Shown here: positions 1-64,000 of the stretch, in pieces
How the letters are laid out: each line of letters begins with the position of its first letter
Position numbering within the stretch: the stretch's first letter is position 1
Assembly (NCBI RefSeq): GCF_029227855.1
Contig: NZ_CP074356.1
Length of the DNA: 64,000 nucleotides
From: Escherichia coli
GTDB taxonomy: Bacteria > Pseudomonadota > Gammaproteobacteria > Enterobacterales > Enterobacteriaceae
Reading direction: 5' to 3' (one strand)
Made by a program: the position numbers and the translations under genes
Notes under the pieces: model-generated
Seen by the model: the letters and a program-made list of their open reading frames with translations, nothing else
Database searches by the model: none
Told to the model about the DNA's origin: nothing

Positions 1-655
1 AGGGCAATAAAGGTCAGGATGATGTACTCCAGAGACATGGCGTAAACGCCCTGAAGTGCAAAAATAACGACGCTAATCACGTTAATAATCACCCACAACA
101 GCCAGTTTTCCACATACTTACGCGTCATCAGAATCATTGCCACGATAGATAACACCATCATGCAGGAATCCCAGAACGGGAAAGCGTCCGGTTGCAGTTC
201 AGGCATCACAACCTGTAATCCTAATGCTTGCATGATCATGACTGCCACGCGGGTCAAAAATGCAAACACCGGATTGATAAATACCGTCATCAGACCAATC
301 GAAACAACGCAAACCGCCAACCAGCTTAGCGCCTTCGGCAATGGCAACCAGCGAATTTTCAACTCCGCCTCGTTCTGACTGGTTTGTCGCGACCACGCAT
401 ACCAACCGTAAATATTCGCGGCAAAGAAAAACACCTGTAATAGCAGGCTGGCATACAGCTGAATCTGAAAGAAAATAATGCCAAACAAGGTGACGTTGAT
501 CAGGCCAAAGAAGTAGTTGCTGATCTTCTCCAGACTGGCAAGGCCAATACACAGCAACCCGGCGATCGTGCCTACCGCTTCGATCCATGAGAGATCATAA
601 CCGCCTGCTCCTATTGGTATATGTACCAGGATATTCTGCACACTAAAAAAATCCA
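1..655 (-). CDS. pnuC: Nicotinamide riboside transporter PnuC (partial; 3' end runs off the window start)
   Basis: Minus-strand frame open from ATG (complement of 653-655) to the window edge; translation begins MDFFSVQNILVHIPIGAGG, hydrophobic multi-pass; directly downstream of nadA as in the nadA-pnuC operon. Absent from the ORF track because no stop codon lies inside the window. Confidence 0.85.
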
Positions 656-693
656 TCTTTCCCCCAAAGCGTAACGTTACGCCTTATTATTCG

Positions 694-1737
694 TTATCCA
701 CGTAGTGTAGCCGCAAAATCCAGCATACGATTGAGCGGCACCAGCGCCCTCTCTCGCAGCCTTTCATCAACATGAACCTCGTGATTGCTTCCTTCCTGTT
801 CTAATGCCTCTGCGATGGCCTGAAGGCCATTCATGGCCATCCACGGACAATGCGCGCAGCTGCGGCAGGTTGCACCCTCACCTGCGGTTGGTGCTTCCAG
901 TAACTCTTTATCTGGCACCGCCTGCTGCATTTTGTAGAAAATACCCCGATCGGTTGCCACAATAAGCCTCTGATGTGGCAATGTTTTCGCAGCAGCGATC
1001 AGTTGACTGGTGGAACCGACCGCATCCGCCATATCGACAATAGCTTGTGGTGATTCTGGATGCACCAGTATGGCAGCATCCGGGTATTCTTCTTGCAAGC
1101 GGGTTAACGCCTGAGTCTTAAATTCATCATGCACAATGCAGGCACCCTGCCAGCATAAAATGTCTGCGCCCGTCTGTTTTTGCACGTAACGCCCCAGATG
1201 TTTGTCGGGTGCCCAGATGATTTTTTCACCCAAACTATCCAGATGATCAATAAGTTCGACGGCAATGCTTGAAGTTACCACCCAATCTGCCCGCGCTTTT
1301 ACCGCAGCAGAAGTGTTGGCGTAGACGACGACAGTATGATCGGGATGGGCATCGCAAAATGCGTTAAATTCTTCAACAGGGCAGCCGAGATCCAGTGAAC
1401 ATTCAGCCTGAAGTGTCGGCATCAGAATTGTTTTTTCCGGACTGAGAATTTTGGCGGTTTCTCCCATAAATCTCACCCCAGCGACTAACAACGTAGAAGC
1501 GGGATGCTTTGCACCGAAGCGCGCCATTTCCAGAGAATCAGAAATACAGCCACCGGTTTCTTCTGCCAGTTGTTGAATTTCGGGATCGGTATAGTAATGG
1601 GCAACCATCACCGCATTACGTTCTTTTAGCAGACGTTTTATCTTCTCGCGGTAATACGCTTTTTCATCAATGCTTAACGGCGTCGGCTTCGGGGGGAAAG
1701 GATAAATCGCCGTGTCTGGATCAAACATCACGCTCAT
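694..1737 (-). CDS. nadA: Quinolinate synthase A
   Basis: 347 aa [21 protein letters not shown]..., Cys-containing motifs typical of NadA; synteny with pnuC and the lysT tRNA cluster. Confidence 0.95.
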
Positions 1738-1809
1738 CTTACCATCTCGTTTTACAGGCTTAACGTTAAAACCGACATGAGCGTAATATTCGCTGTTATC
1801 GGTGTAATT

Positions 1810-1827
1810 TGTTTTATATGCTAAACA
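1810..1827. promoter_or_regulatory. Candidate NadR operator (NAD box) in the nadA promoter
   Basis: TGTTTT-ATATGC-TAAACA palindrome, matching the TGTTTA-N6-TAAACA NadR consensus, about 75 bp upstream of the nadA start codon. Confidence 0.55.
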
Positions 1828-1983
1828 AGATAGTCGAATGGTGGGGAAAAGTCACTCGAATTACGTATGAGATGCCGAATGCCACACTTTGCGTCTTATT
1901 TCTCCGACGTAAAGTTGTTTACGCAGCAAACGCGGAGTATGTCATCTGGGTTAAGAATTGAAATTGAGAGATGCCTGAATAGC

Positions 1984-2012
1984 AAAAAAGCGCCTTTAGG
2001 GCGCTTTTTTAC
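1984..2012. terminator. Palindromic rho-independent terminator (distal copy)
   Basis: aaaaaaGCGCCtttagGGCGCtttttt: GC stem flanked by A-run and T-run, so it can act in both directions; exact second copy at 2140-2168. Confidence 0.6.
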
Positions 2013-2014
2013 AT

Positions 2015-2139
2015 TGGTGGGTCGTGCAGGATGACTCGCTTCGCTCGCCCTACGGGCCGTCGCCGCGAGCGGCTCCGTTATTTCGCTGCGCTCAACTCGA
2101 ACCTGCTGCAGGTTCGAATCTTTGAGTATCGCAGATAGT
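2015..2139 (-). repeat. tRNA-Lys 3'-end fragment plus spacer between the two terminator copies
   Basis: Begins with tggtgggtcgtgcagga (the first 17 nt of the minus-strand tRNA-Lys genes) then diverges; also contains tcgaacctgc. Related fragments at 2404 and 2897. Confidence 0.5.
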
Positions 2140-2168
2140 AAAAAAGCGCCTTTAGGGCGCTTTTTTAC
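2140..2168 (-). terminator. Rho-independent terminator immediately downstream of the last tRNA-Lys gene
   Basis: Same palindrome as 1984-2012, starting 3 nt after the tRNA 3' end on the transcribed (minus) strand. Confidence 0.7.
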
Positions 2169-2170
2169 AT

Positions 2171-2246
2171 TGGTGGGTCGTGCAGGATTCGAACCTGCGA
2201 CCAATTGATTAAAAGTCAACTGCTCTACCAACTGAGCTAACGACCC
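2171..2246 (-). tRNA. lysQ: tRNA-Lys (UUU anticodon)
   Basis: 76 nt exact match to the canonical E. coli tRNA-Lys gene sequence (reverse complement GGGTCGTTAGCTCAGTTGGTAGAGCAGTTGACTTTTAATCAATTGGTCGCAGGTTCGAATCCTGCACGACCCACCA); symbol assigned by position in the cluster. Confidence 0.95.
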
Positions 2247-2279
2247 CTTGCGGGATTATGCTGCTTTAATCATTCAGGA

Positions 2280-2355
2280 TGGTGGGTCGTGCAGGATTCG
2301 AACCTGCGACCAATTGATTAAAAGTCAACTGCTCTACCAACTGAGCTAACGACCC
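2280..2355 (-). tRNA. lysZ: tRNA-Lys (UUU anticodon)
   Basis: Identical 76 nt tRNA-Lys sequence; symbol by cluster order. Confidence 0.95.
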
Positions 2356-2403
2356 ATACGGGTGTTACCTGAAAGATTTCTACTCGGAACCAATCTTTAA
2401 AAT

Positions 2404-2501
2404 TGGTGGGTCGTGCAGGATGACTCGCTTCGCTCGCCCTACGGGCCGTTGCTGGCGCAACGTTATCCTTCACGCTTAACATCTGAGTTTGATGTTAAAA
2501 T
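2404..2501 (-). repeat. Inter-tRNA spacer repeat containing a tRNA-Lys 3' fragment
   Basis: tggtgggtcgtgcaggatgactcgcttcgctcgccctacgggccgttgctggcgcaacgttatccttcacg; near-identical copy at 2897-2996. Confidence 0.5.
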
Positions 2502-2577
2502 TGGTGGGTCGTGCAGGATTCGAACCTGCGACCAATTGATTAAAAGTCAACTGCTCTACCAACTGAGCTAACGACCC
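2502..2577 (-). tRNA. lysY: tRNA-Lys (UUU anticodon)
   Basis: Identical 76 nt tRNA-Lys sequence; symbol by cluster order. Confidence 0.95.
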
Positions 2578-2580
2578 GAG

Positions 2581-2656
2581 TGGTGGGTGATGACGGGATC
2601 GAACCGCCGACCCCCTCCTTGTAAGGGAGGTGCTCTCCCAGCTGAGCTAATCACCC
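2581..2656 (-). tRNA. valZ: tRNA-Val (UAC anticodon)
   Basis: 76 nt match to E. coli tRNA-Val (reverse complement GGGTGATTAGCTCAGCTGGGAGAGCACCTCCCTTACAAGGAGGGGGTCGGCGGTTCGATCCCGTCATCACCCACCA). Confidence 0.95.
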
Positions 2657-2707
2657 GATACTGCGCTGGATACTACAAACTACTTCCACCGAACCCACCG
2701 TAATTAG

Positions 2708-2783
2708 TGGTGGGTCGTGCAGGATTCGAACCTGCGACCAATTGATTAAAAGTCAACTGCTCTACCAACTGAGCTAACGACCC
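2708..2783 (-). tRNA. lysW: tRNA-Lys (UUU anticodon)
   Basis: Identical 76 nt tRNA-Lys sequence; symbol by cluster order. Confidence 0.95.
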
Positions 2784-2785
2784 GG

Positions 2786-2861
2786 TGGTGGGTGATGACG
2801 GGATCGAACCGCCGACCCCCTCCTTGTAAGGGAGGTGCTCTCCCAGCTGAGCTAATCACCC
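2786..2861 (-). tRNA. valT: tRNA-Val (UAC anticodon)
   Basis: Identical 76 nt tRNA-Val sequence, 2 nt after the preceding tRNA-Lys. Confidence 0.95.
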
Positions 2862-2896
2862 GATACTACGCTGGATACTACAACTAACTAGGTTAG

Positions 2897-2996
2897 TGGT
2901 GGGTCGTGCAGGATGACTCGACTTCGTCTCGCCCTTCGGGCCGTTGCTGACGCAACGTTATCCTTCACGTTTTACTACCGCTTCCACCTTAGCGAT
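2897..2996 (-). repeat. Inter-tRNA spacer repeat containing a tRNA-Lys 3' fragment
   Basis: Starts tggtgggtcgtgcagga then ...ccgttgctgacgcaacgttatccttcacg, near-identical to 2404-2501. Confidence 0.5.
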
Positions 2997-3072
2997 TGGT
3001 GGGTCGTGCAGGATTCGAACCTGCGACCAATTGATTAAAAGTCAACTGCTCTACCAACTGAGCTAACGACCC
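2997..3072 (-). tRNA. lysT: tRNA-Lys (UUU anticodon), first gene of the cluster
   Basis: Identical 76 nt tRNA-Lys sequence; promoter region lies between 3073 and cpoB. Confidence 0.95.
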
Positions 3073-3236
3073 ACTTTTTCGTTGCTTTCGGTTTGTTTGA
3101 TATCCCGTGGCAACGGCGGCATATATTACTGATTTCAGACTTGAGCGCAACAAAAATTTCGATGTAGATCACTCAACTGCTTATGATTCGCACGACACGA
3201 CCAGAAATAATGCGACTTCTGGTCGTGTGTTATGCA

Positions 3237-4028
3237 TTACATCGCGTTCAGACGTTTTTGTGCCTGTTTAGCGCCATCAGTACCAGGGTATTTACTGATA
3301 ACCTGCTGGTATACGGCTTTCGCTTTTGCGGTGTCACCTTTGTCCTGCATGATGACGCCGACTTTAAACATCGCATCTGCAGCCTTTGGTGACTTCGGAT
3401 AGTTTTTTACTACCGAAGCAAAATAGTACGCCGCATCATCTTTTTTACCCTTGTTGTAGTTTAACTGACCCAGCCAATAATTGGCGTTTGGCAGGTAAGT
3501 TGAATCAGGGTAATTTTTGATGAAATTCTGAAATGCCACCATTGCGTCATCCTGGCGGGATTTATCCTGCACCAGCGCAATTGCTGCATTGTAATCCGTG
3601 TTTGCATCGCCGCTTTTCACCGGCGCGCCAGCATTCGCAGTACCAGCATCAGCTGTCGGCGTCGTTGATGCCGCCGCACCGCTTTGATCACCGCTGGTTG
3701 ATTGCGCCGCTGCACCACCGCTGCTGAGGCTGTCGATCTGCAACAGGATCTGCTTTTGCCGCTCCACGACCTGATTCAGTTGATACTGATTTTCCTGAAT
3801 CTGGCCACGCAGGGAATCAATATCGGATTGATTATCAGAGAGTTGTTGCTGGAGTTGGGTTAAAAGCTGGCTGTGAGCATTTGAAATACGCTCAAGTTGA
3901 GTGACGCGGTCTTCGACCGAGCCTGAGCCGACACTACTGATTGGTGCCTGAGCAAAAGCGGCCCAGGGGGCCGCTATACCAACCAGTAACGACAGACTCA
4001 ATAGTTGATGTCTGAAGTTACTGCTCAT
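3237..4028 (-). CDS. cpoB: Cell division coordinator CpoB (YbgF), TPR-repeat periplasmic protein
   Basis: 263 aa, signal peptide, coiled-coil Q-rich N-terminus and TPR-like C-terminus; downstream of pal. Confidence 0.9.
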   Translation of the reverse strand: MSSNFRHQLLSLSLLVGIAAPWAAFAQAPISSVGSGSVEDRVTQLERISNAHSQLLTQLQQQLSDNQSDIDSLRGQIQENQYQLNQVVERQKQILLQIDSLSSGGAAAQSTSGDQSGAAASTTPTADAGTANAGAPVKSGDANTDYNAAIALVQDKSRQDDAMVAFQNFIKNYPDSTYLPNANYWLGQLNYNKGKKDDAAYYFASVVKNYPKSPKAADAMFKVGVIMQDKGDTAKAKAVYQQVISKYPGTDGAKQAQKRLNAM

Positions 4029-4037
4029 GCAATTCTC

Positions 4038-4583
<546 letters not shown>

Positions 4584-4593
4584 TTAATTATTA

Positions 4594-5886
4594 TCACAGA
4601 TACGGCGACCAGGCAGGGAATTTGACCTGTCCATCAGTTGCCGGAAGACGCGCTTTGAAACGCCCATCTGTAGAAACCAAATTCAGCACGGATCCCATCC
4701 CCTGAGAAGAGCTGTAGATTACCATAGTGCCGTTAGGTGCCAGACTTGGCGTTTCATCCAGGAACGTGGACGACAGAACTTGTACGCCTCCCGTTGCCAG
4801 ATCTTGTTTGGCAATGTGCTGCTGCCCACCATTGGAGCTGACCATTACCATAAATTTACCGTCGCTGCTGACATCCGCATCCTGGTTCTGCGAACCTTCC
4901 CAGGTAATACGTTGTGGCGCACCGCCGTTGATATTCACTTTATAAACCTGTGGACGACCGGCCTGGTCAGAAGTAAATGCCAGGTTCTGGCTGTCCGGGA
5001 ACCAGGTCGGTTCGGTATTGTTACTGCGACCATCCGTCACCTGGCGGATCTGACCAGAAGCCAAATCCATTACGTACAGGTTCAGACTACCGGTTTTCGA
5101 CAAGGCGAATGCCAGTTTGCTGCCGTCTGGCGAGAATGCAGGTGCACCGTTGTGACGCGGGAATGAAGCCACCTGACGTACAGCGCCATTTGCCAGCGTT
5201 TGGATGACCAGCGCGGAACGACCGCTTTCGAAGGTCACATAAGCCAGTTTAGAACCGTCTGGTGACCACGCCGGAGACATCAGCGGCTGCGGTGAACGGT
5301 GAACGACAAACTGGTTGTAACCGTCATAGTCAGATACGCGCAGTTCATACGGGAACTGACCGCCGTTGGTCTGAACAACGTAGGCAATACGGGTACGGAA
5401 CGCACCTTTAATGCCGGTCAGTTTTTCAAACACTTCATCACTGGCGGTATGACCAGCATAACGCAGCCACTGCTTGTTCACTTTGTACGAGTTCTGAGCA
5501 AGTACAGTACCCGGTGCGCCGCCAGTGTCAACAAGTTGATAAGCAACATTGTAAGAACCATCCGGATTCGGAGTGACCTGACCGACAACTACAGCGTCAA
5601 TGCCCAGTGCGGACCATGCAGCTGGTTGTACTTCCTGCGCACTACCCGGCTGCTGTGGCAGACGAGCGCGATCTAACGGATTAAATTTACCGCTGTTACG
5701 CAAGTCAGCAGCAACGATGCCGCCAATATCTTCAGGTGCCGCACCAGGACCCGCCCACTGGAAAGGAACAACACCAATAGGACGACCGGAATCTACACCG
5801 CTGTCGATCACAATGCGGACTTCAGCATGCAGAACTGATGCCCACAGTATGAGAAAACCAAATGCTACTCGTAATGCCTGCTTCAT
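4594..5886 (-). CDS. tolB: Tol-Pal system periplasmic beta-propeller protein TolB
   Basis: [21 protein letters not shown] signal peptide, about 430 aa; synteny. Confidence 0.95.
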
Positions 5887-6018
5887 CATATCTCCCTTAT
5901 CTGGACCGATGGCCCACGATAATTTAGCAGAATGTTAACAAACTAAAATACACAAAACTACCAGAACCCCGTGGCAACCGGTGCCTGATGTTGACCGTCG
6001 GAACAGTCAACATCGCGA

Positions 6019-7329
6019 TTACGGTTTGAAGTCCAATGGCGCGTTTTTGAACACTTCATATACTGCCTGGCTTGGTGGTTTCGGGATCTTCGCAAGTTTA
6101 GCTGCTGCCAACGCAGCCTGACAAAGTGCGGGATCGCCACCTTCAGGTTTGATATCCAGTAACATACCATCGGGTGCCAGTTTTATGCGCAGCGTACAGG
6201 TTTTGCCTGCATAGGACGATGCGTCATAGAACTTACTTTCGATAGCAGATTTAATCTGCCCGGCATAGTTATTGATATCGGCCCCTGATGCGCCATTGTT
6301 TTTAGTATTACCACTCCCGGCAGGCGAAGCATTGTTCCCTTTCGCCCCTCCCCCCGTTTTCGGTGCATTCTTACCAGAGCTTAGCTCACCGAAAATATCA
6401 TCTGCCTCTGCGGCAGCTTTTGCTGCAGCGGCTTTTTCAGCTGCTGCTTTTGCAGCTGCTGCTTTTGCAGCTGCCGCTTTTTTGTCTGCGGCGGCTTTTT
6501 CTGCCGCTGCTTTCTTATCAGCTGCTGCCTTTTCAGCAGCTGCCTTTTCAGCAGCTGCCTTTTCAGCAGCCGCTTTTTCTGCTGCTTTTTTGTCGGCTGC
6601 AGCTTTCTCTGCTGCCACTTTCTTATCAGCTGCAGCCTTTTCAGCAGCCGCTTTCTTCTCAGCTTCTGCCTTGGCTTTTTCAGCAGCTTCAGTTGCCGCT
6701 TTCTTTCTTGCTTCAGCTGCAGCTGCTTCTGCCGCTTCCGCTTTCTTCTTCAGTGCCGCAGCGGCTGCCTCGGCTTTTTTCTGCGCTTCGGCTGCGGCTT
6801 TGGCGGCTTCTGCTTCTGCTTTTTTCTTCGCGTCTGCAGCCGCTTTCTTCGCAGCTTCTTCCGCAGCTTTAGCATCCGCTTCAGCCTTCGCTTTAGCATC
6901 TTCCGCCGCTTTCGCTGCCGCTTCTTCCGCTTGCTTCTGCTTTAACTCGGCCTGTTTTGCGGCTTCTTCAGCCTGCTTTTTCTGTTCCTGAGCAGCTAAC
7001 CGCTCTTTCTCAAGTTGCTTCAGGCGTTCCTGTTCAGCCGCTTGTTTCTCACGCAGTTCTTCAGCAGCCTGCTGTTCCTTCATCTTGCGCTGCTCATCAG
7101 AACGCTTCGCGCTTGATTCCTGGCTTTGCATGCGTTTGTACTGCTCAACTACCGCACCTGAATCAACCATGACAGCGTCGATGGATGAACCACCGCCGCC
7201 TCCGGCTGAAGCTTCTATATTCTCATCGAACGAACTCCAGATCAGCGCCGCAAATAAGATGACATGCAGCACTGCTGAAATAATTATCGCCCGCTTGAGC
7301 TTGTCGTTTTGTTCGGTTGCCTTTGACAC
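6019..7329 (-). CDS. tolA: Tol-Pal system protein TolA
   Basis: N-terminal TM anchor, long Ala/Lys/Glu-rich helical domain II, globular C-terminal domain III; 436 aa here. Confidence 0.95.
   Translation of the reverse strand: MSKATEQNDKLKRAIIISAVLHVILFAALIWSSFDENIEASAGGGGGSSIDAVMVDSGAVVEQYKRMQSQESSAKRSDEQRKMKEQQAAEELREKQAAEQERLKQLEKERLAAQEQKKQAEEAAKQAELKQKQAEEAAAKAAEDAKAKAEADAKAAEEAAKKAAADAKKKAEAEAAKAAAEAQKKAEAAAAALKKKAEAAEAAAAEARKKAATEAAEKAKAEAEKKAAAEKAAADKKVAAEKAAADKKAAEKAAAEKAAAEKAAAEKAAADKKAAAEKAAADKKAAAAKAAAAKAAAEKAAAAKAAAEADDIFGELSSGKNAPKTGGGAKGNNASPAGSGNTKNNGASGADINNYAGQIKSAIESKFYDASSYAGKTCTLRIKLAPDGMLLDIKPEGGDPALCQAALAAAKLAKIPKPPSQAVYEVFKNAPLDFKP
6400..6960 (-). repeat. Degenerate tandem repeats encoding the Ala/Lys/Glu-rich TolA domain II
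   Basis: Reiterated gcagc(t/c)gc...ttttcagc units visible on the plus strand, encoding (K/E)AAAEKAAAD-type repeats. Confidence 0.7.
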
Positions 7330-7393
7330 TCTCGGTTTCCAAAAACTGTTCGCCTGTTACCCGCTCTCTTTCAAGCAAGGGAAACGCAGATGT

Positions 7394-7822
7394 TTAGATA
7401 GGCTGCGTCATTAAACCAACCGATTTCACACCCGCACTATGTAACAAGTTCAGTGCTTTAATTATTTCATCGTAAGGCACATCTTTTGCGCCACCGATCA
7501 GAAAGACCGTTTTCGGGTTGGCCTTGAAACGGCTGGACACTTCCGCCACCACCTGCTCTGGTGGTAAACGCTCCAGGCGATCTTTCTCAACCACCACGGT
7601 GTACTGACCAATACCAGACACTTCAACAATCACTGGCGGATTATCGTTACTGCTAACCGCCTGTGATTCAGTAGCGTCTGGCAGATCGACCTCCACGCTC
7701 TGGGTGATGATGGGCGCTGTCGCCATAAAGATCAGCAACAGCACCAGCAGTACGTCCAGCAACGGTACAATGTTGATTTCGGACTTGAGATCGCGACGAC
7801 CTCGTCCACGCGCTCTGGCCAT
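7394..7822 (-). CDS. tolR: Tol-Pal system protein TolR
   Basis: 142 aa ExbD/TolR family, single TM; synteny. Confidence 0.95.
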   Translation of the reverse strand: MARARGRGRRDLKSEINIVPLLDVLLVLLLIFMATAPIITQSVEVDLPDATESQAVSSNDNPPVIVEVSGIGQYTVVVEKDRLERLPPEQVVAEVSSRFKANPKTVFLIGGAKDVPYDEIIKALNLLHSAGVKSVGLMTQPI

Positions 7823-7825
7823 GGC

Positions 7826-8919
<1,094 letters not shown>

Positions 8920-9015
8920 TTTACATCCCGGTAATGCAACAAAAGTTAGAGCTTTTAAACGCTGCTACTATACGCGCGCGATTGAGGTTTGGGAATGAGG
9001 GCAAGTTAAGGGAGC

Positions 9016-9053
9016 GTAAAAATTTATGGGCCTGGAGCGGCCCATAATTTTTT
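9016..9053 (-). terminator. Candidate terminator after ybgE (end of the cydAB-cydX-ybgE transcript)
   Basis: ttATGGGCCtggagcGGCCCATaa hairpin flanked by A/T runs. Confidence 0.45.
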
Positions 9054-9068
9054 AAAGAGAATTCTGAT

Positions 9069-9362
9069 TTAAAAGAAGAAGAAAATCAGCCCGACAATGA
9101 GAACAATATCAGCAAGCAATGGGCAAAAAATCCCTTGCCAAAGAACCTTCTGCGGACGAAAGCCCACGCCGTGAATCACACCAGCACAGACGGCCCACAT
9201 CAGCAATAAACCATGCCAGATTTCCAGTTCACTGGTCTTCGCGGCGAAACGTGATGGGTCCCAAAACATACATCCGGCTAACAGAAGCGCCATCACGAAG
9301 GAAAGCGCCCGCAGGGGGCGCTTGTCCATTACCGCATACAAGGTTGCGATAATCTTACTCAT
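9069..9362 (-). CDS. ybgE: Small inner-membrane protein YbgE (cyd operon)
   Basis: 97 aa, hydrophobic; start codon overlaps the cydX stop by 1 nt. Confidence 0.85.
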   Translation of the reverse strand: MSKIIATLYAVMDKRPLRALSFVMALLLAGCMFWDPSRFAAKTSELEIWHGLLLMWAVCAGVIHGVGFRPQKVLWQGIFCPLLADIVLIVGLIFFFF

Positions 9363-9475
9363 CAGATGTCTTCTTGACCGGCTTTGCCTGATTCGACGTG
9401 CTCAAGCGCCAGCGCGGTGATTACCCCAAACGAACAGGCAAGAAGCGTTCCCAGAATCCATGCGAAATACCACAT
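9362..9475 (-). CDS. cydX: Cytochrome bd-I oxidase small subunit CydX
   Basis: 37 aa ORF MWYFAWILGTLLACSFGVITALALEHVESGKAGQEDI found by manual translation; too short for the ORF track; between cydB and ybgE. Confidence 0.85.
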   Translation of the reverse strand: MWYFAWILGTLLACSFGVITALALEHVESGKAGQEDI

Positions 9476-9489
9476 TTTTAGCTCCTTAC

Positions 9490-10629
9490 TTAGTACAGAG
9501 AGTGGGTGTTACGTTCAATATCTTCTTTGGTGATACGACCGAACATTTTCCAGTAACACCAGGCGGTGTAGAGCAGAATGATCGGTACCAGAACCACCGC
9601 AACCCAGGTCATGACGTTAAGCGTCAGCTGGCTGGAAGTTGCATCCCACATTGTCAGACTTGCGTTCATCATGGTGCTGGACGGCATCACAAACGGGAAC
9701 ATTGCGATACCGGCAGTCAGGATGATGCAGGCCAGCGTCAGGGAGGAGAACACAAACGCCCACGCGGCTTTATCCATACGTGCAGTCAGGATGGTCAGCA
9801 GCGGCAGAACCACACCCAGTGCCGGAATAGCCCACAGAATTGGCGTGTTGTTGAAGTTTACCAGCCATGCGCCAGCTTCACGAACCACTTCTTTATTCAG
9901 TGGGTTAGAGGCTGCGTAATGGTCCATTGTCGATTTCACGACATAACCATCGATACCGTACATCACCCATACGCCAGCCAGTGCGAAACAGACCAGTGTC
10001 ACCAGTGCCGCCACCTGAGCCGTTGCACGGGTACGCAGGTGCAGTTCGCCCACGGTACGCATTTGCAGATAGGTTGCGCCCTGAGTAATGATCATCCCTA
10101 CGCTCACCACGCCTGCCAGCAGGCCGAACGGGTTAAGCAGCTGGAAGAAGTTACCGGTGTAGTACAGACGCAGATATTCATCAACGTTGAACGGTACGCC
10201 CTGCAACAGGTTACCGAACGCTACACCAATCACCAGCGGCGGAACGAAGCTACCAATGAAGATGCCCCAGTCCCACATGTTACGCCAGCGGGTTTCTTCA
10301 ATCTTGGAGCGGTAGTCAAAACCGACCGGACGGAAGAACAAAGACGCCAGCACGAGGATCATCGCCACATAGAAGCCGGAGAACGCAGCGGCATAGACCA
10401 TCGGCCAGGCAGCAAAGAGTGCGCCGCCTGCGGTGATCAGCCAAACCTGGTTACCGTCCCAGTGTGGTGCAATGGAGTTAATCATAATTCGACGCTCGGT
10501 GTCGTTACGACCGAGGAAACGGGTGAGCATGCCCACCCCCATGTCGAAACCGTCAGTGACTGCAAAACCAATCAGCAGAACGCCAACCAGCAGCCACCAG
10601 ATAAAACGCAATACTTCATAATCGATCAT
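9490..10629 (-). CDS. cydB: Cytochrome bd-I ubiquinol oxidase subunit II
   Basis: 379 aa polytopic membrane protein; synteny with cydA. Confidence 0.95.
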   Translation of the reverse strand: MIDYEVLRFIWWLLVGVLLIGFAVTDGFDMGVGMLTRFLGRNDTERRIMINSIAPHWDGNQVWLITAGGALFAAWPMVYAAAFSGFYVAMILVLASLFFRPVGFDYRSKIEETRWRNMWDWGIFIGSFVPPLVIGVAFGNLLQGVPFNVDEYLRLYYTGNFFQLLNPFGLLAGVVSVGMIITQGATYLQMRTVGELHLRTRATAQVAALVTLVCFALAGVWVMYGIDGYVVKSTMDHYAASNPLNKEVVREAGAWLVNFNNTPILWAIPALGVVLPLLTILTARMDKAAWAFVFSSLTLACIILTAGIAMFPFVMPSSTMMNASLTMWDATSSQLTLNVMTWVAVVLVPIILLYTAWCYWKMFGRITKEDIERNTHSLY

Positions 10630-10644
10630 TTGACGACTCCTGTC

Positions 10645-12213
10645 TTAGCGTGCCGGCTGAGTAGTCGTGGAAGACTGCTCAAAGTGATAGCGACCGGTTT
10701 TCAGGCTGCTTGGGCCGAGGCGTGCAAACTTGAACATTAAGAACAATTCTGCCACCAGGAACAGGGTATACAGGCCGCAAATCAGCACCATTGAGAAGAT
10801 GAGATCGCCTGCGGTCAGTGACGAGTTCGCCACAGCTGTCGGCAGCACTTCACCGATAGCCCACGGTTGGCGGCCATATTCAGCCACAAACCAGCCCGCT
10901 TCTACAGCAATCCACGGCAGCGGAATACCGTACAGCGCGGCGCGCAGCAGCCATTTTTTCTCGCCAATGCGGTTGCGGATGACACTCCAGAAAGAGAGCG
11001 CGATGATTGCCAGCAGTAGGAAGCCACACGCCACCATGATACGGAACGCGAAGTACAGCGGCGCTACACGCGGAATGGAGTCTTTGGTTGCCTGTTGAAT
11101 CTGCGCTTCAGTCGCATCAGCCACGTTTGGCGTATAGCGTTTCAGCAGCAGACCGTAACCGAGGTCTTTCTTCATGCTATTGAACTGGTCACGAACCGCC
11201 TGGTCGGTAGAACCAGAACGCAGTTGCTCGAGCAGAGAGTACGCCTTCATCCCGTTACGAATGCGTTCTTCATGCTGCACCATCAGTTCTTTCAGGCCGA
11301 TAACTGGAGTATCCACGGAACGCGTTGCAATGATGCCCAGCGCGTAAGGGATCTGGATCGCAAATTTGTTCGTCTCCTCTTCCTGATCAGGAATGCCGAA
11401 CAGAGTAAAGGCAGCAGGCGCAGGTTGCGTTTCCCACTCGGCTTCAATAGCAGCCAGTTTGGTTTTCTGCACGTCGCCCATTTCGTAACCAGATTCATCA
11501 CCCAGAACAATAACAGACAGAACGGCAGCCATACCGAAGCTGGCAGCGATAGCAAAGGAGCGTTTAGCGAAGGCGAAGTCACGACCTTTCAGCATATACC
11601 ATGCGCTGATACCGAGGATGAACATCGCGCCAGTCACATAACCAGACGCTACAGTGTGAACGAATTTCACCTGAGCAACCGGGTTAAGCACCAGCTCGGA
11701 GAAGCTCACCATCTCCATACGCATAGTTTCAAAGTTGAAATCGGACGCGATTGGGTTTTGCATCCAGCCGTTCGCAACCAGAATCCACAGTGCGGACAGG
11801 TTTGAACCGAGCGCCACCAGCCAGGTGACACACATATGCTGAACTTTACCCAGACGATCCCAACCGAAGAAGAACAGACCTACAAAGGTGGATTCGAGGA
11901 AGAAGGCCATCAGACCTTCGATTGCCAGCGGCGCACCGAAGATATCCCCTACATAGTGGGAATAGTAAGACCAGTTAGTCCCGAACTGGAACTCCATGGT
12001 CAGACCGGTAGCCACACCCAGAGCGAAGTTGATACCAAACAACTTGCCCCAGAACTTGGTCATATCTTTATAAATCTGTTTGCCGGAAAGGACGTAGACC
12101 GTTTCCATAATGGCCAGCAGGAACGCCATACCGAGCGTCAGTGGCACAAAAAGGAAGTGGTACATCGCGGTCAAGGCAAACTGTAAGCGCGACAGTTCGA
12201 CTATATCTAACAT
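10645..12213 (-). CDS. cydA: Cytochrome bd-I ubiquinol oxidase subunit I
   Basis: Starts [28 protein letters not shown]; about 522 aa. Confidence 0.95.
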
Positions 12214-12950
12214 CATGACTCCTTGCTCATCGCATGAAGACTCCGAGAGTGAACCCCGTTAGAAAGGGTCACACGCATGCCCCAATACAAAATTATTTGC
12301 TCGCCTCTATCGTTGCCATTTCATCAAAAGAGGAAAAGACAATGATAAAAAAGTTACAAATATGTTAATGAATAAACCAAATTGATCCCGTAATTATATT
12401 ACGCCGCAAAATCCTTACAATAAACATGTTTTTATTGAGCAAATTTGCATTTTTCGACAGTGATCAATTTATAGCGAAATTGTCACGATCTCACCAATTT
12501 GATCTACGACAATTTATCGTGTTTTGCAGATTTTTTTCAAGAATTAAAAATTGATTTATATCAAAACCAACCAAATATGTTAATTGTGTATAAACCATAG
12601 ATCATTGGTGATTTTATTGTTAATTTATTGTGAAATATTTATGCAACACAATTATTACAATGAAAAGGTATAGATAAAAAACCAGTGTTTTATTTAACAG
12701 AACCGCCTTATCCACTTTTTATAATACCAATTGATTAGATTAGCCAATTTGTTGCTATTTTACATAACATATTTTTATCAAAGTTAATTGATTGTTGCGT
12801 TTATGAGCACCGGCCGTAAGCCCGTTATGTTATTGTTTCATTAGTAATAATCACTTAAATGTATCGATGAAACAGGTATGACTTAGCGGGAGTGATTGTT
12901 TCTGAGTGAACAGAGACCACTTTCGCCTGATAAATGAAAAATGAGCGATT
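12214..12950 (-). promoter_or_regulatory. Long AT-rich cydAB upstream regulatory region
   Basis: About 0.7 kb non-coding AT-rich DNA upstream of cydA; the cyd promoter is known to be complex (FNR, ArcA, H-NS). Confidence 0.6.
12551..12564. promoter_or_regulatory. Consensus FNR binding site
   Basis: TTGATTTATATCAA is a perfect TTGAT-N4-ATCAA palindrome, about 340 bp upstream of the cydA ATG. Confidence 0.6.
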
Positions 12951-13018
12951 TTTGCAAGTTAGTTTTTCTATAGCCGAGTACGCTCAGCGCCTCGCTTGAT
13001 TACAATGAGGTTGCTGCT

Positions 13019-13963
13019 ATGAGTCCTGATAATATCAGTTCTGCTGTCAATCGCTTCTCAGGTTGGCCATCTAATGATCCTCTAAAAACAGATAAAGAAT
13101 CAATGACATCACCCATGACTGTGCAGGTAATAAAGATGATTGCCGCCATCCTTGACCCACATCGGATAGTCGTTGGAATCGATACACTTTATACAACGCA
13201 GCGCGAAACATTTACCTCAGAGAGTCAACAGCTCATTGAATCAGCATTGCAAACACTTCATGTGATGAATTTAAATAACCTGGAAACAAATCTCGATGAG
13301 GAAGGTCACTATCTGGCTTTTGGATATAACGTTGACACTCCTGACAGAATAACCGTTTCTGCTTATAATGAAAAAAAGCCTGGCTGCTATGGCCAATGTC
13401 TTTTAATACAGGATGACGAAACAGACTTATTTAACCTGATAAAAGTTAAAATTTTTGAAGCCAGGCATAATTATGTCGCTCAATTGATGAGCGATCCGGA
13501 ATTTATGTTCAAATTTAGTTATAGCGCTCAACAAAATAGATTAGAACCTCATCTTCTGGTTCCCACTTATTTCCCTCTAAAAACAAACGAACCGGTTACG
13601 CAAGAGGATGTACTGTTACTTTATCGTTTCTTTAAAATGGATGGTGATTTTAATATATTAACATCAGATGAATACATGAGTATCATGACACCTCTAATGA
13701 AGTGTGAGCGTAGCATCCACGACCACAACAGGTATGTGACGGGCAAAGATACCCTTCTTCTGGACTATCCTCCTTCTGGTAACCAGATATATTTCCATAT
13801 TTTTCCTGACGAATCAGCAACACTAGTCCTTTATTTTTCAAACAATGACATTGAATGTTTCGTCTTTGAAAGAGATATTCCGAGCCAGTATCGCTTTTTC
13901 AAAATGTTTACCAATCTGGCACTGGTTATTGATCAGTTAACCGATGCCAATCAAATACTTTAA
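13019..13963 (+). CDS. Hypothetical protein, AT-rich, no recognisable family
   Basis: 314 aa ORF, soluble, no motif I can recognise; codon usage and base composition unlike flanking core genes. Confidence 0.6.
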   Translation: MSPDNISSAVNRFSGWPSNDPLKTDKESMTSPMTVQVIKMIAAILDPHRIVVGIDTLYTTQRETFTSESQQLIESALQTLHVMNLNNLETNLDEEGHYLAFGYNVDTPDRITVSAYNEKKPGCYGQCLLIQDDETDLFNLIKVKIFEARHNYVAQLMSDPEFMFKFSYSAQQNRLEPHLLVPTYFPLKTNEPVTQEDVLLLYRFFKMDGDFNILTSDEYMSIMTPLMKCERSIHDHNRYVTGKDTLLLDYPPSGNQIYFHIFPDESATLVLYFSNNDIECFVFERDIPSQYRFFKMFTNLALVIDQLTDANQIL

Positions 13964-14043
13964 TTTTTATATATTCCCTGTGGCAAATATTGCTAAACAA
14001 TGCCCGGGGATTAATTTTTATTACTCACGGAAAGATTTAAATA

Positions 14044-14466
14044 ATGATCCCATCTCAAATCTCTTTCAACACCCTTCCTGTCAATGCAACATACGCTTCA
14101 GAGACAACAGTTGACACACAAAAATTCTCTGACATCCTCTACTCAGCGGGGTGTTCCCTAAAGGATCTGGCTTATTTGAGCAGATGTCTGGCATCAATAC
14201 ATCCGACTATCGCCAAAAACATTTATGAAACAGAAAATCTCAGCGATCAAAAATTACTACATATTGATTGCCGTAGTACAAATGAAATCAAGATAAATAT
14301 CTTTTTTGGTCGACAACGAGAAGGATTAATTGAAATTAGTTCTGACACAGTCATTTTTTCGATACTGTCTTCATTGATTGACTCCACCATTTCTAAATTT
14401 CAACACCAAAACCCCGTTAACGGTTCTGTAAATCCTGACCTATTGTATGAGGATTATACTGATTAA
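14044..14466 (+). CDS. Hypothetical protein, AT-rich, no recognisable family
   Basis: 140 aa ORF 80 bp downstream of the 314 aa ORF, same strand; likely co-transcribed. Confidence 0.55.
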   Translation: MIPSQISFNTLPVNATYASETTVDTQKFSDILYSAGCSLKDLAYLSRCLASIHPTIAKNIYETENLSDQKLLHIDCRSTNEIKINIFFGRQREGLIEISSDTVIFSILSSLIDSTISKFQHQNPVNGSVNPDLLYEDYTD

Positions 14467-15013
14467 ATCCCTCCTGTCGCGAAAAATGGCCTGCGTTATT
14501 GCCAGACGTAATAAAACTTTTGATTAACGTTTCTCGTACTGGTAGCACCCTCATGTACTTTTCTTTTTTACGAAAAATCAAAAGAGCTAACAAAGGTCAT
14601 AATTCGCATGAATCATTAATTATTTGTTATTTTCAACATTATTTTTACATTAAGCAGAGATGAATTGCAGTGAAATTCGACTTAACTTTTATGAAATGCA
14701 TTTACTCATGGCTAAAGCCACGTCACAAAAATGCAAATTAGAAGTTGATCACAATTATCTCAATACATCAAATCAAGTTAATTTTAAAAATTTAACATTC
14801 ATGACATCAGTTGACATAACACACTGAATTAAAATGAGAATTTGAAAACACACTTTAAACAATCATTTCCCGAAAGACATTTTGAAAATAGATCAATTGC
14901 AACATTACGGTCAGATAAAGACACTCCTGTGATATTAAACCTGTGCCGTTATGAACGGCCATAAATACGACGTGTGTAACTTATTTTACTCTCTGTCTTA
15001 CAAAGGATTACCC

Positions 15014-15463
15014 ATGAAGAAAGCAACACTTGTGATTGGCGTTATTGGCGCGGACTGCCATGCAGTAGGCAATAAAGTTCTGGACCGCGTTTTTAGCAAC
15101 CATGGCTTCAGAGTCATTAATCTGGGCGTAATGGTCAGCCAGGACGAATATATTGATGCTGCCATTGAAACTGGTGCTGACGCGATTGTCGTCTCCTCTA
15201 TCTATGGGCATGGCGATATCGACTGTCTGGACATGCGCGAACGCTGCATCGAGCGTGGACTGGGGGACATCCTGCTCTATGTGGGCGGTAACCTGGTGGT
15301 CGGAAAACATGACTTCGCTGACGTGGAAACCAAATTCAAAGAGATGGGATTTGATCGCGTCTTTGCCCCAAGTCATGACTTAGAAGATGTTTGTCAGCTG
15401 ATGGCCCACGATATCAACCAACGTCATGACGTTGATACTCGTATTCTTGAAGAGGCAATCTGA
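15014..15463 (+). CDS. glmS: Glutamate mutase sigma (S) subunit, B12-binding
   Basis: [21 protein letters not shown]: the DxHxxG cobalamin-binding motif of methylaspartate mutase S; AGGA RBS 7 nt upstream; start chosen at internal ATG of the track ORF. Symbol follows clostridial glutamate mutase usage, not glucosamine-6-P synthase. Confidence 0.85.
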
Positions 15464-16851
15464 TGCAAATCGTCTCTGTCGATATTGGATCGACGTGGAC
15501 CAAAGCAGCCCTCTTCGCCCGGGAGGGGGACGCGTTAACGTTGGTTAACCACGTACTGACCCCAACCACCCCCCATCATCTGGCGAAGGGGTTTTTCTCC
15601 AGTCTGAACCTGGTGTTAAACGTAGATGATGCCCTCCCCCTGTTTAACAGCGGTGAGGTTGCATTGAAGTATTCCTCCTCTGCCAAAGGTGGGCTGGCGG
15701 TTGCCGCAATGGGATTGGTGCCTTCTATCACCCTGGAAACCGCGAAAGTAACCGCTCACTCTGCGGGGGCTAAAATTGCGCAATATTACGCCTACAAGCT
15801 GAACCGCCGTGATATCCAGGCACTGGAAGAAACGCAGCCCGATATTCTCTTGTTCACCGGCGGCACCGACGGCGGAGAAGAAAGCTACGGCCTGAATAAC
15901 GCCCGTGTGCTGGCAGAATCCAAACTCGACTGCGCCATTATTTATGCCGGAAACCGGGATATTCAGGACAAGGTGCAGGAGATCCTAGGGCATAAAGACC
16001 TGACCATCGTCGACAACGTTCTGCCCGATCTTGACCATCCGAACCCTTTAGCTGCACGCCAGGCTATCTGCGACATATTCCTTAAACGCATCGTTAAAGG
16101 GAAAGGGCTGGATGTCGTTGTTGATAAAACAGGCGAAGAACCAATGCCGACACCGTGGACAGTCTTTGAACTGGTTAAGGCAATCAGTAATGTCGATCAC
16201 AGCTGGAAAGAGTTCATGCTGATCGACATGGGCGGCGCAACCACCGATGTCTATTCCGCCTGTGCCAACACGCTCTCGCCCGACACCGTTTTACACGGCG
16301 TACCGGAACCCTTCGTGAAACGGACGGTGGAAGGCGATCTGGGAATGCGCGTCTCGGCAATGGTGGTTGGTGAAAGTGCGAAAGAGTTAGTCAATGTGAA
16401 TTTTGCTCAGCAACCCGCACAGCTGGACGCTTTTTATCATTACCTCCGTCATCTAGTCGCTCATCCCGACTACTTACCCGCGAATTCAGAAGAAAAATAT
16501 TTCGATACCGTCCTGGCCGGACTGTGTGTGGGTTATGCCACCGAAAGACATGCGGGCACCAAAAAAGAGGTCTGCACCTGCGTCGGCAATGTCGATTTAC
16601 AGATGGGACGTGACCTGACAACCGTGCGTAAAGTCGTCGGATCCGGCGGATGGCTCTCGCGTGCCAGTCAGTTCGATATGCATCACTGGTTGAAATACCG
16701 CAAGTTAAACGACGACGGTAAACGCATTCTCTTACCGACCGAATTTGAATATTACCGCGATTCCCGGGGGCTATTACCATTGCTGGCAAACGTCGCCAGA
16801 GTCGATCCGCTGGCCGCCGCGCGCACCAGTATTCAATGCTTAACCCTATAA
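15463..16851 (+). CDS. glmL: Glutamate mutase L component (MutL/GlmL reactivase-like protein)
   Basis: 462 aa ORF between S and E subunits as in clostridial operons; ATGA overlap with the S subunit. Confidence 0.75.
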   Translation: MQIVSVDIGSTWTKAALFAREGDALTLVNHVLTPTTPHHLAKGFFSSLNLVLNVDDALPLFNSGEVALKYSSSAKGGLAVAAMGLVPSITLETAKVTAHSAGAKIAQYYAYKLNRRDIQALEETQPDILLFTGGTDGGEESYGLNNARVLAESKLDCAIIYAGNRDIQDKVQEILGHKDLTIVDNVLPDLDHPNPLAARQAICDIFLKRIVKGKGLDVVVDKTGEEPMPTPWTVFELVKAISNVDHSWKEFMLIDMGGATTDVYSACANTLSPDTVLHGVPEPFVKRTVEGDLGMRVSAMVVGESAKELVNVNFAQQPAQLDAFYHYLRHLVAHPDYLPANSEEKYFDTVLAGLCVGYATERHAGTKKEVCTCVGNVDLQMGRDLTTVRKVVGSGGWLSRASQFDMHHWLKYRKLNDDGKRILLPTEFEYYRDSRGLLPLLANVARVDPLAAARTSIQCLTL

Positions 16852-16869
16852 CAATTAAGGCTGCAATCA

Positions 16870-18315
16870 ATGGAACTTCGAAATAAGAAATTAACCCATG
16901 ACGAATTCATGACCGAGCGGCAACAGGTACTGAAAACCTGGGAAACCGGCAAGGATGTTGAAAACTTTGAAGATGGCGTTAAATACCAACAAACCATTCC
17001 TGAGCATAAACGCTTCTCTCTTGCGCTGTTGAAAGCAGACAAGGAAGGTAAAACCCTTAGCCAACCGCGCGCAGGTGTGGCGCTGATGGACGAACACATC
17101 GAACTACTGAAAACACTACAAGAAGAGTGCGATCTGCTGCCGAGCACTATCGATGCATATACCCGTCTGAATCGGTACGAAGAAGCGGCTGTAGGGATTA
17201 AAAAATCCATCGAAGCCGGAACCTCTAAACTGAACGGTTTGCCGGTAGTTAACCATGGCGTCGCAGCTTGCCGTCGCCTCACCGAAACCCTGCAAAAACC
17301 GCTACAGATCCGCCACGGCACGCCAGATGCGCGTCTGCTGGCTGAAATCTCGATGTCCAGCGGCTTTACCAGTTACGAAGGCGGCGGCATTTCCTACAAC
17401 ATTCCGTATGCCAAACGCGTAACGCTGGAAAAATCGATCCGCGACTGGCAGTACTGCGACCGTTTAATGGGGATGTATGAAGAACACGGGATCCGCATCA
17501 ACCGCGAACCGTTTGGCCCACTAACAGGTACGCTGATCCCGCCGTTTATCTCGCACTCTATCGCGATAATCGAAGGCTTGCTGGCGCTGGAACAGGGTGT
17601 GAAATCTATCACCGTTGGTTATGGACAGGTCGGCAGCCTGACGCAGGATGTTGCGGCGATCCAGTCTCTGCGTGAACTTGCACACGAATATTTTCAGAGC
17701 TATGGCTATACCGACTATGAATTAAGTACCGTGTTTCACCAGTGGATGGGCGGCTTTCCGGAAGACGAATCGAAAGCGTTCGCTATTATCTCCTGGGGCG
17801 CAGCCGTCGCGGGGATGTCTGGTGCCACCAAAGTCATCACCAAAAGCCCGCACGAAGCCTGGGGTATCCCGACTGCCGCTGCCAACATTCAGGGGCTGAA
17901 AGCCTCCCGCCAGATGCTCAACATGGTCAACGAGCAGAAATTCCCGCCGTGCCCTGCGGTTGAACTGGAAATTGAACTGATTAAGAGCGAGGTTCGCGCG
18001 GTACTGAATAAAGTGTTCGAACTGGGTAATGGTGATATTGCGCGCGGTACGGTGCTGGCATTTGAAGCGGGCGTACTGGATGTGCCGTTTGCGCCAGCCG
18101 CCTGCAACGCGGGCAAAATTCTTCCGGTCCGTGACAACACCGGCGCGATACGCGTACTGGAAGCCGGAGCCGTTCCATTGCCAAAAGATATTCTCGACCT
18201 CCACCACGATTACGTTGCTGAACGCGCACGCTTTGAAGGACGCCAACCGACATTCCAGATGGTTGTAGATGACATCAATGCTGTATCCCACAGTAAATTA
18301 ATAGGAAGACCATAA
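16870..18315 (+). CDS. glmE: Glutamate mutase epsilon (E) catalytic subunit
   Basis: 481 aa, size and gene order match methylaspartate mutase E. Confidence 0.8.
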   Translation: MELRNKKLTHDEFMTERQQVLKTWETGKDVENFEDGVKYQQTIPEHKRFSLALLKADKEGKTLSQPRAGVALMDEHIELLKTLQEECDLLPSTIDAYTRLNRYEEAAVGIKKSIEAGTSKLNGLPVVNHGVAACRRLTETLQKPLQIRHGTPDARLLAEISMSSGFTSYEGGGISYNIPYAKRVTLEKSIRDWQYCDRLMGMYEEHGIRINREPFGPLTGTLIPPFISHSIAIIEGLLALEQGVKSITVGYGQVGSLTQDVAAIQSLRELAHEYFQSYGYTDYELSTVFHQWMGGFPEDESKAFAIISWGAAVAGMSGATKVITKSPHEAWGIPTAAANIQGLKASRQMLNMVNEQKFPPCPAVELEIELIKSEVRAVLNKVFELGNGDIARGTVLAFEAGVLDVPFAPAACNAGKILPVRDNTGAIRVLEAGAVPLPKDILDLHHDYVAERARFEGRQPTFQMVVDDINAVSHSKLIGRP

Positions 18316-19556
18316 TGAAAATAAAACAGGCCCTTTTTACCGCTGGCTACTCCTCATTCTATTTCGATGACCAGCAGGCGATAAAAAACGGAGCGGGTCA
18401 CGACGGTTTTTTTTATACCGGGGAGCCAGTAACACAGGGGTTTAACGCCGTACGTCAGGCCGGGGAGTGCGTATCGGTACAGTTGATTCTGGAAAACGGC
18501 GCGGTCGCCGTAGGTGACTGTGCTGCCGTACAGTATTCCGGGGCAGGCGGTCGCGATCCACTGTTCCTCGCGGAGCACTTTATTCCGTTCCTCAACGACC
18601 ATATCAAGCCATTACTGGTAGGCCGCGATGTGGATGTTTTCCTGCCGAATGCCCGTTTCTTCGACAAATTGCGTATTGACGGCAACTTGCTGCATACCGC
18701 CGTGCGCTACGGATTATCACAGGCTCTGCTTGATGCTACCGCGCTGGCAACCGGCCGTCTGAAAACTGAAGTGATCTGTGATGAATGGCAGTTGCCACGC
18801 GTGGCGGAATCCATTCCATTATTTGGTCAGAGCGGGGACGATCGATATATCGCCGTCGATAAGATGATCCTTAAGGGCATCGACGTGCTGCCCCATGCGC
18901 TGATTAATAACGTCGAAGAGAAGCTGGGCTTTAAAGGTGAAAAACTGCGCGAATATGTCCGCTGGTTGTCGGATCGCATTCTGAGCAAGCGCACCAGCGC
19001 ACGCTACCACCCAATCCTGCACATCGATGTATACGGCACTATCGGTCTGATCTTCGATATGGATCCGCTTCGCTGTGCGCAATACATCGCCAGCCTGGAA
19101 AAAGAAGCGCAAGGCCTGCCGCTCTACATTGAAGGGCCGGTCGATGCCGGTAACAAGCCCGATCAAATTCGCCTGCTGACCGCGATTACCAAAGAGCTGA
19201 CGCGCCTCGGTTCCGGCGTGAAACTAGTGGCCGATGAATGGTGTAACACCTACCAGGATATTGTTGATTTCACAGATGCCGCCAGTTGCCACATGGTGCA
19301 AATCAAAACCCCGGATCTGGGCAGTATTCACAACATCGTCGATGCAGTTCTTTATTGCAACAGCCACAGCATGGAAGCGTACCAGGGCGGCACCTGCAAT
19401 GAAACTGATGTCAGTGCCCGCACCTGTGTCCACGTCGCCCTTGCCGCTCGCCCCATGCGTATGCTGGTAAAACCAGGGATGGGCTTTGACGAAGGCCTCG
19501 ATATCGTCTTCAACGAAATGAATCGTACTATCGCGCTGTTGCAGGCTAAGGATTAA
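18315..19556 (+). CDS. mal: Methylaspartate ammonia-lyase (beta-methylaspartase)
   Basis: 413 aa; N-terminus MKIKQALFTAGYSSFYFDDQQAIKNGAGHDGF matches the enolase-superfamily methylaspartase N-terminus; start overlaps the glmE stop. Confidence 0.85.
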   Translation: MKIKQALFTAGYSSFYFDDQQAIKNGAGHDGFFYTGEPVTQGFNAVRQAGECVSVQLILENGAVAVGDCAAVQYSGAGGRDPLFLAEHFIPFLNDHIKPLLVGRDVDVFLPNARFFDKLRIDGNLLHTAVRYGLSQALLDATALATGRLKTEVICDEWQLPRVAESIPLFGQSGDDRYIAVDKMILKGIDVLPHALINNVEEKLGFKGEKLREYVRWLSDRILSKRTSARYHPILHIDVYGTIGLIFDMDPLRCAQYIASLEKEAQGLPLYIEGPVDAGNKPDQIRLLTAITKELTRLGSGVKLVADEWCNTYQDIVDFTDAASCHMVQIKTPDLGSIHNIVDAVLYCNSHSMEAYQGGTCNETDVSARTCVHVALAARPMRMLVKPGMGFDEGLDIVFNEMNRTIALLQAKD

Positions 19557-19559
19557 CAA

Positions 19560-20930
19560 ATGGCTCGTTCTTTTAAAGTCTTATCGCCAACGGCAATCCT
19601 CGGGTATGGATTCCCGGAAGAGAGCTTCCGCAAAGCGATGGCAGAATCGCCCGATCTGATCGCCGTTGATGCAGGCTCTTCCGATCCTGGCCCCCACTAC
19701 CTCGGGGCGGGCAAACCGTTTACCGATCGCGCAGGGGTCAAGCGCGATCTGCGCTATATGATCACCGCAGGCGTGCAAAATAATATACCGGTGGTGATCG
19801 GAACGGCCGGCGGTTCTGGTGCCGCTCCACACCTGGAGTGGTGCCGAGAAATAATTCATGAGATTGCCCGGGAAGAGCACCTCTCGTTCTCGATGGCGTT
19901 GATCCCGGCAGACGTTGACAAAGCCATCGTCCACCAGGCGCTGGATAACGGCAAAATCACGGCGCTGGAGTTTGTCCCGCCGTTAACCCACGACGCGATT
20001 GACGAAAGTACGTATATCGTTGCGCAAATGGGCATCGAACCCTTCCAGCGGGCGCTGAAAGAAGGCGCGCAAGTGGTGCCGGGCGGGCGCGCTTACGACC
20101 CGGCCTGCTTTGCTGCGCTTCCGATCATGCAAGGCTTTGATGAAGGTCTGGCGCTTCATTGTGGGAAAATCCTTGAATGCGCGGCAATCGCCGCAACGCC
20201 CGGCTCAGGCTCTGACTGTGCGATGGGCATCATTGATGACAACGGCTTTACGCTGAAGACATTTAATCCGAAGCGTAAATTTACCGAAACGTCAGCAGCT
20301 GCACACACACTGTATGAGAAATCCGATCCCTACTTCCTGCCTGGACCTGGCGGCGTGTTGAACCTGAAAGGCTGCACATTTAAAGCGGTCAATGACAGCG
20401 AAGTGTACGTCAGCGGTTCTAAGCATGAAGAAACGCCGTATTCCCTGAAACTGGAAGGTGCGCGACGGGTGGGCTTCCGCTGTCTGACCATCGCAGGAAC
20501 GCGCGACCCGATCATGATCGCCGGGATCGATAAAATCATCGATGAAGTCAAAACCAGCGTTTCGCGTAACCTGTCGCTCGACGATGACAGCATTCACATC
20601 AATTTCCACCTGTACGGCAAAAACGGGGTGATGGGCGACCATGAACCGATGCAAACTGCCGGGCATGAGCTGGGGATTGTCCTAGATGTAGTTGCGCCGA
20701 CCCAGGAAATTGCCAACAGCGTTTGCTCGCTGGTGCGCTCTACTATGCTGCACTACGGCTATGAAAACCGCATCGCTACCGCAGGCAACCTGGCGTTCCC
20801 GTTCTCCCCTTCTGATATCCAGGGCGGGCCGGTATACGAATTTTCCATATATCACCTGATTGAAGCCAACGACGCTCTGCGTTTTGATTTCCATATTGAA
20901 CAGGTGACGCCAGAAGGAGTTCAGGCATGA
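19560..20930 (+). CDS. Conserved protein of unknown function (possibly DUF1446/AtuA-like)
   Basis: 456 aa, starts 4 nt after mal; family assignment is from memory of N-terminal pattern only. Confidence 0.5.
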   Translation: MARSFKVLSPTAILGYGFPEESFRKAMAESPDLIAVDAGSSDPGPHYLGAGKPFTDRAGVKRDLRYMITAGVQNNIPVVIGTAGGSGAAPHLEWCREIIHEIAREEHLSFSMALIPADVDKAIVHQALDNGKITALEFVPPLTHDAIDESTYIVAQMGIEPFQRALKEGAQVVPGGRAYDPACFAALPIMQGFDEGLALHCGKILECAAIAATPGSGSDCAMGIIDDNGFTLKTFNPKRKFTETSAAAHTLYEKSDPYFLPGPGGVLNLKGCTFKAVNDSEVYVSGSKHEETPYSLKLEGARRVGFRCLTIAGTRDPIMIAGIDKIIDEVKTSVSRNLSLDDDSIHINFHLYGKNGVMGDHEPMQTAGHELGIVLDVVAPTQEIANSVCSLVRSTMLHYGYENRIATAGNLAFPFSPSDIQGGPVYEFSIYHLIEANDALRFDFHIEQVTPEGVQA

Positions 20931-21244
20931 AACAGTCAATTGTCTCACTGGCGCAAGTCATTCGTTCGAAAAATGCCGGACCTTACGAACTGGTTTTAGA
21001 TATTTTATTTAAAACGAAAGAAAACTATGAGCGAGTTAAATCATCAGGGCAATTAACCCCAGAACTGATTGCGCGCTTATATCATGTTGAACCTGACTTT
21101 ATTCACCGTATTGTCTGGTTTGATCCTTCTAACGCAGTAAAAATCGTCATGCCACGAGATATTATCTCCGGGAATGTAGGTGACAATGATGTCTATGGTG
21201 CACAGCAACATGCACCTTTATTAAATATGAGTTTCGATTTGTAA
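20927..21244 (+). CDS. Small conserved protein of unknown function (possibly DUF4387-like partner)
   Basis: 105 aa, ATGA overlap with the preceding gene. Confidence 0.5.
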   Translation: MKQSIVSLAQVIRSKNAGPYELVLDILFKTKENYERVKSSGQLTPELIARLYHVEPDFIHRIVWFDPSNAVKIVMPRDIISGNVGDNDVYGAQQHAPLLNMSFDL

Positions 21245-21327
21245 AAATCCGAATACTTTTAGCCAACTGACATCCCGTCACTTATTGCAGTTCAACACTT
21301 CAGCTATTTGTAAGGTTGTAATAGCAG

Positions 21328-21359
21328 GTAGATGCCTGAATCTCTATTCAGGCATCTAC
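21328..21359 (+). terminator. Perfect 14 bp inverted repeat; candidate terminator or operator between operon and transporter gene
   Basis: GTAGATGCCTGAAT-ctct-ATTCAGGCATCTAC followed by T-rich ttctcctgattctgattt. Confidence 0.55.
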
Positions 21360-21404
21360 TTCTCCTGATTCTGATTTATCGCCGTGCACCTGATGGAGGA
21401 AAAA

Positions 21405-22685
21405 ATGAAGAAAATAAGTTTAACCACGATGATTCTTTTGGCGCTGGTACTTGGAATGATTATCGGCGTAGTGCTCAATAACACTGCTTCACCGGAAACC
21501 GCAAAACTCTATGCGCAAGAAATATCGATATTCACGACGATTTTCTTACGACTGATAAAAATGATTATCGCTCCGTTAGTGGTCTCTACCCTGGTGGTAG
21601 GTATAGCTAAAATGGGCGATGCCAAAGCCCTTGGTCGTATTTTTTCTAAAACACTCTTTTTATTTATTTGCGCCTCATTGCTGTCAATTGCCTTAGGCTT
21701 GATAACAGTAAATTTCTTCATGCCAGGCACAGGAATTAATTTTGTTGCACACGGAGCCGAAACCACCGGAGTGGTCGCGTCAGAACCCTTTACGCTAAAA
21801 GTATTTATTTCGCATGCTTTCCCCACCAGCATTGTCGATGCCATGGCGCACAATGAAATTTTGCAAATCGTGGTGTTCTCAATTTTCCTCGGCTGTAGCC
21901 TGACGGCGATTGGCGAGAAAGGCAGCGCCATCGTTCACGCCTTAGATTCGCTGGCACATGCCATGTTAAAGCTCACTGGCTACGTCATGCTCTTCGCTCC
22001 CCTGACCGTATTCGCTGCTATTTCAGCATTGATTGCTGAACGAGGACTGGCAGTTATGGTGAGCGCCGGGATCTTTATGGGTGAATTTTATTTCACCATG
22101 TTATTACTTTGGGTGCTGCTTATCGGTCTGGCCATCGTTTATGTTGGCCCCTGCATCAGACGCCTGACCCGCGCCCTTTCGGAACCCGCCCTGCTGGCAT
22201 TTACCACATCCAGTTCTGAAGCGGCTTTTCCGGGAACGCTTGAAAAACTGGAGCAATTTGGCGTTTCCCCAAAAATTGCCAGTTTTGTCTTACCCATTGG
22301 CTACTCATTTAATCTCGTTGGATCAATGGCCTACTGCTCCTTCGCCACAGTTTTCATCGCCCAGGCCTGCAATATCCATTTATCCATCGGTGAGCAAATC
22401 ACCATGCTGTTGATCCTGATGTTGACCTCGAAAGGAATGGCTGGCGTACCACGCGCCTCAATGGTGGTTATCGCCGCCACGCTCAACCAGTTCAATATTC
22501 CGGAAGCGGGGCTGATCTTGCTGATGGGCGTTGATCCGTTCCTTGATATGGGGCGTTCAGCGACAAACGTCATGAGCAACGCAATGGGCGCTGCGATGGT
22601 GAGTCGGTGGGAAGGCGAACATTTCGGCGAGGGCTGTCGGGGTAAAGCATTAAAACCCAATGAATCGAACGTTGCTCTGCCCTGA
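21405..22685 (+). CDS. Dicarboxylate/amino acid:cation symporter (GltP/DctA family), probable glutamate uptake
   Basis: About 426 aa polytopic protein; GGAGGA RBS 5 nt upstream of ATG 21405 (track ORF starts at an upstream GTG). Confidence 0.8.
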   Translation: MKKISLTTMILLALVLGMIIGVVLNNTASPETAKLYAQEISIFTTIFLRLIKMIIAPLVVSTLVVGIAKMGDAKALGRIFSKTLFLFICASLLSIALGLITVNFFMPGTGINFVAHGAETTGVVASEPFTLKVFISHAFPTSIVDAMAHNEILQIVVFSIFLGCSLTAIGEKGSAIVHALDSLAHAMLKLTGYVMLFAPLTVFAAISALIAERGLAVMVSAGIFMGEFYFTMLLLWVLLIGLAIVYVGPCIRRLTRALSEPALLAFTTSSSEAAFPGTLEKLEQFGVSPKIASFVLPIGYSFNLVGSMAYCSFATVFIAQACNIHLSIGEQITMLLILMLTSKGMAGVPRASMVVIAATLNQFNIPEAGLILLMGVDPFLDMGRSATNVMSNAMGAAMVSRWEGEHFGEGCRGKALKPNESNVALP

Positions 22686-22792
22686 GGGGGATCTTAAGCA
22701 ATCAGAAGCCAATGACTACGCATTTTTATAAGCCGGATCATGAAGTTAGACGGCAATTAAGTAAAACTAACGTTTAAGGTGAAAAGTGAAAT

Positions 22793-24445
22793 ATGTCCAA
22801 ACCATTTATCTGGCAAGAACCGTTTCTACAAAATAAAGACGGTACAGAATATACATTAATTAGCGATCAACATATTACAGTAACGGAATTAGACGGCGAA
22901 GAAGTAATAAAAATCGCTCCTGAAGCATTAACGCTGCTTGCCCGGCAGGCATTTTATGAAGCCTCTTTTTTCTTACGTTCCGCTCATTTGCAACAGGTCG
23001 CCAGCATTCTTAACGATCCGCAGGCCAGTAGTAATGATAAATACGTTGCGTTGCAGTTATTACGTAATGCTGAAGTCTCAGCAAAAGGGGTATTACCCAA
23101 CTGTCAGGATACCGGCACCGCAACTATTGTTGCCAGTAAAGGGCAACAGATATGGACGGGAGGTAACGACGCTGAAGCCTTAAGCAAAGGCATTTACACC
23201 ACTTTTCAGGAAAATAATCTGCGCTTTTCACAAAATGCGCCACTGGATATGTTTACCGAAGTCAATACGCAAACCAATCTCCCGGCGCAGATTGATATCA
23301 GCGCCGTCGCTGGTGATGAGTACCATTTTCTCTGTATTAATAAAGGGGGCGGCTCTGCCAATAAAGCCGCGCTTTATCAGGAAACCAAATCCCTATTGCA
23401 ACCAGAAAAACTGACCGCATTTTTAATCGAAAAAATGAAATCGCTGGGCACCGCTGCCTGCCCGCCTTACCACATCGCCTTTGTCGTCGGAGGACTTTCA
23501 GCCGATCAAACCTTAAAAGTTGCCAAGCTGGCCTCAACGAAATATTACGACAATTTGCCCACCAGCGGAAACGAGCAAGGACAAGCATTCCGTGATATTG
23601 AGCTGGAAAAAGTATTGCTCGAGGCCAGTCAGCAATTTGGTATTGGTGCGCAATTTGGGGGTAAATATTTCGCTCATGATATTCGCGTCATTCGTCTGCC
23701 GCGTCACGGTGGCTCTTGCCCGATAGCTATGGCGCTCTCCTGTTCTGCGGATCGCAATATCAAAGCAAAAATTAACAAGCACGGTATCTGGCTGGAAAAA
23801 CTCGAACACAATCCGGGGCAATATATTCCAGCCTCACTGCGGGAAGAAAATCACGCGCAACATGTACAGCTGGATCTAAACCGTCCGTTGCGTGACGTGA
23901 TGCAGGATCTCGCCAGATTACCGGTAGGCACCCGCGTGTCGTTAAGTGGTCCCATCGTAGTGGCGCGCGATATCGCCCACGCCAAAATAAAAGCGCGGCT
24001 GGATAGCGGCGAACCGATGCCGGATTACCTGAAGCATCATATTGTCTATTACGCTGGCCCGGCGAAAACACCGGAGAACATGGCCTGCGGTTCACTGGGT
24101 CCAACCACGGGCGGTCGAATGGACGGTTATGTCGATACCTTCCAGGCGGTTGGCGGCAGTCTGGTGATGTTATCGAAAGGTCACCGCAGCCAGCAGGTCA
24201 CCGATGCCTGTCACAAACATGGCGGCTTCAATCTGGGAAGTATTGGCGGTGCAGCTGCGTTACTGGCGCAAGAATATGTCAAAAGTCTGCGTTGCCTGGA
24301 ATACCCGGAGCTGGGTATGGAAGCGGTGTGGATGATGGAAGTGGAAAATCTGCCCGCATTCATCCTGGTAGATGATAAAGGCAATAATTTCTTTAGTCAG
24401 TTTGAGCAGCAACACCGCTGCGCCAGTTGCCCTGCGGGACATTAA
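22793..24445 (+). CDS. fumD: Class I (Fe-S) fumarate hydratase family enzyme, probable mesaconase
   Basis: 550 aa; N-terminus closely parallels FumA ([31 protein letters not shown]); linkage to glutamate mutase/methylaspartase as described for the E. coli O157:H7 mesaconase FumD. Confidence 0.8.
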
Positions 24446-24454
24446 GGAAAATGA

Positions 24455-25057
24455 ATGGAAGCGCGAATTTCAACTGAACGGCATGTGCAGCGCCAGCAGA
24501 AATTGAAGGAACAGGTCGATACGCGCATCGCGGCGGCGATAGAGAAAAAAGGGATTTTGATTGTTTTCACCGGCAATGGCAAAGGGAAATCCACTGCCGC
24601 GTTTGGTACTGTGACGCGCGCGGTGGGTCATGGCAAAACGGTGGGGGTTGCGCAGTACATCAAGGGGCAATGGGACAACGGCGAATACAACCTTCTCCAG
24701 CCGCTGGGGGTTGAGTTTCATATTATGGGAACCGGTTTTACCTGGGAGACACAGAACCGGCAAGCGGATATCGACGCGGCGAAAGAGGTCTGGTCGGAAA
24801 GCAAACGGATGCTGGCTGACAAGCGTTACGACTTAGTGGTGCTTGATGAGCTGACCTATATGCTGGCTTACCATTATCTGGATACCGAAGAAGTGATCGC
24901 TTCTCTGCAAAACCGCCCGGCACAACAAAGTGTCATTGTCACCGGACGCGGTTGCCACAGTCAGATATTAAAAATGGCGGATACGGTCAGCGAAATCCGC
25001 CCCGTCAAACATGCTTTTGATAACGGCATTCAGGCGCAGCCGGGTATCGACTGGTAA
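24455..25057 (+). CDS. ATP:cob(I)alamin adenosyltransferase (CobA/BtuR paralog)
   Basis: 200 aa; GILIVFTGNGKGKSTAAFG P-loop and strong collinearity with E. coli BtuR. Confidence 0.85.
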   Translation: MEARISTERHVQRQQKLKEQVDTRIAAAIEKKGILIVFTGNGKGKSTAAFGTVTRAVGHGKTVGVAQYIKGQWDNGEYNLLQPLGVEFHIMGTGFTWETQNRQADIDAAKEVWSESKRMLADKRYDLVVLDELTYMLAYHYLDTEEVIASLQNRPAQQSVIVTGRGCHSQILKMADTVSEIRPVKHAFDNGIQAQPGIDW

Positions 25058-25060
25058 TAA

Positions 25061-25093
25061 CTGCGCCTGGCATCCCGCCAGGCGCAGGTTTTA
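25061..25093. terminator. Bidirectional terminator hairpin between convergent cobA-like and LysR genes
   Basis: CTGCGCCTGGC-atccc-GCCAGGCGCAG then gtttta. Confidence 0.6.
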
Positions 25094-25996
25094 CATCTCC
25101 TGCGGTACAACCGATTTCGCCAGCAACCATTCACGAAATTGCTGCAAGTGCGGTGAGTCAGACTTCTCTTCCTGCCACGTCATAATAAAACGATTACCGG
25201 TACGAATAGGCACATCACAGGGGATCACCATATCGCCACTATCCAAATCATGTTGAATAGCGAAACGTGGTAACAGCGCCACGCCGAGATTAGAGCGCAC
25301 GGCGGCAATCAGCATTGAAAGCAAATCGAAACGTGGTCCGTTGTTGACCAGTGGACTGCTAACGCCAGATAAAGCAAACCACTCTTCCCAGCCAGTAATA
25401 CGGGTGCTTTGATGCAGAAGTGGTAACTCAGTAAGCAGTTCTGCCACTGACAGTTTTTGATCGGACATTGCAAGCAAACTGCCGCTGCATACCGGCAAAA
25501 TCTCCTCATCAAAGAGATATTCTACTTCCGCCCAGGGCGCGCAAAAATTTTCGCGCATAATGACAGCATCGTACTCCCGATTAAGAAAATCGCCGTTATT
25601 AGCTAAAGAGTGAATATTAACAATAATATCGGGATGTAACTTTGTGAATTCATGTAAATTTGGGATTAACCAGTGGGTACTAAACGTAGGATTCACGGCA
25701 AGTTCAATAACCTGAACCGTAGGCTGCCAGGTCATAATAGTATTGGTATCGCGTTCCAGCTTATTTAATGTTTCTTTTACTATCCCCAGGTAATACTTCC
25801 CTGCATCATTAAGAAAAATACGTTTTTTAGAGTGTGAAAATAACGGAGTATGTAAAAATTCCTCCAGCGCACTCACTTGTCTGAATACAGCACTTTGGGT
25901 TAACGCTAACTCCTCTGCCGCTCTGGTATAACTTTCATAACGTGCGACGACCTCAAAAGTCACCAGCAGCTCCGTTTTAGGTATTTTTCCTCGCAT
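25091..25996 (-). CDS. LysR-family transcriptional regulator
   Basis: N-terminal HTH (TRAAEELALTQSAVFRQVSALE) and LysR substrate-binding domain; start at ATG 25996 with RBS; divergent from the RtcB-like gene. Confidence 0.85.
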   Translation of the reverse strand: MRGKIPKTELLVTFEVVARYESYTRAAEELALTQSAVFRQVSALEEFLHTPLFSHSKKRIFLNDAGKYYLGIVKETLNKLERDTNTIMTWQPTVQVIELAVNPTFSTHWLIPNLHEFTKLHPDIIVNIHSLANNGDFLNREYDAVIMRENFCAPWAEVEYLFDEEILPVCSGSLLAMSDQKLSVAELLTELPLLHQSTRITGWEEWFALSGVSSPLVNNGPRFDLLSMLIAAVRSNLGVALLPRFAIQHDLDSGDMVIPCDVPIRTGNRFIMTWQEEKSDSPHLQQFREWLLAKSVVPQEM

Positions 25997-26585
25997 AATT
26001 CCGTCCGTGAAAAAATAACAATTCAAAAATTATTTTATAAAAAACAGTAGCACTAATGAATATCATAATTCAAATAAACAAACCAGTCAGCTATATGTCT
26101 AACCAGGAAAATAAAGTGACAATAATCCTAAAACAGGAATTTCACCTCAGTTATCCGCATGCAATACTTTAAAGCTATTATTGCAAGAATATTATTCATA
26201 TACATGAATATACTCTAAATAAGTCAAGTTGCAGGAAGGGAACAAATAATGAATTTCCAGAAGCTTACATAAGTAAGTGACCTGAGTGAGCGAACATCGA
26301 TGCAGCACATGCAACTTGAATTATGACAAGTATACAATGATAAATTTATATACCCTATGTTATATATTATCTATGTCCGGTTAAATTGAATGAGTCATGG
26401 CCTTAAAAGACTTCACAAAAGATAATTCCTCTTTAACAATAAGCCAGATTTACCACTTGTAAAACTTGCTATCGCCACATACACTACGCGCGTTTTCTTT
26501 CCCTTTTGCTGGCTGCTGACCGGAAAGACAAAATTACCCTCGCAATACAGGGGGTTGTTTAACGTCTATATTTCAGGACAGCGTT

Positions 26586-27983
26586 ATGCATCATCTTTCA
26601 AGGCTTGATAAAGCCTTTCTGCGCAAAGGGATCCAACTTTCCCGCGCCAACAATATTGTTTCATTATCTCGTCCATCAGGTGCCAGTGCCCGCGTACTGC
26701 TGCCGGACGAACTGCCGCTGGAAGAAAAAGCAGTAACACAACTGCTTGATTTTGCAGAAGTGAAGCTACCAGACCACCCAGGTTATGTGCGCCAGACGTG
26801 CGCGACGCCAGATTTTCATCCCGGCAATGGCGTCCCCGTTGGCGCGGTGGTGGCCTCAACGCCGGATTTAGTCATTCCCGCCGCCATCGGCACCGATATT
26901 TCTTGTGGCATGCGGCTGCTGACGACCGGATTAACACTTGAGCAAGCCGAAGCGCATAAAGACATCATCGCTCAGCGGTTAACGCAAGTGCTGCTGCAAA
27001 ATGAGCGCGATGTTCCGTTATCCGCACAGGCGTTCACTGCGCTTTTTGATGGCGGACCGGCAGATTGCGTGTCGACCTTGCCATCAGCAGGTCTCTGGAC
27101 ACGCACGAATATCCCCCGAATGGTACAAGAGATTGACTGCTGCATTGGGCTTAACGAGCATAACAGTCATTCGCGTTATGCCCCACCCGCCCTGCTGGCA
27201 ACGGACCGCGCATTACTCCGCGATCCTTGTCTGGGTACGCCGGGTTCAGGTAATCATTTTATTGAACTTCAGGTCGTTGATAGCGTGGTTGATCGCCATG
27301 TAGCCTGGCAACAAGGGCTGAAAACAGGCGATATTGTGGTGATGATCCACAGTGGATCGCGAGATGTTGGCTTTTACGTCGGAAGACGCTGGATGGATCG
27401 CGCCCGTGCTGAATGGCCCACCGGACATAAACATCCACAAAGCGGGTTATATGGTCTGGCAGGCGGACTGGCGGAGGAATATCTACAAGCGATAGGAATG
27501 GCTGCGCGTTACGCGTGGTTAAATCGCGTCACAATTGCCGAAATGGTGCGCGTATGTCTCGCCAATCTCTTTCATCAGGACAATTCGCATCTGGTGGTGG
27601 ATGTGCCGCATAACATCATCCTTCGCGAGCATGAAATGAATATTCATCGCAAAGGTGCAACACCGGCACGAGTGGGCGATCTGGCATTAATCCCCGGTTC
27701 AATGGGCGATTATTCGTGGCTTGCAGTCGGTTGCGGCAACCCGGAGTGGCTGTGGTCATGCAGTCACGGAGCAGGACGCAGCCAGCGTCGACAGGCCATG
27801 CGCTCAAGCGCGACTGAAGAGTCAACGCTGCCGTGGCAATGCGTCACATTGCGTGAAGAACGACGTCTTGAAGAAGCGCCAGCGGCTTATAAAGATATTG
27901 GTCCGGTTATCGAAGCCCAACAAGAAGCCGGATTAATTCAACCAGCGGTCAGATTTCGACCGTGGTTAACGTTTAAGGGGTAA
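26586..27983 (+). CDS. RtcB-family RNA ligase paralog (stand-alone)
   Basis: 465 aa with RtcB signature blocks DISCGMRL, GSGNHFIE, MIHSGSRDVG, HRKGATPARVGDLALIPGSMG, CSHGAGR, APAAYKDIGPV; all metal/GMP-binding Cys/His positions appear conserved. Confidence 0.8.
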   Translation: MHHLSRLDKAFLRKGIQLSRANNIVSLSRPSGASARVLLPDELPLEEKAVTQLLDFAEVKLPDHPGYVRQTCATPDFHPGNGVPVGAVVASTPDLVIPAAIGTDISCGMRLLTTGLTLEQAEAHKDIIAQRLTQVLLQNERDVPLSAQAFTALFDGGPADCVSTLPSAGLWTRTNIPRMVQEIDCCIGLNEHNSHSRYAPPALLATDRALLRDPCLGTPGSGNHFIELQVVDSVVDRHVAWQQGLKTGDIVVMIHSGSRDVGFYVGRRWMDRARAEWPTGHKHPQSGLYGLAGGLAEEYLQAIGMAARYAWLNRVTIAEMVRVCLANLFHQDNSHLVVDVPHNIILREHEMNIHRKGATPARVGDLALIPGSMGDYSWLAVGCGNPEWLWSCSHGAGRSQRRQAMRSSATEESTLPWQCVTLREERRLEEAPAAYKDIGPVIEAQQEAGLIQPAVRFRPWLTFKG

Positions 27984-28066
27984 CTGAAATGATAAATGGC
28001 CTGCGGTTCTCACGCAGGTCAAATCTGGTATCTGCGTAAGCTAACAAACTTGTTTATCAACAATCT

Positions 28067-28088
28067 CAGGCCATCCGAAGATGGCCTG
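28067..28088. terminator. Hairpin between convergent RtcB-like gene and mngB
   Basis: CAGGCCATC-cgaa-GATGGCCTG, 9 bp stem. Confidence 0.5.
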
Positions 28089-28127
28089 AAATTATTGCCC
28101 CCCTTAGATACACTTTTAGCGCAATAA

Positions 28128-30761
28128 TCAGCCAAGGCGGTAGCTAAATGTCCGTGACTGCCCCGGTAAAAATGCCCCCAGTTCCTTTAAATTATCTCTT
28201 TCCGCTGTGCTGATGCTTTCATCCATCATCGTTTGCGTACATGAAATCACCTCACGACTGAACGCGACAGTTGCCTCACAGGTTGTCGATTCTGCCGGAT
28301 TAAACAGTCGCAATACCACTTCTTGCCGGTCTTCCGCTTTTTTAAGAGCGCTAATCAGGCATCCCACAGGGGGCATTTTCAGCAAGCTATAGCTTTCCGG
28401 CACATTGAATCCGGCTTTATTTAACTTCATCGCATCCCACGGGATTTTGTTGTAACACTGTACTGGCGTCAGCCATGCACGCGCCTGCTGGGCTACACCG
28501 GCGGTCGAAGGCGTACCTGTATAACTAAATAAGCTCAGACGGCAGCTAAAGGAGCCACGTAATTGTGAATCGGGCACCGGCATTTTTATACCCGAAGGAC
28601 GTCCAGGCCTTAAAAGCAGATCTTCTTTCCCCAGTAAGCCCACGCCACGCAGCAACGTAATGGCAAAGGTTTTCTTCTCTTCACCGATGACTTCGAATTC
28701 ACGTAGCCCTTCGCTAAAGACAGCCAGACCGTTACGCCCTTCCTGTAAGGCAGCATAGTTGAGCATATTCCATACCGGAACAGGCGCTTCTTTCCAGCCT
28801 TCTTGTTGCCAGACATCCATCGCACTGTCGCTCACCGGGCGCGTTAGCGAACCAAACTGGGTATCGGCCAGAACATTGTCGGTGTTGAAAGGTGTAGGGA
28901 CCAGGACGCGAAGGCGATGATCGTCAGCCTGGTTATCAAGGTTGATAACCACATCAATGCGCCTGCTGTTATCACTCAGAGTGACAACCAACTCCACCCC
29001 TACTCTACCCGTGCATTGCCGTGCGCTGCGTTCTTGTAGATTACGCGGCACCGCCATGTCATAGCGGATAACAGCCCTGCTCTGCCAGGCCTCATGAATA
29101 ATCTCGCATTGCGGTTTCGCATTCGCCGAAGTAATTACCCACTCTTCTTTTGCAGGTGAATAGTCATATTCATCACCATCATCAGAGCTTTCTTCAATTT
29201 GCAATACCCGGTCATAGCGCACACCGCTGTCTTTATCTACCAGTTGTAGCGTTCCATCCTCATTGAGCGCAATTTGCCAGAAAGCATTTTCCAGTATCCC
29301 TTCAGCGTCACTTTTTGCCGCAATCACGTTGCCAGGCTGATTCGTTTCGATATAAAGCGTGCGATAGCCCATAGAAGGGACAATCTGGTTGATCTGAATA
29401 TCAAACTCCATAAAGGGATCGTAATTACCGTAATGAACGATTTGCCGATCGATTAGGCCAGGATCGATCTCACGGGCATGGCGAATAAAATACGGTACAG
29501 GCTGACCGCGATCGTCCCGCAAATTAAACTGGCTAGCGCGCAGCCGCACAGTGGTGTTGATCACTTCTTCCCGCGGCCAGGGCATCAGGTTAAACAGCAC
29601 AAGTTTGTCGGCATCACTCTGTGGCATGTTATCGGCAATTTTGCGCATGTAGAAACGAATCAGATTATCCGCCATGTCTTCAGCCAGTTCGAAGCGGGCG
29701 ACGATTTCGCGATGAACTTTGTCACTGCAACAACAACCGATACTGTCGTGGGCATGATTTTTTAAGATCTCTTTCCACATTTTCTCCAGCAAGCCGTGGT
29801 GGTATTCAAAACCTAAAGTCCAGGCCAGTGTTGCCAGCGGTTCCAGCAGATTAACAATCTTATTTTCAATACGCGCGTGGGCAATTTTGATATCCATGCG
29901 CGTGGAACCGATGGTGCGATGCACGCGCATATATTTGCCATCGATAAATTCACCTTTCAGAGTCGCCAGATTATCTCGCTGCGCTTCAATCTGCTCGAAT
30001 ACCTCTTCAAAGCGGCTCATCACAAACTTTCGTTGAGGATAAATTTCGCGAAGTTTCTCCATCACTTCGAAGATATTTTGCTGCAATGGCATCTGATCAT
30101 GACCATTCGGCAATAAAATTTCTTTGGTTACTGACGCTTTTTCCAGCACGTCAAAATAACTGTCGAGACGTTTGCGTAATCCGTCTTCGTCGGCAGGTAA
30201 GTACTTACCGATGGCGTAGCCCAGCGGCAGCACCTGCGCCGTCACTTCGCTACCATCACTGCTTTGCCACAAAAACTCGGTTTTATCAGTACCGTGGCGC
30301 TCAGAACATCCGCGCCAGAACATGGTGCGGGTAATGCCAAATCCATTGTAAATATGCGGCAGTTGCTCGGACATGCCAAAGGAATCTGGTAAATAACCTA
30401 TTTTCATCGGCTCGCCAAACGCGAGGCAGTCACGCATTCCGTACATCAGATTACGGACGATGGATTCCGCAGAAACAATCGTGGTATCGGTCTGGGTATA
30501 CCAGGGGCCGATAATCAACTTACCGGCTTCTACCAGTTTCTTCACGCGCTCTTTGTTTTCCGGTTTCACCGCGAAATAATCTTCGAGGATCGCCGTTTGC
30601 CCGTCGAGTACGTAATATTTGTATTCGTTGTCCTGTTCCAGTCGGCGCAGGATCTCTTCCATATTATTGACCAGCAGAATGCGTGACTCTTCGGTGGTGA
30701 AATACCACTCCCGATCCCAGTGCATATGCGGGGTGATGTGAACGCGAGATACCGCTTTCAT
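28128..30761 (-). CDS. mngB: Mannosylglycerate hydrolase (GH38 alpha-mannosidase)
   Basis: 877 aa; [21 protein letters not shown]; synteny with mngA/mngR. Confidence 0.95.
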
Positions 30762-30778
30762 CGTCGTTTCCTTTTTGT

Positions 30779-32749
30779 TTATGGCATTACGCCATCAGTC
30801 AGATAGTTGCCATGCTTAACCGCGTAACGCCGCCAGATCAGGAGAATTGCAGTCGAGATTGCAGCCCCCACCAATGCCGCACCAAACCAGCCAATTGCCG
30901 CCATAACACCGCCCGCGCCATTATCATGAAGTAAAAAGAGCGAGAAAATGCCGGCACCGGGTGTCGAAAGGCCGATATTCATCGCGCCGACAATAGCGCC
31001 CGTTACCATAGAGCCCAGCACAAACGAACCAATAACCCGCAGCGGATCTTCAATCGCCATCGGGATCGCCCCTTCGGTAATACCTGCCAGCCCTAACAGC
31101 CAGGTGGATTTCCCGGTCTCAATTTCAAACTCTTTAAACAGGCGCGGTGCGAGCATCGTGGAAGCGGTTACGGTAAATGCCGAAACCATTTTGACGGAGG
31201 CGAAAATGGCATACGGGCCGTAAACGCCGTTCGCCATTGCGCCCAGGCAGAATGCATAAGCGGCTTTGTTCACTGGCCCTCCAAGGTCAAAGGAACACAT
31301 AAAACCGAGAATGGCACCCAGCAACAGCGCGTTACTTCCTGACAGACCGTTCAGCCAGGCGGTAAGCGAGTTATTGATCCAGGCGACAGGTTCCCCCACC
31401 ACAAACAGCATCAGACTGCCCGCTCCCAACGTACCGAGCACCGGGTAGAGATAAAAAGTCAGGAATCCATTGAATTTACTGCTAAGACGTAAGTGATTTT
31501 TCACCCAGCGCATCAGATAACCGGCTATCAATCCGCCAACGACCGCGCCGAGAAACCCGGAACCGATCATGTTGGCGGCAAGTCCAGCCGCAAAGCCCGG
31601 CGCTAACGCCGGTTTATCTGCCAGCGAATAGGCGGTATAGGCTGCCAGCACCGGCACCATCAAAATCCCGAGCATCCCGCCGCCCAGTTTGCGGTACATC
31701 CACAACCAGGAGTTTTCTTCATTAAATAGATCTTGTAGCCCGAAGATTTGCGACAGTAATACCGCAACCGCCAGCACCGTACCCCCCGCGACAATCAACG
31801 GCACGGCGAAAGAGATCCCGCTTAACAGCGCCTGTTTCAGCTCCGTTTTGACGCTTTTCGCCGGTTGCGTATCTTGCTGTACGGTACGCGTCTCACCGCT
31901 ACGCTCGAGGGTCAGTGCTTGTTGGATCAACGCTTCAGCATGGCGAATCGGCTCGGCAACAGGCACTGAAAGCGCGGGAATGCCGTTAAAACGCTCACTC
32001 TCCTTGATGGCGACTTCAGCCGCAAAAATACAGGCGGTTGCACTATTGAGTTGCTCTGCCGTTAAACGCCCTTCAATACCGTTAGCGCCTTGTTTTTCAA
32101 CGTAGACATTCACGCCGAGTTTGCGTCCGGCTTTTTCCAGATATTCCGCAGCCATATAGGTGTGAGCAATACCCGCCGGGCAGGCCGTTACGCAGACGAT
32201 AGTTGGCGCGTTGGAAAAAGAAGCTGAGGGTTGCGTGCCTCCCTTGTCATCCAGCGCCGAAAGCAATTCATCAGGCGTCGTCGCCGACTGTATACGCGCC
32301 CGTATCTCATCATCCGCCAGGCGCGTGGTCAGCGCTGTCAGCAGTTGCATGTGCGTAGTACCCGCTTCATTGGGGGGAATCGCCAGCAACACCACTAAAT
32401 CAACCGCTTCCGGGCCATCCACGCCTTCCCACTGAAGCGGCTCACTCAGTGTCGCAACGGCAAACGCTGCTTCTTTTACCGCAGCAGTTTTACCATGCGG
32501 CACAGCCAACCCTTCACCTAAGGCGGTCGGGCCAAGGCTTTCACGGCGATACACTTCTTCCAGAAATTGCTCAGTACTGGAAATTTTCCCCAGAGCAGCA
32601 AGACGTTGAGTCAACGCGTGGATGGCCTCTTCACGGCTGGTAAAGCGCGCATTCAGACACAACGCATCGCGGTGGGTCAGAGTCGTCAGGTTCATCATGA
32701 TCCTCACTTGATCGTTTTTATAGTCGCGCCAGTGTGCCCGATAAAACAA
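30779..32749 (-). CDS. mngA: PTS 2-O-alpha-mannosyl-D-glycerate-specific EIIABC component
   Basis: About 656 aa with EIIA, EIIB ([12 protein letters not shown]) and EIIC domains; exact start uncertain (track ORF may begin at a non-ATG codon). Confidence 0.9.
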
Positions 32750-32864
32750 TACTATTATGTGATCAATTTCACTTGATTGAAATTATTTGTATTGTATTTG
32801 TATTATTTACAGGATGAATTTATCGTGCATAATGGCTAAATTCGTATTAATGAGATGCTAAATA

Positions 32865-33587
32865 ATGGGACGGAAACCCTTATATCGACAGATTGCCGAT
32901 CGCATTCGTGAGCAAATTGCGCGTGGCGAGCTAAAACCTGGCGATGCGTTACCTACCGAATCGGCATTGCAAACAAAGTTTGGCGTCAGCCGGGTTACGG
33001 TGCGTCAGGCTTTGCGCCAGCTAGTCGAGCAACAGATCCTCGAAAGCATTCAGGGCAGCGGGACTTACGTCAAAGAAGAGCGGGTCAATTACGATATTTT
33101 TCAGTTAACCAGTTTTGATGAAAAACTGTCGGACCGTCACGTCGATACACACAGTGAAGTTCTGATATTTGAAGTGATTCCGGCTGACGATTTTCTTCAG
33201 CAACAGCTACAAATCATCGCGCAGGATCGTGTGTGGCATGTGAAGCGCGTGCGCTATCGCAAGCAAAAGCCAATGGCGCTGGAAGAAACCTGGATGCCGC
33301 TTGCGTTGTTCCCGGATCTCACCTGGCAGGTTATGGAAAATTCGAAATATCACTTTATTGAAGAAGTGAAGAAAATGGTTATCGATCGTAGCGAACAGGA
33401 AATCATTCCTCTGATGCCAACCGAAGAGATGAGCCGTCTGCTTAATATCAGCCAGACTAAGCCGATTCTTGAAAAAGTATCGCGTGGATATTTAGTTGAT
33501 GGCCGGGTGTTTGAATATAGCCGCAACGCTTTTAATACTGATGACTATAAATTTACCCTGATAGCGCAGCGAAAATCATCGCGATAA
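32865..33587 (+). CDS. mngR: GntR-family repressor MngR
   Basis: 240 aa, N-terminal GntR HTH, UTRA C-terminal domain; divergent from mngA. Confidence 0.9.
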   Translation: MGRKPLYRQIADRIREQIARGELKPGDALPTESALQTKFGVSRVTVRQALRQLVEQQILESIQGSGTYVKEERVNYDIFQLTSFDEKLSDRHVDTHSEVLIFEVIPADDFLQQQLQIIAQDRVWHVKRVRYRKQKPMALEETWMPLALFPDLTWQVMENSKYHFIEEVKKMVIDRSEQEIIPLMPTEEMSRLLNISQTKPILEKVSRGYLVDGRVFEYSRNAFNTDDYKFTLIAQRKSSR

Positions 33588-33591
33588 GCAT

Positions 33592-33690
33592 AAAAAAGGC
33601 CATCATACGATGGCCAACCATGTCGAAACCGACAACCCTTCGCCATTCCTGTAGAGGGAAGCGGCGAGGGCTATTTCTTATTACAGATAT
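33592..33690 (-). ncRNA. sdhX: Candidate 3'UTR-derived sRNA SdhX (RybD) with intrinsic terminator
   Basis: Region immediately downstream of sucD on the minus strand ends in hairpin GGCCATCGTATGATGGCC plus U-run (complement of 33592-33615); position matches the known sdh-suc 3'UTR sRNA. Boundaries approximate. Confidence 0.45.
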
Positions 33691-34560
33691 TTATTTCAGA
33701 ACAGTTTTCAGTGCTTCACCGATATCCGCCAGGCTGCGAACGGTTTTCACGCCTGCGGCTTCCAGAGCAGCGAATTTCTCATCCGCAGTCCCTTTCCCAC
33801 CGGCAATGATGGCACCCGCGTGGCCCATACGTTTGCCTTTCGGCGCAGTTACACCAGCGATGTAACCTACAACTGGCTTGGTAACGTGCTCTTTGATGTA
33901 CGCAGCCGCTTCTTCTTCAGCACTACCGCCGATCTCACCGATCATCACGATCGCTTCGGTCTGCGGATCTTTTTCGAACATTTCGAGGATGTCGATAAAG
34001 TTAGAGCCAGGGATCGGGTCGCCGCCGATACCAACACAGGTCGACTGACCGAAACCGTAATCCGTGGTCTGTTTAACTGCTTCATAGGTCAGTGTACCGG
34101 AACGGGAAACGATACCCACTTTACCCGGTTTGTGAATGTGACCAGGCTGGATACCGATTTTGCATTCACCCGGAGTGATAACGCCTGGGCAGTTCGGGCC
34201 GATCATGCGAACGCCCGCTTCATCCAGTTTCACCTTCACGGTCAGCATATCCAGCGTCGGGATGCCTTCAGTGATGGTGATAATCAGTTTGATGCCTGCA
34301 TCAATAGCTTCCAGAATGGAGTCTTTGCAGAACGGTGCTGGTACGTAGATAACAGAAGCGGTAGCGCCAGTAGCAGCAACAGCTTCACGCACGGTGTTGA
34401 ACACCGGCAGGCCGAGGTGGGTGGTGCCGCCTTTACCTGGGGTTACGCCGCCAACCATTTTAGTGCCGTATGCAATGGCTTGTTCAGAGTGGAAAGTCCC
34501 CTGGCTACCGGTAAAGCCCTGGCAGATAACCTTGGTGTTTTTATCAATTAAAATGGACAT
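33691..34560 (-). CDS. sucD: Succinyl-CoA synthetase alpha subunit
   Basis: 289 aa, [24 protein letters not shown]. Confidence 0.97.
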
Positions 34561-35726
34561 TATTTCCCCTCCACTGCGGCAACAACCTGCTGAGCTGCAT
34601 CCGTCAGACCTTTTGCTGCAATAATATTCAGGCCGCTGTCAGCCAGTTTCTTCGCGCCGAGTTCGGCGTTGTTACCTTCCAGACGTACCACGACCGGTAC
34701 GTTAACACCCACTTCCGCTACCGCGCCGATGATACCGTCAGCGATCAGGTCGCAACGAACGATACCGCCGAAGATGTTAACCAGAACGGCTTTCACTTTG
34801 TCGTCAGATAGGATGATTTTGAACGCTTCGGTTACACGTTCTTTGGTTGCGCCGCCGCCAACGTCCAGGAAGTTAGCTGGTTCGCCGCCGTGCAGTTTAA
34901 CGATGTCCATCGTACCCATCGCCAGACCTGCGCCGTTAACCATACAACCGATGTTACCGTCCAGCGCAACGTAGTTCAGTTCCCACTGTGCAGCCTGTGC
35001 TTCACGCGGATCTTCCTGCGACTGGTCACGCATTTCGCGCAGATCAGGCTGGCGGAACAGTGCGTTGCCATCAGCGCCCAGTTTGCCGTCGAGGCAAATC
35101 AGATCGCCCTGTTTGGTGATGACCAGCGGGTTGATTTCGATCAGCGCCAGGTCGCGCTCCAGGAAAATGGTCGCCAGGCCCATGAAGATTTTGGTGAACT
35201 GCTGAACCAGTTTACCTTCCAGACCCAGTTTGAACGCCAGCTCGCGTCCCTGATATGGCATCGGGCCAGTCAGCGGATCAAGCGCAACTTTGTGGATCAG
35301 GTGCGGAGTTTCTTCCGCCACTTTTTCGATTTCCACGCCGCCTTCAGTGGAGGCCATAAAGACCACGCGACGGGAACTACGGTCTACAACGGCACCGAGA
35401 TACAGCTCTTTAGCGATATCGGTCGCCGCTTCAACCAGAATCTGGTTAACCGGTTGGCCATTGGCATCTGTTTGATACGTTACCAGACGCTTGCCCAGCC
35501 AGTTTTCTGCAAAAGCACGGATGTCTTCTTTGCTGTTTACAACTTTCACACCGCCCGCTTTACCGCGGCCACCAGCGTGAACCTGACATTTCACTACCCA
35601 CGGACCGGCACCGATTTTTGAAGCGGCTTCTTCTGCTTCGCGCGGAGTAGTACAGGCATAACCCACCGGTGCTGGTAAGCCATAGCGGGCAAAAAGTTGT
35701 TTTGCCTGATATTCATGTAAGTTCAT
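34560..35726 (-). CDS. sucC: Succinyl-CoA synthetase beta subunit
   Basis: 388 aa, [18 protein letters not shown]; 1 nt overlap with sucD. Confidence 0.97.
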
Positions 35727-35819
35727 GTGTTCTGTCCATCCTTCAGTAATCGTTATCTTTTAAACCGTAGACCGACACCCTATCCACGTCGGTCTACAGT
35801 GCAGGTGAAGCTTAAACTA

Positions 35820-37037
35820 CTACACGTCCAGCAGCAGACGCGTCGGATCTTCCAGCAACTCTTTGATCGTTACCAGGAAGCCCACGGATTCGCGACCATC
35901 GATCAGACGGTGATCGTAGGACAGCGCCAGGTACATCATCGGCAGGATCTCAACCTGACCATTCACCGCCATCGGACGATCTTTGATAGCGTGCATACCC
36001 AGAATTGCGCTCTGCGGCGGGTTGATGATCGGCGTAGACATCAGGGAACCGAACACACCACCGTTGGTGATGGTGAAGTTACCACCGGTCAGATCTTCAA
36101 CCGTCAGCTTGCCGTCACGGCCTTTAACTGCCAGCTCTTTGATTTTCTTCTCGATGTCTGCCATGCCTAGGGTATCGACATCACGCAGTATCGGCGTCAC
36201 CAGGCCGCGCGGCGTAGAAACCGCCATGCTGACGTCGAAATAGTTGTGGTAAACCACATCATCGCCGTCGATAGACGCGTTCACTTCCGGGTAACGTTTC
36301 AGGGCTTCAACCACCGCTTTCACGTAGAAGGACATAAAGCCCAGACGAATACCGTGACGTTTTTCAAACGCTTCACCGTACTGCTTACGCAGATCCATAA
36401 TCGGCTTCATGTTGACTTCGTTGAACGTGGTCAGCATAGCGGTGGAGTTTTTCGCTTCCAGCAGACGCTCTGCCACACGCTTACGCAGGCGAGTCATCGG
36501 CACACGTTTTTCGCTACGTGCAGCCAGAGCCGGTTGCGCCGCCGGAGCAGCCGCTGCCGGAGCAGACTCTTTCGCCGGGGCTTTCGCCAGATGTTTTTCC
36601 ACATCTTCACGAGTCAGACGACCACCCACACCGGTGCCTTTAATGGCGCTGGCGTCGAGGTTGTGTTCAGCCAGCAGGCGACGGATCGCCGGGCTTAACG
36701 CATCGTTGTTTTGCTCTTCCAGAGACGCCTGCTGGCGTTGCGCCGGAGTGGACGCTTTCTCTTCAGATTTGGCGCTGGTTTCTTTACCGGCGCTGTTGCC
36801 TTCACGCAGGCGACCAAGGATCTGACGAGACGTTACCGTTGTACCTTCATCTTCCAGAACCGCATCCAGAATGCCGTCTGCTGATGCCGGTACTTCCAGT
36901 ACCACTTTGTCAGTTTCGATTTCTACCAGCACTTCATCACGTACGACTGCGTCGCCGGGTTTTTTATGCCAGGTTGCGACGGTGGCATCGGCTACGGATT
37001 CAGGCAGGTCAGGGACCAGAATATCTACGCTACTCAT
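35820..37037 (-). CDS. sucB: 2-oxoglutarate dehydrogenase E2 (dihydrolipoyllysine succinyltransferase)
   Basis: 405 aa, lipoyl domain ([11 protein letters not shown]), Ala/Pro linker, catalytic domain. Confidence 0.97.
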
Positions 37038-37051
37038 TGTGTATCCTTTAT

Positions 37052-39853
37052 TTATTCGACGTTCAGCGCGTCATTAACCAGATCTTGTTGCTGTTTCTGG
37101 TGAACGGACATATACCCTACCGCCGGAGAGGCGGAGGCCGGGCGGCCTGCATAACGCAGAGAAGCCCCAAACGGAATCACTTCACGGAAATGATGCTGGC
37201 TGCAGTACCATGCGCCCTGGTTGAGCGGCTCTTCCTGGCACCAGACAAAATCCTTGACGTGAGCAAACTGCAGCAACACTTCCTGCATCGCTTTATGCGG
37301 GAACGGGTAGAGTTGCTCGATACGCACAATGGCGACATCGTGTTGATTGTTCTTACGACGTTGTTCCAGCAGGTCGTAATAAACCTTACCAGAACACATC
37401 ACTACGCGCTTCACGCCCTTCGGATCAAGCTCGTCGATTTCACCGATGGCTGGCAGGAAGGTGCCGTTCGCCAGTTCTTCGAGGCTGGATACCGCCAGCG
37501 GATGACGCAGCAGGGATTTCGGCGACATCACGACCAGTGGACGACGCATCCCGCGCAACGCCTGACGACGCAGCATGTGGTAAACCTGTGCCGGGGTAGA
37601 CGGTACGCACACCTGCATGTTTTGCTCAGCGCAAAGTTGCAGATAACGTTCCAGACGCGCGGAGGAGTGCTCCGGTCCCTGCCCTTCGTAACCGTGCGGC
37701 AGCAACATCACCAGGCCACACATCCGGCCCCATTTCTGCTCGCCAGAGGAGATGAACTGGTCGATAACCACCTGAGCACCGTTAGCGAAGTCACCGAACT
37801 GTGCTTCCCAGATAGTCAGAGTGCGTGGTTCTGCGGTGGCATAACCGTATTCAAACGCCAGCACTGCTTCTTCAGACAGTACGGAGTCCCAGACACGGAA
37901 CGCGCCCTGGCCGTTATGGATGTGTTGCAGCGGCGTGTAAGTGGAACCGTTAGACTGGTTGTGGATCACCGCGTGGCGGTGGAAGAAGGTACCGCGACCG
38001 GAGTCTTCACCCGACAGGCGAACCGGAATGCCTTCGTCAACCAGCGTGGCGTAAGCAAGGTTTTCCGCGCCGCCCCAGTCGAACAGTTTCTCACCGGCTG
38101 CCATCGCCTGGCGATCGCCATAAATCTTGGCAACGCGAGACTGCATTTCAACTGCTTCCGGCACCGTGCTGATGCGTTTAGCCAGTTCCTGCAGGCGCTT
38201 CATCTCAACTTTGTTCGGGTACTCTTCGTCCCATTCGTGGTTGAGGTACGGCGACCAGGTGAAAGAGTGCATGTTCATCGGACGCCACTCTGCCACTACG
38301 CAATCGCCAGCATCCAGCGCATCGCGGTACAGGTTAACCATCTCGGTGGCATCTTCCAGCGTCGCGACTTTTTCCTGCTCCAGCTTGTCAGCGTAGATTT
38401 TGCGCGGCGTCGGATGTTTTTTGATTTTCTGATACATCAGCGGCTGGGTTGCGCTCGGCTCGTCGGCTTCGTTGTGGCCGTGACGGCGGTAGCATACCAG
38501 GTCGATAAAGACATCACGTTTAAAGGTGTTACGGAAATCGAGCGCCAGACGGGTCACAAAAGCAACGGCTTCCGGATCATCCGCGTTTACGTGGAAAATC
38601 GGTGCCTGAACCATCTTACCGATATCAGTACAGTACGGTGTAGAACGAGCATCCAGCGGATTAGAGGTGGTGAAGCCAACCTGGTTGTTGATAACGATAC
38701 GTACCGTACCGCCAACTTCATAACCACGCGCTTTCGACATGTTCAGGGTTTCCTGAACTACGCCCTGCCCGGTCACTGCGGCGTCACCGTGGATGGTGAT
38801 TGGCAGCACTTTGTTGCTGCTCGGCTCATCGAGTCTGTCCAGACGGGCACGAACAGAACCGATAACTACCGGGCTGACAATCTCAAGGTGAGACGGGTTA
38901 AACGCCAGCGCCAGATGCACCAGGCCGCCATCGGTCTGGAAGTCAGACGAGAAGCCCATGTGGTATTTCACGTCACCCGTGCCGAGGTGTTCTTTATGTT
39001 TACCGGCAAACTCGTCGAACAAGTCTTGCGGTTTTTTACCCAGCACGTTCACCAGCACGTTCAGACGACCACGGTGCGCCATCCCGAGAACCACTTCACG
39101 GGTGCCGCTGTTGCCAGCGTGGCGGATCATCTCTTTAAGCATCGGGATTAACGCGTCACCGCCTTCCAGCGAGAAGCGTTTTGCGCCAGGGAATTTTGCA
39201 CCGAGGTAACGTTCAAGGCCTTCAGCGGCGGTCAGTTCGCTTAAGAAGCGTTTTTTCTCTTCGCTATTGAAAGTCGCGCGACCAGACTCGATACGCTGTT
39301 GGATCCAGCGTTTTTCTTCGGTGCTGGTAATGTGCATATACTCGGCACCAATCGGGCCGCAGTAGGTTTGCTTGAGGGCTTCCAGCAGCTCGCCGAGTTT
39401 CATGGTTTCTTTGCCGCTGGCAAATGAACCGACGTTGAAGGTCTCCTGGAAGTCTGCTTCGGTCAGATCGTGGAAAGACGGATCCAGATCGGCCACTTTA
39501 TCTTGCTGCCACAGTCCCAGCGGATCGAGATTCGCATGCTGGTGACCACGGAAGCGGTATGCGTTAATGAGCTGCAGGACTTTAACCTGCTTCACATTGG
39601 TGTCAGGGTCGGAGATCGTTGAAGAGTAACGTGAAGCGTCTTTCGCCAGGCGGCGGAAATATTCACGCGTTTGAGAGTGGAATTGATCCGGTTTGACTCC
39701 CGTACCAGGTAACTGCTGGAACGTCGAACGCCAGTTAGCGTCAACCGAGTCAGGATCGGTTAAGAAGTCTTCATAGAGCTGTTCTATCCAGCTCTGGTTT
39801 GCGCCAGAGAGGTAAGAAGAGTCCAACCAGGCTTTCAAAGCGCTGTTCTGCAT
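37052..39853 (-). CDS. sucA: 2-oxoglutarate dehydrogenase E1 component
   Basis: 933 aa, [30 protein letters not shown]. Confidence 0.97.
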
Positions 39854-40053
39854 CGTGATCCCTTAAGCATCTTTTTTATGCTTACTTCGCCGTGGATACT
39901 ACCACGCACAGTGATGTGCGTGCCGGGGTTCACTTGCGAGCTCTTGTCTACGTAGTGGCTCGCGAAGGAACCTTTAAAAACTGTCTTAGTGTCAGGGGCA
40001 GTTTTTAAAGATTTCCTGAATAGCCGGGGGATTTCCCCGGCATCAACATTTAA

Positions 40054-40770
40054 TTACGCATTACGTTGCAACAACATCGACTTGATATGGCCGATGGCGC
40101 GCGTCGGGTTCAGCCCCTTCGGACATACACTGACGCAGTTCATGATGCTGTGACAGCGGAATACACTGAATGCATCGCTCAAACCGTCGAGGCGGCTGTC
40201 AGTCTCGGTATCACGGCTATCGATCAGGAAACGATATGCCGCTAACAAGCCTGCCGGGCCGATAAACTTATCGGGATTCCACCAGAAAGACGGACAAGAG
40301 GTTGAACAACATGCGCAGAGAATACATTCATACAACCCGTCGAGTTTTTCGCGCTGCTCTGGCATCTGTAAATGCTCGCGAGCTGGCGGATTTTGTCCAT
40401 TATTCAACAGGTAAGGCTTAATTTTCTCATATTGCGCATAGAATTGTCCCATGTCTACCACCAAATCGCGGATCACCGGTAAACCTGGCAGCGGGCGAAT
40501 CACAATCTTCTTGCCCGGCTGGTTGAGTGCCGAAATCGGGGTAATACAGGCCAGACCATTCTTGCCGTTCATGTTCAGACCGTCGGAACCGCACACACCT
40601 TCACGACAGGAGCGACGGAACGACAGGCTGGGATCTTTCTCTTTCAGCTGGATAAGCGCATCCAGCAGCATCATGTCGCGACCTTCTTCCGCTTCCAGGG
40701 TGTAATCCTGCATACGCGGAGCATCATCAACATCCGGGTTATAGCGATAAATTGAAAACTCGAGTCTCAT
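40054..40770 (-). CDS. sdhB: Succinate dehydrogenase iron-sulfur subunit
   Basis: 238 aa with three Cys clusters for the Fe-S centres. Confidence 0.97.
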   Translation of the reverse strand: MRLEFSIYRYNPDVDDAPRMQDYTLEAEEGRDMMLLDALIQLKEKDPSLSFRRSCREGVCGSDGLNMNGKNGLACITPISALNQPGKKIVIRPLPGLPVIRDLVVDMGQFYAQYEKIKPYLLNNGQNPPAREHLQMPEQREKLDGLYECILCACCSTSCPSFWWNPDKFIGPAGLLAAYRFLIDSRDTETDSRLDGLSDAFSVFRCHSIMNCVSVCPKGLNPTRAIGHIKSMLLQRNA

Positions 40771-40785
40771 TTTCCTGTCTCCGCA

Positions 40786-42552
40786 TTAGTAAGTACGAAT
40801 CTTCGGCGGGAATGCCGGGCGCAGTTTCGGTTCCATGTTGACGCTTCGGCGCGTCATGGATTCCGACTCTGGCAGATACAGGGAGTGGCACAGCCAGTTT
40901 TCATCATCACGATCCGGGAAGTCGAAGCGGCTATGCGCGCCGCGGCTTTCGGTACGGAAGTTGGCAGAAACAGCCGTTGCATACGCCGTTTCCATCAGGT
41001 TATCCAGTTCCAGGCACTCAACACGCTGGGTGTTGAACTCGCTGGAAGTGTCATCCAGACGGGCATTTTTCAGACGCTCACGGATCACTTTCAACTGCTC
41101 AAGCCCTTTCGCCATCGCATCACCTTCACGGAAGACCGAGAAGTTATGCTGCATACATTCTTGCAGTGCTTTACGGATCGCCACCGGATCTTCACCGTTA
41201 CGGTTGTTGTTCCAGCGGTTCAGGCGATCCAGAGACGCTTCTACATCAGACTCGCTGGCATCGCGCAGTGCGCCCTGCTCGGCGATAGACTCTTGCAGAT
41301 GCAGACCCGCTGCGCGACCAAAGACCACCAGGTCCAGCAGCGAGTTGCCGCCCAGACGGTTAGCGCCGTGTACCGATACACAAGCGATTTCACCAACGGC
41401 AAACAGCCCCGGAACAACCACATCTTCGCCTTTCTCATTCACGGTCAGCGCCTGACCGGTCACTTTGGTCGGAATACCGCCCATCATGTAGTGACAGGTT
41501 GGGATAACCGGGATCGGCTCTTTCACCGGATCAACGTGAGCGAAGGTACGGGAGAGTTCCAGAATACCCGGCAGACGGGATTCGAGAACTTCTTTACCCA
41601 GGTGGTCAAGTTTCAGTTTCGCGTGTGGCCCCCACGGACCATCACAGCCGCGACCTTCACGGATTTCAATCATGATGGAACGCGCCACCACGTCACGGCC
41701 CGCCAGGTCTTTGGCGTTCGGCGCATAACGCTCCATAAAGCGTTCGCCATGTTTGTTCAGCAGATAACCGCCTTCACCACGGCAACCTTCGGTGACCAGT
41801 ACGCCCGCTCCTGCAATGCCGGTCGGGTGGAACTGCCACATTTCCATATCCTGCACTGGTACGCCTGCACGGATAGCCATGCCGACGCCGTCGCCAGTGT
41901 TAATGTGGGCGTTGGTAGTGGACTGATAAATACGCCCTGCCCCGCCAGTCGCCAGCACGGTAGCGCGGGCTTTGAAATAAACCACTTCACCAGTTTCGAT
42001 GCACAGTGCGGTACAACCGACCACCGCGCCATCCTGGTTTTTCACCAGATCCAGCGCATACCACTCGGAGAAAATGGTGGTGTGGTTTTTCAGGTTCTGC
42101 TGATAAAGGGTGTGCAACAGTGCGTGACCGGTACGGTCAGCAGCCGCCGCAGTACGTGCCGCCTGCTCGCCGCCGAAGTTTTTCGACTGACCGCCAAACG
42201 GACGTTGATAGATACGACCATCATCAAGACGCGAGAACGGCAGACCCATATGTTCCAGTTCCAGAATCGCTTCCGGCCCGGTTTTACACATATATTCAAT
42301 CGCGTCCTGGTCACCGATATAGTCCGAACCTTTTACGGTGTCGTACATATGCCATTCCCAGTTATCTTCATGGGTATTACCCAGCGCAACGGTAATGCCG
42401 CCTTGCGCAGAAACGGTATGGGAACGGGTCGGGAAGACTTTAGAGAGCAGCGCACAGGTCTGACCGCTCTGGGAAATTTGCAGCGCCGCGCGCATACCTG
42501 CGCCACCGGCACCAATCACAACTGCATCAAATTCTCTGACTGGCAATTTCAT
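40786..42552 (-). CDS. sdhA: Succinate dehydrogenase flavoprotein subunit
   Basis: Starts [24 protein letters not shown] (FAD-binding), about 588 aa; internal ATG used instead of the longer track ORF. Confidence 0.97.
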
Positions 42553-42899
42553 CACACACCCCACACCACAACGAATCCATAAATCACGTAAACCACCAGA
42601 GCAACGACAATCACCAGTTGCAGCATCAGGCGCAAGGCCAGCGGTTTAACGTAGTCGGTCAACACCTGCCACATGCCGATCCAGGCATGGATCAAGATAG
42701 AAAACAGCGCCAGCAGGGTGAACACTTTGGTGAACGCAGAGGCGAAGAAACCGATCCAGACTTCATATGTCAGCTCGCCACTGGTAGCGAAAAAACCGAC
42801 CATATAAATGATGTAGAGCGTCAGGACGATAGCGGTAGCGCGAACGAGGATGAAATCATGTACGCCATTGCGTCCTAATGCGGAGGCGTTGCTTACCAT
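42552..42899 (-). CDS. sdhD: Succinate dehydrogenase membrane anchor subunit
   Basis: 115 aa hydrophobic; overlaps the sdhA start. Confidence 0.95.
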
Positions 42900-43282
42900 A
42901 CGAGGACTCCTGCGAGAAGTGAAAGCACGACAGTAATAACAAAGGAGATTTTGGCGGAGCGTTTACCCGCTTCGAATGTTTCTTCCAGATAGCCAAAATC
43001 CATCATCATGTGGCGAATACCTACGACGACGTGATACGCCAGAGCGGTAAGGATGCCCCACATGATAAATTTGACGAAGAAGCTGCCCATAATCGCGGAA
43101 GCTTGCTCGAAACCTTCAGGGGAAGAGAGGCTGGTACCCAGAAGCCACAGCAGGATGCCCACTGCAACAAAGGTGATCACACCGGAAACGCGATGGAGAA
43201 TGGACGCTATCGCCGTGATGGGGAACCGGATGGTCTGTAGGTCCAGATTAACAGGTCTTTGTTTTTTCACATTTCTTATCAT
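42893..43282 (-). CDS. sdhC: Succinate dehydrogenase cytochrome b556 subunit
   Basis: Starts [21 protein letters not shown], about 129 aa. Confidence 0.95.
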
Positions 43283-43990
43283 GAATAACGCCCACATGCT
43301 GTTCTTATTATTCCCTGGGGACTACGGGCACAGAGGTTAACTTTCTGTTACCTGGAGACGTCGGGATTTCCTTCCTCCGGTCTGCTTGCGGGTCAGACAG
43401 CGTCCTTTCTATAACTGCGCGTCATGCAAAACACTGCTTCCAGATGCGAAAACGACACGTTACAACGCTGGGTGGCTCGGGATTGCAGGGTGTTCCGGAG
43501 ACCTGGCGGCAGTATAGGCCGTTCACAAAATCATTACAATTAACCTACATATAGTTTGTCGGGTTTTATCCTGAACAGTGATCCAGGTCACGATAACAAC
43601 ATTTATTTAATTTTTAATCATCTAATTTGACAATCATTCAACAAAGTTGTTACAAACATTACCAGGAAAAGCATATAATGCGTAAAAGTTATGAAGTCGG
43701 TATTTCACCTAAGATTAACTTATGTAACAGTGTGGAAGTATTGACCAATTCATTCGGGACAGTTATTAGTGGTAGACAAGTTTAATAATTCGGATTGCTA
43801 AGTACTTGATTCGCCATTTATTCGTCATCAATGGATCCTTTACCTGCAAGCGCCCAGAGCTCTGTACCCAGGTTTTCCCCTCTTTCACAGAGCGGCGAGC
43901 CAAATAACAAACGGGTAAAGCCAGGTTGATGTGCGAAGGCAAATTTAAGTTCCGGCAGTCTTACGCAATAAGGCGCTAAGGAGACCTTAA
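43283..43990. promoter_or_regulatory. Divergent sdhC / gltA promoter-regulatory region
   Basis: About 0.7 kb AT-rich non-coding region between divergently transcribed sdhCDAB and gltA; individual sites not resolved here. Confidence 0.6.
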
Positions 43991-45274
43991 ATGGCTGATA
44001 CAAAAGCAAAACTCACCCTCAACGGGGACACAGCTGTTGAACTGGATGTGCTGAAAGGCACGCTGGGTCAAGATGTTATTGATATCCGTACTCTCGGTTC
44101 AAAAGGTGTGTTCACCTTTGACCCTGGCTTCACTTCAACCGCATCCTGCGAATCTAAAATTACTTTTATTGATGGTGATGAAGGTATTTTGCTGCACCGC
44201 GGTTTCCCGATCGATCAGCTGGCGACCGATTCTAACTACCTGGAAGTTTGTTACATCCTGCTGAATGGTGAAAAACCGACTCAGGAACAGTATGACGAAT
44301 TTAAAACTACGGTGACCCGTCATACCATGATCCACGAACAGATTACCCGTCTGTTCCATGCTTTCCGTCGCGACTCGCATCCAATGGCAGTCATGTGTGG
44401 TATTACCGGCGCGCTGGCGGCGTTCTATCACGACTCGCTGGATGTTAACAATCCTCGTCATCGTGAAATTGCCGCGTTCCGCCTGCTGTCGAAAATGCCG
44501 ACCATGGCCGCGATGTGTTACAAGTATTCCATTGGTCAGCCATTTGTTTACCCGCGCAACGATCTCTCCTATGCTGGTAACTTCCTGAATATGATGTTCT
44601 CCACGCCGTGCGAACCGTATGAAGTTAATCCGATTCTGGAACGTGCTATGGACCGTATTTTGATCCTGCACGCTGACCATGAACAGAACGCCTCCACCTC
44701 CACCGTGCGTACCGCTGGCTCTTCGGGGGCGAACCCGTTTGCCTGTATCGCAGCAGGTATTGCTTCACTGTGGGGACCTGCGCACGGTGGTGCTAACGAA
44801 GCGGCGCTGAAAATGCTGGAAGAAATCAGCTCCGTTAAACACATTCCGGAATTTGTTCGTCGTGCGAAAGACAAAAATGACTCTTTCCGCCTGATGGGCT
44901 TCGGGCACCGCGTGTACAAAAATTACGACCCGCGCGCCACCGTAATGCGTGAAACCTGCCATGAAGTGCTGAAAGAGCTGGGTACCAAAGATGACCTGCT
45001 GGAAGTGGCTATGGAGCTGGAAAACATCGCGCTGAACGACCCGTACTTTATCGAGAAGAAACTCTACCCGAACGTCGATTTCTACTCTGGTATCATCCTG
45101 AAAGCGATGGGTATTCCGTCTTCTATGTTCACCGTGATCTTCGCTATGGCACGTACCGTTGGCTGGATCGCCCACTGGAGCGAAATGCACAGTGACGGTA
45201 TGAAGATTGCCCGTCCGCGTCAACTGTATACAGGATATGAAAAACGCGACTTTAAAAGCGACATTAAGCGTTAA
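43991..45274 (+). CDS. gltA: Citrate synthase (type II)
   Basis: 427 aa, [36 protein letters not shown]. Confidence 0.97.
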
Positions 45275-45303
45275 TGGTTGATTGCTAAGCCGTTTACTTT
45301 CCG

Positions 45304-45335
45304 GACCCGCCTTTAATAGAGCGGGTTCTTTTTTA
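45304..45335 (+). terminator. Rho-independent terminator of gltA
   Basis: GACCCGC-ctttaatagagc-GCGGGTT then cttttttat. Confidence 0.7.
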
Positions 45336-45663
45336 TATGGCTGAACATAATAAATTGTAAAAATTAAACCAGATGCAAATACCCATTAATAAGGTGAAAA
45401 AATGTGACAAGTCACATACTGAGCAGAATGATAAGTTTATTTTTATACTTTCCTGCCGGTAGCATTGTTAACCCAATGAAAATTATGCATATCCATCCCA
45501 CCCCATCTTTCATCTCATTAAACAATAAATTTATGCACTCAATTATTCCATTCTTTATATAACAAGCTTTTTAATATTGTTAAATAAAACCAAATACATT
45601 CAACTGTCAGTTAATATATTCTTGCCTCGCAACACTCTATCTCATTATTTAAAGGACTCAGCT

Positions 45664-46230
45664 ATGTTTAAAGGACAAAAAACATTGGCCGCACTGGCCA
45701 TATCTCTGCTATTCACAGCACCTGTTTATGCGGCTGATGAAGGATCCGGTGAAATTCACTTTAAAGGTGAAGTTATTGAAGCACCGTGTGAAATACATCA
45801 GGATGATATTGATAAAGAGGTTGAACTCGGTCAGGTGACCACCAGCCACATTAATCAGTCACATCACAGCGATGCCGTTGCTGTCGACCTGCGCTTAGTC
45901 AACTGCGATTTGGAAAACTCCAACAACGGTTCCGGCGGCAAGATTTTTAAAGTTTCAGTCACCTTTGACAGCTCAGCGAAAACCACCGGCGCAGATCCGA
46001 TTCTCAACAACACCAGCACGGGTGAAGCGACCGGTGTCGGCGTGCGTTTAATGAATAAAGATCAAAGCAATATCGTTTTAGGCACCGCTACTCCAGATAT
46101 CGACCTGGCACCAACCTCCAGCGAACAAACGTTAAATTTCTTTGCGTGGATGGAACAAATTGATCAGGCTACGCCCGTAACACCAGGCGCAGTTACGGCG
46201 AATGCGACCTACGTACTGGATTATAAATAA
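45664..46230 (+). CDS. ybgD: Fimbrial major subunit-like protein (cryptic chaperone-usher fimbriae)
   Basis: 188 aa, signal peptide MFKGQKTLAALAISLLFTAPVYA, pilin-like size, C-terminal aromatic residue; RBS upstream of ATG 45664. Confidence 0.85.
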   Translation: MFKGQKTLAALAISLLFTAPVYAADEGSGEIHFKGEVIEAPCEIHQDDIDKEVELGQVTTSHINQSHHSDAVAVDLRLVNCDLENSNNGSGGKIFKVSVTFDSSAKTTGADPILNNTSTGEATGVGVRLMNKDQSNIVLGTATPDIDLAPTSSEQTLNFFAWMEQIDQATPVTPGAVTANATYVLDYK

Positions 46231-46280
46231 GTATCACTTTGGCGGCGTCATCGCCGCCTTTCTTCAAATATTTATCAGGT

Positions 46281-48740
46281 ATGGACACCGTGAATATTTA
46301 TCGACTCTCTTTTATATCCTGCCTGGTCATGGCGATACCTTCCGCATTGGCGGTCGAATTCAACCTGAATGTCCTCGATAAATCGATGCGAGATCGCATT
46401 GATATTTCATTATTAAAGGAAAAAGGGGGCATTGCTCCCGGTGAATATTTTGTTAGCGTTGCAGTAAATAACAACCAAATCAGTAACGGACAAAAGATTG
46501 ACTGGAAAAAGAACGGTGACCAAACCATTCCGTGTATTAATGATTTACTGGTAGATAAATTTGGTTTAAAACCTGAAGTTCGTCAGTCGTTACCACGGTT
46601 AAACCAGTGCGTCGATTTTAGCTCCCGGCCTGAAATTCTCTTCATTTTTGATCAGGCTAGCCAGCAACTGAATATCACTATTCCACAAGCCTGGCTGGCG
46701 TGGCACTCAGATAACTGGACTCCCCCCTCAACATGGAAAGAAGGTGTCGCCGGCGTCCTGATGGACTACAACCTGTTTGCCAGCAGCTACCGCCCACAGG
46801 ATGGTAGCAACAGCACTAACCTGAACGCCTATGGAACAGCCGGAATTAACGCGGGAGCATGGCGTTTACGCAGTGATTACCAATTGAATCAGACCGATAG
46901 CGATGATAACCATGAACAGTCAGGCGAAATATCACGCACCTATCTTTTTCGTCCATTACCGCAATTAGGTTCAAAATTAACCCTTGGTGAAACGGATTTC
47001 AGTTCCAATATTTTCGACGGCTTTTCTTATACCGGCGCGGCACTGGCAAGTGACGATCGGATGTTACCGTGGGAGCTACGCGGCTACGCCCCACAAATCA
47101 GCGGCATTGCACAAACCAACGCCACCGTCACCGTGAGTCACTCAGGGCGAGTTATTTACCAGAAAAAAGTCCCACCAGGTCCGTTTATCATTGATGACCT
47201 TAATCAGTCCGTCCAGGGTACGTTGGATGTCAAAGTGACGGAAGAAGATGGTCGGGTGAACAATTTCCAGGTTTCGGCAGCATCGACGCTCTTCCTTACG
47301 CGCCAGGGGCAGGTTCGCTATAAACTTGCTGCCGGTCAGCCGCGAACATCTATGTCTCATCAAACTGAAAATGAAACCTTTTTTAGCAATGAAGTTTCCT
47401 GGGGGATGCTGTCAAACACCTCGCTGTACGGCGGCCTGCTGATTTCGGGTGATGACTACCATTCTGCCGCAATGGGTATCGGGCAAAATATGCTGTGGCT
47501 TGGTGCGCTGTCTTTTGATGTCACCTGGGCCAGTAGTCAGTTTGATACTCAGCAGGACGAGCGGGGCTTAAGTTACCGCTTTAATTACAGCAAACAAGTG
47601 GATGCCACTAACAGCACGATTTCGCTCGCCGCTTATCGCTTCTCAGATCGTCATTTTCACAGCTACGCCAACTATCTGGATCACAAATACAACGACAACG
47701 ATGCGCAGGACGAAAAACAGACGATCAGCTTATCCGTGGGCCAACCGATTACCCCACTAAACCTCAATCTTTACGCCAACCTGCTGCATCAAACCTGGTG
47801 GAATGCAGACGCCTCCACGACCGCCAACATCACGGCGGGTTTTAATGTTGATATTGGTAACTGGAGAGATATCTCGATCTCGACGTCATTCAATACAACC
47901 CATTACGAAGATAAAGATCGCGACAATCAGATTTACCTGTCGATTTCGCTCCCCTTCGGTAATGGGGGGCGGGTCGGTTATGACATGCAAAACAGTAGTC
48001 ACAGCACCACGCACCGCATGTCGTGGAATGATACGTTAGATGAACGTAATAGCTGGGGCATGTCTACCGGACTGCAATCCGACCGTCCGGATAATGGAGC
48101 CCAGGTGAGCGGTAACTATCAGCACCTGAGTTCAGCGGGTGAGTGGGATATTTCTGGTACCTATGCCGCCAATGATTACAGTTCCGTCAGCAGCAGCTGG
48201 AGCGGTTCTTTCACAGCAACCCAATATGGTGCGGCGTTCCATCGTCGCAGCTCCACCAATGAACCACGCCTGATGGTCAGCACCGATGGCGTGGCAGATA
48301 TTCCGGTTCAGGGCAATCTCGACTACACCAACCATTTTGGCATTGCGGTGGTGCCGTTGATTTCCAGTTACCAGCCTTCCACCGTGGCGGTGAACATGAA
48401 TGATTTACCCGACGGCGTAACAGTGGCAGATAACGTTATCAAAGAAACGTGGATTGAAGGCGCGATAGGTTACAAATCGCTGGCTTCCCGTTCCGGTAAA
48501 GACGTTAACGTCATCATTCGCAACGCCAGCGGTCAGCTCCCCCCCCTCGGTGCGGATATCCGCCAGGAGGATAGCGGCATTAGCGTGGGAATGGTTGGCG
48601 AGGAAGGACACGCCTGGTTAAGTGGAGTCGCTGAAAATCAACAATTTACCGTGTTCTGGGGTGATAGCCAGCGTTGCTCGATCCATCTTCCTGAACATAT
48701 GGAAGACACCGCAAATCGCCTGATTTTACCTTGTCATTAA
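46281..48740 (+). CDS. ybgQ: Fimbrial outer-membrane usher
   Basis: About 819 aa with signal peptide MDTVNIYRLSFISCLVMAIPSALA; usher-family length and composition; start placed at internal ATG. Confidence 0.85.
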   Translation: MDTVNIYRLSFISCLVMAIPSALAVEFNLNVLDKSMRDRIDISLLKEKGGIAPGEYFVSVAVNNNQISNGQKIDWKKNGDQTIPCINDLLVDKFGLKPEVRQSLPRLNQCVDFSSRPEILFIFDQASQQLNITIPQAWLAWHSDNWTPPSTWKEGVAGVLMDYNLFASSYRPQDGSNSTNLNAYGTAGINAGAWRLRSDYQLNQTDSDDNHEQSGEISRTYLFRPLPQLGSKLTLGETDFSSNIFDGFSYTGAALASDDRMLPWELRGYAPQISGIAQTNATVTVSHSGRVIYQKKVPPGPFIIDDLNQSVQGTLDVKVTEEDGRVNNFQVSAASTLFLTRQGQVRYKLAAGQPRTSMSHQTENETFFSNEVSWGMLSNTSLYGGLLISGDDYHSAAMGIGQNMLWLGALSFDVTWASSQFDTQQDERGLSYRFNYSKQVDATNSTISLAAYRFSDRHFHSYANYLDHKYNDNDAQDEKQTISLSVGQPITPLNLNLYANLLHQTWWNADASTTANITAGFNVDIGNWRDISISTSFNTTHYEDKDRDNQIYLSISLPFGNGGRVGYDMQNSSHSTTHRMSWNDTLDERNSWGMSTGLQSDRPDNGAQVSGNYQHLSSAGEWDISGTYAANDYSSVSSSWSGSFTATQYGAAFHRRSSTNEPRLMVSTDGVADIPVQGNLDYTNHFGIAVVPLISSYQPSTVAVNMNDLPDGVTVADNVIKETWIEGAIGYKSLASRSGKDVNVIIRNASGQLPPLGADIRQEDSGISVGMVGEEGHAWLSGVAENQQFTVFWGDSQRCSIHLPEHMEDTANRLILPCH

Positions 48741-48754
48741 TTAAGGAAATGAAA

Positions 48755-49487
48755 ATGACATTTATGAAAGGACTACCCCTTTTGTTGTTGGTTGCCAGTC
48801 TGTGCAGCCACGCTGCACTACAACCCGATCGCACTCGTATTGTGTTTAACGCTAATGATAAAGCTACCAGTCTGCGCGTGGATAATCGTAGCGATAAACT
48901 CCCCTACCTCGCTTATTCCTGGCTCGAAAATGAAAAAGGGGAGAAAAGCGACGATCTTCTGGTCGCCCTGCCACCGATACAACGTCTGGAACCGAAAGCA
49001 ACAACGCAGATGCGGATAGTCAAGCAAGCCTCGACCGCGAAATTACCGGGCGATCGCGAAACGCTATTTTTCTACAATATGCGTGAAATTCCTCCCTCCC
49101 CAGAAAAAAAACAGCGGCCATGCCGTTCTGCAGGTCGCCATCCAGAGTCGTATCAAGGTGTTCTGGAGACCGTCCGCGTTACGCAAGAAAGCAGGAGAAA
49201 AAGTCGAGCTACAGTTACAAGTCAGCCAGCAGGGCAATCAACTTAACTTAAAAAACCCGACCGGCTATTACCTGACAATCGCCTACTTGGGACGAAATGA
49301 GCAAGCTGTTCTCCCGGGCTTCAAAACCGTGATGGTTGCGCCTTTTAGTACAGTAATTACAAACACCGGAAGTTATAGCGGCAGTCAGTTTTATCTCGGT
49401 TATATGGATGATTACGGCGCGTTACGCATGACGACGCTCAATTGCAACGGACATTGCCGTTTACAAGCAGTGGAGGCGAAGAAATGA
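48755..49487 (+). pseudogene. ybgP: Fimbrial periplasmic chaperone (PapD-like) disrupted by a frameshift in an A8 homopolymer
   Basis: N-terminal half (MTFMKGLPLLLLVASLCSHA...FFYNMREIPPSPEK) is in one frame and the C-terminal half (NSGHAVLQVAIQSRIKVFWRP...) in the +1 frame; the switch maps to the run of eight A at 49104-49111. Seven A would give a continuous chaperone of about 240 aa. Confidence 0.75.
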
Positions 49488-50545
49488 GTACTGGCAAAGG
49501 ATTGTTGCTCGTCATCTGTCTGTTATTTCTGCCATTGAAGTCTGCGCTAGCGCTGAACTGCTATTTTGGTACTTCCGGCGGAACGGTAGAAAAATCGGAA
49601 GCGATTCAACCCTTTGCTGTGCCAGGTAATGCCAAACCCGGCGATAAGATCTGGGAATCTGACGATATTAAAATTCCCGTCTATTGTGACAACAATACCA
49701 ACGGCAACTTTGAAAGCGAACATGTCTACGCATGGGTAAACCCCTACCCGGGGGTACAGGATCGTTATTATCAACTCGGCGTGACATACAATGGTGTCGA
49801 TTACGATGCCAGTCTGGGGAAAAGCCGCATCGACACCAACCAGTGTATCGACAGTAAGAACATTAACATTTATACCCCTGAGCAGATTATCGCGATGGGC
49901 TGGCAGAACAAAATATGCTCGGGTGACCCCGCTAATATTCACATGTCGCGAACCTTTCTTGCTCGTATGCGGTTATACGTTAAGATTCGCGAAATACCGC
50001 CGCATGATTATCAAAGTACGCTTAGCGACTACATCGTCGTGCAATTTGATGGTGCCGGTAGCGTTAACGAAGACCCTACCGCCCAAAACCTGAAATACCA
50101 TATTACTGGTCTGGAAAACATTCGTGTACTGGATTGCAGCGTCAATTTTTCTATTTCACCAGAAACACAGGTGATTGATTTTGGTAAATTTAACCTGCTG
50201 GATATTCGCCGCCACACAATGTCGAAAACATTCAGTATTAAGACGACAAAATCACAAAATGACCAGTGCACCGACGGATTTAAGGTCAGCTCTTCGTTTT
50301 ATACCGAAGAAACATTGATTGAAGAGGATAAAGCACTGCTGATTGGTAATGGACTGAAGCTACGTTTGCTGGATGAAAATTCTTCACCCTATACTTTCAA
50401 CAAATACAGCGAATATGCTGATTTCACCAGCGATATGCTGATCTACGAAAAAACCTATACGGCTGAACTTTCGTCCATTCCCGGCACCCCCATCGAAGCG
50501 GGTCCCTTCGATACAGTGGTGCTTTTTAAGATTAACTATAACTAA
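49484..50545 (+). CDS. ybgO: Fimbrial adhesin-like tip protein
   Basis: 353 aa, signal peptide [23 protein letters not shown]; last gene of the fimbrial operon; GGAGG RBS. Confidence 0.8.
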
Positions 50546-50697
50546 TTTATCATGATGCCCTTTGCAGTCAGTAAAGGGCATCTCTTTCAGAAAATTGCTG
50601 ATTTTCCCCTTTTCCTTGATTGCTGTTATTTTTTCCTGGCCCGGCTTTCTTTATGCTGTATCGATACACCAAAGAGAAAATAATGAGGGAGCGAAGG

Positions 50698-51744
50698 ATG
50701 CCAGTTTTGCAGTGGGGAATGTTATGTGTGATATCACTTCTCCTTTCTATTGGTTTCCTCGCGGTACATCTCCCGGCGGCACTATTACTTGGGCCGATGA
50801 TCGCCGGGATCATCTTTAGTATGCGCGGAATTACTCTGCAACTTCCCCGCTCCGCTTTTCTCGCCGCCCAGGCCATTCTTGGCTGCATGATTGCGCAAAA
50901 CCTCACTGGTTCGATTCTCACCACGCTGGCCGTCAACTGGCCGATCGTGCTTACAATTTTACTGGTGACGCTGCTTTCCAGCGCCATTGTTGGGTGGCTA
51001 CTGGTGCGCTATAGCTCATTACCTGGAAATACTGGTGCCTGGGGTTCTTCTCCTGGCGGCGCGGCGGCAATGGTCGCTATGGCGCAAGATTACGGCGCAG
51101 ATATTCGCCTGGTGGCGTTTATGCAATATCTGCGAGTGCTGTTCGTCGCGGGGGCCGCTGTTCTGGTCACCCGCATGATGCTGGGCGAAAACGCTGAAGC
51201 GGTTAACCAGCAGATCGTCTGGTTCCCGCCAGTGAGCATTAATCTCCTGCTTACGATTTTGCTCGCGGTCGTTGCCGGTACGGCGGGATGCTTGCTACGT
51301 CTTCCTTCCGGCACGATGCTCATCCCGATGCTGGCGGGCGCAGTGCTCCAGTCTGGTCAGCTCATCACCATCGAACTACCAGAATGGCTGCTGGCGATGG
51401 CGTATATGGCAATTGGCTGGCGGATTGGTCTTGGTTTCGATAAGCAAATCTTACTGCGGGCATTGCGCCCGCTGCCACAAATCTTGCTGTCGATTTTTGC
51501 TCTGCTGGCTATTTGTGCAGGTATGGCGTGGGGGCTGACCCGGTTTATGCATATTGATTTTATGACCGCCTACCTCGCCACCAGTCCCGGCGGGCTTGAT
51601 ACCGTGGCGGTCATCGCCGCAGGGAGCAATGCCGATATGGCGCTTATTATGGCGATGCAAACCCTGCGCCTGTTCAGTATTTTGCTGACGGGGCCAGCCA
51701 TTGCGCGGTTTATTTCAACCTATGCGCCGAAACGGTCGGCCTAG
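50698..51744 (+). CDS. abrB: AbrB-family membrane protein (putative transporter/regulator)
   Basis: About 348 aa polytopic membrane protein; start at ATG 50698 with GAAGG RBS. Confidence 0.8.
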
Positions 51745-52532
51745 TGCTGGCAACCCGGACACCAGTAAAACGGGCGAGATGACAGCGTGGTTTTCTCAAT
51801 GATGCTGCCACAGCGTTCACACGGTTCGCCATCACGATGAAAAACCTTAAAGCGAAACAACGCCCCATGATGTTTATTCTCATCCACCTGCCCCCGCGTA
51901 GCGTAAGAAAGTCGAGGAATATCCAGTAACGCGTCTGCGAGTGCATCCAGTTGCGCCGCATTGAGATCTTTCGCTTTATGATTTCCAGTCAACCCCACCT
52001 GCCAGAGGATCTCCACCCGCAAATAATTGCCAAGTCCTGCCAGAAACGCCTGATCGAGCAGTAATCCAGCAAACTGACGGTTACGAAAGCGCAGCGACAA
52101 TAATCGTTCCTTTACCACCTCTGGCGTCAGATTCGGATCCAGCACATCTGGACCAACGCGTTGTAAAAACGGATGCGTGGTCAGTTGTTCCGGGGTCAAC
52201 ATCTCAATATCCGAGGCGCTATAAAGCAGAATGGTTTTGTCAGCCGTTTGCAGTTTTACCCGCAATACTCGCGTGGTCTGCGGCTCTTCGCCGGTATCAA
52301 CCACGCGCCAGACGCCGTAAAGCTGATTATGGCTGTAGAGCGTTAAACCGTTGGAAAAATGAGTTAACAACGCCTTACCTCGCGTTTCCACATGGCTAAC
52401 GTGTTGACCGATAAGTTGTGATTGATAAGGTTTTAACTGCGGGAAGGCAAACCAGACATCAGTTAGTGGTTTGCCTTTGATCGCCGCCTCCAGGTTATCC
52501 GCTGCGCGGCGGATCTCCGGGCCTTCAGGCAT
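51741..52532 (-). CDS. nei: Endonuclease VIII (DNA glycosylase/AP lyase)
   Basis: 263 aa, [22 protein letters not shown]-terminal catalytic Pro and C-terminal zinc finger ([10 protein letters not shown]...CPGCQ). Confidence 0.95.
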
Positions 52533-52567
52533 GGTGATATCCTTTTTTCATTCTTTATTAAGCGGGG

Positions 52568-53302
52568 TTATGCTGCGACAACAATCCCCTTTTCGGAAAA
52601 TGTAGAGCGTAGTCGGCGGGCGAATGCCAGTGCGTGTTCTCCATCGCCATGCAGGCAGACCGTTTGCGCCGTGACCGTTGCCCATTCGCCGTTGATACTT
52701 TTGACTCTGCCGTGTTGCACCATCTCCAACGTTTGCGCCAGCGCCTGTTCTTCGTTTTCAATCAACGCGCCTGGCTGGCTTCGCGGCACCAGCGAGCCGT
52801 CAGCCTGATAACCGCGATCGGCAAACACTTCCTCGCGCGTTGTCAGGCCATATTGCTTGCCTGCACGAATCAGCTCGCTTCCTGCCAGCCCGACGAGAAT
52901 CAATGCCGGATCGCAAGCGTATACCGCTCTGGCGATGGCGTCTGCCAGTTGTGCCTCTTTCGCCGCCTGGTTGTATAACATGCCGTGCGGTTTGACATGA
53001 CACATTACGCCGCCTTGCGCACGGGTAATCGCTGCCAGCGCGCCAATTTGATACAGCGTCTGGGCGTAAACGGTTTCTGGCGGCAGCTGCATGGCGCTGC
53101 GACCAAAATTTTCCCTGTCGGGAAAACTCGGGTGAGCGCCAATCGCGACACCATTTTTTATTGCTTCACGCACGCAAGCCTGCATGGTTTGCGCATTGCC
53201 TGCATGAAATCCACAGGCAATATTGGCAGAGGAAACCAGCGTTAATAGCTCTGCGTCGCTGGCGCAGCCTTCGCCCAGATCGGCGTTCAGGTCAATTTTC
53301 AT
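52568..53302 (-). CDS. pxpA: 5-oxoprolinase subunit A (LamB/YcsF family)
   Basis: 244 aa, [20 protein letters not shown]. Confidence 0.9.
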
Positions 53303-54224
53303 TGTGCAGCCGCCACGCTAATTGTTCGAAATAACGTTGTTGATCTTGCCGCGCTTTCAGTGCCTCTTCCAGTGAACACTGGACAAAATGAATCGGCTGA
53401 CCGAGCGGAATTTGCGCCAGATGGTACATATCAGCCTCAATGATACAGGCAATACGCGGATAACCACCGGTGGTCTGTGCGTCGTTCATCAATACAATCG
53501 GCTGGCCGTTATGCGGCACTTGCACCACACCCGGCAACAAACCGTGAGATAACAGTTCGCGATCGGTGGTGCGTTTTAAAATTTGCCCCTGTAAGCGATA
53601 GCCCATTCGGTTACTTTGCGAGCTAAGCTGCCAGGGCGAACGCCAGAATGCATCCTGCGAGGCGCGATCGAACTCATGATATTCCGGCCCCGGCAAGGCG
53701 CGAATGCGGTTGCCCCACAGCAGCTGTTTAACGCCCTGCGCTTCCATAAAATCACGCTTCGCTTTGCCAATCGGGAGTCGGTCACCATCCTTCAGTAAAC
53801 GGCCTTCCAGCCCGCCAATCCCCACTTTGAGATCGGTGCTGCATGACCCCATTACCGGCGGAACATCAATACCACCCGCGACCGCCAGATAACTGCGCAT
53901 CCCGTGCTGCGGGCGTTTAAGCGTTAAACGCTGGCCTGCTTTCATCGGCAATCGCCAGCCAGTCCAGACGGCGTTATCATCCAGCCGCGCTTCGCAACCG
54001 GCCCCCGTCAGAGCAAACCACCCATCAGTTTCGAACTCAACCGTTAACTGGCCGAGCGTGATCTCCAGCGCGGGGGCATTGGCGTCATTACCCACCAGTA
54101 GGTTAGCAATGCGTAACGCGGGCATATCCAGTGCGCCGCAGTGGCTGATACCCGACTGGCGAAAACCGTGACGACCGCCATCCTGCACAGTGGTATACAT
54201 GCCCGCACGAATAATCTTCAGCAT
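53292..54224 (-). CDS. pxpC: 5-oxoprolinase subunit C
   Basis: 310 aa; operon position between pxpB and pxpA. Confidence 0.9.
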
Positions 54225-54874
54225 ACTCCCTCCTTCTGCGGTACAAAGCGCACGCTGTCTCCCGGTCGTAATAAGATGGGTTCGTCACGCGCCGGATCAA
54301 ACAGGCTGAGTGAGGTATGACCAATCAACTGCCAGCCACCCGGCGTTGCCAGCGGATAAACACCAGTCTGCGGCCCGCCGATCCCGACAGAACCTGCCGG
54401 AACGAGCAAGCGCGGTTCAGCGCGCCGTGGCGTATGTAGTTGTTCCGGCAAACTCCCGAGATACGGGAAGCCCGGTTGAAAACCTAAAAACCAGACCACG
54501 TATTCCACGGAGGAGTGCAATTCAACAACCTGTTTTTCGCTCAATCCACAATGCGCCGCGACCACCGCCAAATCCGGTCCGGCTGCGCCACCGTAAACCA
54601 CCGGAATTTCAATAAAGCGAGACTCCGGCTCCAGCGCCTCACTCTCCTCCCACCAGCGTTGCAAACGCTCTATGGCATCCAGCGCCAGCGACTCAGGATT
54701 ACGCAAAATCACCGTGATATTGTTCATGCCGGGAATGGCTTCAACCACATTCGGCATATCCACCAGACGCTGTGCCAGTCGCCAGATCCGTTTCTGGCTA
54801 GCCAGCGTCACCGGCGGTTCCAGCTCCAGCACTACCGCCGTTTCACCTATCAGATAACAACGCGCTCGTTGCAC
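54218..54874 (-). CDS. pxpB: 5-oxoprolinase subunit B
   Basis: 218 aa; operon position. Confidence 0.9.
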
Positions 54875-54896
54875 TTTCGATCCCTCTGATTATTCG

Positions 54897-55640
54897 TTAT
54901 GCAGGATTAGGAATATCAATAAAGGTCACATCAAGATCGGTATTTTCATTCAGCCACTCGCTCAATGCGCGAATACCACCGCGTTCAGTGGCATGGTGAC
55001 CCGCAGCATAAAAATGCAATCCCTGCTCGCGGGCTGAATGAATGGTCTGTTCAGAAACTTCGCCAGTAATAAAAGCATCCACGCCAAAACGCGCGGCGCT
55101 ATCGATAAAACTCTGCCCGCCGCCCGTGCACCAGGCAACGCGCTGGACCACCTCAGGTCCGGTATCGCCACACCATAACGGCTTACGTCCCAGACGCGCT
55201 TCAATCCAGGAAGCCAGCTCCAGTCCCGGCACAGGCATGGTCAGTTCGCCCCACGGCACCAACGGCTCAATTTCGCCCATGACCGTGATCCCCAGTAACG
55301 CCGCCAGCTGTGCGTTATTGCCCAGCTCAGGATGTGCGTCAAGCGGCAAATGCCAGCCATACAGGTTGATATCATTTGCCAGCAACGTTTTTAAACGGTT
55401 ACGCTTCATTCCGCGAATGACCGGAGATTCGCCTTTCCAGAAGTAGCCATGATGCACAATGACCGCATCCGCGCCCAGACGCACTGCCTCATCGAGCAAA
55501 GCCTGGCTGGCAGTGACACCGGTAACAATTTTTTGCACCGTCTCTTTGCCTTCCACCTGCAAACCATTCGGCGCGTAATCACTAATCGCCGCGCTGTTCA
55601 GTTTTTCGTTAATCAGTTGTTCCAGTTCGGTGTTTTTCAT
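54897..55640 (-). CDS. ybgI: Nif3-family metal-binding protein (GTP cyclohydrolase 1 type 2 homolog)
   Basis: 247 aa, MKNTELEQLINEKLNSAAISDYAPNGLQVEG. Confidence 0.9.
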   Translation of the reverse strand: MKNTELEQLINEKLNSAAISDYAPNGLQVEGKETVQKIVTGVTASQALLDEAVRLGADAVIVHHGYFWKGESPVIRGMKRNRLKTLLANDINLYGWHLPLDAHPELGNNAQLAALLGITVMGEIEPLVPWGELTMPVPGLELASWIEARLGRKPLWCGDTGPEVVQRVAWCTGGGQSFIDSAARFGVDAFITGEVSEQTIHSAREQGLHFYAAGHHATERGGIRALSEWLNENTDLDVTFIDIPNPA

Positions 55641-55727
55641 CTTCGCGCCTTCCGTATTCTGATAGCTACACCGTTAACATAGCGTTACCTCGCCTGTTCG
55701 TCGATAGCCAATCTTTTGACATATTAA

Positions 55728-57392
<1,665 letters not shown>

Positions 57393-57434
57393 CAGGCCAG
57401 CACCGATGCCTGATAAAACGCTCGCTGCGTTTTA

Positions 57435-58853
57435 TCAGGCTCCTTTCCTCGCTTCTTCGTACGCTGCCAGCGTTCGCAGCCTTGCCTCTTTGTGATCAAC
57501 TATCGGTTGCGGATAATCCAGCGTCACACCTGCTTTCTGCGCCCACTTCCACGGCTCATGCACCACTTTCCCTGGCACATCGCGCAGTTCCGGTAGCCAC
57601 TGGCGGATAAACTCGCCTTCGCGGTCAAATTTCTCGCCCTGGGTTGTCGGGTTAAAAATACGAAAATACGGCGCTGCATCGGTTCCGGTTGAAGCGGCCC
57701 ACTGCCAGCCACCGTTATTAGCTGCCAAATCACCATCAATCAGCTGCGACATGAAATATCGCTCGCCTTCGCGCCAGTCGATCAACAAATCTTTCACCAG
57801 AAAACTGGCTGTAATCATCCGTAGCCTGTTATGCATCCAGCCAGTGCTGTTAAGCTGACGCATGGCAGCATCGACAATCGGGTATCCCGTTTTGCCTTCC
57901 TGCCAGGCCTGTAAATGTGCGGGATTGCTCTGCCACTGCACACGATCCGTCCAGGCAATAAACGGACAATGTTTACACAACGAGGGGTAATACGTCATCA
58001 GATGACGGTAGAACTCGCGCCAGATCAGCTCACTAAGCCAGACACTACCGGCCCCACCGTCCAGCGCCTGCGGCTGTTCCGCCAACAGGCGATGCAGACA
58101 CTGGCGAGGCGATAACCCGCCCGTTGCCAGGCTGGCGGACAAACGGCTGGTACCTTCAACAGCCGGAAAATCTCTTTGTTGCTCATACTCTCCGGCACCG
58201 TTCTGGCAAAACTGGCGTAATTGCGCAATCGCCGCTTTTTCTTCCACCGGGAAATGCGCAGTATCGAAAGGCTGACGAGGATAATTCAGCGTAATGGATG
58301 GCGCGGGTTCTATCATTCCGCTACTACGTACTTTTGGCGCAGCGACGCACTCCGGCATCCCTTCTCGCAGCCGTTTCAGCCAGGCATTTTGAAAAGGCGT
58401 AAAGACTTTGTACATCTCATGATTGCCAGTCATCACCGCGCCAGGCGGCAGGATCACGCTGTCATCAAATCCTTCACACACCACGTTACGCAGCGTTCTC
58501 TCAACCTGCACATCCCGCGCCCGCTCATTCACCTCATACTGATAGTTATAAAACAGATGGGTAACACGATTTTCCGCGCACACCTGTTCAACTATTTCGA
58601 CGCTGGCGGCAAAGTCATCCACTTCATGAAACAGCAAAGGAATGCCTTTTTCCGCCAGCGCGATTTGTAGCCCGTTCAGTTGTGCATTGATAAATTCAGC
58701 CTGACGCGGCGACATATTATGCGCCGCCCACTGGCGTGGTGTAGCGATATACAACGCCAGCACGCGTGCAGACGAATAGCGGCAAGCGGCAGCCAGTGCG
58801 AAATTATCGTGCAGACGTAAATCCTGGCGAAACCAGACCAGATGGGTAGTCAT
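57435..58853 (-). CDS. phrB: Deoxyribodipyrimidine photolyase
   Basis: 472 aa, MTTHLVWFRQDLRLHDNFALAAA. Confidence 0.95.
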   Translation of the reverse strand: MTTHLVWFRQDLRLHDNFALAAACRYSSARVLALYIATPRQWAAHNMSPRQAEFINAQLNGLQIALAEKGIPLLFHEVDDFAASVEIVEQVCAENRVTHLFYNYQYEVNERARDVQVERTLRNVVCEGFDDSVILPPGAVMTGNHEMYKVFTPFQNAWLKRLREGMPECVAAPKVRSSGMIEPAPSITLNYPRQPFDTAHFPVEEKAAIAQLRQFCQNGAGEYEQQRDFPAVEGTSRLSASLATGGLSPRQCLHRLLAEQPQALDGGAGSVWLSELIWREFYRHLMTYYPSLCKHCPFIAWTDRVQWQSNPAHLQAWQEGKTGYPIVDAAMRQLNSTGWMHNRLRMITASFLVKDLLIDWREGERYFMSQLIDGDLAANNGGWQWAASTGTDAAPYFRIFNPTTQGEKFDREGEFIRQWLPELRDVPGKVVHEPWKWAQKAGVTLDYPQPIVDHKEARLRTLAAYEEARKGA

Positions 58854-59359
58854 AAAACTCCTGCATGGCGCAAGTTAATCACACGCGGCCAAAGTTCGAA
58901 ATAACGCTGCTCTGAAAGCCAGGCGTCAGGATAAAACGCCATATAGTGTTTGATACGCATCAGCGGCGCAAGAAGCGGTTGCTCGCCACGGCGATAACTG
59001 TCGATAAGCGCCGCCAGCTGCTGGCGTTCTGTGGAATCAATATGTGGGCGAAAATATCCCTGAACGTGCATCAAAACGTTAGTATGATCACGCCGGTTGG
59101 CAGGGTGAGAAAGCAAAACAATTACGCGTTGGCGGTACTGGTTGTAATAGTCATCCAGATTTTGCCACTGGTGAATATCAGCCACAAACGGGCCAAGTTT
59201 GCGGTACTCGGGCTGGGAATGGGCCAGAAAGACGAGTTTATAGCGGCTGTGATAATCGTTGAGTGCCCCGCGCGTTAAGCCATGTTCTTTCAGTCGATGT
59301 AACTCATGAAGGGCGAAGATACGGATTAGGGTGCTGTCATCAAATCGTTGCTGATTCAT
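58850..59359 (-). CDS. ybgA: DUF1722-family protein co-transcribed with photolyase
   Basis: 169 aa; 4 nt overlap with the phrB start. Confidence 0.85.
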   Translation of the reverse strand: MNQQRFDDSTLIRIFALHELHRLKEHGLTRGALNDYHSRYKLVFLAHSQPEYRKLGPFVADIHQWQNLDDYYNQYRQRVIVLLSHPANRRDHTNVLMHVQGYFRPHIDSTERQQLAALIDSYRRGEQPLLAPLMRIKHYMAFYPDAWLSEQRYFELWPRVINLRHAGVL

Positions 59360-59476
59360 TACTGCTCCTGAACGGTTTACAGGAGTAAGTGTAGACGTTG
59401 GGAAATGATATTTGTGAAGTTAATCCTGTTGTAGCAGGGCAAGATTACGAAAGCCCGCTCCCCGCAAGGACTGACG

Positions 59477-60268
59477 TCAGGTAGTTTCTGTCCATGGCTG
59501 CCCTTTCCATTCAAACGTGAAATCAATAAGTTCATCAGGGACATCGCAAACAATGTGAAGACGGATTTCTTCTCTGCCGTGACTCTTTTCACTCATTGCG
59601 TAACTGCCATGCTCTGGATTATTTAATTCTTTCAGCGGAAACTTTTCCTCAAAGGCTTTATTTAGCCGCCCCTGGTTTCCTTTTACAGCGAATAAATAAT
59701 CACCGCCCTGTTTTTGTATCTTCTCTGCGATATCTTTCTGGCAACCCATCGCATCAGTTGTGATAATTTTTCCTTTAATATCCAACATGTTAAGAAGTTC
59801 AGGGATAGCTGTAATTTCATTGGATTTCTCATCCGTCCTGATCTGTCCGATGACCAGACTGTGCATTGTTGAGAACGAACTAATGACATGAATCGCTCCC
59901 CTGCGGCGACTCTAGTCATAAGAGTGCCGGAGCGTTTTTCCATCAATTGCAATGACGCCTTTATCATCTGAAGAATGGCAGTCACGCATCCAGTTAATAA
60001 AGCACTCGTGAAATTTTGCAGGACTGATACAGGATACAACTCTGGCAATGGTATCGTGAACAGGAATACCATTTTCAAAATCACCATATTGCTTCAAAAA
60101 ATCGAGATGTGTTTCCCCAAAATCCTCTATATCTTCCCAGCCTTCTGCACCAGAAATAACGGCACAAATAGTCAACAGTAGAATATCCGACAATTTATGT
60201 TCCACTTTCCAGGCTTGTCTGTAATCGGGGATAATAGAAATATGTTCCATCAATTTTTTAAGTTCCAT
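59477..60268 (-). pseudogene. H-repeat-associated (ISAs1-family) transposase interrupted by an in-frame amber codon and C-terminally truncated
   Basis: N-terminal segment [32 protein letters not shown]...[10 protein letters not shown], then TAG (complement of 59912-59914), then the same frame continues [40 protein letters not shown]...FEWKG and ends early. Both track ORFs 59912-60268 and 59477-59866 are in one frame. Confidence 0.8.
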
Positions 60269-60375
60269 TTTGTTCTCCTTAATTATGTAAGGAGTATTTG
60301 ATCATGTATAAGCAATAAAAAACAGCTTCAGGTAATGAGGAATATCTCAATTTTTAAACATAAAATGCGAATTAT

Positions 60376-60993
60376 TTAGTACAAAAAGTGTACTTCTGAT
60401 GATCTTTCCCTGTCCTTGGCACCATCATTTTTTGACGCTTCAAAAATACTACTACAAGTGAGTTTAGAAAACTCTTTTCCAGATAATTCTCCAGGTTGTA
60501 ATCCTCCGCCGCCAAAAATCCTACTCCCAGGATTTCCATACCTATTTAGAGCATATGAATAGCAATTATTTACGGCAAGATAATACGCATCTGAATTTAG
60601 TTCTCGATTGAATACTGGAGCAGGTTTATCAATTAAGCCCAGCGGATCAATAGAATAGGTTGGATGTATGGAAGCATATACATACTGATTCCACCCGCCT
60701 TCCAGCCCAATCGGATCCTGAGTGATATACCGCCCCTGCAGCGGGTCATAATAGCGGTGGCGGTTGTAATACAGGCCGGACTCCTCATCATACTGCTGCC
60801 CCGGCAGACGGATAAGCTGCTGCAGGTGCTGCGGGTTCTCTTCAGTCAGCAGGTTGTCCCATTCATCATATTCTGCGCACCATTCTGTTGCCCCGTCAGG
60901 GCTGATAAGCGTCAGCGGCAGGCCGCGATAGTCGCAGTGGTAGAGGTGGATTATTCGCAGTGATCTATATGCCAACGTCATCTTATTTTTCAT
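60376..60993 (-). CDS. Orphan Rhs C-terminal fragment (core-end homology plus distinct toxin tip)
   Basis: First about 100 aa ([82 protein letters not shown]) parallel the end of the main Rhs core at 62.0-62.3 kb; the remaining about 100 aa are unrelated to the main Rhs tip. Confidence 0.75.
60700..60970 (-). repeat. Rhs core 3'-end homology block (copy 1; partner at about 62020-62290)
   Basis: Nucleotide-level near-identity, e.g. gtgatataccgcccctgcagcgggtcataatagcggtggcggttgtaatacaggccggactcctcatcatactgctg at both loci. Confidence 0.8.
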
Positions 60994-61045
60994 CTACTCC
61001 AACGAGTAGACAAGTTTTTTATTAAACCATTTATACCTTTTACGA

Positions 61046-61549
61046 TTAAATTTTCTTATGTAATAGAGGTGAATAATCTTCCCAAAAATCCATACAAGCT
61101 TTACTTGCATAAAAGAATCCAGCGTCTGATTCATAAGACATAAACTGTGCAATAATAGATAGTTGTATATCTGAAAAATTAAAAACAAAATTCAAAAAAT
61201 CATCGTGATCCCGATACTCAGGACATAAATATTGTTGAATAAAATCGGATTCAAAAACCCAAAAATCATTCTTATTAAACAACGAGGCATAAATATACAG
61301 AGGGATGTAATAGCAGAATACTTTCTCAGGGAGGAATGTAATTCCTAACTCTAAAGCATAAGAGTCATCCTTTATTTTAAAATTGTTGGCTATTTCATTC
61401 CATTGTTTCTTTTGGAAAAAATTATATACAATATCCAGTTCCTCCAGCCCTGTAATATCATTTGAAATATGAGGTAATGGCTGGCATGGGAAATGAATCA
61501 TAAGTTCATCATAGACTGCACTCTCGTTAGAGAAAATTATTTTTTTCAT
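61046..61549 (-). CDS. Probable Rhs immunity protein (RhsI) for the main Rhs toxin tip
   Basis: 167 aa AT-rich ORF starting [12 protein letters not shown]; its ATG overlaps the Rhs stop codon (ATGA); location typical of rhsI genes. Confidence 0.65.
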
Positions 61550-64000
61550 TTTATTAAGCCACTGCAATCAGCTGCTGTTTTATATGCTTTATTCTCTTCT
61601 TCCATATGGGCCTTATCTCCACCACCAAAGCACTGATTATTAATCTGCTTTCTGACCGAAGCGCACGCCAAATTTATCTCGTACCGTCTCAATATTTCTT
61701 TTCTCAGCATCTGAGGAGCGCAAGCTCTAGACTGGTTACATAATCTGTTTTTTTCATTTTGTAAGTCACTCAGGTTCTGGGGACTACAGTTACCACCAGG
61801 ATTTACACCTGACTTATGTTCATCTGTTAATTTGTCGGCTTCTGGATTAACTTTACGGCCATATTGATCTCTGCGTTGTTGCCCACTTTGGATAACACCA
61901 CCTGATGAAAACAAACCGCAACTCATCAGTGCTACAACACTAAGAATTAACGGATTTAACCCTTGTGGGTCTATCTCTGAGATCGGATTTAACGGATACT
62001 GATAAAAATTCCATCCCCCCTTCAGTCCAATCGGATCCTGAGTGATATACCGCCCCTTCAGCGGGTCATAATAGCGGTGGCGGTTGTAATACAGGCCGGA
62101 CTCCTCATCATACTGCTGACCCGGCAGGCGGATGAGCTGCTGCAGCTGATGCGGGTTCTCTTCATTCAGCTGGTTACCCCATTCATCGTATTCTGCGTAC
62201 CACGCTGTTGTCCCTTCCGTGCTGACAAGCGCCAGCGGCAGGCCGCGATGGTCGCAGTGGTACAGGTGGATTTTTCGCGCCGGCGTGTACACCGGGTCCA
62301 TCTGGTTTTGCATCTGCTCCACCGTCAGGCCGCACGATGCCAGCCAGCGGCGGCTTTCCTCGCTCACCCGGTCAGTAAGGATTTCACTTTCCAGCCGGTC
62401 GAGCATCTGCACCAGCACCGGCGGGAACACCACTCTGCCACCGTCTTCGCCGCCGGACTGCTGAAGGGCATCCGCCAGGCTGCGGCGCTGCGTTTTCGCC
62501 AGCTCACCGGTGGCGGTTTCAACTCTGATGAGTGGCGTGAAGCTCCCCGGCTGATAAACCGTCTGGATGCGGGTTCTGTCGTTCTGTATTGTGGTCAGCC
62601 GGTCGCCGTCCCAGCCGTACCAGGTCACTTCCGGTTTCCGTGACAGCGACATCCAGCCCGTCAGGTCCCGTTCACGCCGCCATACCCGTTTTGCCACCCT
62701 GCGGCCCAGCGGGTCGTAAAGATAGCGACTTTCGACCAGCGGCTCTGCATATTGTGTCCGCGTGTAGTGCACCAGCCGGTGCCGGCTGTCGTAATGATAC
62801 CGGTGAGTCCGCTCATCATCCGTGCGGATAACCCCTTCCGGGATGAGGTCGGTTTTCTCTGTCAGCCTGCCGTGACGGTCATACCGGTAAAGATAGTGCG
62901 CGTCACGGGCGATACGGTTATCCGGCCACATGCTGAGGGTGCTGTCCGGGTGCAGCTCCGGGTCGGGCAGGCGGTTGCCTGCCGGGTCCGTGGCATACGG
63001 GATGCGGATATCCAGGTTCGCTGCCGTGGTGTGGACGCCGGTCAGCCTGCCGGTGTCGCTGTAGCTGTAACTCCGGGTCTGGCGCGGGCTGCTGATGCGG
63101 ATGAGTTCGCCGTTGTCGTTCCAGGTGTAATCGCGGTCATACTGCAGGCTGTTCAGGTGCTGGCTCTGTAACTGCCCGGCAGGGGTGTAAGCGGTGGTGA
63201 GTTCATAACGGCCGAAGCTGCGCAGCGTTTCCCGGTGCAGGCGGTCGCGGGTGAAATCCACCAGCGGTGTGTCGCCGAGTTTCATGCCTGACAGCCAGCC
63301 GCTGCCGTAGGTCAGCCATTCCACGGCGGGCAGGCTGTCCGGTATACAGCGGTTCGCCAGTCCCTGCGCGTTGTAAGCATGTCTGGTTTCATGCTGCCAG
63401 AGCAGTGCTTCCGTCTGCGGGTGATGCACCGTCTGGCGCTCACCGGTCAGGCGGCCTTTCTCATCATACCCGTAATGCACCGTCACCCGGTGGCCTTCGC
63501 TGAGATAGCTGATTTGTGTCAGCCAGCCGCGTTCGTCGTACCGCCACTGTTCTGCGGTTTCACCATTCACCGTTCGCTGTGTGATGCGGTCTGCTTCGTC
63601 ATAGTGCCAGTGGGTGACCAGCCCCTCATCCTCGCTGCGGATAAGTTTGCCGGTCAGGTCGTGGTGATAACGCTGTGTGCGGCCGTCAAAGCCGGTTTCC
63701 TGTATCAGCCGGTCGAGTACATCGTAACGGAAGGTGGTGTGGCTGCCGTTTTCACTGGTCAGGCGGATGACCCGTCCGGCAGCATCGTATTCCATACTGC
63801 GCGTCAGACCACCCTGCGTGGTACGGATGGCCTTTCCCCACGTATCGTACTGTGTCCCGTTTCTGCTGCCGTCCGGGGCAATGACGGCGGTCAGGTCACC
63901 GGCGGCGTTGTATTCATACCGCGTTTCATGGCCCTGCATGTCTTTCACCGCAATTAACTGTCCACGGCTGTCGTATGCGCGGTACTGACTCAGGCCTTCC
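61546..64000 (-). CDS. rhsC: Rhs protein, C-terminal part (YD-repeat core plus polymorphic toxin tip); 5' end beyond the window
   Basis: YD-repeat-rich translation (…RYDAAGRV…[10 protein letters not shown]…), core-terminating DPxGL motif, then a distinct C-terminal domain of about 140 aa; symbol by synteny with ybgA-phrB only. Confidence 0.8.

Follow-up and report, generated by a model that had tools for sequence, protein, structure and literature searches.

Two adjacent genes in the methylaspartate operon of Escherichia coli, cmlA and cmlB, very probably encode (we put the probability at roughly 0.87) a two-subunit citramalate lyase that acts independently of CoA and ACP and closes the methylaspartate pathway. 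We base this reading on the identity of both proteins to solved structures in the PDB, on the in vivo use of an orthologous pair, on synteny, and on the finding that no CitE or CitF lies nearby. The function as such is already known: the enzyme to which cmlAB is orthologous has a name, a solved structure, and a record of use. The window, by which we mean the whole 64,000-nucleotide stretch of contig NZ_CP074356.1 analyzed here, carries the pair within a larger accessory island.

Structure of the cmlAB gene pair

The two genes and their translation signals are listed here; both Shine-Dalgarno sites were read from the sequence.

19560..20930, + strand: cmlA, probable citramalate lyase large subunit, AtuA/DUF1446 family, 456 aa, ATG start
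20927..21244, + strand: cmlB, probable citramalate lyase small subunit, DUF4387, 105 aa, ATG start
19548..19552, + strand: Shine-Dalgarno AAGGA for cmlA, within the last mal codons, 7 nt 5' of the ATG
20913..20919, + strand: Shine-Dalgarno GAAGGAG for cmlB, within the 3' end of cmlA, 7 nt 5' of the ATG

The stop codon of the preceding gene, mal (TAA, 19554-19556), is separated from the cmlA ATG at 19560 by a gap of 3 nt (caa), one fewer than the 4 nt given in the first-pass annotation of this DNA. That annotation was right about the two open reading frames of 456 and 105 aa after methylaspartase and about their ATGA overlap, in which the cmlB ATG (20927-20929) runs into the cmlA TGA (20928-20930). 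Translational coupling of cmlA and cmlB would favor equimolar assembly of the two products into one complex. Both are real genes, not chance open reading frames, because they match the Pfam families AtuA and DUF4387 and align over their full length with solved proteins.

CmlA and CmlB are orthologous to a solved citramalate lyase

The 456-aa protein matches Pfam AtuA (PF07287, formerly DUF1446) over residues 63-393 with an E-value of 6.4e-18, and the 105-aa protein matches DUF4387 (PF14330) over residues 6-101 with an E-value of 2.9e-39; the earlier suggestion that this might be a DUF1446/DUF4387-type pair thus agrees with the HMM search. NCBIfam holds no model that matches either CmlA or CmlB.

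Each protein also has a full-length match in the PDB. CmlA is identical to chain A of entries 9ERQ and 9EVF at 416 of 456 positions (91%, full length, E 4e-289), and CmlB is identical to chain B at 88 of 104 positions (85%, full length, E 5e-57). The depositors name the chains 'Citramalate lyase, subunit A (cmlA)' and 'subunit B (cmlB)'; the two entries, released in October 2025, comprise one complex with AMPPNP and citramalate and one with ADP and pyruvate. The sequence of chain A is that of a Klebsiella michiganensis protein (locus L009) whose genes run glmSLE-mal-cmlAB-gltP-fumD-cobO, the same order as in the window. The solved enzyme and its Raoultella planticola counterpart have the same architecture as the window's pair, a 456-aa AtuA-family subunit with a 105-aa DUF4387 subunit; the window's CmlA differs from the solved CmlA by 40 substitutions, including the private L174P discussed below.

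An orthologous pair has been put to use in living cells. In a preprint of January 2026 (bioRxiv 10.64898/2026.01.16.699985), 'Cml (cmlAB)' from R. planticola, a gift of the Berg laboratory, serves to convert citramalate to pyruvate and acetate in vivo. The substrate there is (S)-citramalate made by FumA; growth of an acetyl-CoA auxotroph on mesaconate depends on the plasmid, and label passes into leucine. A decade earlier, in work on the same island, the Berg laboratory had characterized FumD as a mesaconase and found no citramalate lyase activity in extracts with citrate lyase, isocitrate lyase, or methylisocitrate lyase (PMC4682846, 2015). The authors wrote that the fate of citramalate 'is still unclear' and pointed out the DUF1446 gene downstream of mal. 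Given this gap and the identity to the solved and in vivo orthologues, cmlAB is in all likelihood the enzyme that was missing in 2015. Citramalate cleavage had been among the candidate functions offered for the pair at the outset, and the solved proteins, with their names and their citramalate and pyruvate ligands, agree with it, as does the in vivo use of cmlAB.

We found no primary paper on CmlAB or on 9ERQ/9EVF in a literature search; the relevant literature was limited to the 2015 FumD paper, the 2026 preprint that uses CmlAB, and a Thauera paper on AtuA. Neither the already determined function nor the binding of ATP and ADP had been foreseen by the first-pass annotation. Sequence identity to an enzyme with a name and a structure is established, as are the ligands that the entry titles give, the activity of the orthologue in vivo, and the synteny; activity of this particular E. 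coli allele is predicted.

The methylaspartate island

The 1685-nt cmlAB segment occurs at ≥95% identity in 1125 of 5426 complete E. coli genomes, about a fifth, where RefSeq labels the pair 'AtuA family protein' and 'DUF4387 domain-containing protein'. It lies within an accessory island of ~16 kb between cydA and mngB that comprises, in order, two hypothetical genes, glmS, glmL, glmE, mal, cmlAB, a gltP-like gene, fumD, cobO, a divergent LysR gene, and an RtcB-family gene. The gene names are those of the RefSeq annotation of the closest genome, which differs by only 2 nt over the locus. The features that surround the pair are as follows.

15014..15463, + strand: glmS, methylaspartate (glutamate) mutase B12-binding subunit S (RefSeq; the mechanical open reading frame starts at 14951)
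15463..16851, + strand: glmL (MutL), mutase accessory/reactivating protein (annotation; a PF13941 homologue holds the same position in distant loci)
16870..18315, + strand: glmE, mutase catalytic subunit E (annotation)
18315..19556, + strand: mal, 3-methylaspartate ammonia-lyase (annotation)
21326..21361, + strand: 16-bp perfect hairpin between cmlB and the transporter gene, MFE -28.8 kcal/mol, z -4.1
21405..22685, + strand: gltP-like dicarboxylate/amino acid:cation symporter (annotation)
22793..24445, + strand: fumD, class I fumarase/mesaconase, producer of (S)-citramalate, the probable CmlAB substrate (annotation; FumD orthologue characterized in PMC4682846)
24455..25057, + strand: cobO, cob(I)yrinic acid a,c-diamide adenosyltransferase, B12 activation (annotation)
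25061..25087, + strand: strong intrinsic terminator at the operon end, 11-bp stem with 9 GC pairs and a T-rich tail
25091..25996, - strand: LysR-family regulator, divergent (annotation)

Read together, these genes would make up a complete route. Glutamate would be converted to 3-methylaspartate by GlmSE, aided by GlmL and CobO; Mal would yield mesaconate, and FumD would turn it into (S)-citramalate, which CmlAB would cleave to pyruvate and an acetate unit. In this way CmlAB would close the methylaspartate pathway in enterobacteria, which are without a CitDEF-type citramalate lyase.

The hairpin downstream of cmlB may be a weak terminator or attenuator or an mRNA-stability element; the terminator scan did not call it because it lacks a proper T-run. 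The divergent LysR gene is a candidate regulator of the island. In Rfam searches we found no RNA element or riboswitch in the island; the matches were tRNAs, RtT, and the cpoB thermometer, each of which lies far upstream of it. A promoter scan did not rise above the shuffled expectation.

Conservation of gene order at cmlAB loci

We collected 80 loci with CmlA homologues of 56-91% identity from a one-genome-per-species collection and mapped their features by tblastn with the window's proteins. These loci span Enterobacterales, Rhodocyclales, Riflebacteria, Aminicenantes, Spirochaetes, Lentisphaerae, Planctomycetes, Desulfobacterales, Shewanella, and several Firmicutes. At every testable locus (76/76) cmlB lies directly downstream of cmlA, and mal immediately precedes cmlA in 66 of 72. 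The co-occurrence with mutase genes that the first-pass annotation had proposed to check is borne out, with glmE upstream of cmlA in 62 of the 68 testable loci and glmL in 53 of 62. Four metagenomic loci with precomputed Pfam labels have the same gene order. Together with the 3-nt gap, the ATGA, and the Shine-Dalgarno sites, the recurring order mal-cmlA-cmlB supports the early claim that the pair is co-expressed with the pathway.

That CmlA and CmlB form one complex is supported by relatives of ~610 aa, in which the DUF4387 module is fused to the C-terminus of the AtuA domain and the motif RSKNAGP[YF]E is kept. In most non-enterobacterial lineages, Aromatoleum and Propionivibrio among them, a conserved gene for a P-loop NTPase of ~313 aa directly follows cmlB; searches of Pfam, NCBIfam, and PDB profiles with this protein returned only Walker-A-level matches.

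Comparison with other lyases and alternative assignments

The classical citramalate lyase (EC 4.1.3.22) of Clostridium tetanomorphum catalyzes the same net reaction, (S)-citramalate to pyruvate and acetate, at the same place in the methylaspartate pathway (PMC4682846). It is a CitDEF-like complex with an ACP prosthetic group, accompanied by CitCXG. In contrast, CmlAB is unrelated to it by sequence and comes without genes for an ACP subunit or a CoA-derived prosthetic group; the solved CmlAB binds ATP/ADP instead. Searches by tblastn with E. coli CitF and CitE (E 1e-4) gave no match in the window or in 88 loci. We therefore ruled out a classical CitD/CitE/CitF complex as the identity of the pair: neither protein matches CitE or CitF, and Pfam shows only AtuA and DUF4387. 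With CitE/CitF absent from cmlAB loci and citDEF-type genes present in classical clostridial clusters, it looks as if this step is served by either CmlAB or the classical lyase. The statement in the first-pass annotation that clostridial operons lack such a pair stands for the C. tetanomorphum/C. tetani type, which has citDEF-like genes (PMC4682846), but not for some genomes of the class Clostridia (Terrisporobacter, Oscillospiraceae), which carry cmlAB after mal.

AtuA, the protein for which the Pfam family is named, shares this family with CmlA and also contains the DUF4387 module, although in fused form. Its proposed chemistry, in which a tertiary carbinol with a free -CH2-COO- arm loses an acetate unit (PMC4847356), is of the same kind as that of CmlAB. 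AtuA proteins differ in that they are single chains of ~600 aa encoded in atu clusters, with a CoA ester as the proposed substrate; family representatives as distant as AtuA are roughly 30-40% identical to CmlA. AtuA in the strict sense, a fused chain in an atuABCDEFGH cluster with geranyl-CoA carboxylase genes, was rejected as the identity of CmlA, as the island holds no atu genes and the modules are separate.

The pair might nevertheless act on another substrate or at another step, either as an AtuA-type 3-hydroxy-3-alkylglutaryl-CoA:acetate lyase or as another 2-hydroxy-dicarboxylate lyase, with citramalate a ligand only in the crystal. The Pfam placement of CmlA in the AtuA family speaks for this, as does the breadth of that family (about 2,370 clusters at 50% identity, in varied contexts), and five CmlAB loci have no mal nearby; the neighbors of mal-less loci in Shewanella, Accumulibacter, and Desulfospira gave no clue to function. 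We consider such a role very improbable, however, because in addition to the lack of atu genes in the island, mal and glm accompany the clade at ≥56% identity in 92% of the loci where this could be tested, the depositors, who named the enzyme a citramalate lyase, obtained both substrate and product complexes, and the orthologue is active in vivo on (S)-citramalate made by FumA.

Several CmlA homologues are named '3-methylaspartate ammonia-lyase' in NCBI records (P0002, P0060, and P0073), a label that Kronen and Berg flagged as unexplained (PMC4682846). We rejected this name for CmlA, which has no MAAL_N or MAAL_C match in Pfam; the true Mal is encoded by the preceding gene. These labels, and the location of cmlAB in a B12-dependent operon, would be the grounds for taking the pair as a second methylaspartase or as a factor for accessory or cofactor handling, such as mutase protection or B12 delivery. 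Both forms of this idea are effectively refuted: the enzyme was crystallized with citramalate and pyruvate rather than with cobalamin or methylaspartate, and cofactor handling, which had also been floated for the pair at first, is unsupported, as the operon already has GlmL and CobO for this task.

An Fe-S lyase was also considered. Four Cys residues are invariant among CmlA orthologues, but in a set of 109 family representatives conservation is lost at C95, C220, and C272, and only C207 is widely kept (86%); we rejected this candidate.

A possible role for ATP

According to the entry titles, the solved orthologue binds an ATP analogue with citramalate and ADP with pyruvate. Because the ATP analogue pairs with the substrate and ADP with the product, phosphorylation of the C4 carboxylate of citramalate by ATP is suggested. 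The resulting acyl phosphate would enable C2-C3 retro-aldol cleavage, playing the part of the thioester in citrate lyase, and the products would be pyruvate and acetyl phosphate (or acetate after hydrolysis), with acetate kinase able, in principle, to recover ATP.

ATP-citrate lyase offers a comparison. This enzyme is ATP-dependent and activates a carboxylate as citryl phosphate before C-C cleavage; it requires CoA, releases acetyl-CoA and Pi, and has an ATP-grasp/succinyl-CoA synthetase-like fold plus a citryl-CoA lyase. Like CmlAB, it cleaves a citrate-type 2-hydroxy acid, but the comparison extends to mechanism only, as the folds are unrelated and the acyl-phosphate step in CmlAB is itself putative.

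The N-terminal domain of CmlA has a weakly amino-acid-kinase-like fold and a weak resemblance to carboxylate kinases, the comparators being aspartokinase, N-acetylglutamate kinase, glutamate 5-kinase, and carbamate kinase. Fifteen residues are invariant across the 109 family representatives (30-60% identity), and all are present in the window's CmlA: G15, D42, G44, G87, G158, G176, R177, D180, G192, E253, P263, G265, E299, G305, and G353. H200, K203, E206, and C207 are conserved at 85-95% in the same set. In the AF2 model, prediction is poor only in the invariant Gly-rich loops 42-53 and 213-217. A chemistry common to the whole AtuA family is suggested as well.

On the strength of the ligand pairs and the weak kinase-like fold of the N-domain, we tentatively propose an acyl-phosphate mechanism for CmlAB, at slightly less than even odds. 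Against it, ATP is nowhere named in the preprint (10.64898/2026.01.16.699985), where the reaction is handled as one that is sensitive to acetate. The nucleotide could instead be only an allosteric or structural ligand, with free citramalate cleaved directly by metal or acid/base assistance, as in isocitrate lyase, and no phosphoryl transfer. Spending ATP would indeed be disfavored in an energy-poor fermentation, and this option is a serious one that we nonetheless regard as somewhat doubtful. An ATP analogue found with substrate and ADP found with product form the pattern of a nucleotide that turns over, and the N-domain resembles, if weakly, carboxylate kinases. It is also established enzymology that the alpha-carbanion of acetate with a free carboxylate is a poor leaving group, and known citrate and citramalate lyases use a thioester instead.

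If the acyl-phosphate mechanism and the family-wide chemistry were both correct, CmlAB would found a new mechanistic class of C-C lyases, in which ATP phosphorylates a free carboxylate and an acetyl-phosphate unit, not a thioester, leaves in the retro-aldol step. This chemistry would also account for the AtuA/DUF1446-DUF4387 superfamily as a whole, and with it for the release of acetate in acyclic terpene degradation, a step that has long gone unassigned; the P-loop NTPase encoded after cmlB might be a third, nucleotide-handling component. We hold this combined proposal to be speculative and would sooner expect it to fail than to succeed. The depositors of 9ERQ/9EVF may already have settled the ATP chemistry.

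A private substitution in CmlA

Over 25,685 nt, the window differs from the closest genome, that of E. coli JNEC-KY178, at only 2 nt, both inside cmlA. The difference at 20447 is synonymous, and that at 20080 changes Leu174 to Pro.

20079..20081, + strand: cmlA codon 174, CCG (Pro), Leu in relatives; private, possibly damaging variant

Among 1093 E. coli records, none matches the 61-nt segment around codon 174 exactly. Of 33 aligned sequences, 31 have Leu at position 174 and one has Ile, with Pro solely in the window's own, and the residue is L, I, V, F, or C in all 109 family representatives. The residue lies in a predicted strand (172-175), two residues before invariant G176, that leads into the invariant motif G176-R177-x-Y179-D180.

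Because Pro174 is private and falls in the strand before an invariant motif, this strain may have an impaired enzyme; alternatively, the base may have been called wrongly in sequencing. The first of these would leave cmlAB orthologous to the solved pair and concerns this allele only, so it is compatible with the CmlAB identity. A proline that enters the beta-strand before an invariant motif, and that is found in none of the E. coli records or family representatives, argues for impairment. On the other side, only one residue is substituted and the reading frame is neither shifted nor interrupted, the base could be misread, and the AF2 model folds with pLDDT >90 in that block, although AF2 is insensitive to point mutations. 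On balance, we think functional impairment of the allele unlikely.

Discussion

The last step of the methylaspartate pathway in Enterobacteriaceae had no enzyme, and CmlAB very probably fills this gap. The assignment has value for annotation, where RefSeq names are generic, NCBIfam offers no model, and the large subunit goes under the name of methylaspartase in some records. As a CoA-independent citramalate lyase, CmlAB is already used in synthetic pathways. Its ATP/ADP ligands are a hint that the chemistry may be out of the ordinary, which, if confirmed, would matter beyond this pathway. For the family, CmlAB gives a first function to two widespread domains, DUF1446/AtuA and DUF4387.

Variation within cmlA and a hairpin downstream of cmlB

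Over 25,685 aligned bases, the window differs from its closest genome, E. coli JNEC-KY178, only at positions 20080 and 20447; both differences, one missense and one synonymous, fall within the 1.37-kb cmlA gene. The change at 20080 lies in codon 174 (20079-20081) and produces L174P, which is private to the window (0 of 1093 E. coli records carrying the region). Position 174 holds a hydrophobic residue in 109 of 109 family representatives and sits two residues upstream of the invariant G176-R177. L174P may be a loss-of-function allele, or else a sequencing error.

A perfect 16-bp hairpin (21326-21361; -28.8 kcal/mol, z -4.1), lacking a proper T-run, sits within the 140 nt that separate cmlB from the gltP-like gene. 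This hairpin may act as an attenuator or mRNA-stability element, dividing the operon into two expression units.

Further genes lie at the two edges of the island.

Genes at the island edges
13019-13963 and 14044-14466: two unannotated hypothetical genes, encoding 314 aa and 140 aa respectively, at one edge
26586-27983: orphan RtcB-family gene, without rtcA or rtcR, at the opposite edge

Elsewhere in the window, the segment 2015-4137 (- strand) holds ordinary E. coli content, namely a seven-gene tRNA cluster with RtT repeats and the cpoB/ybgF RNA thermometer.

Database names of CmlA and CmlB

Several CmlA homologues (protein records P0002, P0060 and P0073) are named '3-methylaspartate ammonia-lyase' by NCBI; this label is wrong, as was already pointed out in 2015 (PMC4682846). 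RefSeq E. coli records still use 'AtuA family protein' for cmlA and 'DUF4387' for cmlB, and NCBIfam has no model for either protein, showing that annotation trails PDB naming.

cmlAB loci in other lineages

Some cmlA-cmlB pairs, with identities of 57-67%, have neither mal nor glm genes in the roughly 10 kb around them. In the Shewanella loci, cmlAB adjoins a gene for a protein of ~1370 aa. The mutase genes may lie elsewhere in these genomes, or these cmlAB copies may act on citramalate of a different origin. A class I fumarase (mesaconase) is missing from the 10 kb around many glm-mal-cmlAB clusters, and the locus therefore does not reveal the mesaconate hydratase of these organisms.

Genome loci lacking pathway genes nearby
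Without mal or glm: L037 (Accumulibacter); L067, L083 and L084 (Shewanella); L074 (Desulfospira); L073
glm-mal-cmlAB without nearby class I fumarase: L002, L007, L031-L036, L048, L056 and others

Directly 3' of cmlB, most non-enterobacterial clusters conserve a gene whose product, ~313 aa long, contains a Walker A motif (GxEGxGKST). It is found at 37 of the 71 genome loci, none of them from Enterobacterales.

Examples of the Walker A gene, by locus
L002: 11698-12654
L004: 11677-12618
L006: 11712-12665
L007: 11698-12621

Searches of Pfam, NCBIfam and the PDB for relatives of the encoded protein returned none beyond the P-loop itself. This P-loop protein may be a third component, tied to nucleotide use by CmlAB.

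Follow-up and report, generated by a model that had tools for sequence, protein, structure and literature searches.

A conserved sense-strand RNA stem-loop between the enzyme and transporter genes of a glutamate fermentation cluster in Escherichia coli

Intercistronic stem-loops that stabilize mRNA are known from the REP hairpins between malE and malF of Escherichia coli and from the hairpins of the Rhodobacter puf operon. The inverted repeat described here, which lies between a DUF4387 gene and a gltP-like transporter gene in E. coli, shares with them a stable sense hairpin set in a long operon gap without a good U-tract, and a position between genes for abundant soluble proteins and the gene of a membrane transporter. 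Unlike the malE-malF REP or the puf hairpins, it occurs as a single copy, fails to match a REP profile, and is conserved in place across genera by compensatory change. Its likeness to REP/BIME elements extends to a stem base of GCCTGA...TCAGGC, to flanking GTAG and CTAC and to a transcribed intergenic location, but there is neither a significant profile match nor another copy in any genome examined. Intrinsic terminators and leaky intra-operon attenuators also present a stem-loop followed by a pyrimidine-rich tail at the boundary of functional gene blocks, and the Yersinia counterpart of the element is canonical in this respect; the E. coli stem, in contrast, is long, with a G+C content of 43% (6 of 14 pairs), its tail fails the rule of five T in eight positions, and most relatives have no U-tract. 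Finally, the relatives resemble riboswitch-type leaders in that they carry several covarying helices and invariant unpaired blocks just upstream of the transporter Shine-Dalgarno sequence, but this region has no match in Rfam, any switch in it is putative, and a single helix is left in the E. coli copy. The element is a single-locus example of a familiar class of hairpins and is of a fairly ordinary kind.

The repeat was found in a 64,000-nucleotide stretch of an E. coli genome (the window, to which positions refer unless stated otherwise), in an accessory cluster that is annotated by RefSeq, on an identical copy, in the order glmS-glmL-glmE-mal-atuA-DUF4387, hairpin, gltP-like transporter-fumD-cobO, with a convergent LysR gene next. 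The cluster corresponds to glutamate fermentation by the methylaspartate pathway, in which a class I fumarase acts as the mesaconase FumD (Kronen and Berg; PMC4682846). The genes of GlmS, GlmL, GlmE, methylaspartate ammonia-lyase and the AtuA/DUF1446 protein (15014-20930, +) are tightly packed, and the DUF4387 gene (20927-21244, +; Z0890 in strain EDL933) is the last before the hairpin. The 160-nt DUF4387-transporter intergenic region (21245-21404, +) is the sole long gap of the cluster, the other gaps upstream of the hairpin measuring 0-18 nt. Beyond it comes the gltP-like transporter gene of the DAACS family (21405-22685, +; Z0888 in EDL933), whose product is a dicarboxylate/amino acid:cation symporter and whose start, at 21395-21407 (+), comprises a Shine-Dalgarno sequence GGAGG (21395-21399) and the ATG at 21405. 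It is followed by fumD, coding for the mesaconase/class I fumarase, and cobO (22793-25057, +), transcription of which must run through or past the hairpin. Because the gap is the only long one and because pathway genes continue downstream on the same strand, the repeat lies inside the cluster and not after it. The preliminary description had located it downstream of a mutase operon, which is misleading since the transporter gene, fumD and cobO follow directly on the same strand.

The site and its surroundings, 801 bases in all, are present in 1124 of the 5426 complete E. coli genomes, once in each. Carriers of the cluster, among them the O157:H7 strains sampled, make up about one fifth of these genomes. 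The cluster is also present in many opportunistic enterobacteria. The right flank of the island varies (window 25996-28200): in EDL933 the LysR gene abuts sucD, while the strain type represented by the window has a gene of the RtcB family and mngB next.

The repeat (21328-21359, +) reads GTAGATGCCTGAAT-CTCT-ATTCAGGCATCTAC. A repeat search returned two arms of 14 nt each (21328-21341 and 21346-21359) that are 100% complementary and separated by a 4-nt spacer, in agreement with the perfect 14-bp inverted repeat first noted at this place. The accompanying remark that exact palindromes of such length are uncommon is borne out as well, with 0.0024 perfect repeats of 14-nt arms (loops of 3-12 nt) expected per 64 kb from base composition, and a longest arm of 14 nt in just 1 of 200 local-composition shuffles. 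The distances originally given were essentially right, as the repeat ends 45 nt before the transporter ATG and begins 83 nt, rather than 85, after the DUF4387 stop (the gene ends at 21244). In RNA, the stem extends to 16 pairs over 21326-21361 (+) by addition of an A-U and a G-U pair at its base, and the full stem-loop has an energy of -23.2 to -23.4 kcal/mol; taken as 14-16 pairs, at -20.9 to -23.4 kcal/mol, the structure is a stable stem-loop. At -28.8 kcal/mol (z = -4.1), the 86-nt context of the repeat has a more stable fold than any of 200 shuffled sequences. The window's only other perfect 14-bp inverted repeat, GCCTGATAAAACGC tcgct GCGTTTTATCAGGC (57408-57440), lies between two convergent ORFs (55911-57392, +; 57435-58853, -) and matches the REP profile marginally (E = 0.076).

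Within E. coli, the 44-nt core is unchanged in 610 of the 1124 records, has one difference in 482 and two or three in 32, so that the palindrome is imperfect in about 46% of carriers. Nine variants were sampled: an A-to-G change that gives U·G was seen five times (once together with two loop changes), and the others comprise A-to-G giving G·U, T-to-C giving A·C (twice) and A-to-T giving U·U. All nine keep the stem at -18.6 kcal/mol or better. Since these imperfect natural variants remain stable, what is kept is a stable stem, perfect symmetry not being required. A different kind of change is found in E. coli strain 100416 (L004, 2249-3000), where an IS1 has replaced the DUF4387 gene together with the left arm; beyond the IS1, the window sequence is rejoined at position 21335, with an intact transporter gene.

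A DUF4387 profile scan of one genome per species yielded 80 loci, 53 of which have the same transporter gene after the DUF4387 gene. Among these 53 species, a strong sense-strand hairpin is always present at the junction: the best 44-nt sense structure in the gap averages -24.9 kcal/mol against -11.0 kcal/mol for shuffled sequences, a hairpin of -15 kcal/mol or lower is found in 48 of the 53, and 44 loci fold more stably in the sense than in the antisense strand. A gap of 131-170 nt is found in 31 species (of Citrobacter, Klebsiella, Enterobacter, Salmonella, Buttiauxella, Lelliottia, Pluralibacter and Raoultella) and also in one other Escherichia lineage; the hairpin there lies at the equivalent place, 45-54 nt upstream of the ATG, and differs in sequence, an example being AGCGTGCGCCTGAGC-N10-GCTCAGGCGCACGCT. 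All 32 aligned orthologous regions fold into a stem of 10-18 bp at this place. RNAalifold recovers the main helix (P2), to which the E. coli repeat is homologous as the core of the sense-strand RNA hairpin; 13 of its 15 pairs have changed on both sides, 93.7% of the cells are paired, and the observed covariation is reached in none of 500 shuffles. Sliding the 3' partners by 1-3 columns lowers the pairing of the whole four-helix structure from 94.6% to 29-45%. As read from the alignment, E. coli and the Citrobacter consensus differ on both sides in 7 of the 15 pairs, all 7 of which are Watson-Crick. The loop varies from 4 nt in E. coli to 12 nt, and the spacing of the conserved CCTGA/TCAGG cores shifts by at least 6 bp between species.

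On the + strand, P2 holds 50 G·U against 12 A·C combinations, and as an A·C is a G·U on the other strand, this excess designates RNA of the + strand as the molecule in which the helix forms. When E. coli is compared with the relatives, synonymous sites approach saturation, with an identity of 0.40 (0.36-0.43 at the four-fold sites of the flanking genes), yet the helix persists; it has thus been maintained and not merely inherited. Selection conserves the hairpin as + strand RNA, and on this comparative evidence the repeat is the E. coli form of an RNA stem-loop kept by dozens of enterobacterial species through compensating mutations.

In other lineages, the junction takes other forms. That of Yersinia is a canonical intrinsic terminator, CGGTGCAT...ATGCACCG TTTTTT. 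Escherichia sp. E1V33 and E. whittamii (L008 and L009, 3319-3586) are without the transporter gene, and fumD follows the DUF4387 gene after ~270 nt; these species nevertheless retain a hairpin downstream of the DUF4387 gene, although a different one (AAATGTACCTG...CAGGTGCATTT). The terminator at the Yersinia junction and the retention of a hairpin in transporter-less Escherichia together tie the structure to the upstream 3' end. The common denominator is thus a sense hairpin 3' of the DUF4387 gene, the terminator character of which varies by lineage.

The relatives of E. coli have more structure in the gap than this one helix. In 30 non-Escherichia species, a second covarying hairpin (P1) is present, in which both sides have changed at 6 of 9 pairs and 57 G·U stand against 3 A·C. 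P2 is enclosed by a long-range helix, GGUUGG/CCARCC, whose changes are all one-sided and which has 26 G·U and 0 A·C. Unpaired blocks that are invariant, GCUGUAUCAC, UUCAUGCGGUUGGUCAC and CCCUACAC, are found in the gap of these relatives, as is the invariant block CATGCGGTTGGTCA; in the structure as it lies in loci L010-L041 (~3340-3485; for instance L015, 3319-3488), the invariant blocks are GCTGTATCAC, TTCATGCGGTTGGTCAC and CCCTACAC. The gap identity in the non-Escherichia group is 0.73 against 0.53 for four-fold sites. Searches of Rfam gave no family match for the E. coli region, the sub-threshold hits being chance plant miRNA precursors with E of at least 2.8, and none for that of Citrobacter amalonaticus. 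A covariance model built from 29 non-Escherichia orthologous regions and searched with all filters off gave one strong match in the window, at 21274-21400 (+) inside the DUF4387-transporter gap, which scores 22.5 bits against 10 bits for the next best in the 128 kb searched, on a scale where E-values are rough, an unrelated K-12 segment having scored 17 bits. That segment belongs to the K-12 nrfE coding region (L094, 881-1004, minus strand), and its nominal E-value is 0.002. On the bare hairpin in the opposite strand, the model scores 9.5 bits. Alignment of E. coli to the model puts the repeat in the position of P2, ~45-54 nt upstream of the ATG, and shows a deletion of P1 and non-canonical combinations at the long-range pairs.

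Two further features of the gap were considered and set aside. A small ORF from an invariant ATG in the relatives is broken by loop-length indels, as inspection of the alignment shows, and an outer helix of CCGUCA (21275-21280) with UGAUGG (21391-21396, at the Shine-Dalgarno sequence) fits the model alignment, while a 6-mer of this kind is expected by chance in about half of such regions by our own estimate. In C. amalonaticus S646 (L017, ~3445-3575) and K. oxytoca (L028, ~3319-3520), insertions of 115-200 nt enlarge the gap and displace or split the RNA structure, which the model still detects with 127.5 and 60.8 bits. The insertions appear to resemble ERIC/IRU intergenic repeats, TCCCCAGG...GTGACTGGGG...GCAGCCAAC.

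The main rival to the intercistronic stem-loop that we favor below would make the repeat the surviving helix of an undescribed cis-regulatory RNA of ~130 nt, a structured leader that would respond to a ligand, a protein or an sRNA and gate expression of the glutamate transporter through its translation or stability, E. coli keeping a reduced version. The covariation of P1, the G·U bias of the long-range helix, the several invariant blocks and the excess of intergenic over four-fold identity in the relatives all argue for such a leader, as do the absence of an Rfam family match and the top rank of the E. coli site in the window when searched with the relatives' model. In E. coli itself, however, P1 is missing and the positions of the long-range helix are unpaired; that helix has only one-sided changes where it exists; the regions of Yersinia, Morganella and Hafnia do not match the covariance model, nor does the K-12 gltP leader; Escherichia without the transporter retain a hairpin after DUF4387; and no ligand or alternative-pairing switch has been identified. 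This reading is possible, if on balance unlikely, and the three others each have less in their favor. The regulator-binding site suggested in the preliminary description would be a DNA operator for a dimeric protein, either the LysR-type regulator of the cluster or an anaerobic one, that controls a transporter promoter. A perfect dyad centred ~61 bp upstream of the ATG and a LysR-family gene belonging to the cluster suit this proposal, but the arm sequences covary instead of being conserved (at 7 of 15 positions, E. coli and Citrobacter disagree in both arms), the core spacing and the loop (4-12 nt) vary between species, almost half of the E. coli carriers are imperfect, and no promoter-like site is adjacent. 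Recognition of DNA would also leave the strand-asymmetric G·U excess unexplained. Covarying arms, a spacing of 4-12 nt and a G·U count on the + strand far above its mirror image are the signature of an RNA helix, so the suggestion was not upheld, and an operator is very improbable. A site of the FNR or CRP type, TGAAT-N4-ATTCA, was judged by eye a poor match, with a spacing that is not conserved.

A functionless palindrome, either a decayed mobile or REP-like hairpin or one kept perfect by template-switch repair, is also improbable, though not to the same degree as the operator. The REP-like features GTAG...GCCTGA...TCAGGC...CTAC recall such an origin, and mobile DNA has landed at this junction in other strains, as the IS1 of strain 100416 and the extra 115-200 nt of L017 and L028 attest. 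On the other hand, queries of 160 nt and 44 nt each found a single locus per genome in 1123 genomes, the second 'place' of the 44-nt query being the palindrome matching its own opposite strand, and a dispersed or mobile element was rejected on this basis, plasmid matches having proved to be mis-typed chromosomes. A REP profile for nhmmer, built on 8 genuine K-12 REPs with the malE-malF pair among them, gives true REPs scores of 1e-12 to 1e-7 and is silent at 21328-21359 even at E <= 100; a REP element was rejected on this ground, and the window contains no canonical REP. Furthermore, the hairpin has stayed in place between genera in which synonymous sites have reached saturation, and template switching would not yield a G·U bias on the + strand. 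More probable than either of these two readings, but still doubtful, is an intrinsic terminator of high efficiency at the end of a glmS-DUF4387 operon, the transporter-fumD-cobO genes having a promoter of their own. It would account for a stable stem followed by a T/C-rich tail, for the canonical terminator at the Yersinia junction, after which comes an AT-rich stretch, and for a transporter RPKM near 0 while that of DUF4387 goes up to 18. Against it, the E. coli tail (TTCTCCTGATTC) has 2 U, then C, which does not satisfy the rule of 5 T in 8, and a T-score of 2.4, and the terminator scan of the gap did not call the 14-bp stem. By a score of the d'Aubenton-Carafa type with ViennaRNA energies, for which the threshold is approximate, the site has d = -10, compared with +14.4 for a tRNA-operon terminator of the window, +10.3 for the junction hairpin of Yersinia and +2.9 for the hairpin after cobO. 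A tail of ACCCTACAC, which lacks a U-tract, and d-scores of -22 to -65 characterize the 31 relatives. There are just 45 nt between stem and ATG, and a simple scan, which an activator-dependent promoter could escape, found no sigma-70 promoter-like site on the + strand of the gap in E. coli, C. amalonaticus or C. braakii.

Any termination at the hairpin should accordingly be weak or factor-dependent, given that the U-tract is poor in E. coli and absent in 31 relatives; the pyrimidine-rich tail TTCTCCTGATTCTGATTTAT (21360-21379, +) would support weak intrinsic termination at most. The initial proposal that the repeat is the operon terminator is borne out in part, in a weaker version: the presence of a sense hairpin at every junction and the canonical form in Yersinia are in its favor, while the failing E. 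coli U-tract and its negative d-score are not. The idea that an operon ends here fares less well, as three further genes in the same orientation (transporter, fumD and cobO) come next without a promoter-like site in between, and a better terminator lies after cobO. This site (25061-25087, +), situated between cobO and the LysR gene that converges on it, is a GC-rich 11-pair hairpin, CTGCGCCTGGC atccc GCCAGGCGCAG, with GTTTTAC after it; it resembles a terminator more than any other site of the region and is probably the real end-of-cluster terminator.

Strand-specific RNA-seq of EDL933 under 11 conditions found the cluster nearly silent, with RPKM values of 0-3 (PMC4048457, Table S4). Within Z0885-Z0895 (window 15014-25996), the LysR gene Z0885 reached an RPKM of 113 in LB, and the DUF4387 gene (Z0890) alone rose, to 12-18, in two conditions (PMC4048457). 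For the AtuA, DUF4387 and transporter genes, the RPKM values were 1, 18 and 0 at 15 °C and 1, 12 and 0 on solid LB, from very few reads (PMC4048457, Table S4). An excess of DUF4387 message upstream with nothing downstream is the pattern predicted by a 3' barrier or a terminator, and counts this tiny hint at it weakly.

The hairpin is real, it is conserved as RNA of the + strand, it is not a dispersed repeat, and it does not behave as a protein operator. What fits these properties best, and what we hold with about even confidence, is an intercistronic stem-loop of the sense mRNA that would act both as a leaky terminator and as a barrier to 3' exonucleases, separating expression of the enzymes from that of the transporter. 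The genes on its two sides are co-directional, the 160-nt gap has no + strand promoter-like site and no called terminator, and structure rather than sequence is conserved, on the transcribed strand. The stem-loop would stand in a long operon mRNA where the enzyme block (glmS...DUF4387) gives way to the transporter-fumD-cobO block. RNA polymerase would terminate there weakly on account of the poor U-tract, and the base of the stem would block exonucleases proceeding 3' to 5', so that the enzyme message might become more abundant and longer-lived than the transporter message, with enough read-through for fumD and cobO to be expressed. A role in termination or stabilization, of whatever efficiency, is most likely in view of the position of the hairpin, its Yersinia counterpart and the weak RNA-seq pattern. 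A counter-point to a simple exonuclease barrier comes from the unpaired flanking blocks of the relatives, whose conservation exceeds what such a barrier would require, with an identity of 0.77 against 0.53 at four-fold sites.

An intercistronic stem-loop at the enzyme-transporter boundary would offer a handle on the balance between expression of the two halves of the cluster, and for annotation the palindrome should be read neither as an operon end nor as an operator. The multi-helix RNA of the relatives is a candidate new cis-regulatory RNA and a more interesting lead than the E. coli element. Elsewhere in the window, two copies of one bidirectional-looking terminator, AAAAAAGCGCC tttag GGCGCTTTTTT, are found 158 nt apart (1984-2010 and 2142-2168). 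The pair adjoins tRNA-like sequence on the opposite strand and looks like an ordinary feature of a tRNA operon.

Follow-up and report, generated by a model that had tools for sequence, protein, structure and literature searches.

Why should a genome of Escherichia coli, a species that imports B12 and does not make the corrin ring itself, carry a second gene of the cob(I)alamin adenosyltransferase type besides the housekeeping btuR? The question is raised by a gene in a stretch of 64,000 nucleotides of E. coli DNA (contig NZ_CP074356.1 of assembly GCF_029227855.1; hereafter the window), where it stands in one cluster with the genes of an adenosylcobalamin (AdoCbl)-dependent mutase. An earlier note on this DNA had read the gene as a BtuR/CobA paralogue and had taken its linkage to the mutase to imply local cofactor supply for that enzyme. 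Here, we consider it reasonably probable that the product of this gene is a functional CobA-type ATP:co(I)rrinoid adenosyltransferase of the enterobacterial glm-mal-fumD cluster, and that the gene is expressed there as the final cistron, at least together with fumD.

Identity and setting of the cluster-linked gene

Judged from its sequence, the window protein is an adenosyltransferase of the CobA/BtuR type that keeps its catalytic residues. The full Pfam profile PF02572 (CobA_CobO_BtuR) was matched from 1 to 172 of 172 positions with E=4.7e-64 and a score of 216 bits (cutoff 25.7), the equivalog TIGR00708 (cobA) of NCBIfam gave 246.6 bits where its curated cutoff is 167.75, and PRK05986 gave 296 bits against a cutoff of 185; the Pfam Co_AT_N match at residues 8-25 fell just under its cutoff (21.3 against 21.4 bits). 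All families matched are of the CobA type, and the protein is a member of neither the PduO nor the EutT family. In RefSeq the gene is named cobO and its product cob(I)yrinic acid a,c-diamide adenosyltransferase. The protein aligns gaplessly, over its residues 6-200, with residues 2-196 of the Salmonella enterica CobA structure 1G5R (E=3e-88; the enzyme is also represented by PDB 1G5T, 1G64 and 4HUT), and this collinearity with the solved fold includes the N-terminal helix that caps the neighbouring active site. The protein is 68.4% identical to Salmonella CobA and 67.3% identical to E. coli K-12 BtuR.

The collinearity with BtuR/CobA that had been proposed, P-loop included, is thus borne out by a gapless alignment of 195 residues, by PF02572 and TIGR00708 scores above their cutoffs and by the presence of the motif GNGKGKST. 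The corresponding motif of the housekeeping enzymes is GNGKGKTT, so the P-loop is kept and its sole change is a conservative one from Thr to Ser. At this position (Thr42 in Salmonella numbering) all 19 cluster-type copies carry Ser, as do two of the 67 housekeeping copies, the other 65 having Thr. In Salmonella numbering, the window protein retains every one of R9, R51, W69, F91, W93, N97, R98, E128, Y131, Y135 and R161, and the pair F95 and W97, equivalent to Phe91 and Trp93, is invariant across all 87 sequences compared. According to a title cited in PMC5282855 (Moore et al. 2012), it is these two residues that displace the lower ligand to yield four-coordinate cob(II)alamin.

The gene is the last of a co-oriented row on the plus strand, in the order glmS-glmL-glmE-mal-AtuA-DUF4387-transporter-fumD-cobA (Table 1). 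The mutase genes glmS and glmE lie 6-9 kb upstream of it on the same strand. GlmE matches the Clostridium glutamate mutase (PDB 6H9E/1CCW) over its full length (E=5e-190), while GlmS is collinear with the solved clostridial subunit (PDB 1I9C, E=1e-49) and carries the DxHxxG motif as DCHAVG. Because of this collinearity and motif the linked enzyme is a bona fide AdoCbl-dependent mutase, and the linkage on which the earlier note had built its argument is real. The neighbouring FumD has been characterised biochemically from O157:H7 (PMC4682846).

The gap between fumD and cobA measures only 9 nt, and the Shine-Dalgarno sequence of cobA overlaps the fumD stop codon (TAAGGAA), an arrangement by which the two genes could be translationally coupled. 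In the form TAAGGAG-N5-6-ATG this junction is kept in seven genera, namely Salmonella, Enterobacter, Citrobacter, Pluralibacter, Buttiauxella, Klebsiella and Morganella. On the other side, a hairpin that begins 4 nt past the cobA stop is the best-scoring terminator of the 16-kb region, and it is likely to act as a bidirectional terminator that marks the end of the operon. The convergent LysR-family gene behind it is a candidate regulator of the cluster. Internal promoters could lie in the gaps of 108-160 nt that precede fumD and the transporter gene; a promoter scan of the island returned 22 sites where 24 were expected from shuffled sequence, and hence no promoter was placed. Neither a cobalamin riboswitch nor another Rfam element was detected between positions 12000 and 28500 at E<=0.1.

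Table 1. Features of the glm-mal-fumD-cobA locus, in coordinates of the window
Feature	Coordinates	Strand	Basis or remark
glmS, glutamate mutase S subunit, B12-binding	15014..15463	+	Pfam B12-binding; RefSeq start 15014
glmL/MutL, glutamate mutase accessory (reactivating) protein	15463..16851	+	Pfam MutL PF13941, E=3e-138; RefSeq
glmE, glutamate (methylaspartate) mutase E subunit	16870..18315	+	Pfam Met_asp_mut_E, E=4e-214
mal, methylaspartate ammonia-lyase	18315..19556	+	Pfam MAAL_N, MAAL_C; RefSeq
AtuA/DUF1446-family protein, conserved cluster member	19560..20930	+	Pfam PF07287; synteny
DUF4387 protein, conserved cluster member	20927..21244	+	Pfam PF14330; in all 18 related loci
Dicarboxylate/amino acid:cation symporter (GltP in the 2015 paper)	21405..22685	+	Pfam SDF, E=2e-102; RefSeq
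fumD, class I fumarase/mesaconase, directly upstream of cobA	22793..24445	+	Pfam Fumerase, Fumerase_C
fumD stop TAA, overlapping Shine-Dalgarno AAGGAA, 5-6 nt spacer, cobA ATG	24443..24457	+	Sequence
Cluster-linked cobA/btuR-type ATP:corrinoid adenosyltransferase gene	24455..25057	+	ATG-initiated ORF, 200 aa; RefSeq cobO, WP_000388202.1
Walker-A P-loop codons, GNGKGKST, residues 40-47 (= Salmonella CobA 36-43)	24572..24595	+	Sequence, residue mapping
Phe95/Trp97 codons (= Salmonella Phe91/Trp93)	24737..24745	+	Kept by all 19 cluster-type and all 67 housekeeping copies
Ser169 codon, position of Salmonella CobA Arg165	24959..24961	+	Arginine lost in the cluster clade, elsewhere invariant
G+C-rich hairpin with a stem of 11 bp, of which 9 are GC pairs; separates cobA from the convergent LysR gene	25061..25087	.	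Top terminator-like site in 12200-28200
LysR-family regulator, convergent with cobA	25091..25996	-	RefSeq; in all related loci, 78-85% identity

Distribution and descent of the cluster copy

Among 5426 complete E. coli genomes, 1121 (21%) carry the cluster cobA at an identity of at least 95%, and glmE was found at a coverage of at least 80% in 1121 E. coli genomes. The block of fumD and cobA is contiguous in every one of the 1122 matching E. coli records, which represent 1121 genomes. Kronen & Berg 2015 (PMC4682846, Fig 5 legend) gave the frequency of the cluster as 26.5% among E. coli strains and 90.6% among those of O157:H7. A second CobA-type match at about 68% nucleotide identity occurs in 5422 of the 5426 genomes, so that an island-bearing E. 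coli genome has two CobA-type genes. The premise of a btuR already present in core E. coli therefore holds. The window gene is also, as had been claimed, a second copy inside an island, an accessory segment flanked by cydA and mngB; the G+C content of this block is 47.7% against 50.3% for the window. In K-12 the housekeeping btuR overlaps the end of yciK and is followed by rluB, and a yciK-btuR operon has been described (PMC10802341).

The O157:H7 copy differs from that of the window at six nucleotides, of which five are synonymous and one is nonsynonymous (I25V). In O157:H7 ATCC 700728, Kronen & Berg (PMC4682846) could identify no condition that brings the cluster to expression, and they detected no methylaspartase activity. 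Species known to express methylaspartase include Citrobacter amalonaticus and Morganella morganii (Kato & Asano, as cited in PMC4682846). A different RefSeq product name for the LysR regulator of O157:H7 raised truncation as a candidate cause of this silence, which was rejected since the two regulators have the same length and differ by five substitutions.

Outside E. coli, a protein search with the window protein recovered proteins of 82-87% identity in Citrobacter, Enterobacter, Salmonella and Pluralibacter, and in the four genomes examined each copy belongs to this cluster and follows fumD at a distance of 9 nt. When species-representative genomes were scanned, 13 further cluster-type loci were obtained at 80-85% identity, from Citrobacter spp., Raoultella, Lelliottia, Buttiauxella and Klebsiella michiganensis, together with 67 loci at 65-71%. 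The two groups are separated by their neighbourhoods as determined by tblastn. All 18 cluster-type loci outside E. coli (Salmonella, Enterobacter, Citrobacter, Pluralibacter, Raoultella, Lelliottia, Buttiauxella and Klebsiella) are accompanied by glmL, glmE, mal, AtuA, DUF4387, SDF, fumD and LysR genes where the sequence reaches far enough; two shorter loci are without glmL, and one of these is also without glmE. The yciK-linked loci, on the other hand, have yciK in 66 of 66 cases and mostly rluB, with cluster genes in none of the 66. The yciK-cobA-rluB neighbourhood was seen at none of the 19 cluster-type loci, which places the window gene outside the orthologue group of the housekeeping btuR/cobA. 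Both types of copy are present together in the genomes of nine species.

A neighbour-joining tree of 41 sequences sets the cluster-linked copies apart as a clade of their own (bootstrap 100/100), and the cluster copy is roughly equidistant, at 65-71% identity, from all Enterobacterales housekeeping copies. A recent duplication of btuR is ruled out by this equal distance and the separate clade, which point instead to an ancient lineage of its own that accompanies the cluster. Between genera the cluster CobA is 83-86% identical, compared to 83-92% for the other cluster proteins, and it has thus evolved at about the same rate.

There is one exception to the two-group pattern. The remaining low-identity locus belongs to Morganella morganii, whose copy is sister to the cluster clade (94/100) and lies in a symporter-fumD-cobA arrangement with the stop/Shine-Dalgarno/ATG junction of the cluster. 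No glm or mal genes were found within 10 kb of this copy, so the most conserved linkage of the cluster cobA is that to fumD and not that to the mutase genes. Next to the M. morganii copy are a LysR gene and, with cobT-cobC-cobS-cobU-cbiP, the end of a cobalamin biosynthesis operon, and one may speculate that the cluster copy possibly originated by capture of a cobA that once stood beside a cob operon.

Proposed role and competing readings

From the gene linkage and the precedent of PduO and EutT we infer a local supply of cofactor, and comparison supports well that this supply is probably tied to glutamate mutase. Following the paradigm of Salmonella CobA, the P-loop would bind MgATP, and Phe95 and Trp97 would render imported cob(II)alamin, or another cobamide, four-coordinate. 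The four-coordinate corrinoid would then be reduced to Co(I), which would attack the C5' of ATP to yield an adenosylcobamide and triphosphate. GlmS is the presumed recipient of the AdoCbl formed. Because cobA would be switched on together with GlmS, GlmE and GlmL, the capacity for adenosylation would rise just when the AdoCbl-dependent mutase is made, and the cofactor could be re-adenosylated after GlmL-assisted exchange. The cluster CobA would in this way supplement a weakly expressed housekeeping BtuR. It has been reported that raised BtuR expression benefits E. coli when a cobamide is poorly used, and that dosage matters for pseudocobalamin (PMC10802341). In B12-producing genera the cluster also contains a uroporphyrinogen methyltransferase and a PocR-type regulator (PMC4682846 Fig 5), which were seen in the clusters of such genera here too, and this reinforces the notion of a cluster that brings its own cofactor supply. 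The nine genomes with both copies and the btuR of every island-bearing E. coli argue that the cluster copy does not simply compensate for a missing housekeeping enzyme.

The presence of BtuR in 5422 of 5426 genomes also invites another reading, in which the cluster enzyme is an active but redundant adenosyltransferase that is carried along with the cluster and gives glutamate mutase no specific gain beyond what BtuR, which might suffice, provides. CobA-type enzymes are regarded as housekeeping enzymes of broad specificity (PMC7242693), and the lack of detectable expression or phenotype of the cluster in O157:H7 (PMC4682846) fits this reading as well. A neutral passenger is, however, expected to decay or to vanish in some lineages, and selection and retention of the gene count against it. 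Where dS could be estimated, dN/dS between genera was 0.03-0.06 over a synonymous divergence that is saturated, and this purifying selection extends over at least nine genera. Not one loss was recorded in 1122 E. coli copies or in 18 loci elsewhere, even beside a housekeeping cobA, and the ribosome-binding junction is conserved. We therefore regard redundancy as an unlikely explanation, and prefer an enzyme that contributes to the cofactor supply of the cluster.

The differences between the clades raise the further question of whether the cluster copy has become a specialised variant that has diverged in its electron-donor partner, its cobamide preference or its hand-off to GlmS/GlmL, and that would not be interchangeable with BtuR. 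Ten alignment columns have no residue in common between cluster and housekeeping clades, and the cluster copies have four extra residues at the N-terminus. At position 165 all 67 housekeeping (yciK-linked) copies and that of Morganella have Arg, whereas the 19 cluster copies all have S, T, A or V. In CobA, the docking of flavodoxin (FldA), though not catalysis, reportedly involves Arg9, Arg165 and the N-terminal helix. If Arg165 does have this role, its loss might impair flavodoxin-dependent reduction. The dosage effect of BtuR in the use of pseudocobalamin by E. coli (PMC10802341) likewise leaves room for divergence in cobamide use. Against specialisation, the known catalytic and corrinoid-site residues are unchanged, Arg9 among them, and Pfam analysis of the cluster genes revealed no recognisable candidate reductase. 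Position 165 is moreover variable inside the cluster clade and not fixed to one new residue, and relaxed constraint is at least as likely an explanation as a new interface.

Specialisation in this general sense appears somewhat less probable than redundancy. More doubtful still is a more definite version of it, in which a clade that lost the flavodoxin-docking Arg165 and remodelled its N-terminus obtains its reduced corrinoid through another reductase, or by a hand-over of cob(II)alamin from the GlmL/GlmS repair complex, and serves as a mutase-coupled recycling enzyme. The Arg165 difference between the clades is a small, previously unreported detail of the alignment, and its bearing on flavodoxin docking is put forward as a lead and not as a result.

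That the copy is decayed or non-catalytic, as a pseudogene or as a protein of the CobA fold with another role, is hardly credible, since only the conservative T42S exchange in the P-loop and the loss of R165 speak for it, while the frame is intact, the match to the solved enzyme is gapless and full-length, the score lies above the curated equivalog cutoff, GK[ST] is the canonical Walker A motif and purifying selection is strong.

Relation to known systems

The cluster cobA is itself already known, both from its annotation as cobO in RefSeq and from the label CobA in Fig 5 of Kronen & Berg 2015 (PLoS One 10:e0145098, PMC4682846). That study described the cluster GlmS-MutL-GlmE-Mal-DUF1446-GltP-FumD-CobA-LTTR, in which CobA, named as cob(I)alamin adenosyltransferase, is the same gene as that of the window, the O157:H7 copy differing by I25V; it characterises FumD and reports no adenosyltransferase assay or analysis. 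Searches of the later literature for the cluster, DUF4387 and the O157 locus tags ECs0756-0761 returned only this paper, and no enzymatic or genetic test of the cluster adenosyltransferase was found in the searchable literature. Added here are the co-occurrence counts, the structure of two clades with diagnostic neighbourhoods, the purifying selection, the conserved translational junction and the Arg165 difference.

If the proposed role is true, about one E. coli genome in five, and among them most of those of O157:H7, would hold a self-contained B12-dependent module leading from glutamate to citramalate, and many strains of Citrobacter, Enterobacter, Klebsiella and Salmonella would carry the same module with its own cofactor activation. 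This would be relevant to the use of scavenged cobamides by gut enterobacteria and to the engineering of mesaconate or citramalate production.

The glutamate mutase clusters of clostridia (C. tetanomorphum, C. cochlearium, C. tetani) share a homologous glmS-mutL-glmE-mal core with the enterobacterial cluster. They have split mesaconase genes as well as citramalate lyase genes, with no adenosyltransferase listed (Fig 4 legend, PMC4682846), whereas the enterobacterial cluster is without the lyase and has in addition the transporter, fumD, cobA and the LysR regulator.

With Salmonella CobA and E. coli BtuR the cluster copy has in common the families PF02572 and TIGR00708, an identity of 67-68% over 195 gapless residues, and the conserved P-loop, Arg9, Phe91/Trp93, Glu128 and Arg161. 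It differs from them in its place at the end of glm-mal-fumD instead of within yciK-cobA-rluB, in its separate 100/100 clade, in its N-terminus longer by four residues, in Thr42Ser and in the replacement of Arg165 by S, T, A or V.

The closest parallel in organisation is offered by PduO and EutT, adenosyltransferases that are likewise encoded inside the operon of an AdoCbl enzyme, besides the housekeeping enzyme (PMC7242693). They belong to unrelated families, and the likeness to the cluster CobA is one of logic and not of ancestry; microcompartment genes are absent from the glm-mal-fumD cluster, and the role of PduO and EutT has been demonstrated whereas that of the cluster CobA is a proposed one. 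The pattern of a pathway-dedicated enzyme is nonetheless seen here, in that the gene shares its cluster with an AdoCbl enzyme, is co-inherited with it and occurs in genomes that have a housekeeping copy. If the proposed role holds, the cluster copy would be a CobA-type case of the principle of one adenosyltransferase per AdoCbl pathway, which has so far been documented with PduO and EutT.

The sister of the cluster-linked CobA clade

The sister of the clade formed by the cluster-linked CobA adenosyltransferases is the CobA of Morganella morganii, in which Arg165 (Salmonella CobA numbering; Arg in housekeeping copies, S/T/A/V in cluster-type copies) is retained. At this locus (L064) symporter-fumD-cobA is directly adjoined by a LysR gene and by one end of the cobalamin operon (cobT/cobC/cobS/cobU/cbiP), and no glm or mal genes were found within 10 kb.

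Locations of the features discussed
Feature	Record	Position	Strand	Size	Remarks
ORF	window	13019-13963	+	314 aa	between cydA and glmS; RefSeq: hypothetical
ORF	window	14044-14466	+	140 aa	between cydA and glmS; RefSeq: hypothetical
AtuA/DUF1446 and DUF4387 genes	window	19560-21244			overlapping
RtcB-family protein gene	window	26586-27983		465 aa	between LysR regulator and mngB
Cluster regions with extra genes relative to E. coli	cluster-type copy L003	7244-8245 and 11993-13644			likewise in cluster-type copy L005
symporter-fumD-cobA, adjoining LysR gene and cobalamin operon end	L064, NZ_CP066129.1	6573-17112			Morganella morganii

Candidates for the chemistry after citramalate

The pathway step that follows citramalate is not known (PMC4682846), and the AtuA-family and DUF4387 proteins are therefore candidates for this missing chemistry. 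The pair is kept in all cluster copies compared across genera (the window and L003-L019), and no mention of DUF4387 was found in the literature searched.

Borders and gene content of the cluster

Neither of the two ORFs between cydA and glmS has a match in Pfam. O157:H7 (L087) lacks the RtcB-family gene, mngB, mngA and mngR, and sucD directly adjoins the LysR gene; on its right-hand side the accessory region is thus bordered differently from strain to strain. The fumD-cobA/glmE block occurs 1122 times in the E. coli genome collection; a single copy lies on a plasmid-typed record, and the genome concerned carries the block twice.

In Salmonella and Citrobacter, the LysR gene is followed by genes for a TP_methylase (uroporphyrinogen methyltransferase) and for an AraC regulator with a PocR domain. 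The cluster versions of Salmonella, Citrobacter, Enterobacter and Pluralibacter harbour a glutaminase gene between the symporter gene and fumD, whereas the E. coli version is devoid of it.

Follow-up and report, generated by a model that had tools for sequence, protein, structure and literature searches.

Our main reading, to which we give a probability of roughly 60%, is that an RNA ligase of a distinct RtcB subfamily is encoded in its own cassette in Escherichia coli, and that its translation is held off by the leader of its own mRNA until some signal arrives. The features that bear on this reading are collected in Table 1; the window referred to throughout is the whole stretch of DNA that was analysed, 64,000 nt of E. 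coli contig NZ_CP074356.1.

Table 1. Features of the rtcB paralog locus, in window coordinates
Feature	Position	Strand	Description
LysR-family (GcvA-like) regulator	25091-25996	-	RefSeq, 301 aa; ORF to first TTG ends at 26026
AT-rich spacer	25997-26456		~31% G+C; particular to the arrangement without the hut island between LysR and rtcB
Predicted sigma-70-type rtcB promoter	26457-26485	+	-35 TTGTAA (26457-26462), 17-nt spacer, -10 TACACT (26480-26485)
Structured 5' leader RNA of the RtcB subfamily	26491-26585	+	~95 nt; from covariance model and position
Helix P1	26496-26528	+	UCUUUCC (26496-26502) with GGAAAGA (26522-26528), 19-nt loop; RNAfold with the heptamer kept unpaired
Heptamer GCUGCUG	26512-26518	+	In the P1 loop; invariant, complementary to the translation initiation region
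P2/P3 domain	26531-26560	+	P2 26536-26541 with 26550-26555; enclosing P3 core 26531-26534 with 26557-26560
Translation initiation region	26575-26588	+	Shine-Dalgarno AGGA (26575-26578), AUG (26586-26588); predicted target of the heptamer loop
rtcB paralog	26586-27983	+	RtcB-family 3'-phosphate/5'-hydroxyl nucleic acid ligase, 465 aa, distinct proteobacterial subfamily

The enzyme itself is readily recognised. The Pfam RtcB model PF01139 matches residues 63-465 (E=1.1e-94, model positions 7-426 of 426), and the AlphaFold (AF2) model of the protein (pLDDT 88, pTM 0.90) adopts the RtcB fold, matching P. horikoshii RtcB-GMP/Mn2+ (4dwq_A) in Foldseek with a TM score of 0.82 (E=2e-31). The catalytic blocks are PDxH (D76, H78), DxxC (D104, C107), NH (N223, H224), H255 and H342, and alignment with the P. 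horikoshii and E. coli enzymes identifies His394, in SHGAGR, as the GMP-accepting histidine. Residues D104/C107/H224/H255/H342/H394 align with D95/C98/H203/H234/H329/H404 of P. horikoshii RtcB, completing the two-metal site and the GMP-linked histidine, residues whose roles are taken from the literature; the catalytic residues are invariant in all 20 subfamily members compared. A first-pass annotation of this DNA had described, by eye, a 465-aa RtcB carrying all signature blocks, and the domain match, the residue alignment and the fold bear this out; alignment with E. coli RtcB likewise finds the metal- and GMP-binding residues all present. The alternative of a near-identical duplicate of canonical rtcB was checked as well and does not hold, since the paralog is only 30% identical to K-12 RtcB and 57 residues longer.

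Between E. coli alleles, dN/dS is 0.12-0.16 at a dS of 0.13-0.17, indicative of purifying selection, and three alleles were translated in full length without interruption. By homology, the paralog is probably a functional member of a distinct proteobacterial RtcB subfamily of ~465 aa, with ligase activity and substrate predicted on the same grounds: in a GTP- and Mn2+-dependent reaction it would join RNA 2',3'-cyclic-phosphate or 3'-phosphate ends to 5'-OH ends via a His394-GMP intermediate. The literature searched reports no expression or biochemical data on any subfamily member, and neither RtcB nor LysR matched the PADLOC defence-system models.

Orthologues (55-67% identity) were found in 288 GTDB species; P. 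aeruginosa, Burkholderia, Ralstonia, Pectobacterium, bee-gut symbionts and 5% of E. coli are among the carriers. Among complete E. coli genomes, 296 of 5426 carry the paralog, the queried coding segment (bases 1-1115) being present to at least 80% in 289 of them; by comparison, some match to the canonical rtcBA locus is present in 5424 of 5426, and at least 80% of that locus in 4837. Carriage on plasmids or phages is essentially absent (four plasmid records, one being a mislabelled chromosome, and no phage). Of the E. coli genomes with the neighbouring island, about three in four have lost the gene, which is therefore dispensable.

The surroundings of the gene place it outside the usual regulatory scheme of RtcB. 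The window is chromosomal E. coli DNA and matches strain JNEC-KY178 at 100% identity. The RefSeq record lists neither rtcA nor rtcR nor prfH within 20 kb on either side, in line with the first-pass annotation. Its failure to find a sigma-54 element in the AT-rich region of ~560 bp upstream is likewise upheld by our scans: no -24/-12 site with three or fewer mismatches was found on the plus strand of the spacer (26027-26585, 559 bp, the distal 450 bp at 31% G+C), and none of 81 subfamily upstream regions holds one with at most one mismatch. LexA sites were absent from the same spacer and from the 81 orthologous upstream regions. In other strains, the hut island and another AT-rich stretch take the place of the AT-rich spacer, and homology between these two E. 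coli contexts extends from 26478 to 27978 only. Promoter, leader and gene are thus inherited as a self-contained cassette (~26457-27983), which sits in the variable cydA-sucD hotspot, adjoining the methylaspartate island. The promoter was assigned by reading the sequence; its counterpart in the hut-context allele reads TTGTAT-17-TACACT, and a -10-like hexamer whose end lies 7-14 nt 5' of helix P1 is present in 32 of 36 genera (for example TTGACA-17-TAGAGT in P. aeruginosa).

No protein partner is common to the genera, as judged by all-against-all clustering of the ORFs within 6 kb of 80 loci. Occasional neighbours fit the RNA-repair role first suggested for the gene: RtcR (773 bits) and a canonical RtcB lie near the subfamily gene in Gilliamella, while an Rnl-type RNA ligase (RNA_ligase PF09414) and an HD/kinase (HD+AAA_33) protein lie near it in Janthinobacterium and Gilliamella. 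Of the proposal that this was a differently regulated RNA repair or ligation function, then, the placement outside the rtcBA/RtcR/sigma-54 scheme stands, but the divergent LysR gene as its regulator is not supported, as discussed below.

What does accompany the gene across genera is an RNA. The structured leader was found 5' of 78 of 80 fetched subfamily loci and of six others, spanning ~36 genera of Beta- and Gammaproteobacteria; it is missing upstream of rtcB in two of the fetched loci, one of which is a Snodgrassella pseudogene. When 1.35 Mb were searched with the covariance model, built from a hand-annotated seed of five sequences in two modelling rounds, all 78 matches at E<=1 lay on the coding strand and ended at the rtcB start, and the canonical K-12 rtcBA locus yielded none; the scores of the window and of four nearly identical alleles from enterobacteria did not reach this cutoff. 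Within the 64-kb window, searched on both strands, the top match is 26491-26588 (17 bits, E=0.083). Every one of the 21 modelled pairs shows compensatory changes, that is 7 of 7 in P1 and 14 of 14 in P2 and P3, as counted on an alignment fitted to the covariance model, and 88.8% of the alignment cells are paired, as opposed to 63.8% upon shuffling and 43-62% when the partners are slid. Two measures point the same way: in an alignment-free arm-swap test of P1, none of 2000 permutations attained the native value, and the folding z-score of the P2/P3 domain is -3.18 in E. coli, with a mean of -3.15 over 35 genera and values below -2 in 29 of them. RNAalifold returned no structure from a plain MAFFT alignment of the leaders, since differing loop lengths put the sequences out of register.

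With 17 bits, the leader of E. coli is one of the divergent members, and metagenome decoys having a perfect P1 and heptamer reach 14-34 bits; the model score is accordingly weak by itself, and the case for the leader rests on its position and covariation. The decoys come from a metagenome scan for TTCCTG-N4-9-GCTGCTGCAGGAA, which looked for the motif away from rtcB and has no bearing on its exclusivity; it gave at least 120 stretches, chance matches in coding sequence or terminators, with none beside RtcB among the matches listed. Rfam 15 (4227 families) has no match in the window region at E<=1, and the leaders of Burkholderia, Pectobacterium and Comamonas gave sub-threshold chance matches only. 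In sum, the element holds a fixed position between promoter and start codon in one gene family and has helices with compensatory changes, as a cis-regulatory leader does, and it is apparently undescribed. Two other identities were considered for it. An upstream ORF running through the heptamer was rejected, as an NUG start exists in only some genera and neither frame nor stop is conserved; a self-cleaving ribozyme was judged unlikely, given only seven invariant nucleotides and no match to an Rfam ribozyme.

Those seven nucleotides are the GCUGCUG of the P1 loop, invariant in all 42 aligned leaders from 34 genera. In the minimum-energy fold of the E. coli leader, 26510-26521 pairs with 26576-26586, thereby covering the GG of the Shine-Dalgarno sequence and the A of the AUG. 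An alignment-free test in which loops and initiation regions were swapped gave no permutation in 2000 as good as the native combination, and the loop duplex is predicted at -12.3 kcal/mol with the native start region versus -8.0 with other ATG contexts. The significance of the loop-to-start-codon pairing holds at the family level only, the median percentile per genome being 0.11. Compensations flanking the heptamer are seen in the loop pairing (CGCUGCUG/CAGCAGCG, UGAUGCUG/CAGCAUCA and UUUGCUGCU/AGCAGCAAA). Pairing alone does not account for the invariance of the heptamer.

We infer from these data repression by occlusion of the initiation region, together with an inducing signal. Transcription would begin from the sigma-70-type promoter of the cassette, at a start site predicted from the sequence, and the ~95-nt leader would fold into P1, P2 and P3. 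The GCUGCUG in the P1 loop would then pair with the Shine-Dalgarno/start-codon region, so that translation would be off by default, until some signal acting on the heptamer or on P1 freed the initiation region and the ligase was made upon RNA damage.

Several other readings were weighed against leader-mediated repression. The first-pass annotation had pointed to the divergent LysR gene as the only adjacent regulator and had overlooked the gene-linked promoter and the structured leader. On that reading, LysR would control the rtcB paralog and tie RNA repair to a metabolite signal. The layout is indeed the classic LysR-type one, with the two genes divergent over a common 559-bp spacer; in addition, LysR and the methylaspartate operon are transcribed convergently and the gene lies ~10 kb from the operon start, so it is oddly placed for a regulator of that operon too. 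The comparative evidence speaks against LysR control. LysR occurs in 1127 of the 5426 complete E. coli genomes, against the 296 with RtcB, and ~830 genomes have retained LysR and lost RtcB, among them O157:H7, in which only decayed rtcB remnants are left. In about half of the RtcB carriers the 9-kb hut island separates the two genes, and the rtcB thus separated retains its promoter and leader and remains under selection. Salmonella has LysR at the end of the same island without RtcB, and Pseudogulbenkiania has homologues of both at unlinked loci. Near the orthologues of other genera, LysR-type genes are at background level (16 of 80 loci, 2% of ORFs) and at scattered positions. The two genes are thus not co-inherited as a regulator and its target would be. 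The LysR protein scores 219 bits, under the cutoff, for the NCBIfam GcvA subfamily, and Kronen & Berg 2015 (PMC4682846) drew the gene at the very end of the methylaspartate island. It belongs to this glutamate-fermentation island, outside the RtcB unit; expression of the paralog is most likely independent of it, and control by LysR is very improbable. More generally, a divergent regulator in an island-rich hotspot is no evidence of regulation. Another reading is that rtcB no longer serves any function in E. coli and is decaying as a passenger of the hotspot: it is missing from 95% of genomes, survives as remnants of 57 bp and 41 bp in O157:H7 and strain 746, and lies next to an AT-rich spacer that is probably silenced. 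This seems rather unlikely in view of the 289 genomes that hold at least 80% of the queried segment, the three uninterrupted alleles, the low dN/dS, and a promoter and leader that are 99% identical across the two contexts.

The leader could also work in another manner. If P2 were an intrinsic terminator, the choice between P1 and an extended P3 would decide read-through, and occlusion of the start codon would play no part. A U-run follows P2 in Gilliamella, Snodgrassella, Xenorhabdus and Pectobacterium (e.g. GGGAGGAGCGCUUUUUUGUUUUUU), and the 3' arm of P1 (GGAAAA) has two possible partners, the 5' arm and a downstream UUUUCC. We consider such attenuation unlikely: no U-run directly follows P2 in the betaproteobacteria Burkholderia, Comamonas and Variovorax or in E. 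coli; the run seen in the AT-rich genera forms the 3' strand of P3; the extended P3 makes P2 longer and does not disrupt it; and the complementarity of heptamer and start region is left unexplained. The upstream element might instead be a DNA operator bound by a transcription factor, as P1 read as DNA forms an inverted repeat of 7 bp, its halves 13-19 bp apart, just 3' of the -10 box. This is highly implausible, since the half-sites vary yet stay complementary (CUUUCC/GGAAAG, CCUUC/GAAGG, CCCUC/GAGGG, CCUCU/AGAGG), two more helices of unrelated sequence covary as well, the relation of the element to the start codon is strand-specific, and no regulator gene is co-inherited. Another doubt concerns the substrate, which might mainly be something other than broken RNA, with the enzyme capping DNA ends or RNA 5'-phosphate ends. 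There are precedents in M. xanthus RtcB3 and in the action of E. coli RtcB on DNA 3'-phosphates, RtcB paralogs vary in such activities (reviewed in PMC10630183, citing Maughan & Shuman 2015), and the subfamily is about equidistant from the characterised enzymes, at 123-151 bits to solved structures (phmmer) and 144 bits to K-12 RtcB (BLASTP). Conservation of all the ligase-step residues and the RNA-repair genes among the lineage-specific neighbours speak against it and make it very unlikely.

Leader-mediated repression admits a bolder extension, for which we hold out little hope: the leader itself would be the RNA-damage sensor, with the exposed GCUGCUG holding the start codon closed in a self-resetting repair loop. 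The MqsR-type interferases have a reported GCU specificity, and their products carry the very ends that RtcB joins; a sequence-specific ribotoxin could therefore cut the heptamer, which contains two GCU triplets, and free the ribosome-binding site. The 530 loop of 16S rRNA holds a universal CAGCAGC, and unfolded rRNA fragments could titrate the heptamer to the same effect. If the sensor reading were true, the ligase could repair the leader of its own mRNA and so turn off its own synthesis, a protein-free feedback loop.

Bacterial RtcB biology is known almost wholly from the RtcR/sigma-54 rtcBA system and, lately, from RtcB2-PrfH. The present subfamily is a third RtcB clade, with at least 288 GTDB species and no characterised member, and the only partner conserved with it is RNA, namely a compact leader whose invariant heptamer is predicted to pair with the start region. 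It is a candidate cis-regulatory RNA class absent from Rfam, and it makes RtcR-independent induction of RNA repair experimentally approachable.

Compared with canonical E. coli RtcB, the paralog has the same Pfam family, fold and metal, GTP and His-GMP residues, and presumably the same chemistry. The canonical system, however, is an rtcBA operon under RtcR and sigma-54, whereas the paralog has neither rtcA, RtcR nor a sigma-54 promoter and falls outside it; its own sigma-70-type promoter and structured leader are not found at the K-12 rtcBA locus, and it fails to reach the curated cutoff of any NCBIfam RtcB model (203 bits versus a cutoff of 407 for NF007153). RtcB2-PrfH, a ribosome-repair module of some E. 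coli strains thought to counter ribotoxins, resembles it in providing an accessory, strain-variable second RtcB (PMC9304027, PMC9223846). The paralog differs in having no adjoining prfH, in its length (465 aa versus a 356-position model) and in its score for the release-factor-H-coupled RtcB model TIGR03073, 167 bits against a cutoff of 271.8, which leaves it outside that family. In length it is similar to the archaeal/eukaryal-type long RtcB enzymes that work with Archease (P. horikoshii, T. thermophilus, human RTCB). These are also its best structural matches (TM 0.75-0.82), yet identity in the structural alignments is 21-27%, and no Archease gene is among the recurrent neighbours of the subfamily loci.

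Regarding the leader, SAM-II and preQ1-II riboswitches and ribosomal-protein operators use a hairpin-loop pseudoknot to conceal the ribosome-binding site. The rtcB leader is like these in that a hairpin loop is predicted to pair with the Shine-Dalgarno/AUG region and the helices covary; it differs in lacking an Rfam match in the four taxa compared, and its seven invariant nucleotides are too few for a typical metabolite pocket. In purpose, a parallel is RtcR, whose CARF domain senses damaged tRNA fragments (PMC7790460, PMC9650030); RtcR thus serves specifically to link the making of RtcB to RNA damage, as we propose for the leader. In Gilliamella, the RtcR system and the leader/rtcB subfamily system are adjacent. 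RtcR is a protein activator working at a sigma-54 promoter, whereas the device conserved with the paralog, having no co-inherited protein partner, is an RNA in cis.

The window is chromosomal E. coli DNA that matches strain JNEC-KY178 at 100% identity; the gene order follows the RefSeq annotation for the identical record. Both rtcB (the long-type paralog) and its divergent LysR neighbour sit in a variable segment running from cydA to sucD. This segment (about 12200-33700) is a metabolic-island hotspot, one site where the methylaspartate island, a hut island (hutU, permease, hutD, hutI, hutG and a HAL-family lyase), rtcB and the mngRAB operon occur in strain-dependent combinations. The methylaspartate island corresponds to the O157:H7-type cluster described by Kronen & Berg 2015 (PMC4682846), found here in a clinical non-O157 strain. 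The two hypothetical genes at its left edge are also kept in a strain with the hut context. The hairpin after cobO is labelled terminator-like on the + strand only; because it lies between convergent genes, it could serve the LysR gene too. In E. coli elppa5 (NZ_CP083503.1; match to 25000-28100), an IS200C is inserted within the LysR-spacer-rtcB segment.

Features of the rtcB locus in the window and of comparison loci (L-numbers; own coordinates)
Feature	Position	Strand	Remark
cydABX			left end of segment; RefSeq
Two hypothetical genes, 314 and 140 aa	13019-14466	+	cydA-glmS interval, island's left edge; RefSeq
Methylaspartate (mesaconate) pathway island	15014-25057	+	complete; glutamate fermentation; glmS, glmL, glmE, methylaspartate ammonia-lyase, AtuA-family, DUF4387, dicarboxylate symporter, FumD, cobO
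FumD	22793-24445	+	class I fumarase/mesaconase
cobO	24455-25057	+	second cob(I)alamin adenosyltransferase
GC-rich hairpin	25061-25087		strong, 11 pairs; between convergent cobO and LysR gene
LysR-family gene	25091-25996	-	RefSeq
LysR-rtcB spacer			559 bp
Predicted promoter	26457-26485	+	TTGTAA-17-TACACT; from sequence
"RtcB family protein" gene	26586-27983	+	RefSeq
mngB, mngA, mngR, then sucDCBA			downstream of rtcB; RefSeq
rtcB remnants, strain 746	L003 5947-6042		unannotated; between LysR gene and sucD
rtcB remnants, O157:H7 Z1830	L090 5374-5470		unannotated; between LysR gene and sucD
P. aeruginosa rtcB with flanking genes	L005 5073-8510		promoter TTGACA-17-TAGAGT and leader
Gilliamella RNA-repair cluster	L053 4602-9398		canonical rtcB (-), rtcR, long-type rtcB with own promoter and leader
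Sigma-54 site, canonical Gilliamella rtcB	L053 6068-6083		TGGCACGCTTTTCGCA
Rnl-type ligase and HD+AAA_33 gene pair	L012 5549-7698		Janthinobacterium
Rnl-type ligase and HD+AAA_33 gene pair	L033 5621-7627		Gilliamella
Second RtcB-like ORF and long-type rtcB	L023 374-3717		uncultured Comamonadaceae; second ORF up to 542 aa by crude ORF finder
Interrupted rtcB	L072 3228-9347		Snodgrassella gandavensis; leader 3228-3323; RtcB match back at residue 18, position 8001

The first-pass annotation pointed to the divergent LysR gene as a candidate regulator of rtcB, a view that genome comparisons do not support. Among 5426 complete E. coli genomes, the LysR gene is present in 1127 and the RtcB paralog in 296, and the two adjoin as in the window in 138-144. 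The remaining rtcB carriers have ~9 kb of histidine utilisation (hut) island between the same LysR gene and rtcB, and their homology to the window starts only at 26478 (108 bp 5' of the ATG) and stops at 27978. O157:H7 and strain 746 retain an intact LysR gene and island, but their rtcB is reduced to 57- and 41-bp remnants (matching 27710-27766 and 27938-27978) plus a badly decayed stretch, which in strain 746 matches RtcB residues 312-398 at 33% identity; the ancestor of both lineages carried rtcB, since lost through decay. The Salmonella enterica LysR orthologue (84-85% identity) terminates the same island and adjoins sucD, and this end of the island holds no trace of rtcB. Kronen & Berg (PMC4682846) had already drawn this LysR-type regulator within the enterobacterial glutamate fermentation cluster. 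RtcB relatives at 86% and 82% identity lie beside hutU or among unrelated genes, and the rtcB neighbours differ in each of P. aeruginosa, Burkholderia, Ralstonia and Pseudogulbenkiania. When ORFs up to 6 kb away were clustered (80 loci, 36 genera), no partner common to genera emerged; LysR-type genes, present at 16/80 loci, account for 2% of ORFs and are scattered in position and orientation. The LysR-rtcB pairing is a coincidence of how the islands are arranged.

What this RtcB clade does conserve is a predicted regulatory device, a cis-acting leader RNA. A 9-mer count over the 200 nt preceding the gene at each locus found TGCTGCTGC in 17 genera, and the upstream regions were compared by anchoring them on CTGCTG. 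A common architecture was present in 78/80 loci and in the window. A -10-like hexamer is followed after 7-14 nt by hairpin P1, whose 5' arm is rich in pyrimidines and whose 3' arm is rich in purines (CUUUCCUG...CAGGAAAG or a variant of these), with GCUGCUG in its loop; then come hairpin P2, enclosed by helix P3, and a short tail to the start codon. The heptamer is invariant in 42/42 aligned leaders; the leader of E. coli has diverged from the others, its P1 loop being 19 nt long. The -10-like box (at least 4/6 matches, A2 and T6 required) ends 7-14 nt 5' of P1 in 32/36 genera, often with a good -35. The hut-context allele retains TTGTAT-17-TACACT even though its further-upstream sequence is unrelated, which makes promoter, leader and gene together the unit of inheritance.

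A covariance model was built from a hand-annotated seed with one round of refinement, and searched against 90 sources (1.35 Mb, both strands, E<=1). The refined model gave 78 matches, all on the coding strand and all ending at an rtcB start, including those of P. aeruginosa, Ralstonia, Pseudogulbenkiania and the 86% and 82% enterobacterial relatives. The K-12 rtcBA locus had no match in this search, and the 78 do not include the window or its near-identical alleles (L002, L004, L009, L010); with filters off, the 64-kb window as a whole has its top match at 26491-26588 (+), scoring 17 bits (E=0.083). The information content of the model is low: metagenome decoys carrying the exact P1-plus-heptamer pattern score 14-34 bits, and leader membership cannot be assigned by score alone. 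The decoys are coding sequence or terminators, with none near RtcB among those listed, and the decoy scan is no measure of the motif's exclusivity to rtcB.

In the model-fitted alignment, compensatory changes occur at 21/21 pairs, 88.8% of all cells are paired, as opposed to 63.8% after shuffling (0/500 reach native) and 43-62% with 3' partners slid, and the covariation score is 0.63 versus 0.21. Because this alignment was fitted to the model, three alignment-free tests were added. Swapping P1 arms between genera reduced complementarity, with 0/2000 permutations reaching the native mean. The P2/P3 domain folded better than dinucleotide shuffles in 35/35 genera (z<-2 in 29; mean -3.15; E. coli -3.18). 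The third test was the placement of the -10-like box 5' of P1, given above for 32/36 genera. Native loop-to-start duplexes were stronger than swapped ones (0/2000), and stronger than those with other ATG contexts of the same loci (-12.3 vs -8.0 kcal/mol), at a median per-genome percentile of only 0.11.

These duplex strengths and the complementarity described next make occlusion of the initiation region the most likely mechanism, whereby the heptamer loop would pair with the start site. In most Betaproteobacteria, the bases just 5' of the AUG are CAGCAGC(G/C), AGCAGCAA or CAGCAUCA, complementary to the loop. The flanks of this pairing co-vary, CGCUGCUG with CAGCAGCG in Burkholderia, UGAUGCUG with CAGCAUCA in Comamonas and Diaphorobacter, and UUUGCUGCU with AGCAGCAAA in Chitinimonas and Uliginosibacterium. 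In Gammaproteobacteria the heptamer's partner is GGUAGC or GGUGGC, overlapping the SD, and the E. coli minimum-energy fold pairs 26510-26521 (UGGCUGCUGACC) with 26576-26586, a stretch that takes in the GG of the SD and reaches the first AUG base. U-runs that follow P2 in the AT-rich Gammaproteobacteria suggest attenuation as an alternative; these runs are missing in Betaproteobacteria and in E. coli. Besides occlusion, the heptamer probably has another reader, its invariance going beyond what pairing explains.

Intact rtcB is under purifying selection among three E. coli allele types (dN/dS 0.12-0.16 at dS 0.13-0.17). Beta- and Gammaproteobacteria commonly carry orthologues (462-470 aa, 55-67% identity), with at least 288 GTDB species encoding a subfamily member; in the collections searched, the gene is almost never plasmid-borne and no phage-borne copy was found. 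The P. aeruginosa copy is flanked on one side by a methyltransferase gene that follows the nuo operon and on the other by a gene for an AI-2E-family transporter; as these flanking genes are presumably adjacent on the PAO1 map, the cassette would be strain-variable there too. The Snodgrassella gandavensis copy is probably a pseudogene, interrupted by ~4.7 kb that encodes an MFS transporter and a large product resembling a conjugative-transfer ATPase.

Three lineage-specific neighbourhoods point to a role in RNA repair. In Gilliamella, long-type rtcB lies directly 3' of rtcR (NF038308, 773 bits), itself divergent from a canonical rtcB (408-417 aa) with a sigma-54 site; the layout recurs in several other Gilliamella loci, and two RtcB systems with different predicted control stand side by side. 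In Janthinobacterium and one Gilliamella locus, long-type rtcB has two genes as divergent neighbours, one for an Rnl-type RNA ligase (PF09414) and one for a kinase-like HD+AAA_33 protein. The pair resembles a cassette for end healing and sealing, and no NCBIfam or PADLOC model matched either protein. In Pseudogulbenkiania ferrooxidans (L092 1-7392), rtcB is directly 3' of a VgrG-Rhs toxin-immunity cluster (T6SS VgrG, 1535-aa Rhs toxin, presumed 99-aa immunity gene). The second Comamonadaceae RtcB-like ORF is immediately 5' of long-type rtcB on the same strand, and only the downstream copy has the leader.

Rfam 15 had no match for the leaders of E. coli, Burkholderia, Pectobacterium and Comamonas. 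Full-text literature searches on RtcB with paralogs, leaders, riboswitches or RNA motifs turned up nothing on the clade or its leader, a prior listing being possible in the supplement of a 224-motif survey. The leader appears to be an undescribed cis-acting RNA.

As for the enzyme, the first-pass annotation had proposed an intact RtcB paralog of 465 aa with signature blocks and active-site residues, and Pfam (E=1e-94), alignments and fold all agree. An AlphaFold model (input, 20 subfamily sequences; pLDDT 88, pTM 0.90) superposes on P. horikoshii RtcB-GMP/Mn2+ with a TM of 0.82. Aligned to P. horikoshii and K-12 RtcB, the paralog keeps PDFH (D76, H78), GTDISCG (D104, C107), GSGNHF (N223, H224), HSGSR (H255), VPHNI (H342) and SHGAGR (H394, GMP acceptor), and all catalytic blocks are invariant across the subfamily alignment. 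As had also been noted from the sequence, no rtcA, rtcR or prfH is annotated within 20 kb, and the coding strand of the spacer has no sigma-54 -24/-12 match at up to 3 mismatches. Since the canonical rtcBA-rtcR locus has some match in 5424/5426 complete E. coli genomes (at least 80% of the locus in 4837), the gene is in all likelihood an additional paralog beside canonical rtcB, judged from this near-universality.

The gene was thus correctly identified, and its product is a new member of the known RtcB family. It scores under the curated cutoff in each of four NCBIfam RtcB models, including the PrfH-coupled type, which together with the lack of a nearby prfH sets it apart from RtcB2-PrfH. With canonical K-12 RtcB it shares the catalytic blocks but only 30% identity, which rules out a near-identical duplicate; by these measures it is neither an rtcB duplicate nor RtcB2. 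The enzyme family is known, and enzyme plus leader form what looks like a new version of a familiar type of unit.

Follow-up and report, generated by a model that had tools for sequence, protein, structure and literature searches.

In the published PapD-subunit structures, Arg8 and Lys112 of PapD anchor the C-terminus of the subunit, while the G1 strand donates its alternating hydrophobic residues to the groove of the subunit. YbgP of E. coli is close to PapD (the periplasmic P-pilus chaperone; PDB 1pdk and 7lhg, among others) and to the other FGS-class chaperones: when its reading frame is repaired, it shares with PapD both Ig-like domains, the equivalents of Arg8 and Lys112 and the alternating hydrophobic G1 strand, and its gene likewise lies in an operon with an usher and subunits. 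Unlike PapD, the ybgP gene described here is interrupted after residue 118 and encodes only a fragment of domain 1 without the G1 strand; unlike the P pilus, the Ybg fimbriae have no established receptor or role. It has been reported that the Ybg cluster is core-associated, yet "not intact" in many strains (Wurpel et al. 2013, PMC3559732), and in the part of PMC8174762 that cites Korea et al. (2010), the operon is described as cryptic in K-12.

For the interruption itself, the closest counterparts are other frameshifted alleles of the same gene, broken at the same A7 tract. The A6 alleles of ECC-1470, STEC306-308, CE0021a, JNE170426 and UID2404240040, with which "periplasmic pilin chaperone" fragments (e.g., that of E. 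coli DEC14C) are grouped, likewise result from a single-base change, are annotated as "frameshifted" and are inherited within lineages. However, the A6 alleles lost an A and are read in the other frame (162-aa product), whereas the lineage described here gained one (A8, 163 aa) on a different haplotype.

Two further systems resemble this locus in part. In homopolymer phase variation of fimbriae and other surface structures, such as that of the C-runs of the Bordetella fim promoter and the contingency genes of Campylobacter and Neisseria, the length of the run likewise determines whether the gene is in frame. Such runs are longer, and their lengths differ between sibling cells and between close isolates, whereas the ybgP run is short (A7–A8 is short for a contingency tract), invariant in its lineage and off-length in only 0.56% of genomes. 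The "pseudo-pseudogenes" (PMC1088944) are likewise frameshifted by an additional A within an A-run, in E. coli genes that other strains have intact, but their candidates have runs of 9 A/T in which +1 restores the frame, whereas the run of ybgP is 8 and needs −1 or +2.

The ybg operon and the reading frames of ybgP

The stretch of DNA analysed as a whole (64 kb, hereafter the window) is identical to positions 3414545–3478544 of the chromosome of E. coli JNEC-KY178 (NZ_AP045174.1), a clinical STEC of O23:H24 from Japan. The gene order gltA-ybgD-ybgQ-ybgP-ybgO-abrB matches that of K-12, and abrB is followed by nei, as in K-12. Thus, ybgP (locus tag AC0J0T_RS16820) is flanked by ybgD (Fimbrial), the ybgQ usher and ybgO, which is the operon setting of the PapD-like chaperone family. 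The gene is 733 nt long here and 732 nt when intact. The coordinates of the operon are collected in Table 1.

Table 1. Features of the ybg operon in the window, with the state of each in JNEC-KY178 or the basis of its assignment
Feature	Position	Strand	State or basis
ybgD, fimbrial subunit	45664–46230	+	intact
Second lineage marker SNP, inside ybgD	45947	+	T here, C in A7 sister haplotypes
ybgQ, outer-membrane usher	46281–48740	+	intact in JNEC-KY178; match to StdB-type usher, E = 4e-189
C8 run inside ybgQ	48539–48546	+	in frame here; the operon's second hot spot for homopolymer frameshifts
ybgP, PapD-like periplasmic fimbrial chaperone	48755–49487	+	frameshifted pseudogene; RefSeq/PGAP "frameshifted" and NCBIfam/Pfam matches
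Frame-0 ORF of ybgP, the translated one	48755–49246	+	163-aa product from ATG; TAA stop at 49244–49246
Lineage marker SNP in ybgP	49010	+	A here, G in A7 relatives; Val86→Met in YbgP; perfectly linked to A8
A8 homopolymer	49104–49111	+	ancestral A7 plus one inserted A; frameshift site
Out-of-frame remainder of ybgP	49110–49487	+	Asn119 to C-terminus: G1 donor strand, Lys134 and whole PapD_C; PapD alignment and Pfam boundaries
ybgO, fimbrial protein	49484–50545	+	intact; ATG overlaps ybgP stop (ATGA); own GGAGG at 49472–49476

The A8 run, read directly from the sequence, is the only A-run of at least 8 in the window. In the A7 form, the codons of the run are GAA AAA AAC, i.e., Glu117-Lys118-Asn119 of YbgP. 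With the eighth A, the frame-0 product consists of 118 native residues (the signal peptide and most of domain 1) followed by 45 out-of-frame residues, and the rest of ybgP, as far as 49487, is carried by a +1-frame ORF (49083–49487). The frame-0 ORF matches positions ~14–124 of fimbrial-chaperone NCBIfam profiles (best E = 1.4e-32), and the +1-frame ORF matches positions ~117–240 of the same profiles (best E = 1e-21). When one A is deleted in silico, a 243-aa protein with PapD_N (22–142) and PapD_C (165–222) is obtained; tracts of A4, A7 and A10 give full-length YbgP, and those of A5, A6, A8 and A9 give truncated products. The first-pass annotation of this DNA, which had described a chaperone split between two frames at the A8 run and restorable by seven or ten A, is therefore borne out on both points. 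The gene callers start ybgP at the ATG at 48755 and leave the downstream fragment uncalled. No exact match was obtained for the truncated product when begun at other start codons (165 aa, 171 aa), nor for the 134-aa C-terminal ORF.

The frame-0 stop lies 237 nt upstream of the normal ybgP/ybgO overlap; since ribosomes now terminate there, the stop/start coupling between the two genes is lost in the A8 allele, and some polarity on ybgO is possible. It had been suggested that ybgO would depend on read-through or reinitiation, which holds only in part: the coupling is gone, but a Shine-Dalgarno sequence of its own stands 7 nt before the ATG of ybgO.

Directly 5′ of the ybgP ATG, an A-run (48751–48754) is A4 here and in the allele group of ~93% identity to the window, and A5 in the closest complete-genome relatives 2012C-4221, AF40 and NMBU-W10C18, by which the spacing from Shine-Dalgarno to ATG is altered by one base. 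This difference is a natural polymorphism, and A4 is reproduced in all contigs of the lineage. Elsewhere in the window, ~13019–27983 contains genes for methylaspartate mutase (glmS, glmL, subunit E), methylaspartate ammonia-lyase, AtuA-family and DUF4387 proteins, a dicarboxylate symporter, class I fumarate hydratase, cobO, a LysR regulator and RtcB. Most E. coli lack this block, which resembles an island for glutamate fermentation by the methylaspartate pathway. Positions 20001–45000 are covered to at least 80% in only 125 of 5,426 genomes. A T8 run (18407–18414) lies inside the methylaspartate ammonia-lyase gene (18315–19556), which is accessory DNA and annotated as intact. At ~59045–64000, there are a partial ISAs1-family transposase fragment (ybfD, interrupted by an internal stop), the C-terminal fragment of an RHS protein and a large RHS core protein that runs off the end of the window, which is a typical rearrangement hot spot.

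Parts of the chaperone lost with the frameshift

Repaired YbgP aligns end to end with PapD (E = 1.5e-48). In this alignment, Arg28 and Lys134 of YbgP correspond to Arg8 and Lys112 of PapD, and Leu125, Val127 and Ile129 correspond to Leu103, Ile105 and Leu107 of the G1 strand. The match to PF00345 (PapD_N) in repaired YbgP has an E-value of 1.2e-33, and the actual frame encodes only residues 22–118 of it; PF02753 (PapD_C) is found only in repaired YbgP and lies, in the window, in the +1 frame downstream of A8. That is to say, PapD_C, which members of the PapD-like family carry in the same polypeptide, is separated from PapD_N here. The break after residue 118 falls within PapD_N, upstream of PapD_C, in the F1-G1 loop. 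Both cleft residues and the G1 strand are present in the repaired protein, and the truncated product, which keeps the signal peptide and strands A1–F1, retains Arg28 alone of them.

Because domain 2 is missing altogether, as are the donor strand and the cleft lysine, the 163-aa YbgP should be non-functional and unable to chaperone YbgD or YbgO. The earlier statement that a broken chaperone would block fimbrial assembly is structurally well founded by the PapD alignment, from which the loss of function is predicted. The gene carries one A more than the A7 of 1,970 complete genomes and of sister haplotypes only 2–3 SNPs away. On these grounds, ybgP here can be classed as a pseudogene of the PapD-like chaperone family rather than as a functional member; the frameshift is an ordinary event of a known kind, and RefSeq already annotates it.

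Tract length in the lineage and in the species

Of the 5,426 complete E. coli genomes searched, 3,758 have a detectable ybgP, and its alleles form three groups that are ≥96%, ~93% and ~84% identical to the window. The run is interrupted (GATAAAAGC) in the K-12-type group and is A7 in all other sampled alleles. For the tract counts, queries shorter than 100 nt were used, so that the band of ≥99% identity holds exact matches only. With window-type flanks, the 5,426 genomes gave no A6, 202 A7, a single A8 (JNEC-KY178 only) and no A9; with common-allele flanks, they gave 10 A6, 1,768 A7 and no A8. Hence, the tract is off-length in 11 of the 1,981 exact-flank genomes, a tally that omits about 470 genomes with other flank variants. 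The intact YbgP proteins occur on at least 1,000 contigs (common allele) and on 189 contigs.

The exact 163-aa product, with its private Met86, is found on 8–11 contigs, which come from drafts at NCBI and from Logan assemblies of sequencing runs unrelated to one another (including SRR14933785, SRR14933781, SRR5866348, SRR10254033 and SRR18105866). The longest of these contigs is 47.6 kb, so none of them is the JNEC-KY178 chromosome. Five contigs were fetched, and all of them carry A8, C8 in ybgQ and A4 before the ybgP ATG, with 0–1 differences from the window over 5.6–10.5 kb. When contigs were sought through the identical usher protein and not through ybgP, automated grouping gave ~17 places with the intact 243-aa YbgP and ~7 with the 163-aa form. 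The A8 contigs retrieved in this way showed zero differences from the window, and the A7 contigs ERR5312261, GCA_902839575.1 and SRR28811025 differed only at 45947, 49010, sometimes 48966, and the tract. A lineage-specific AbrB variant is present on 11 contigs, and ybgP, where visible in the contigs shown, is always of the 163-aa form.

A8 is thus perfectly linked to 45947T/49010A in independent isolates of one lineage, and Val86→Met is private to that lineage and inherited along with the frameshift. On the Met86 background, the products of A4, A5, A6, A7, A9 and A10 are absent among ~15 billion proteins, and neither a Met86/A7 nor a Val86/A8 product is on record for the background of the window lineage. 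The lineage sample, found by exact-protein look-ups, is small (about 11 contigs), and some of its runs may be epidemiologically linked. No relative of the A8 lineage was found among the complete genomes: over 25 kb, none matches better than 99.4%, and those closest in ybgP (2012C-4221, ST2747) have 135 differing sites in 8.7 kb. The perfect linkage points to one recent insertion, inherited clonally and derived from A7, and not to switching.

Changes of the same tract recur elsewhere in the species. The ten A6 genomes belong to two haplotypes with 43–47 differing sites in 6 kb, and they are annotated "frameshifted" where the annotation was checked. Isolates from China, New Zealand and Thailand share one of these haplotypes without a difference over 6 kb, so that this pseudogene is inherited stably. 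Among the contigs of the wider collection, 668 carry one A6-type truncated product, and others are present on 66, 24 and 13. A8 is also found on a haplotype 97.5% identical to the window (product on 8 contigs), on the background of E. coli B (about 134 contigs with the product) and on two further natural haplotypes (ERR4221111, ERR10438258). Altogether, A8 has arisen independently on at least four backgrounds besides the window lineage, and A6 is present on at least two haplotypes, so that the A7 tract is a mild mutational hot spot.

Of the E. coli B contigs with A8 (SRR2584685, SRR6170xxx, SRR6171025), five differ from BL21-AI over 1.5 kb in the extra A alone, and a further one has one extra mismatch. 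The run numbers SRR2584685 and SRR6170xxx may belong to the long-term evolution experiment, in which mutator lines reportedly accumulate homopolymer indels. Three other truncated YbgP variants occur on a single contig each: one consistent with A5 (...SPEKQRPC...), one frameshifted a few codons upstream in a C-rich stretch (...IPPPRKKQRPC...) and one frameshifted six codons downstream of an intact A7 (...GHAVSAGRHP...). Some of these may be assembly noise.

The usher gene has a run of its own. The C8 of ybgQ is the only C/G run of at least 7 in the window, and most other ybgQ alleles interrupt it (CCCTCCCC). Among complete genomes with identical flanks, 7 of 236 have C7 and a frameshifted usher; in 2012C-4221, for example, the C7 usher is annotated "frameshifted". 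Internal stops or frameshifts of ybgQ were present in 5 of 14 other complete-genome loci whose annotation was inspected. APEC 102026, ETEC6333 and TUM14771 have ybgQ as a pseudogene by internal stop, and UID2404240040 has ybgQ broken by a separate frameshift in addition to its A6 ybgP. The ybg operon is therefore broken in many independent ways, in agreement with the report of Wurpel et al. (2013), and what is mildly new here is that its decay recurs at two homopolymer runs, the A7 of the chaperone gene and the C8 of the usher gene. In a GWAS of the STEC adhesiome, a ybgQ "frameshift" was reported at K-12 position 749,777 (PMC12547504). By coordinate conversion, this position is neither the C-run nor the A-run, and it lies near a 3-nt length difference between K-12 and other alleles.

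Explanations of the A8 allele and their meaning

The best explanation, to which a probability of about 90% is given, is a single insertion by replication slippage in the A7 run of ybgP, on which selection is weak or absent, with fixation in a shallow clone. Slippage during replication would have added one A to the tract in a recent ancestor of JNEC-KY178, and the A8 form, inherited clonally, is fixed in the lineage. With the frame shifted after Lys118, only the 163-aa protein can be made, and it is predicted to be unable to cap or stabilise the Ybg subunits by donor-strand complementation. The fimbriae would then fail to be assembled even if the operon were transcribed. Since the operon is cryptic and often broken in E. 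coli, the loss is probably neutral or slightly beneficial. Among the alternatives that had been offered for the split gene, pseudogenisation is the one that the lineage-fixed A8, the RefSeq flag and the lost domains support, and ybgP of JNEC-KY178 is a young pseudogene in an otherwise intact operon.

Slipped-strand phase variation, in which the A-run would switch the Ybg fimbriae on (A7) and off (A6/A8) reversibly and at high frequency, is very improbable. It is true that a homopolymer within the ORF sets the frame, that off-length alleles recur independently on several backgrounds and in the second run of the usher, and that A7 is kept in about two thirds of the ybgP-bearing genomes, although a synonymous interruption is possible, as K-12 shows. 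However, the tract is A8 only within the lineage, in perfect linkage with two flanking SNPs, and this fixation is the outcome that the first-pass annotation had itself named as speaking against phase variation; the A6 haplotype shared by three countries likewise argues for stable inheritance. True contingency loci show a broad mix of lengths, with the ON and OFF states both common and with variation among close isolates; here, close isolates agree and off-length tracts are rare. In addition, mismatch-repair-proficient E. coli has low indel rates at runs of A7–A8 length. Because the tract has mutated independently on several backgrounds, its mutability is elevated and reversion of A8 is mechanistically possible; a minority A7 sub-population may exist in the JNEC-KY178 culture.

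A slower form of the same idea is given an equally small chance, namely that the A7 of ybgP and the C8 of ybgQ are retained by selection as a low-rate reversible off-switch, which would make them a slow "evolutionary" contingency locus in a species proficient in mismatch repair. That A6 and A8 recur on many backgrounds is consistent with such a switch, but no revertants to an in-frame tract were seen. If it were true, lineages would repeatedly silence the Ybg fimbriae and could later re-activate them by ±1 slippage.

Slightly less probable still is recoding, by which the A8 allele, as a "pseudo-pseudogene", would still give some full-length chaperone, either by slippage during transcription or by a +1 frameshift of the ribosome. 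RNA polymerase tends to slip on runs of A, and tRNA-Lys could in principle re-pair in the +1 frame on AAA AAA A. It has been reported that an ORF disrupted at an A-run can regain its frame in the mRNA and that, in some organisms, a run of 8 A's is productive (Baranov et al. 2005, PMC1088944). However, the same paper puts the threshold for slippage selection at about 9 nt for most genomes. Restoring the frame of ybgP requires the loss of one or the gain of two nucleotides in the mRNA, or a +1 ribosomal shift, and in genome-wide data slippage at A/T runs in E. coli consists almost only of single-base insertions, with within-run deletions being rare (Traverse & Ochman 2017, PMC5574713). The commonest slip from A8 would give A9, which is still out of frame in silico. 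Moreover, the two-frame arrangement is not conserved, the single A7 ORF being the norm and A8 being confined to a few shallow lineages, and the sequence flanking the run has no stop, rare codon or Shine-Dalgarno-like stimulator. Low-level leakiness of the A8 allele is thus unlikely to matter.

The weakest reading, that the true tract is A7 and the extra A is a long-read homopolymer artefact, deserves next to no credence: single-base homopolymer indels are a typical residual error of Nanopore-based assemblies, and A8 with window-type flanks is a singleton among the complete genomes, but the A8 allele with its linked SNPs recurs in independent assemblies from at least five unrelated SRA runs and an NCBI draft, and the genome is a hybrid assembly including Illumina reads, by which the error suggested earlier is excluded. 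Hybracter includes short-read polishing. JNEC-KY178 is listed in the strain table of bioRxiv 10.64898/2025.12.25.695649, whose complete genomes were made from Illumina 2x150 and MinION V14 reads with Hybracter. Frameshifted genes are not in excess in this genome, since only 3 of ~150 genes in 150 kb of JNEC-KY178 are flagged "frameshifted" (ybgP and two ETT2 genes); all three belong to accessory systems in decay, and no housekeeping gene is among them. The two genes of the degenerate ETT2 type III secretion island, sctC and a YscQ/HrcQ-family gene, lie outside the window (NZ_AP045174.1, 1009589–1011291 and 1017079–1018066). Compared with the nearest complete genomes, the window shows several single-base indels (48751, 49104, 50572), from which an assembly error was suspected. 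This suspicion was rejected, as all three are reproduced in independent contigs of the lineage, the A4 at 48751 is common to the whole 93% allele group and the assembly is hybrid. Apparent indels at 44744 and 53487 are alignment-edge effects of fixed-length loci and are not real.

The case illustrates that independent public assemblies allow a homopolymer frameshift in a complete genome to be checked even when the reads are not at hand. Beyond its correct annotation, the frameshift of ybgP matters little. As the ybg operon decays repeatedly at the same two runs, presence/absence or GWAS analyses of ybgP and ybgQ should account for tract length. This STEC O23:H24 lineage should be scored as Ybg-negative in adhesin inventories.

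Follow-up and report, generated by a model that had tools for sequence, protein, structure and literature searches.

Is an H-repeat transposase gene that carries one in-frame amber codon a functional gene switched off by a single base, or the remnant of an element that had lost its activity long before? The question is raised by a stretch of 64,000 nucleotides from Escherichia coli (contig NZ_CP074356.1, assembly GCF_029227855.1), hereafter referred to as the window, in which such a gene lies beside Rhs genes. H-repeats (H-rpt) were reportedly described together with the Rhs elements by Zhao and colleagues in 1993. In a preliminary description made from the letters of the window, the gene was considered to be inactivated by one nonsense change together with a C-terminal truncation, to have decayed recently and to be functional only in an amber-suppressor background. 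The analysis presented here leads to a different answer. The gene, ybfD, is almost certainly a fixed non-functional relic of an ISEc1-like element (ISAs1 family) that was inactivated in two steps, i.e. an old deletion and a recent amber mutation.

A transposase gene interrupted by one amber codon

The coding frame is carried by the minus strand, on which the following parts can be distinguished.

59477-60268, minus strand: ybfD gene remnant, amber-interrupted, homologous to ISAs1/H-repeat transposases
59915-60268, minus strand: codons 1-118, the sole translatable product, a 118-aa N-terminal fragment (from the ORF listing)
59912-59914, minus strand (plus-strand CTA): amber codon K119*, AAG to TAG (from sequence and alignment)
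59503-59911, minus strand: codons 120-255 and the first base of codon 256, untranslated transposase homology (from alignment and profiles)

Translation of the minus strand from 60268 to 59477 yields 263 codons with one internal stop at codon 119. The frame starts with an ATG at 60268, preceded 7 nt upstream by the Shine-Dalgarno sequence AAGGAG, and is closed by a TGA at 59477-59479. The single in-frame TAG first noticed at 59912-59914 is indeed the sole internal stop of the 263 codons. The amino acid it replaces was given as a lysine in the preliminary description, which agrees with every other copy aligned: codon 119 is AAG (Lys) in K-12 ybfD, ybfL and yhhI as well as at eleven further ybfD loci, and TAG in the window alone. 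The change can be read directly from the DNA alignment with intact or less damaged copies as a single A-to-T transversion (AAG to TAG). The preliminary description held that the segments on either side of the TAG form one gene. They were found to be contiguous in the intact homologues, and no indel was detected near the codon-119 stop in the DNA alignment with K-12 yhhI, ybfL and ybfD. K119* is the only lesion in codons 1-256 of the window allele.

For the family assignment, the conceptual 263-codon product was scored with an X at codon 119. With the NCBIfam ISAs1 equivalog NF033564 the match extends over residues 29-255 (E=2.1e-86; 290 bits, the cut-off being 70), Pfam DDE_Tnp_1_assoc (PF13808) matches residues 8-94 (E=4.5e-34) and Pfam DDE_Tnp_1 (PF01609) matches residues 102-232 (E=8e-17). 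Because the DDE_Tnp_1 and NF033564 matches cross the stop codon, the two halves of the ORF belong to one interrupted gene. A transposase combining the DDE_Tnp_1_assoc and DDE_Tnp_1 domains is characteristic of the ISAs1 family, and these profile matches, together with the Rhs-flanked position of the locus, bear out the initial recognition of an ISAs1/H-repeat transposase gene beside Rhs. The 118-aa fragment contains a complete DDE_Tnp_1_assoc domain (PF13808, residues 8-94, E=7.9e-35 in the fragment), and the first part of the DDE domain, encoded at 59503-59911 on the minus strand, is left untranslated. A passage of the E. coli W genome paper lists H-rpt as insertion sequences, yet states that in E. 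coli they were never seen to transpose (PMC3032704, citing Zhao et al. 1993).

An internal deletion beneath the amber codon

The window element was compared with ISEc1 (H-rptB), the yhhI copy of K-12. The ends CAGGGAAAGAT...ATCTTGCCCTG, the 5' UTR and the start codon are common to both, and nucleotide identity amounts to 97-98% in the shared parts. The yhhI element has 1,291 bp, a full 378-codon ORF and full DDE_Tnp_1 coverage, whereas the window element has 978 bp, lacks 313 bp and carries K119*. Two further features of the minus strand mark the site of the loss.

59500-59502, minus strand: junction of the 313-bp deletion, with GC microhomology (from alignment with the yhhI element)
59477-59499, minus strand: frame-shifted tail, ..QPWTETT and TGA, derived from the last part of the transposase gene (from translation and alignment)

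When aligned to full-length K-12 yhhI, the window sequence continues after ...FTFEWKG with the final 67 bp of the element, AGCCATGGACAGAAAC...CGTAATCTTGCCCTG. The absent 313 bp correspond to nt 912-1224 of the yhhI element, that is to CDS nt 768-1080 or approximately codons 257-360 of 378. A 2-bp GC microhomology is present at the boundaries of the deletion, which probably arose by means of it. Since 313 cannot be divided by three, the 3' piece that remains is out of frame (QPWTETT, then a stop). The CDS annotated for ybfD by PGAP ends at the deletion junction. The C-terminal part of the protein is missing, as had been noticed at first, but the cause is an internal deletion that kept both ends of the element and not a truncation of its end.

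The deleted segment includes the conserved block RNHWHVENKLHWRLD, with HVEN at residues 304-307 (HWHVEN...LHW). This HVEN-containing block is presumably the site of the third catalytic acidic residue in DDE transposases of the IS4/IS5/ISAs1 type, and by analogy E306 would be this residue. A sequence search of solved structures with full-length YhhI returned only chance matches to CheY (E ~1). The extent of the loss is directly visible in the domain coverage: of the 200 positions of the DDE_Tnp_1 profile, the window protein covers 3-139, positions 140-200 being missing, whereas intact YhhI covers 3-200. An intact element would comprise 1,291 bp and an uninterrupted ORF of about 378 codons. The window element, on account of its length of 978 bp, the 313-bp deletion, the frameshift and K119*, is therefore a defective derivative and not an intact member of the ISAs1 family. 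Its gene is predicted from these lesions to be inactive as a transposase.

These observations bear on the proposal that a single amber codon knocked out an otherwise functional transposase, in which case the decay would be recent and rescue by an amber suppressor possible. Although the change from AAG to TAG is the sole lesion in codons 1-256 and homology continues unbroken across the stop, this proposal is extremely unlikely in view of the frame-shifting 313-bp deletion, the lost HVEN block and a DDE profile that reaches only position 139 of 200. The loss of about 105 codons including the HVEN block, combined with the frameshift, means that amber suppression would restore only a catalytically incomplete 263-residue protein. 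Inactivation by one nonsense change has to be abandoned since the frame-shifting deletion was already present in the gene, and function in an amber-suppressor background falls with about codons 257-360 deleted, the frame shifted and the DDE domain incomplete.

The ends of the element

The limits of the element and its terminal repeats were placed as follows.

59435-60412, minus strand: whole H-rpt / ISEc1-like (ISAs1 family) element, 978 bp, internally deleted (from the homology limits with the yhhI copy)
60402-60412, minus strand: left terminal inverted repeat CAGGGAAAGAT, at the copy boundary, with 10/11 bases matching the right end
59435-59445, minus strand: right terminal inverted repeat, CAGGGCAAGAT on the plus strand and ATCTTGCCCTG on the minus strand, with the same sequence as the K-12 yhhI right end

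The similarity to the unlinked K-12 yhhI copy, which has 1,291 bp, sets in precisely at CAGGGAAAGAT and ceases precisely at ATCTTGCCCTG, the flanks being unrelated. Both ends of the element begin with CAGGG, and the matching between them (10/11) becomes weaker past 11 bp. Terminal inverted repeats of the ISAs1 family are 14-22 bp long and start with CAGGG (PMC11946415), and this start is found in the window element. When inverted repeats were searched for blindly, the top 25 pairs were all chance-like and did not include the true 11-bp ends. As this search did not rank the terminal repeats, the boundaries of the element were taken from the points at which copies at different loci cease to be homologous. 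By this route both of the repeats that the preliminary description had proposed to look for were located, at 59435-59445 and 60402-60412. The flanking sequences GTGCCAAGGA and CTACAACAGG are unrelated, and no target-site duplication, expected to reach up to ~10 bp, is visible; the K-12 yhhI copy likewise has none. Recombination among tandem copies could have removed a target-site duplication.

With both inverted repeats intact, the 978-bp element might be mobilised in trans by intact ISEc1 copies. Such mobilisation is very unlikely to account for the element, which is found in its deleted form beside ybgA in at least 3,090 genomes with a 181-nt flank-plus-junction probe. According to the same passage of the E. 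coli W genome paper, moreover, H-rpt transposition was not observed in E. coli (PMC3032704).

Identity of the locus

A sequence identical to that of the gene in the window is present in NZ_CP023820.1 (CRT46_RS03475), where it was annotated by PGAP as ybfD, 'ISAs1 family transposase; internal stop; incomplete; missing C-terminus'. In this chromosome ybfD is flanked on one side by ybgA-phrB-dtpD and on the other by an RHS fragment lacking its N-terminus, together with a hypothetical gene and a complete RHS core protein. The gene order in the window is that of K-12, rhsC...ybfQ-ybfL-ybfD-ybgA-phr-dtpD, in the opposite orientation. As expected from a ybfD orthologue, the window gene is located directly upstream of ybgA-phr and downstream of RhsC tips, and it possesses the common deletion junction. 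The feature corresponds, as judged from sequence and gene order, to the E. coli ybfD locus, i.e. the RhsC-linked H-rpt located between an orphan Rhs tip and ybgA. It is as such an ordinary pseudogene, already known and automatically annotated today. The PGAP call (CRT46_RS03475) has the same coordinates and mentions neither the internal deletion nor the surviving right end. What is corrected here is that the deletion is internal with the ends preserved, that no amber-suppressor rescue is to be expected and that the amber overlies an ancient inactivation.

The ybfD gene of K-12 (b0706, 'H repeat-associated putative transposase YbfD') has the same position, the same 313-bp deletion junction and the same right end as the window copy, with ~95% nucleotide identity. 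The two alleles carry different stops: K-12 ybfD has AAG at codon 119 and an amber of its own, W254* (TGG to TAG), while the window has TAG at codon 119. Three tandem H-rpt copies are present in K-12 (the ybfQ fragment, ybfL and ybfD, at 9303-11981 of the compared K-12 region), in contrast with the single copy of the window. K-12 ybfD abuts ybfL and is devoid of its first 24 bp, which hold the left inverted repeat, whereas the window copy retains this repeat. The upstream Rhs tip of the window also differs from that of K-12, and ybfO and ybfC are absent from the window.

Age and distribution of the two lesions

All 13 ybfD loci examined, K-12 included, have the same deletion junction. Among 5,426 complete E. 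coli genomes, at least 3,090 cover 80% or more of a 181-nt probe that extends from the ybgA flank across the right repeat and the deletion junction; intact copies located elsewhere match this probe in two pieces over 444 bp (131+313). A 70-nt probe centred on the junction was uninformative as to multiple sites, since in megablast the signal is confounded by nearby SNPs and by intact copies that match half of the probe. That so many genomes (at least 3,090 of the 5,426) have the junction next to ybgA indicates that the inactivation is old.

The amber has a much narrower distribution, which was likewise counted directly. The exact 61-mer centred on the TAG was found in 96 of the 5,426 complete genomes, and nearly all remaining genomes that match this 61-mer have a one-mismatch version. 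Two non-synonymous changes near the amber, D103G and A131S (window 59878, 59958), are private with respect to all other copies examined. A pre-amber probe was designed as a 96-mer in which AAG is restored and the private SNPs of the window lineage, D103G and A131S, are kept. It was found exactly in three genomes, at ybfD. One of these AAG genomes, GMF054, has only 2 differences from the window in 834 nt, and 'internal stop' does not appear in its PGAP note. The amber is real, derived, recent and confined to one clone. No report of the sequence type of the TAG-carrying strains was found in a literature search. The K119* SNP could be used as a lineage or clone marker.

A change of a single base and nothing else could also result from a sequencing or assembly error. 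The probability of such an artefact is practically negligible, given that the exact TAG 61-mer recurs in 96 independent complete genomes and that a 1,021-bp region containing the feature is 100% identical in many complete E. coli chromosomes (at least 30 records among the matches listed).

The distribution among genomes also indicates the order of events, the deletion most probably preceding the amber. In a first and old step, a 313-bp internal deletion would have removed approximately codons 257-360 and shifted the frame so that the ORF ends 7 codons later, leaving both terminal inverted repeats in place. In a second step, recent and specific to the clone, the change from AAG to TAG at codon 119 would halt translation after 118 residues. 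The recent decay initially proposed thus holds for the amber, restricted to 96 genomes, but not for the deletion, which is old and shared by at least 3,090 of the 5,426. A deletion that common and older than the amber further argues against the amber as the event that silenced a functional transposase.

Other lineages have their own lesions in ybfD: Q18* (TAA), E65* (TAA), W254* (TAG, the K-12 allele) and two frameshifting 1-bp insertions. K119* of the window is one more in this series of lineage-specific lesions. Since stops at codons 18 and 65 occur in several lineages, no protein product is conserved at the ybfD locus.

A wider comparison of the window with strain 7/2, over positions 53360-64000, revealed 41 mismatches. 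Thirteen of the first 20 mismatches listed sit in 53607-54361 (under pxpB/ybgI), the region flagged being 53607-56139, and 59360-60380 is identical in strain 7/2. The cluster of mismatches may represent a small recombination patch or may just reflect another member of the clone.

Mosaic alleles and the question of a function

Pairwise dN/dS among ybfD alleles, compared over window 59435-60268, ranges from 0.10 to 0.23, with dS of 0.13-0.22. Taken at face value, these dN/dS values suggest constraint, unlike simple neutral decay in place, for which a value of ~1 would be expected. The dS of 0.13-0.22 looks high for alleles of a single locus within one species. The differences between ybfD alleles are arranged in blocks that agree with other H-rpt copies. 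The 5' ends of ybfD in O111, STEC005 and PSJ-22 are those of K-12 ybfL, Q18* included, and the ybfD of O111 is single-copy. Recombination or gene conversion among paralogous and tandem H-rpt copies would be the most economical explanation of the dN/dS values, and a better one than selection, as far as can be judged from the sequences. Gene conversion would import variation accumulated under selection in functional transposase genes. The block structure points to such recombination, or to the collapse of a tandem H-rpt array, rather than to decay in place. The mosaic ybfD alleles in this respect exemplify recombination among tandem H-rpt copies.

Low dN/dS was also considered as a sign of ybfD function and was rejected because of the mosaic structure and of the early stops in other lineages.

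A more elaborate possibility is the domestication of a fragment. The 118-residue product, a fragment of DNA-binding type (or the truncated protein of 253-263 aa in other strains), would bind ISEc1 ends and regulate or inhibit intact copies, and the low dN/dS would then reflect a real constraint. The complete DDE_Tnp_1_assoc domain, the good Shine-Dalgarno sequence, the two intact inverted repeats, the dN/dS of 0.10-0.23 and a promoter-like site at 60310-60282 are all compatible with this scenario. ybfD transcripts were moreover found to increase in long-term stationary phase in K-12 (PMC4032248), in an assay whose primers or probes would cross-hybridise with paralogues. Domestication is nonetheless very improbable, because the stops at codons 18 and 65 and the frameshifts present in other lineages destroy even the N-terminal domain, and the promoter-like site does not exceed what shuffled sequence yields. 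The promoter and terminator scan of the locus as a whole likewise gave no more sites than shuffled sequence does. The relic inactivated by deletion and then by the amber is the preferred reading of the locus.

The neighbouring Rhs genes

The Rhs side of the element is occupied by a fragment that extends into it.

60376-60993, minus strand: orphan Rhs C-terminal tip ORF (from the ORF listing; PF03527 RHS, E=1.7e-10)

This ORF was annotated by PGAP as 'RHS repeat-associated core domain-containing protein, missing N-terminus'. Its last 34 nt and its stop codon fall inside the left end of the H-rpt (60376-60412). No recognised toxin domain was found in the orphan tip, which matches the end of the RHS core (PF03527) only, and the tip is not followed by an immunity gene. 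It seems that the original 3' end of this orphan toxin tip was removed or substituted by the insertion sequence.

The main Rhs gene is encoded on the minus strand from 61546 to beyond 64000 and runs past the end of the window. It is overlapped by a 173-aa ORF (61046-61567), located where an immunity gene would be expected, which has a sub-threshold match to DUF6714 (23.8 bits against a cut-off of 27). The C-terminal tip of the main Rhs gene itself carries an Ntox16 toxin domain (E=2.4e-12).
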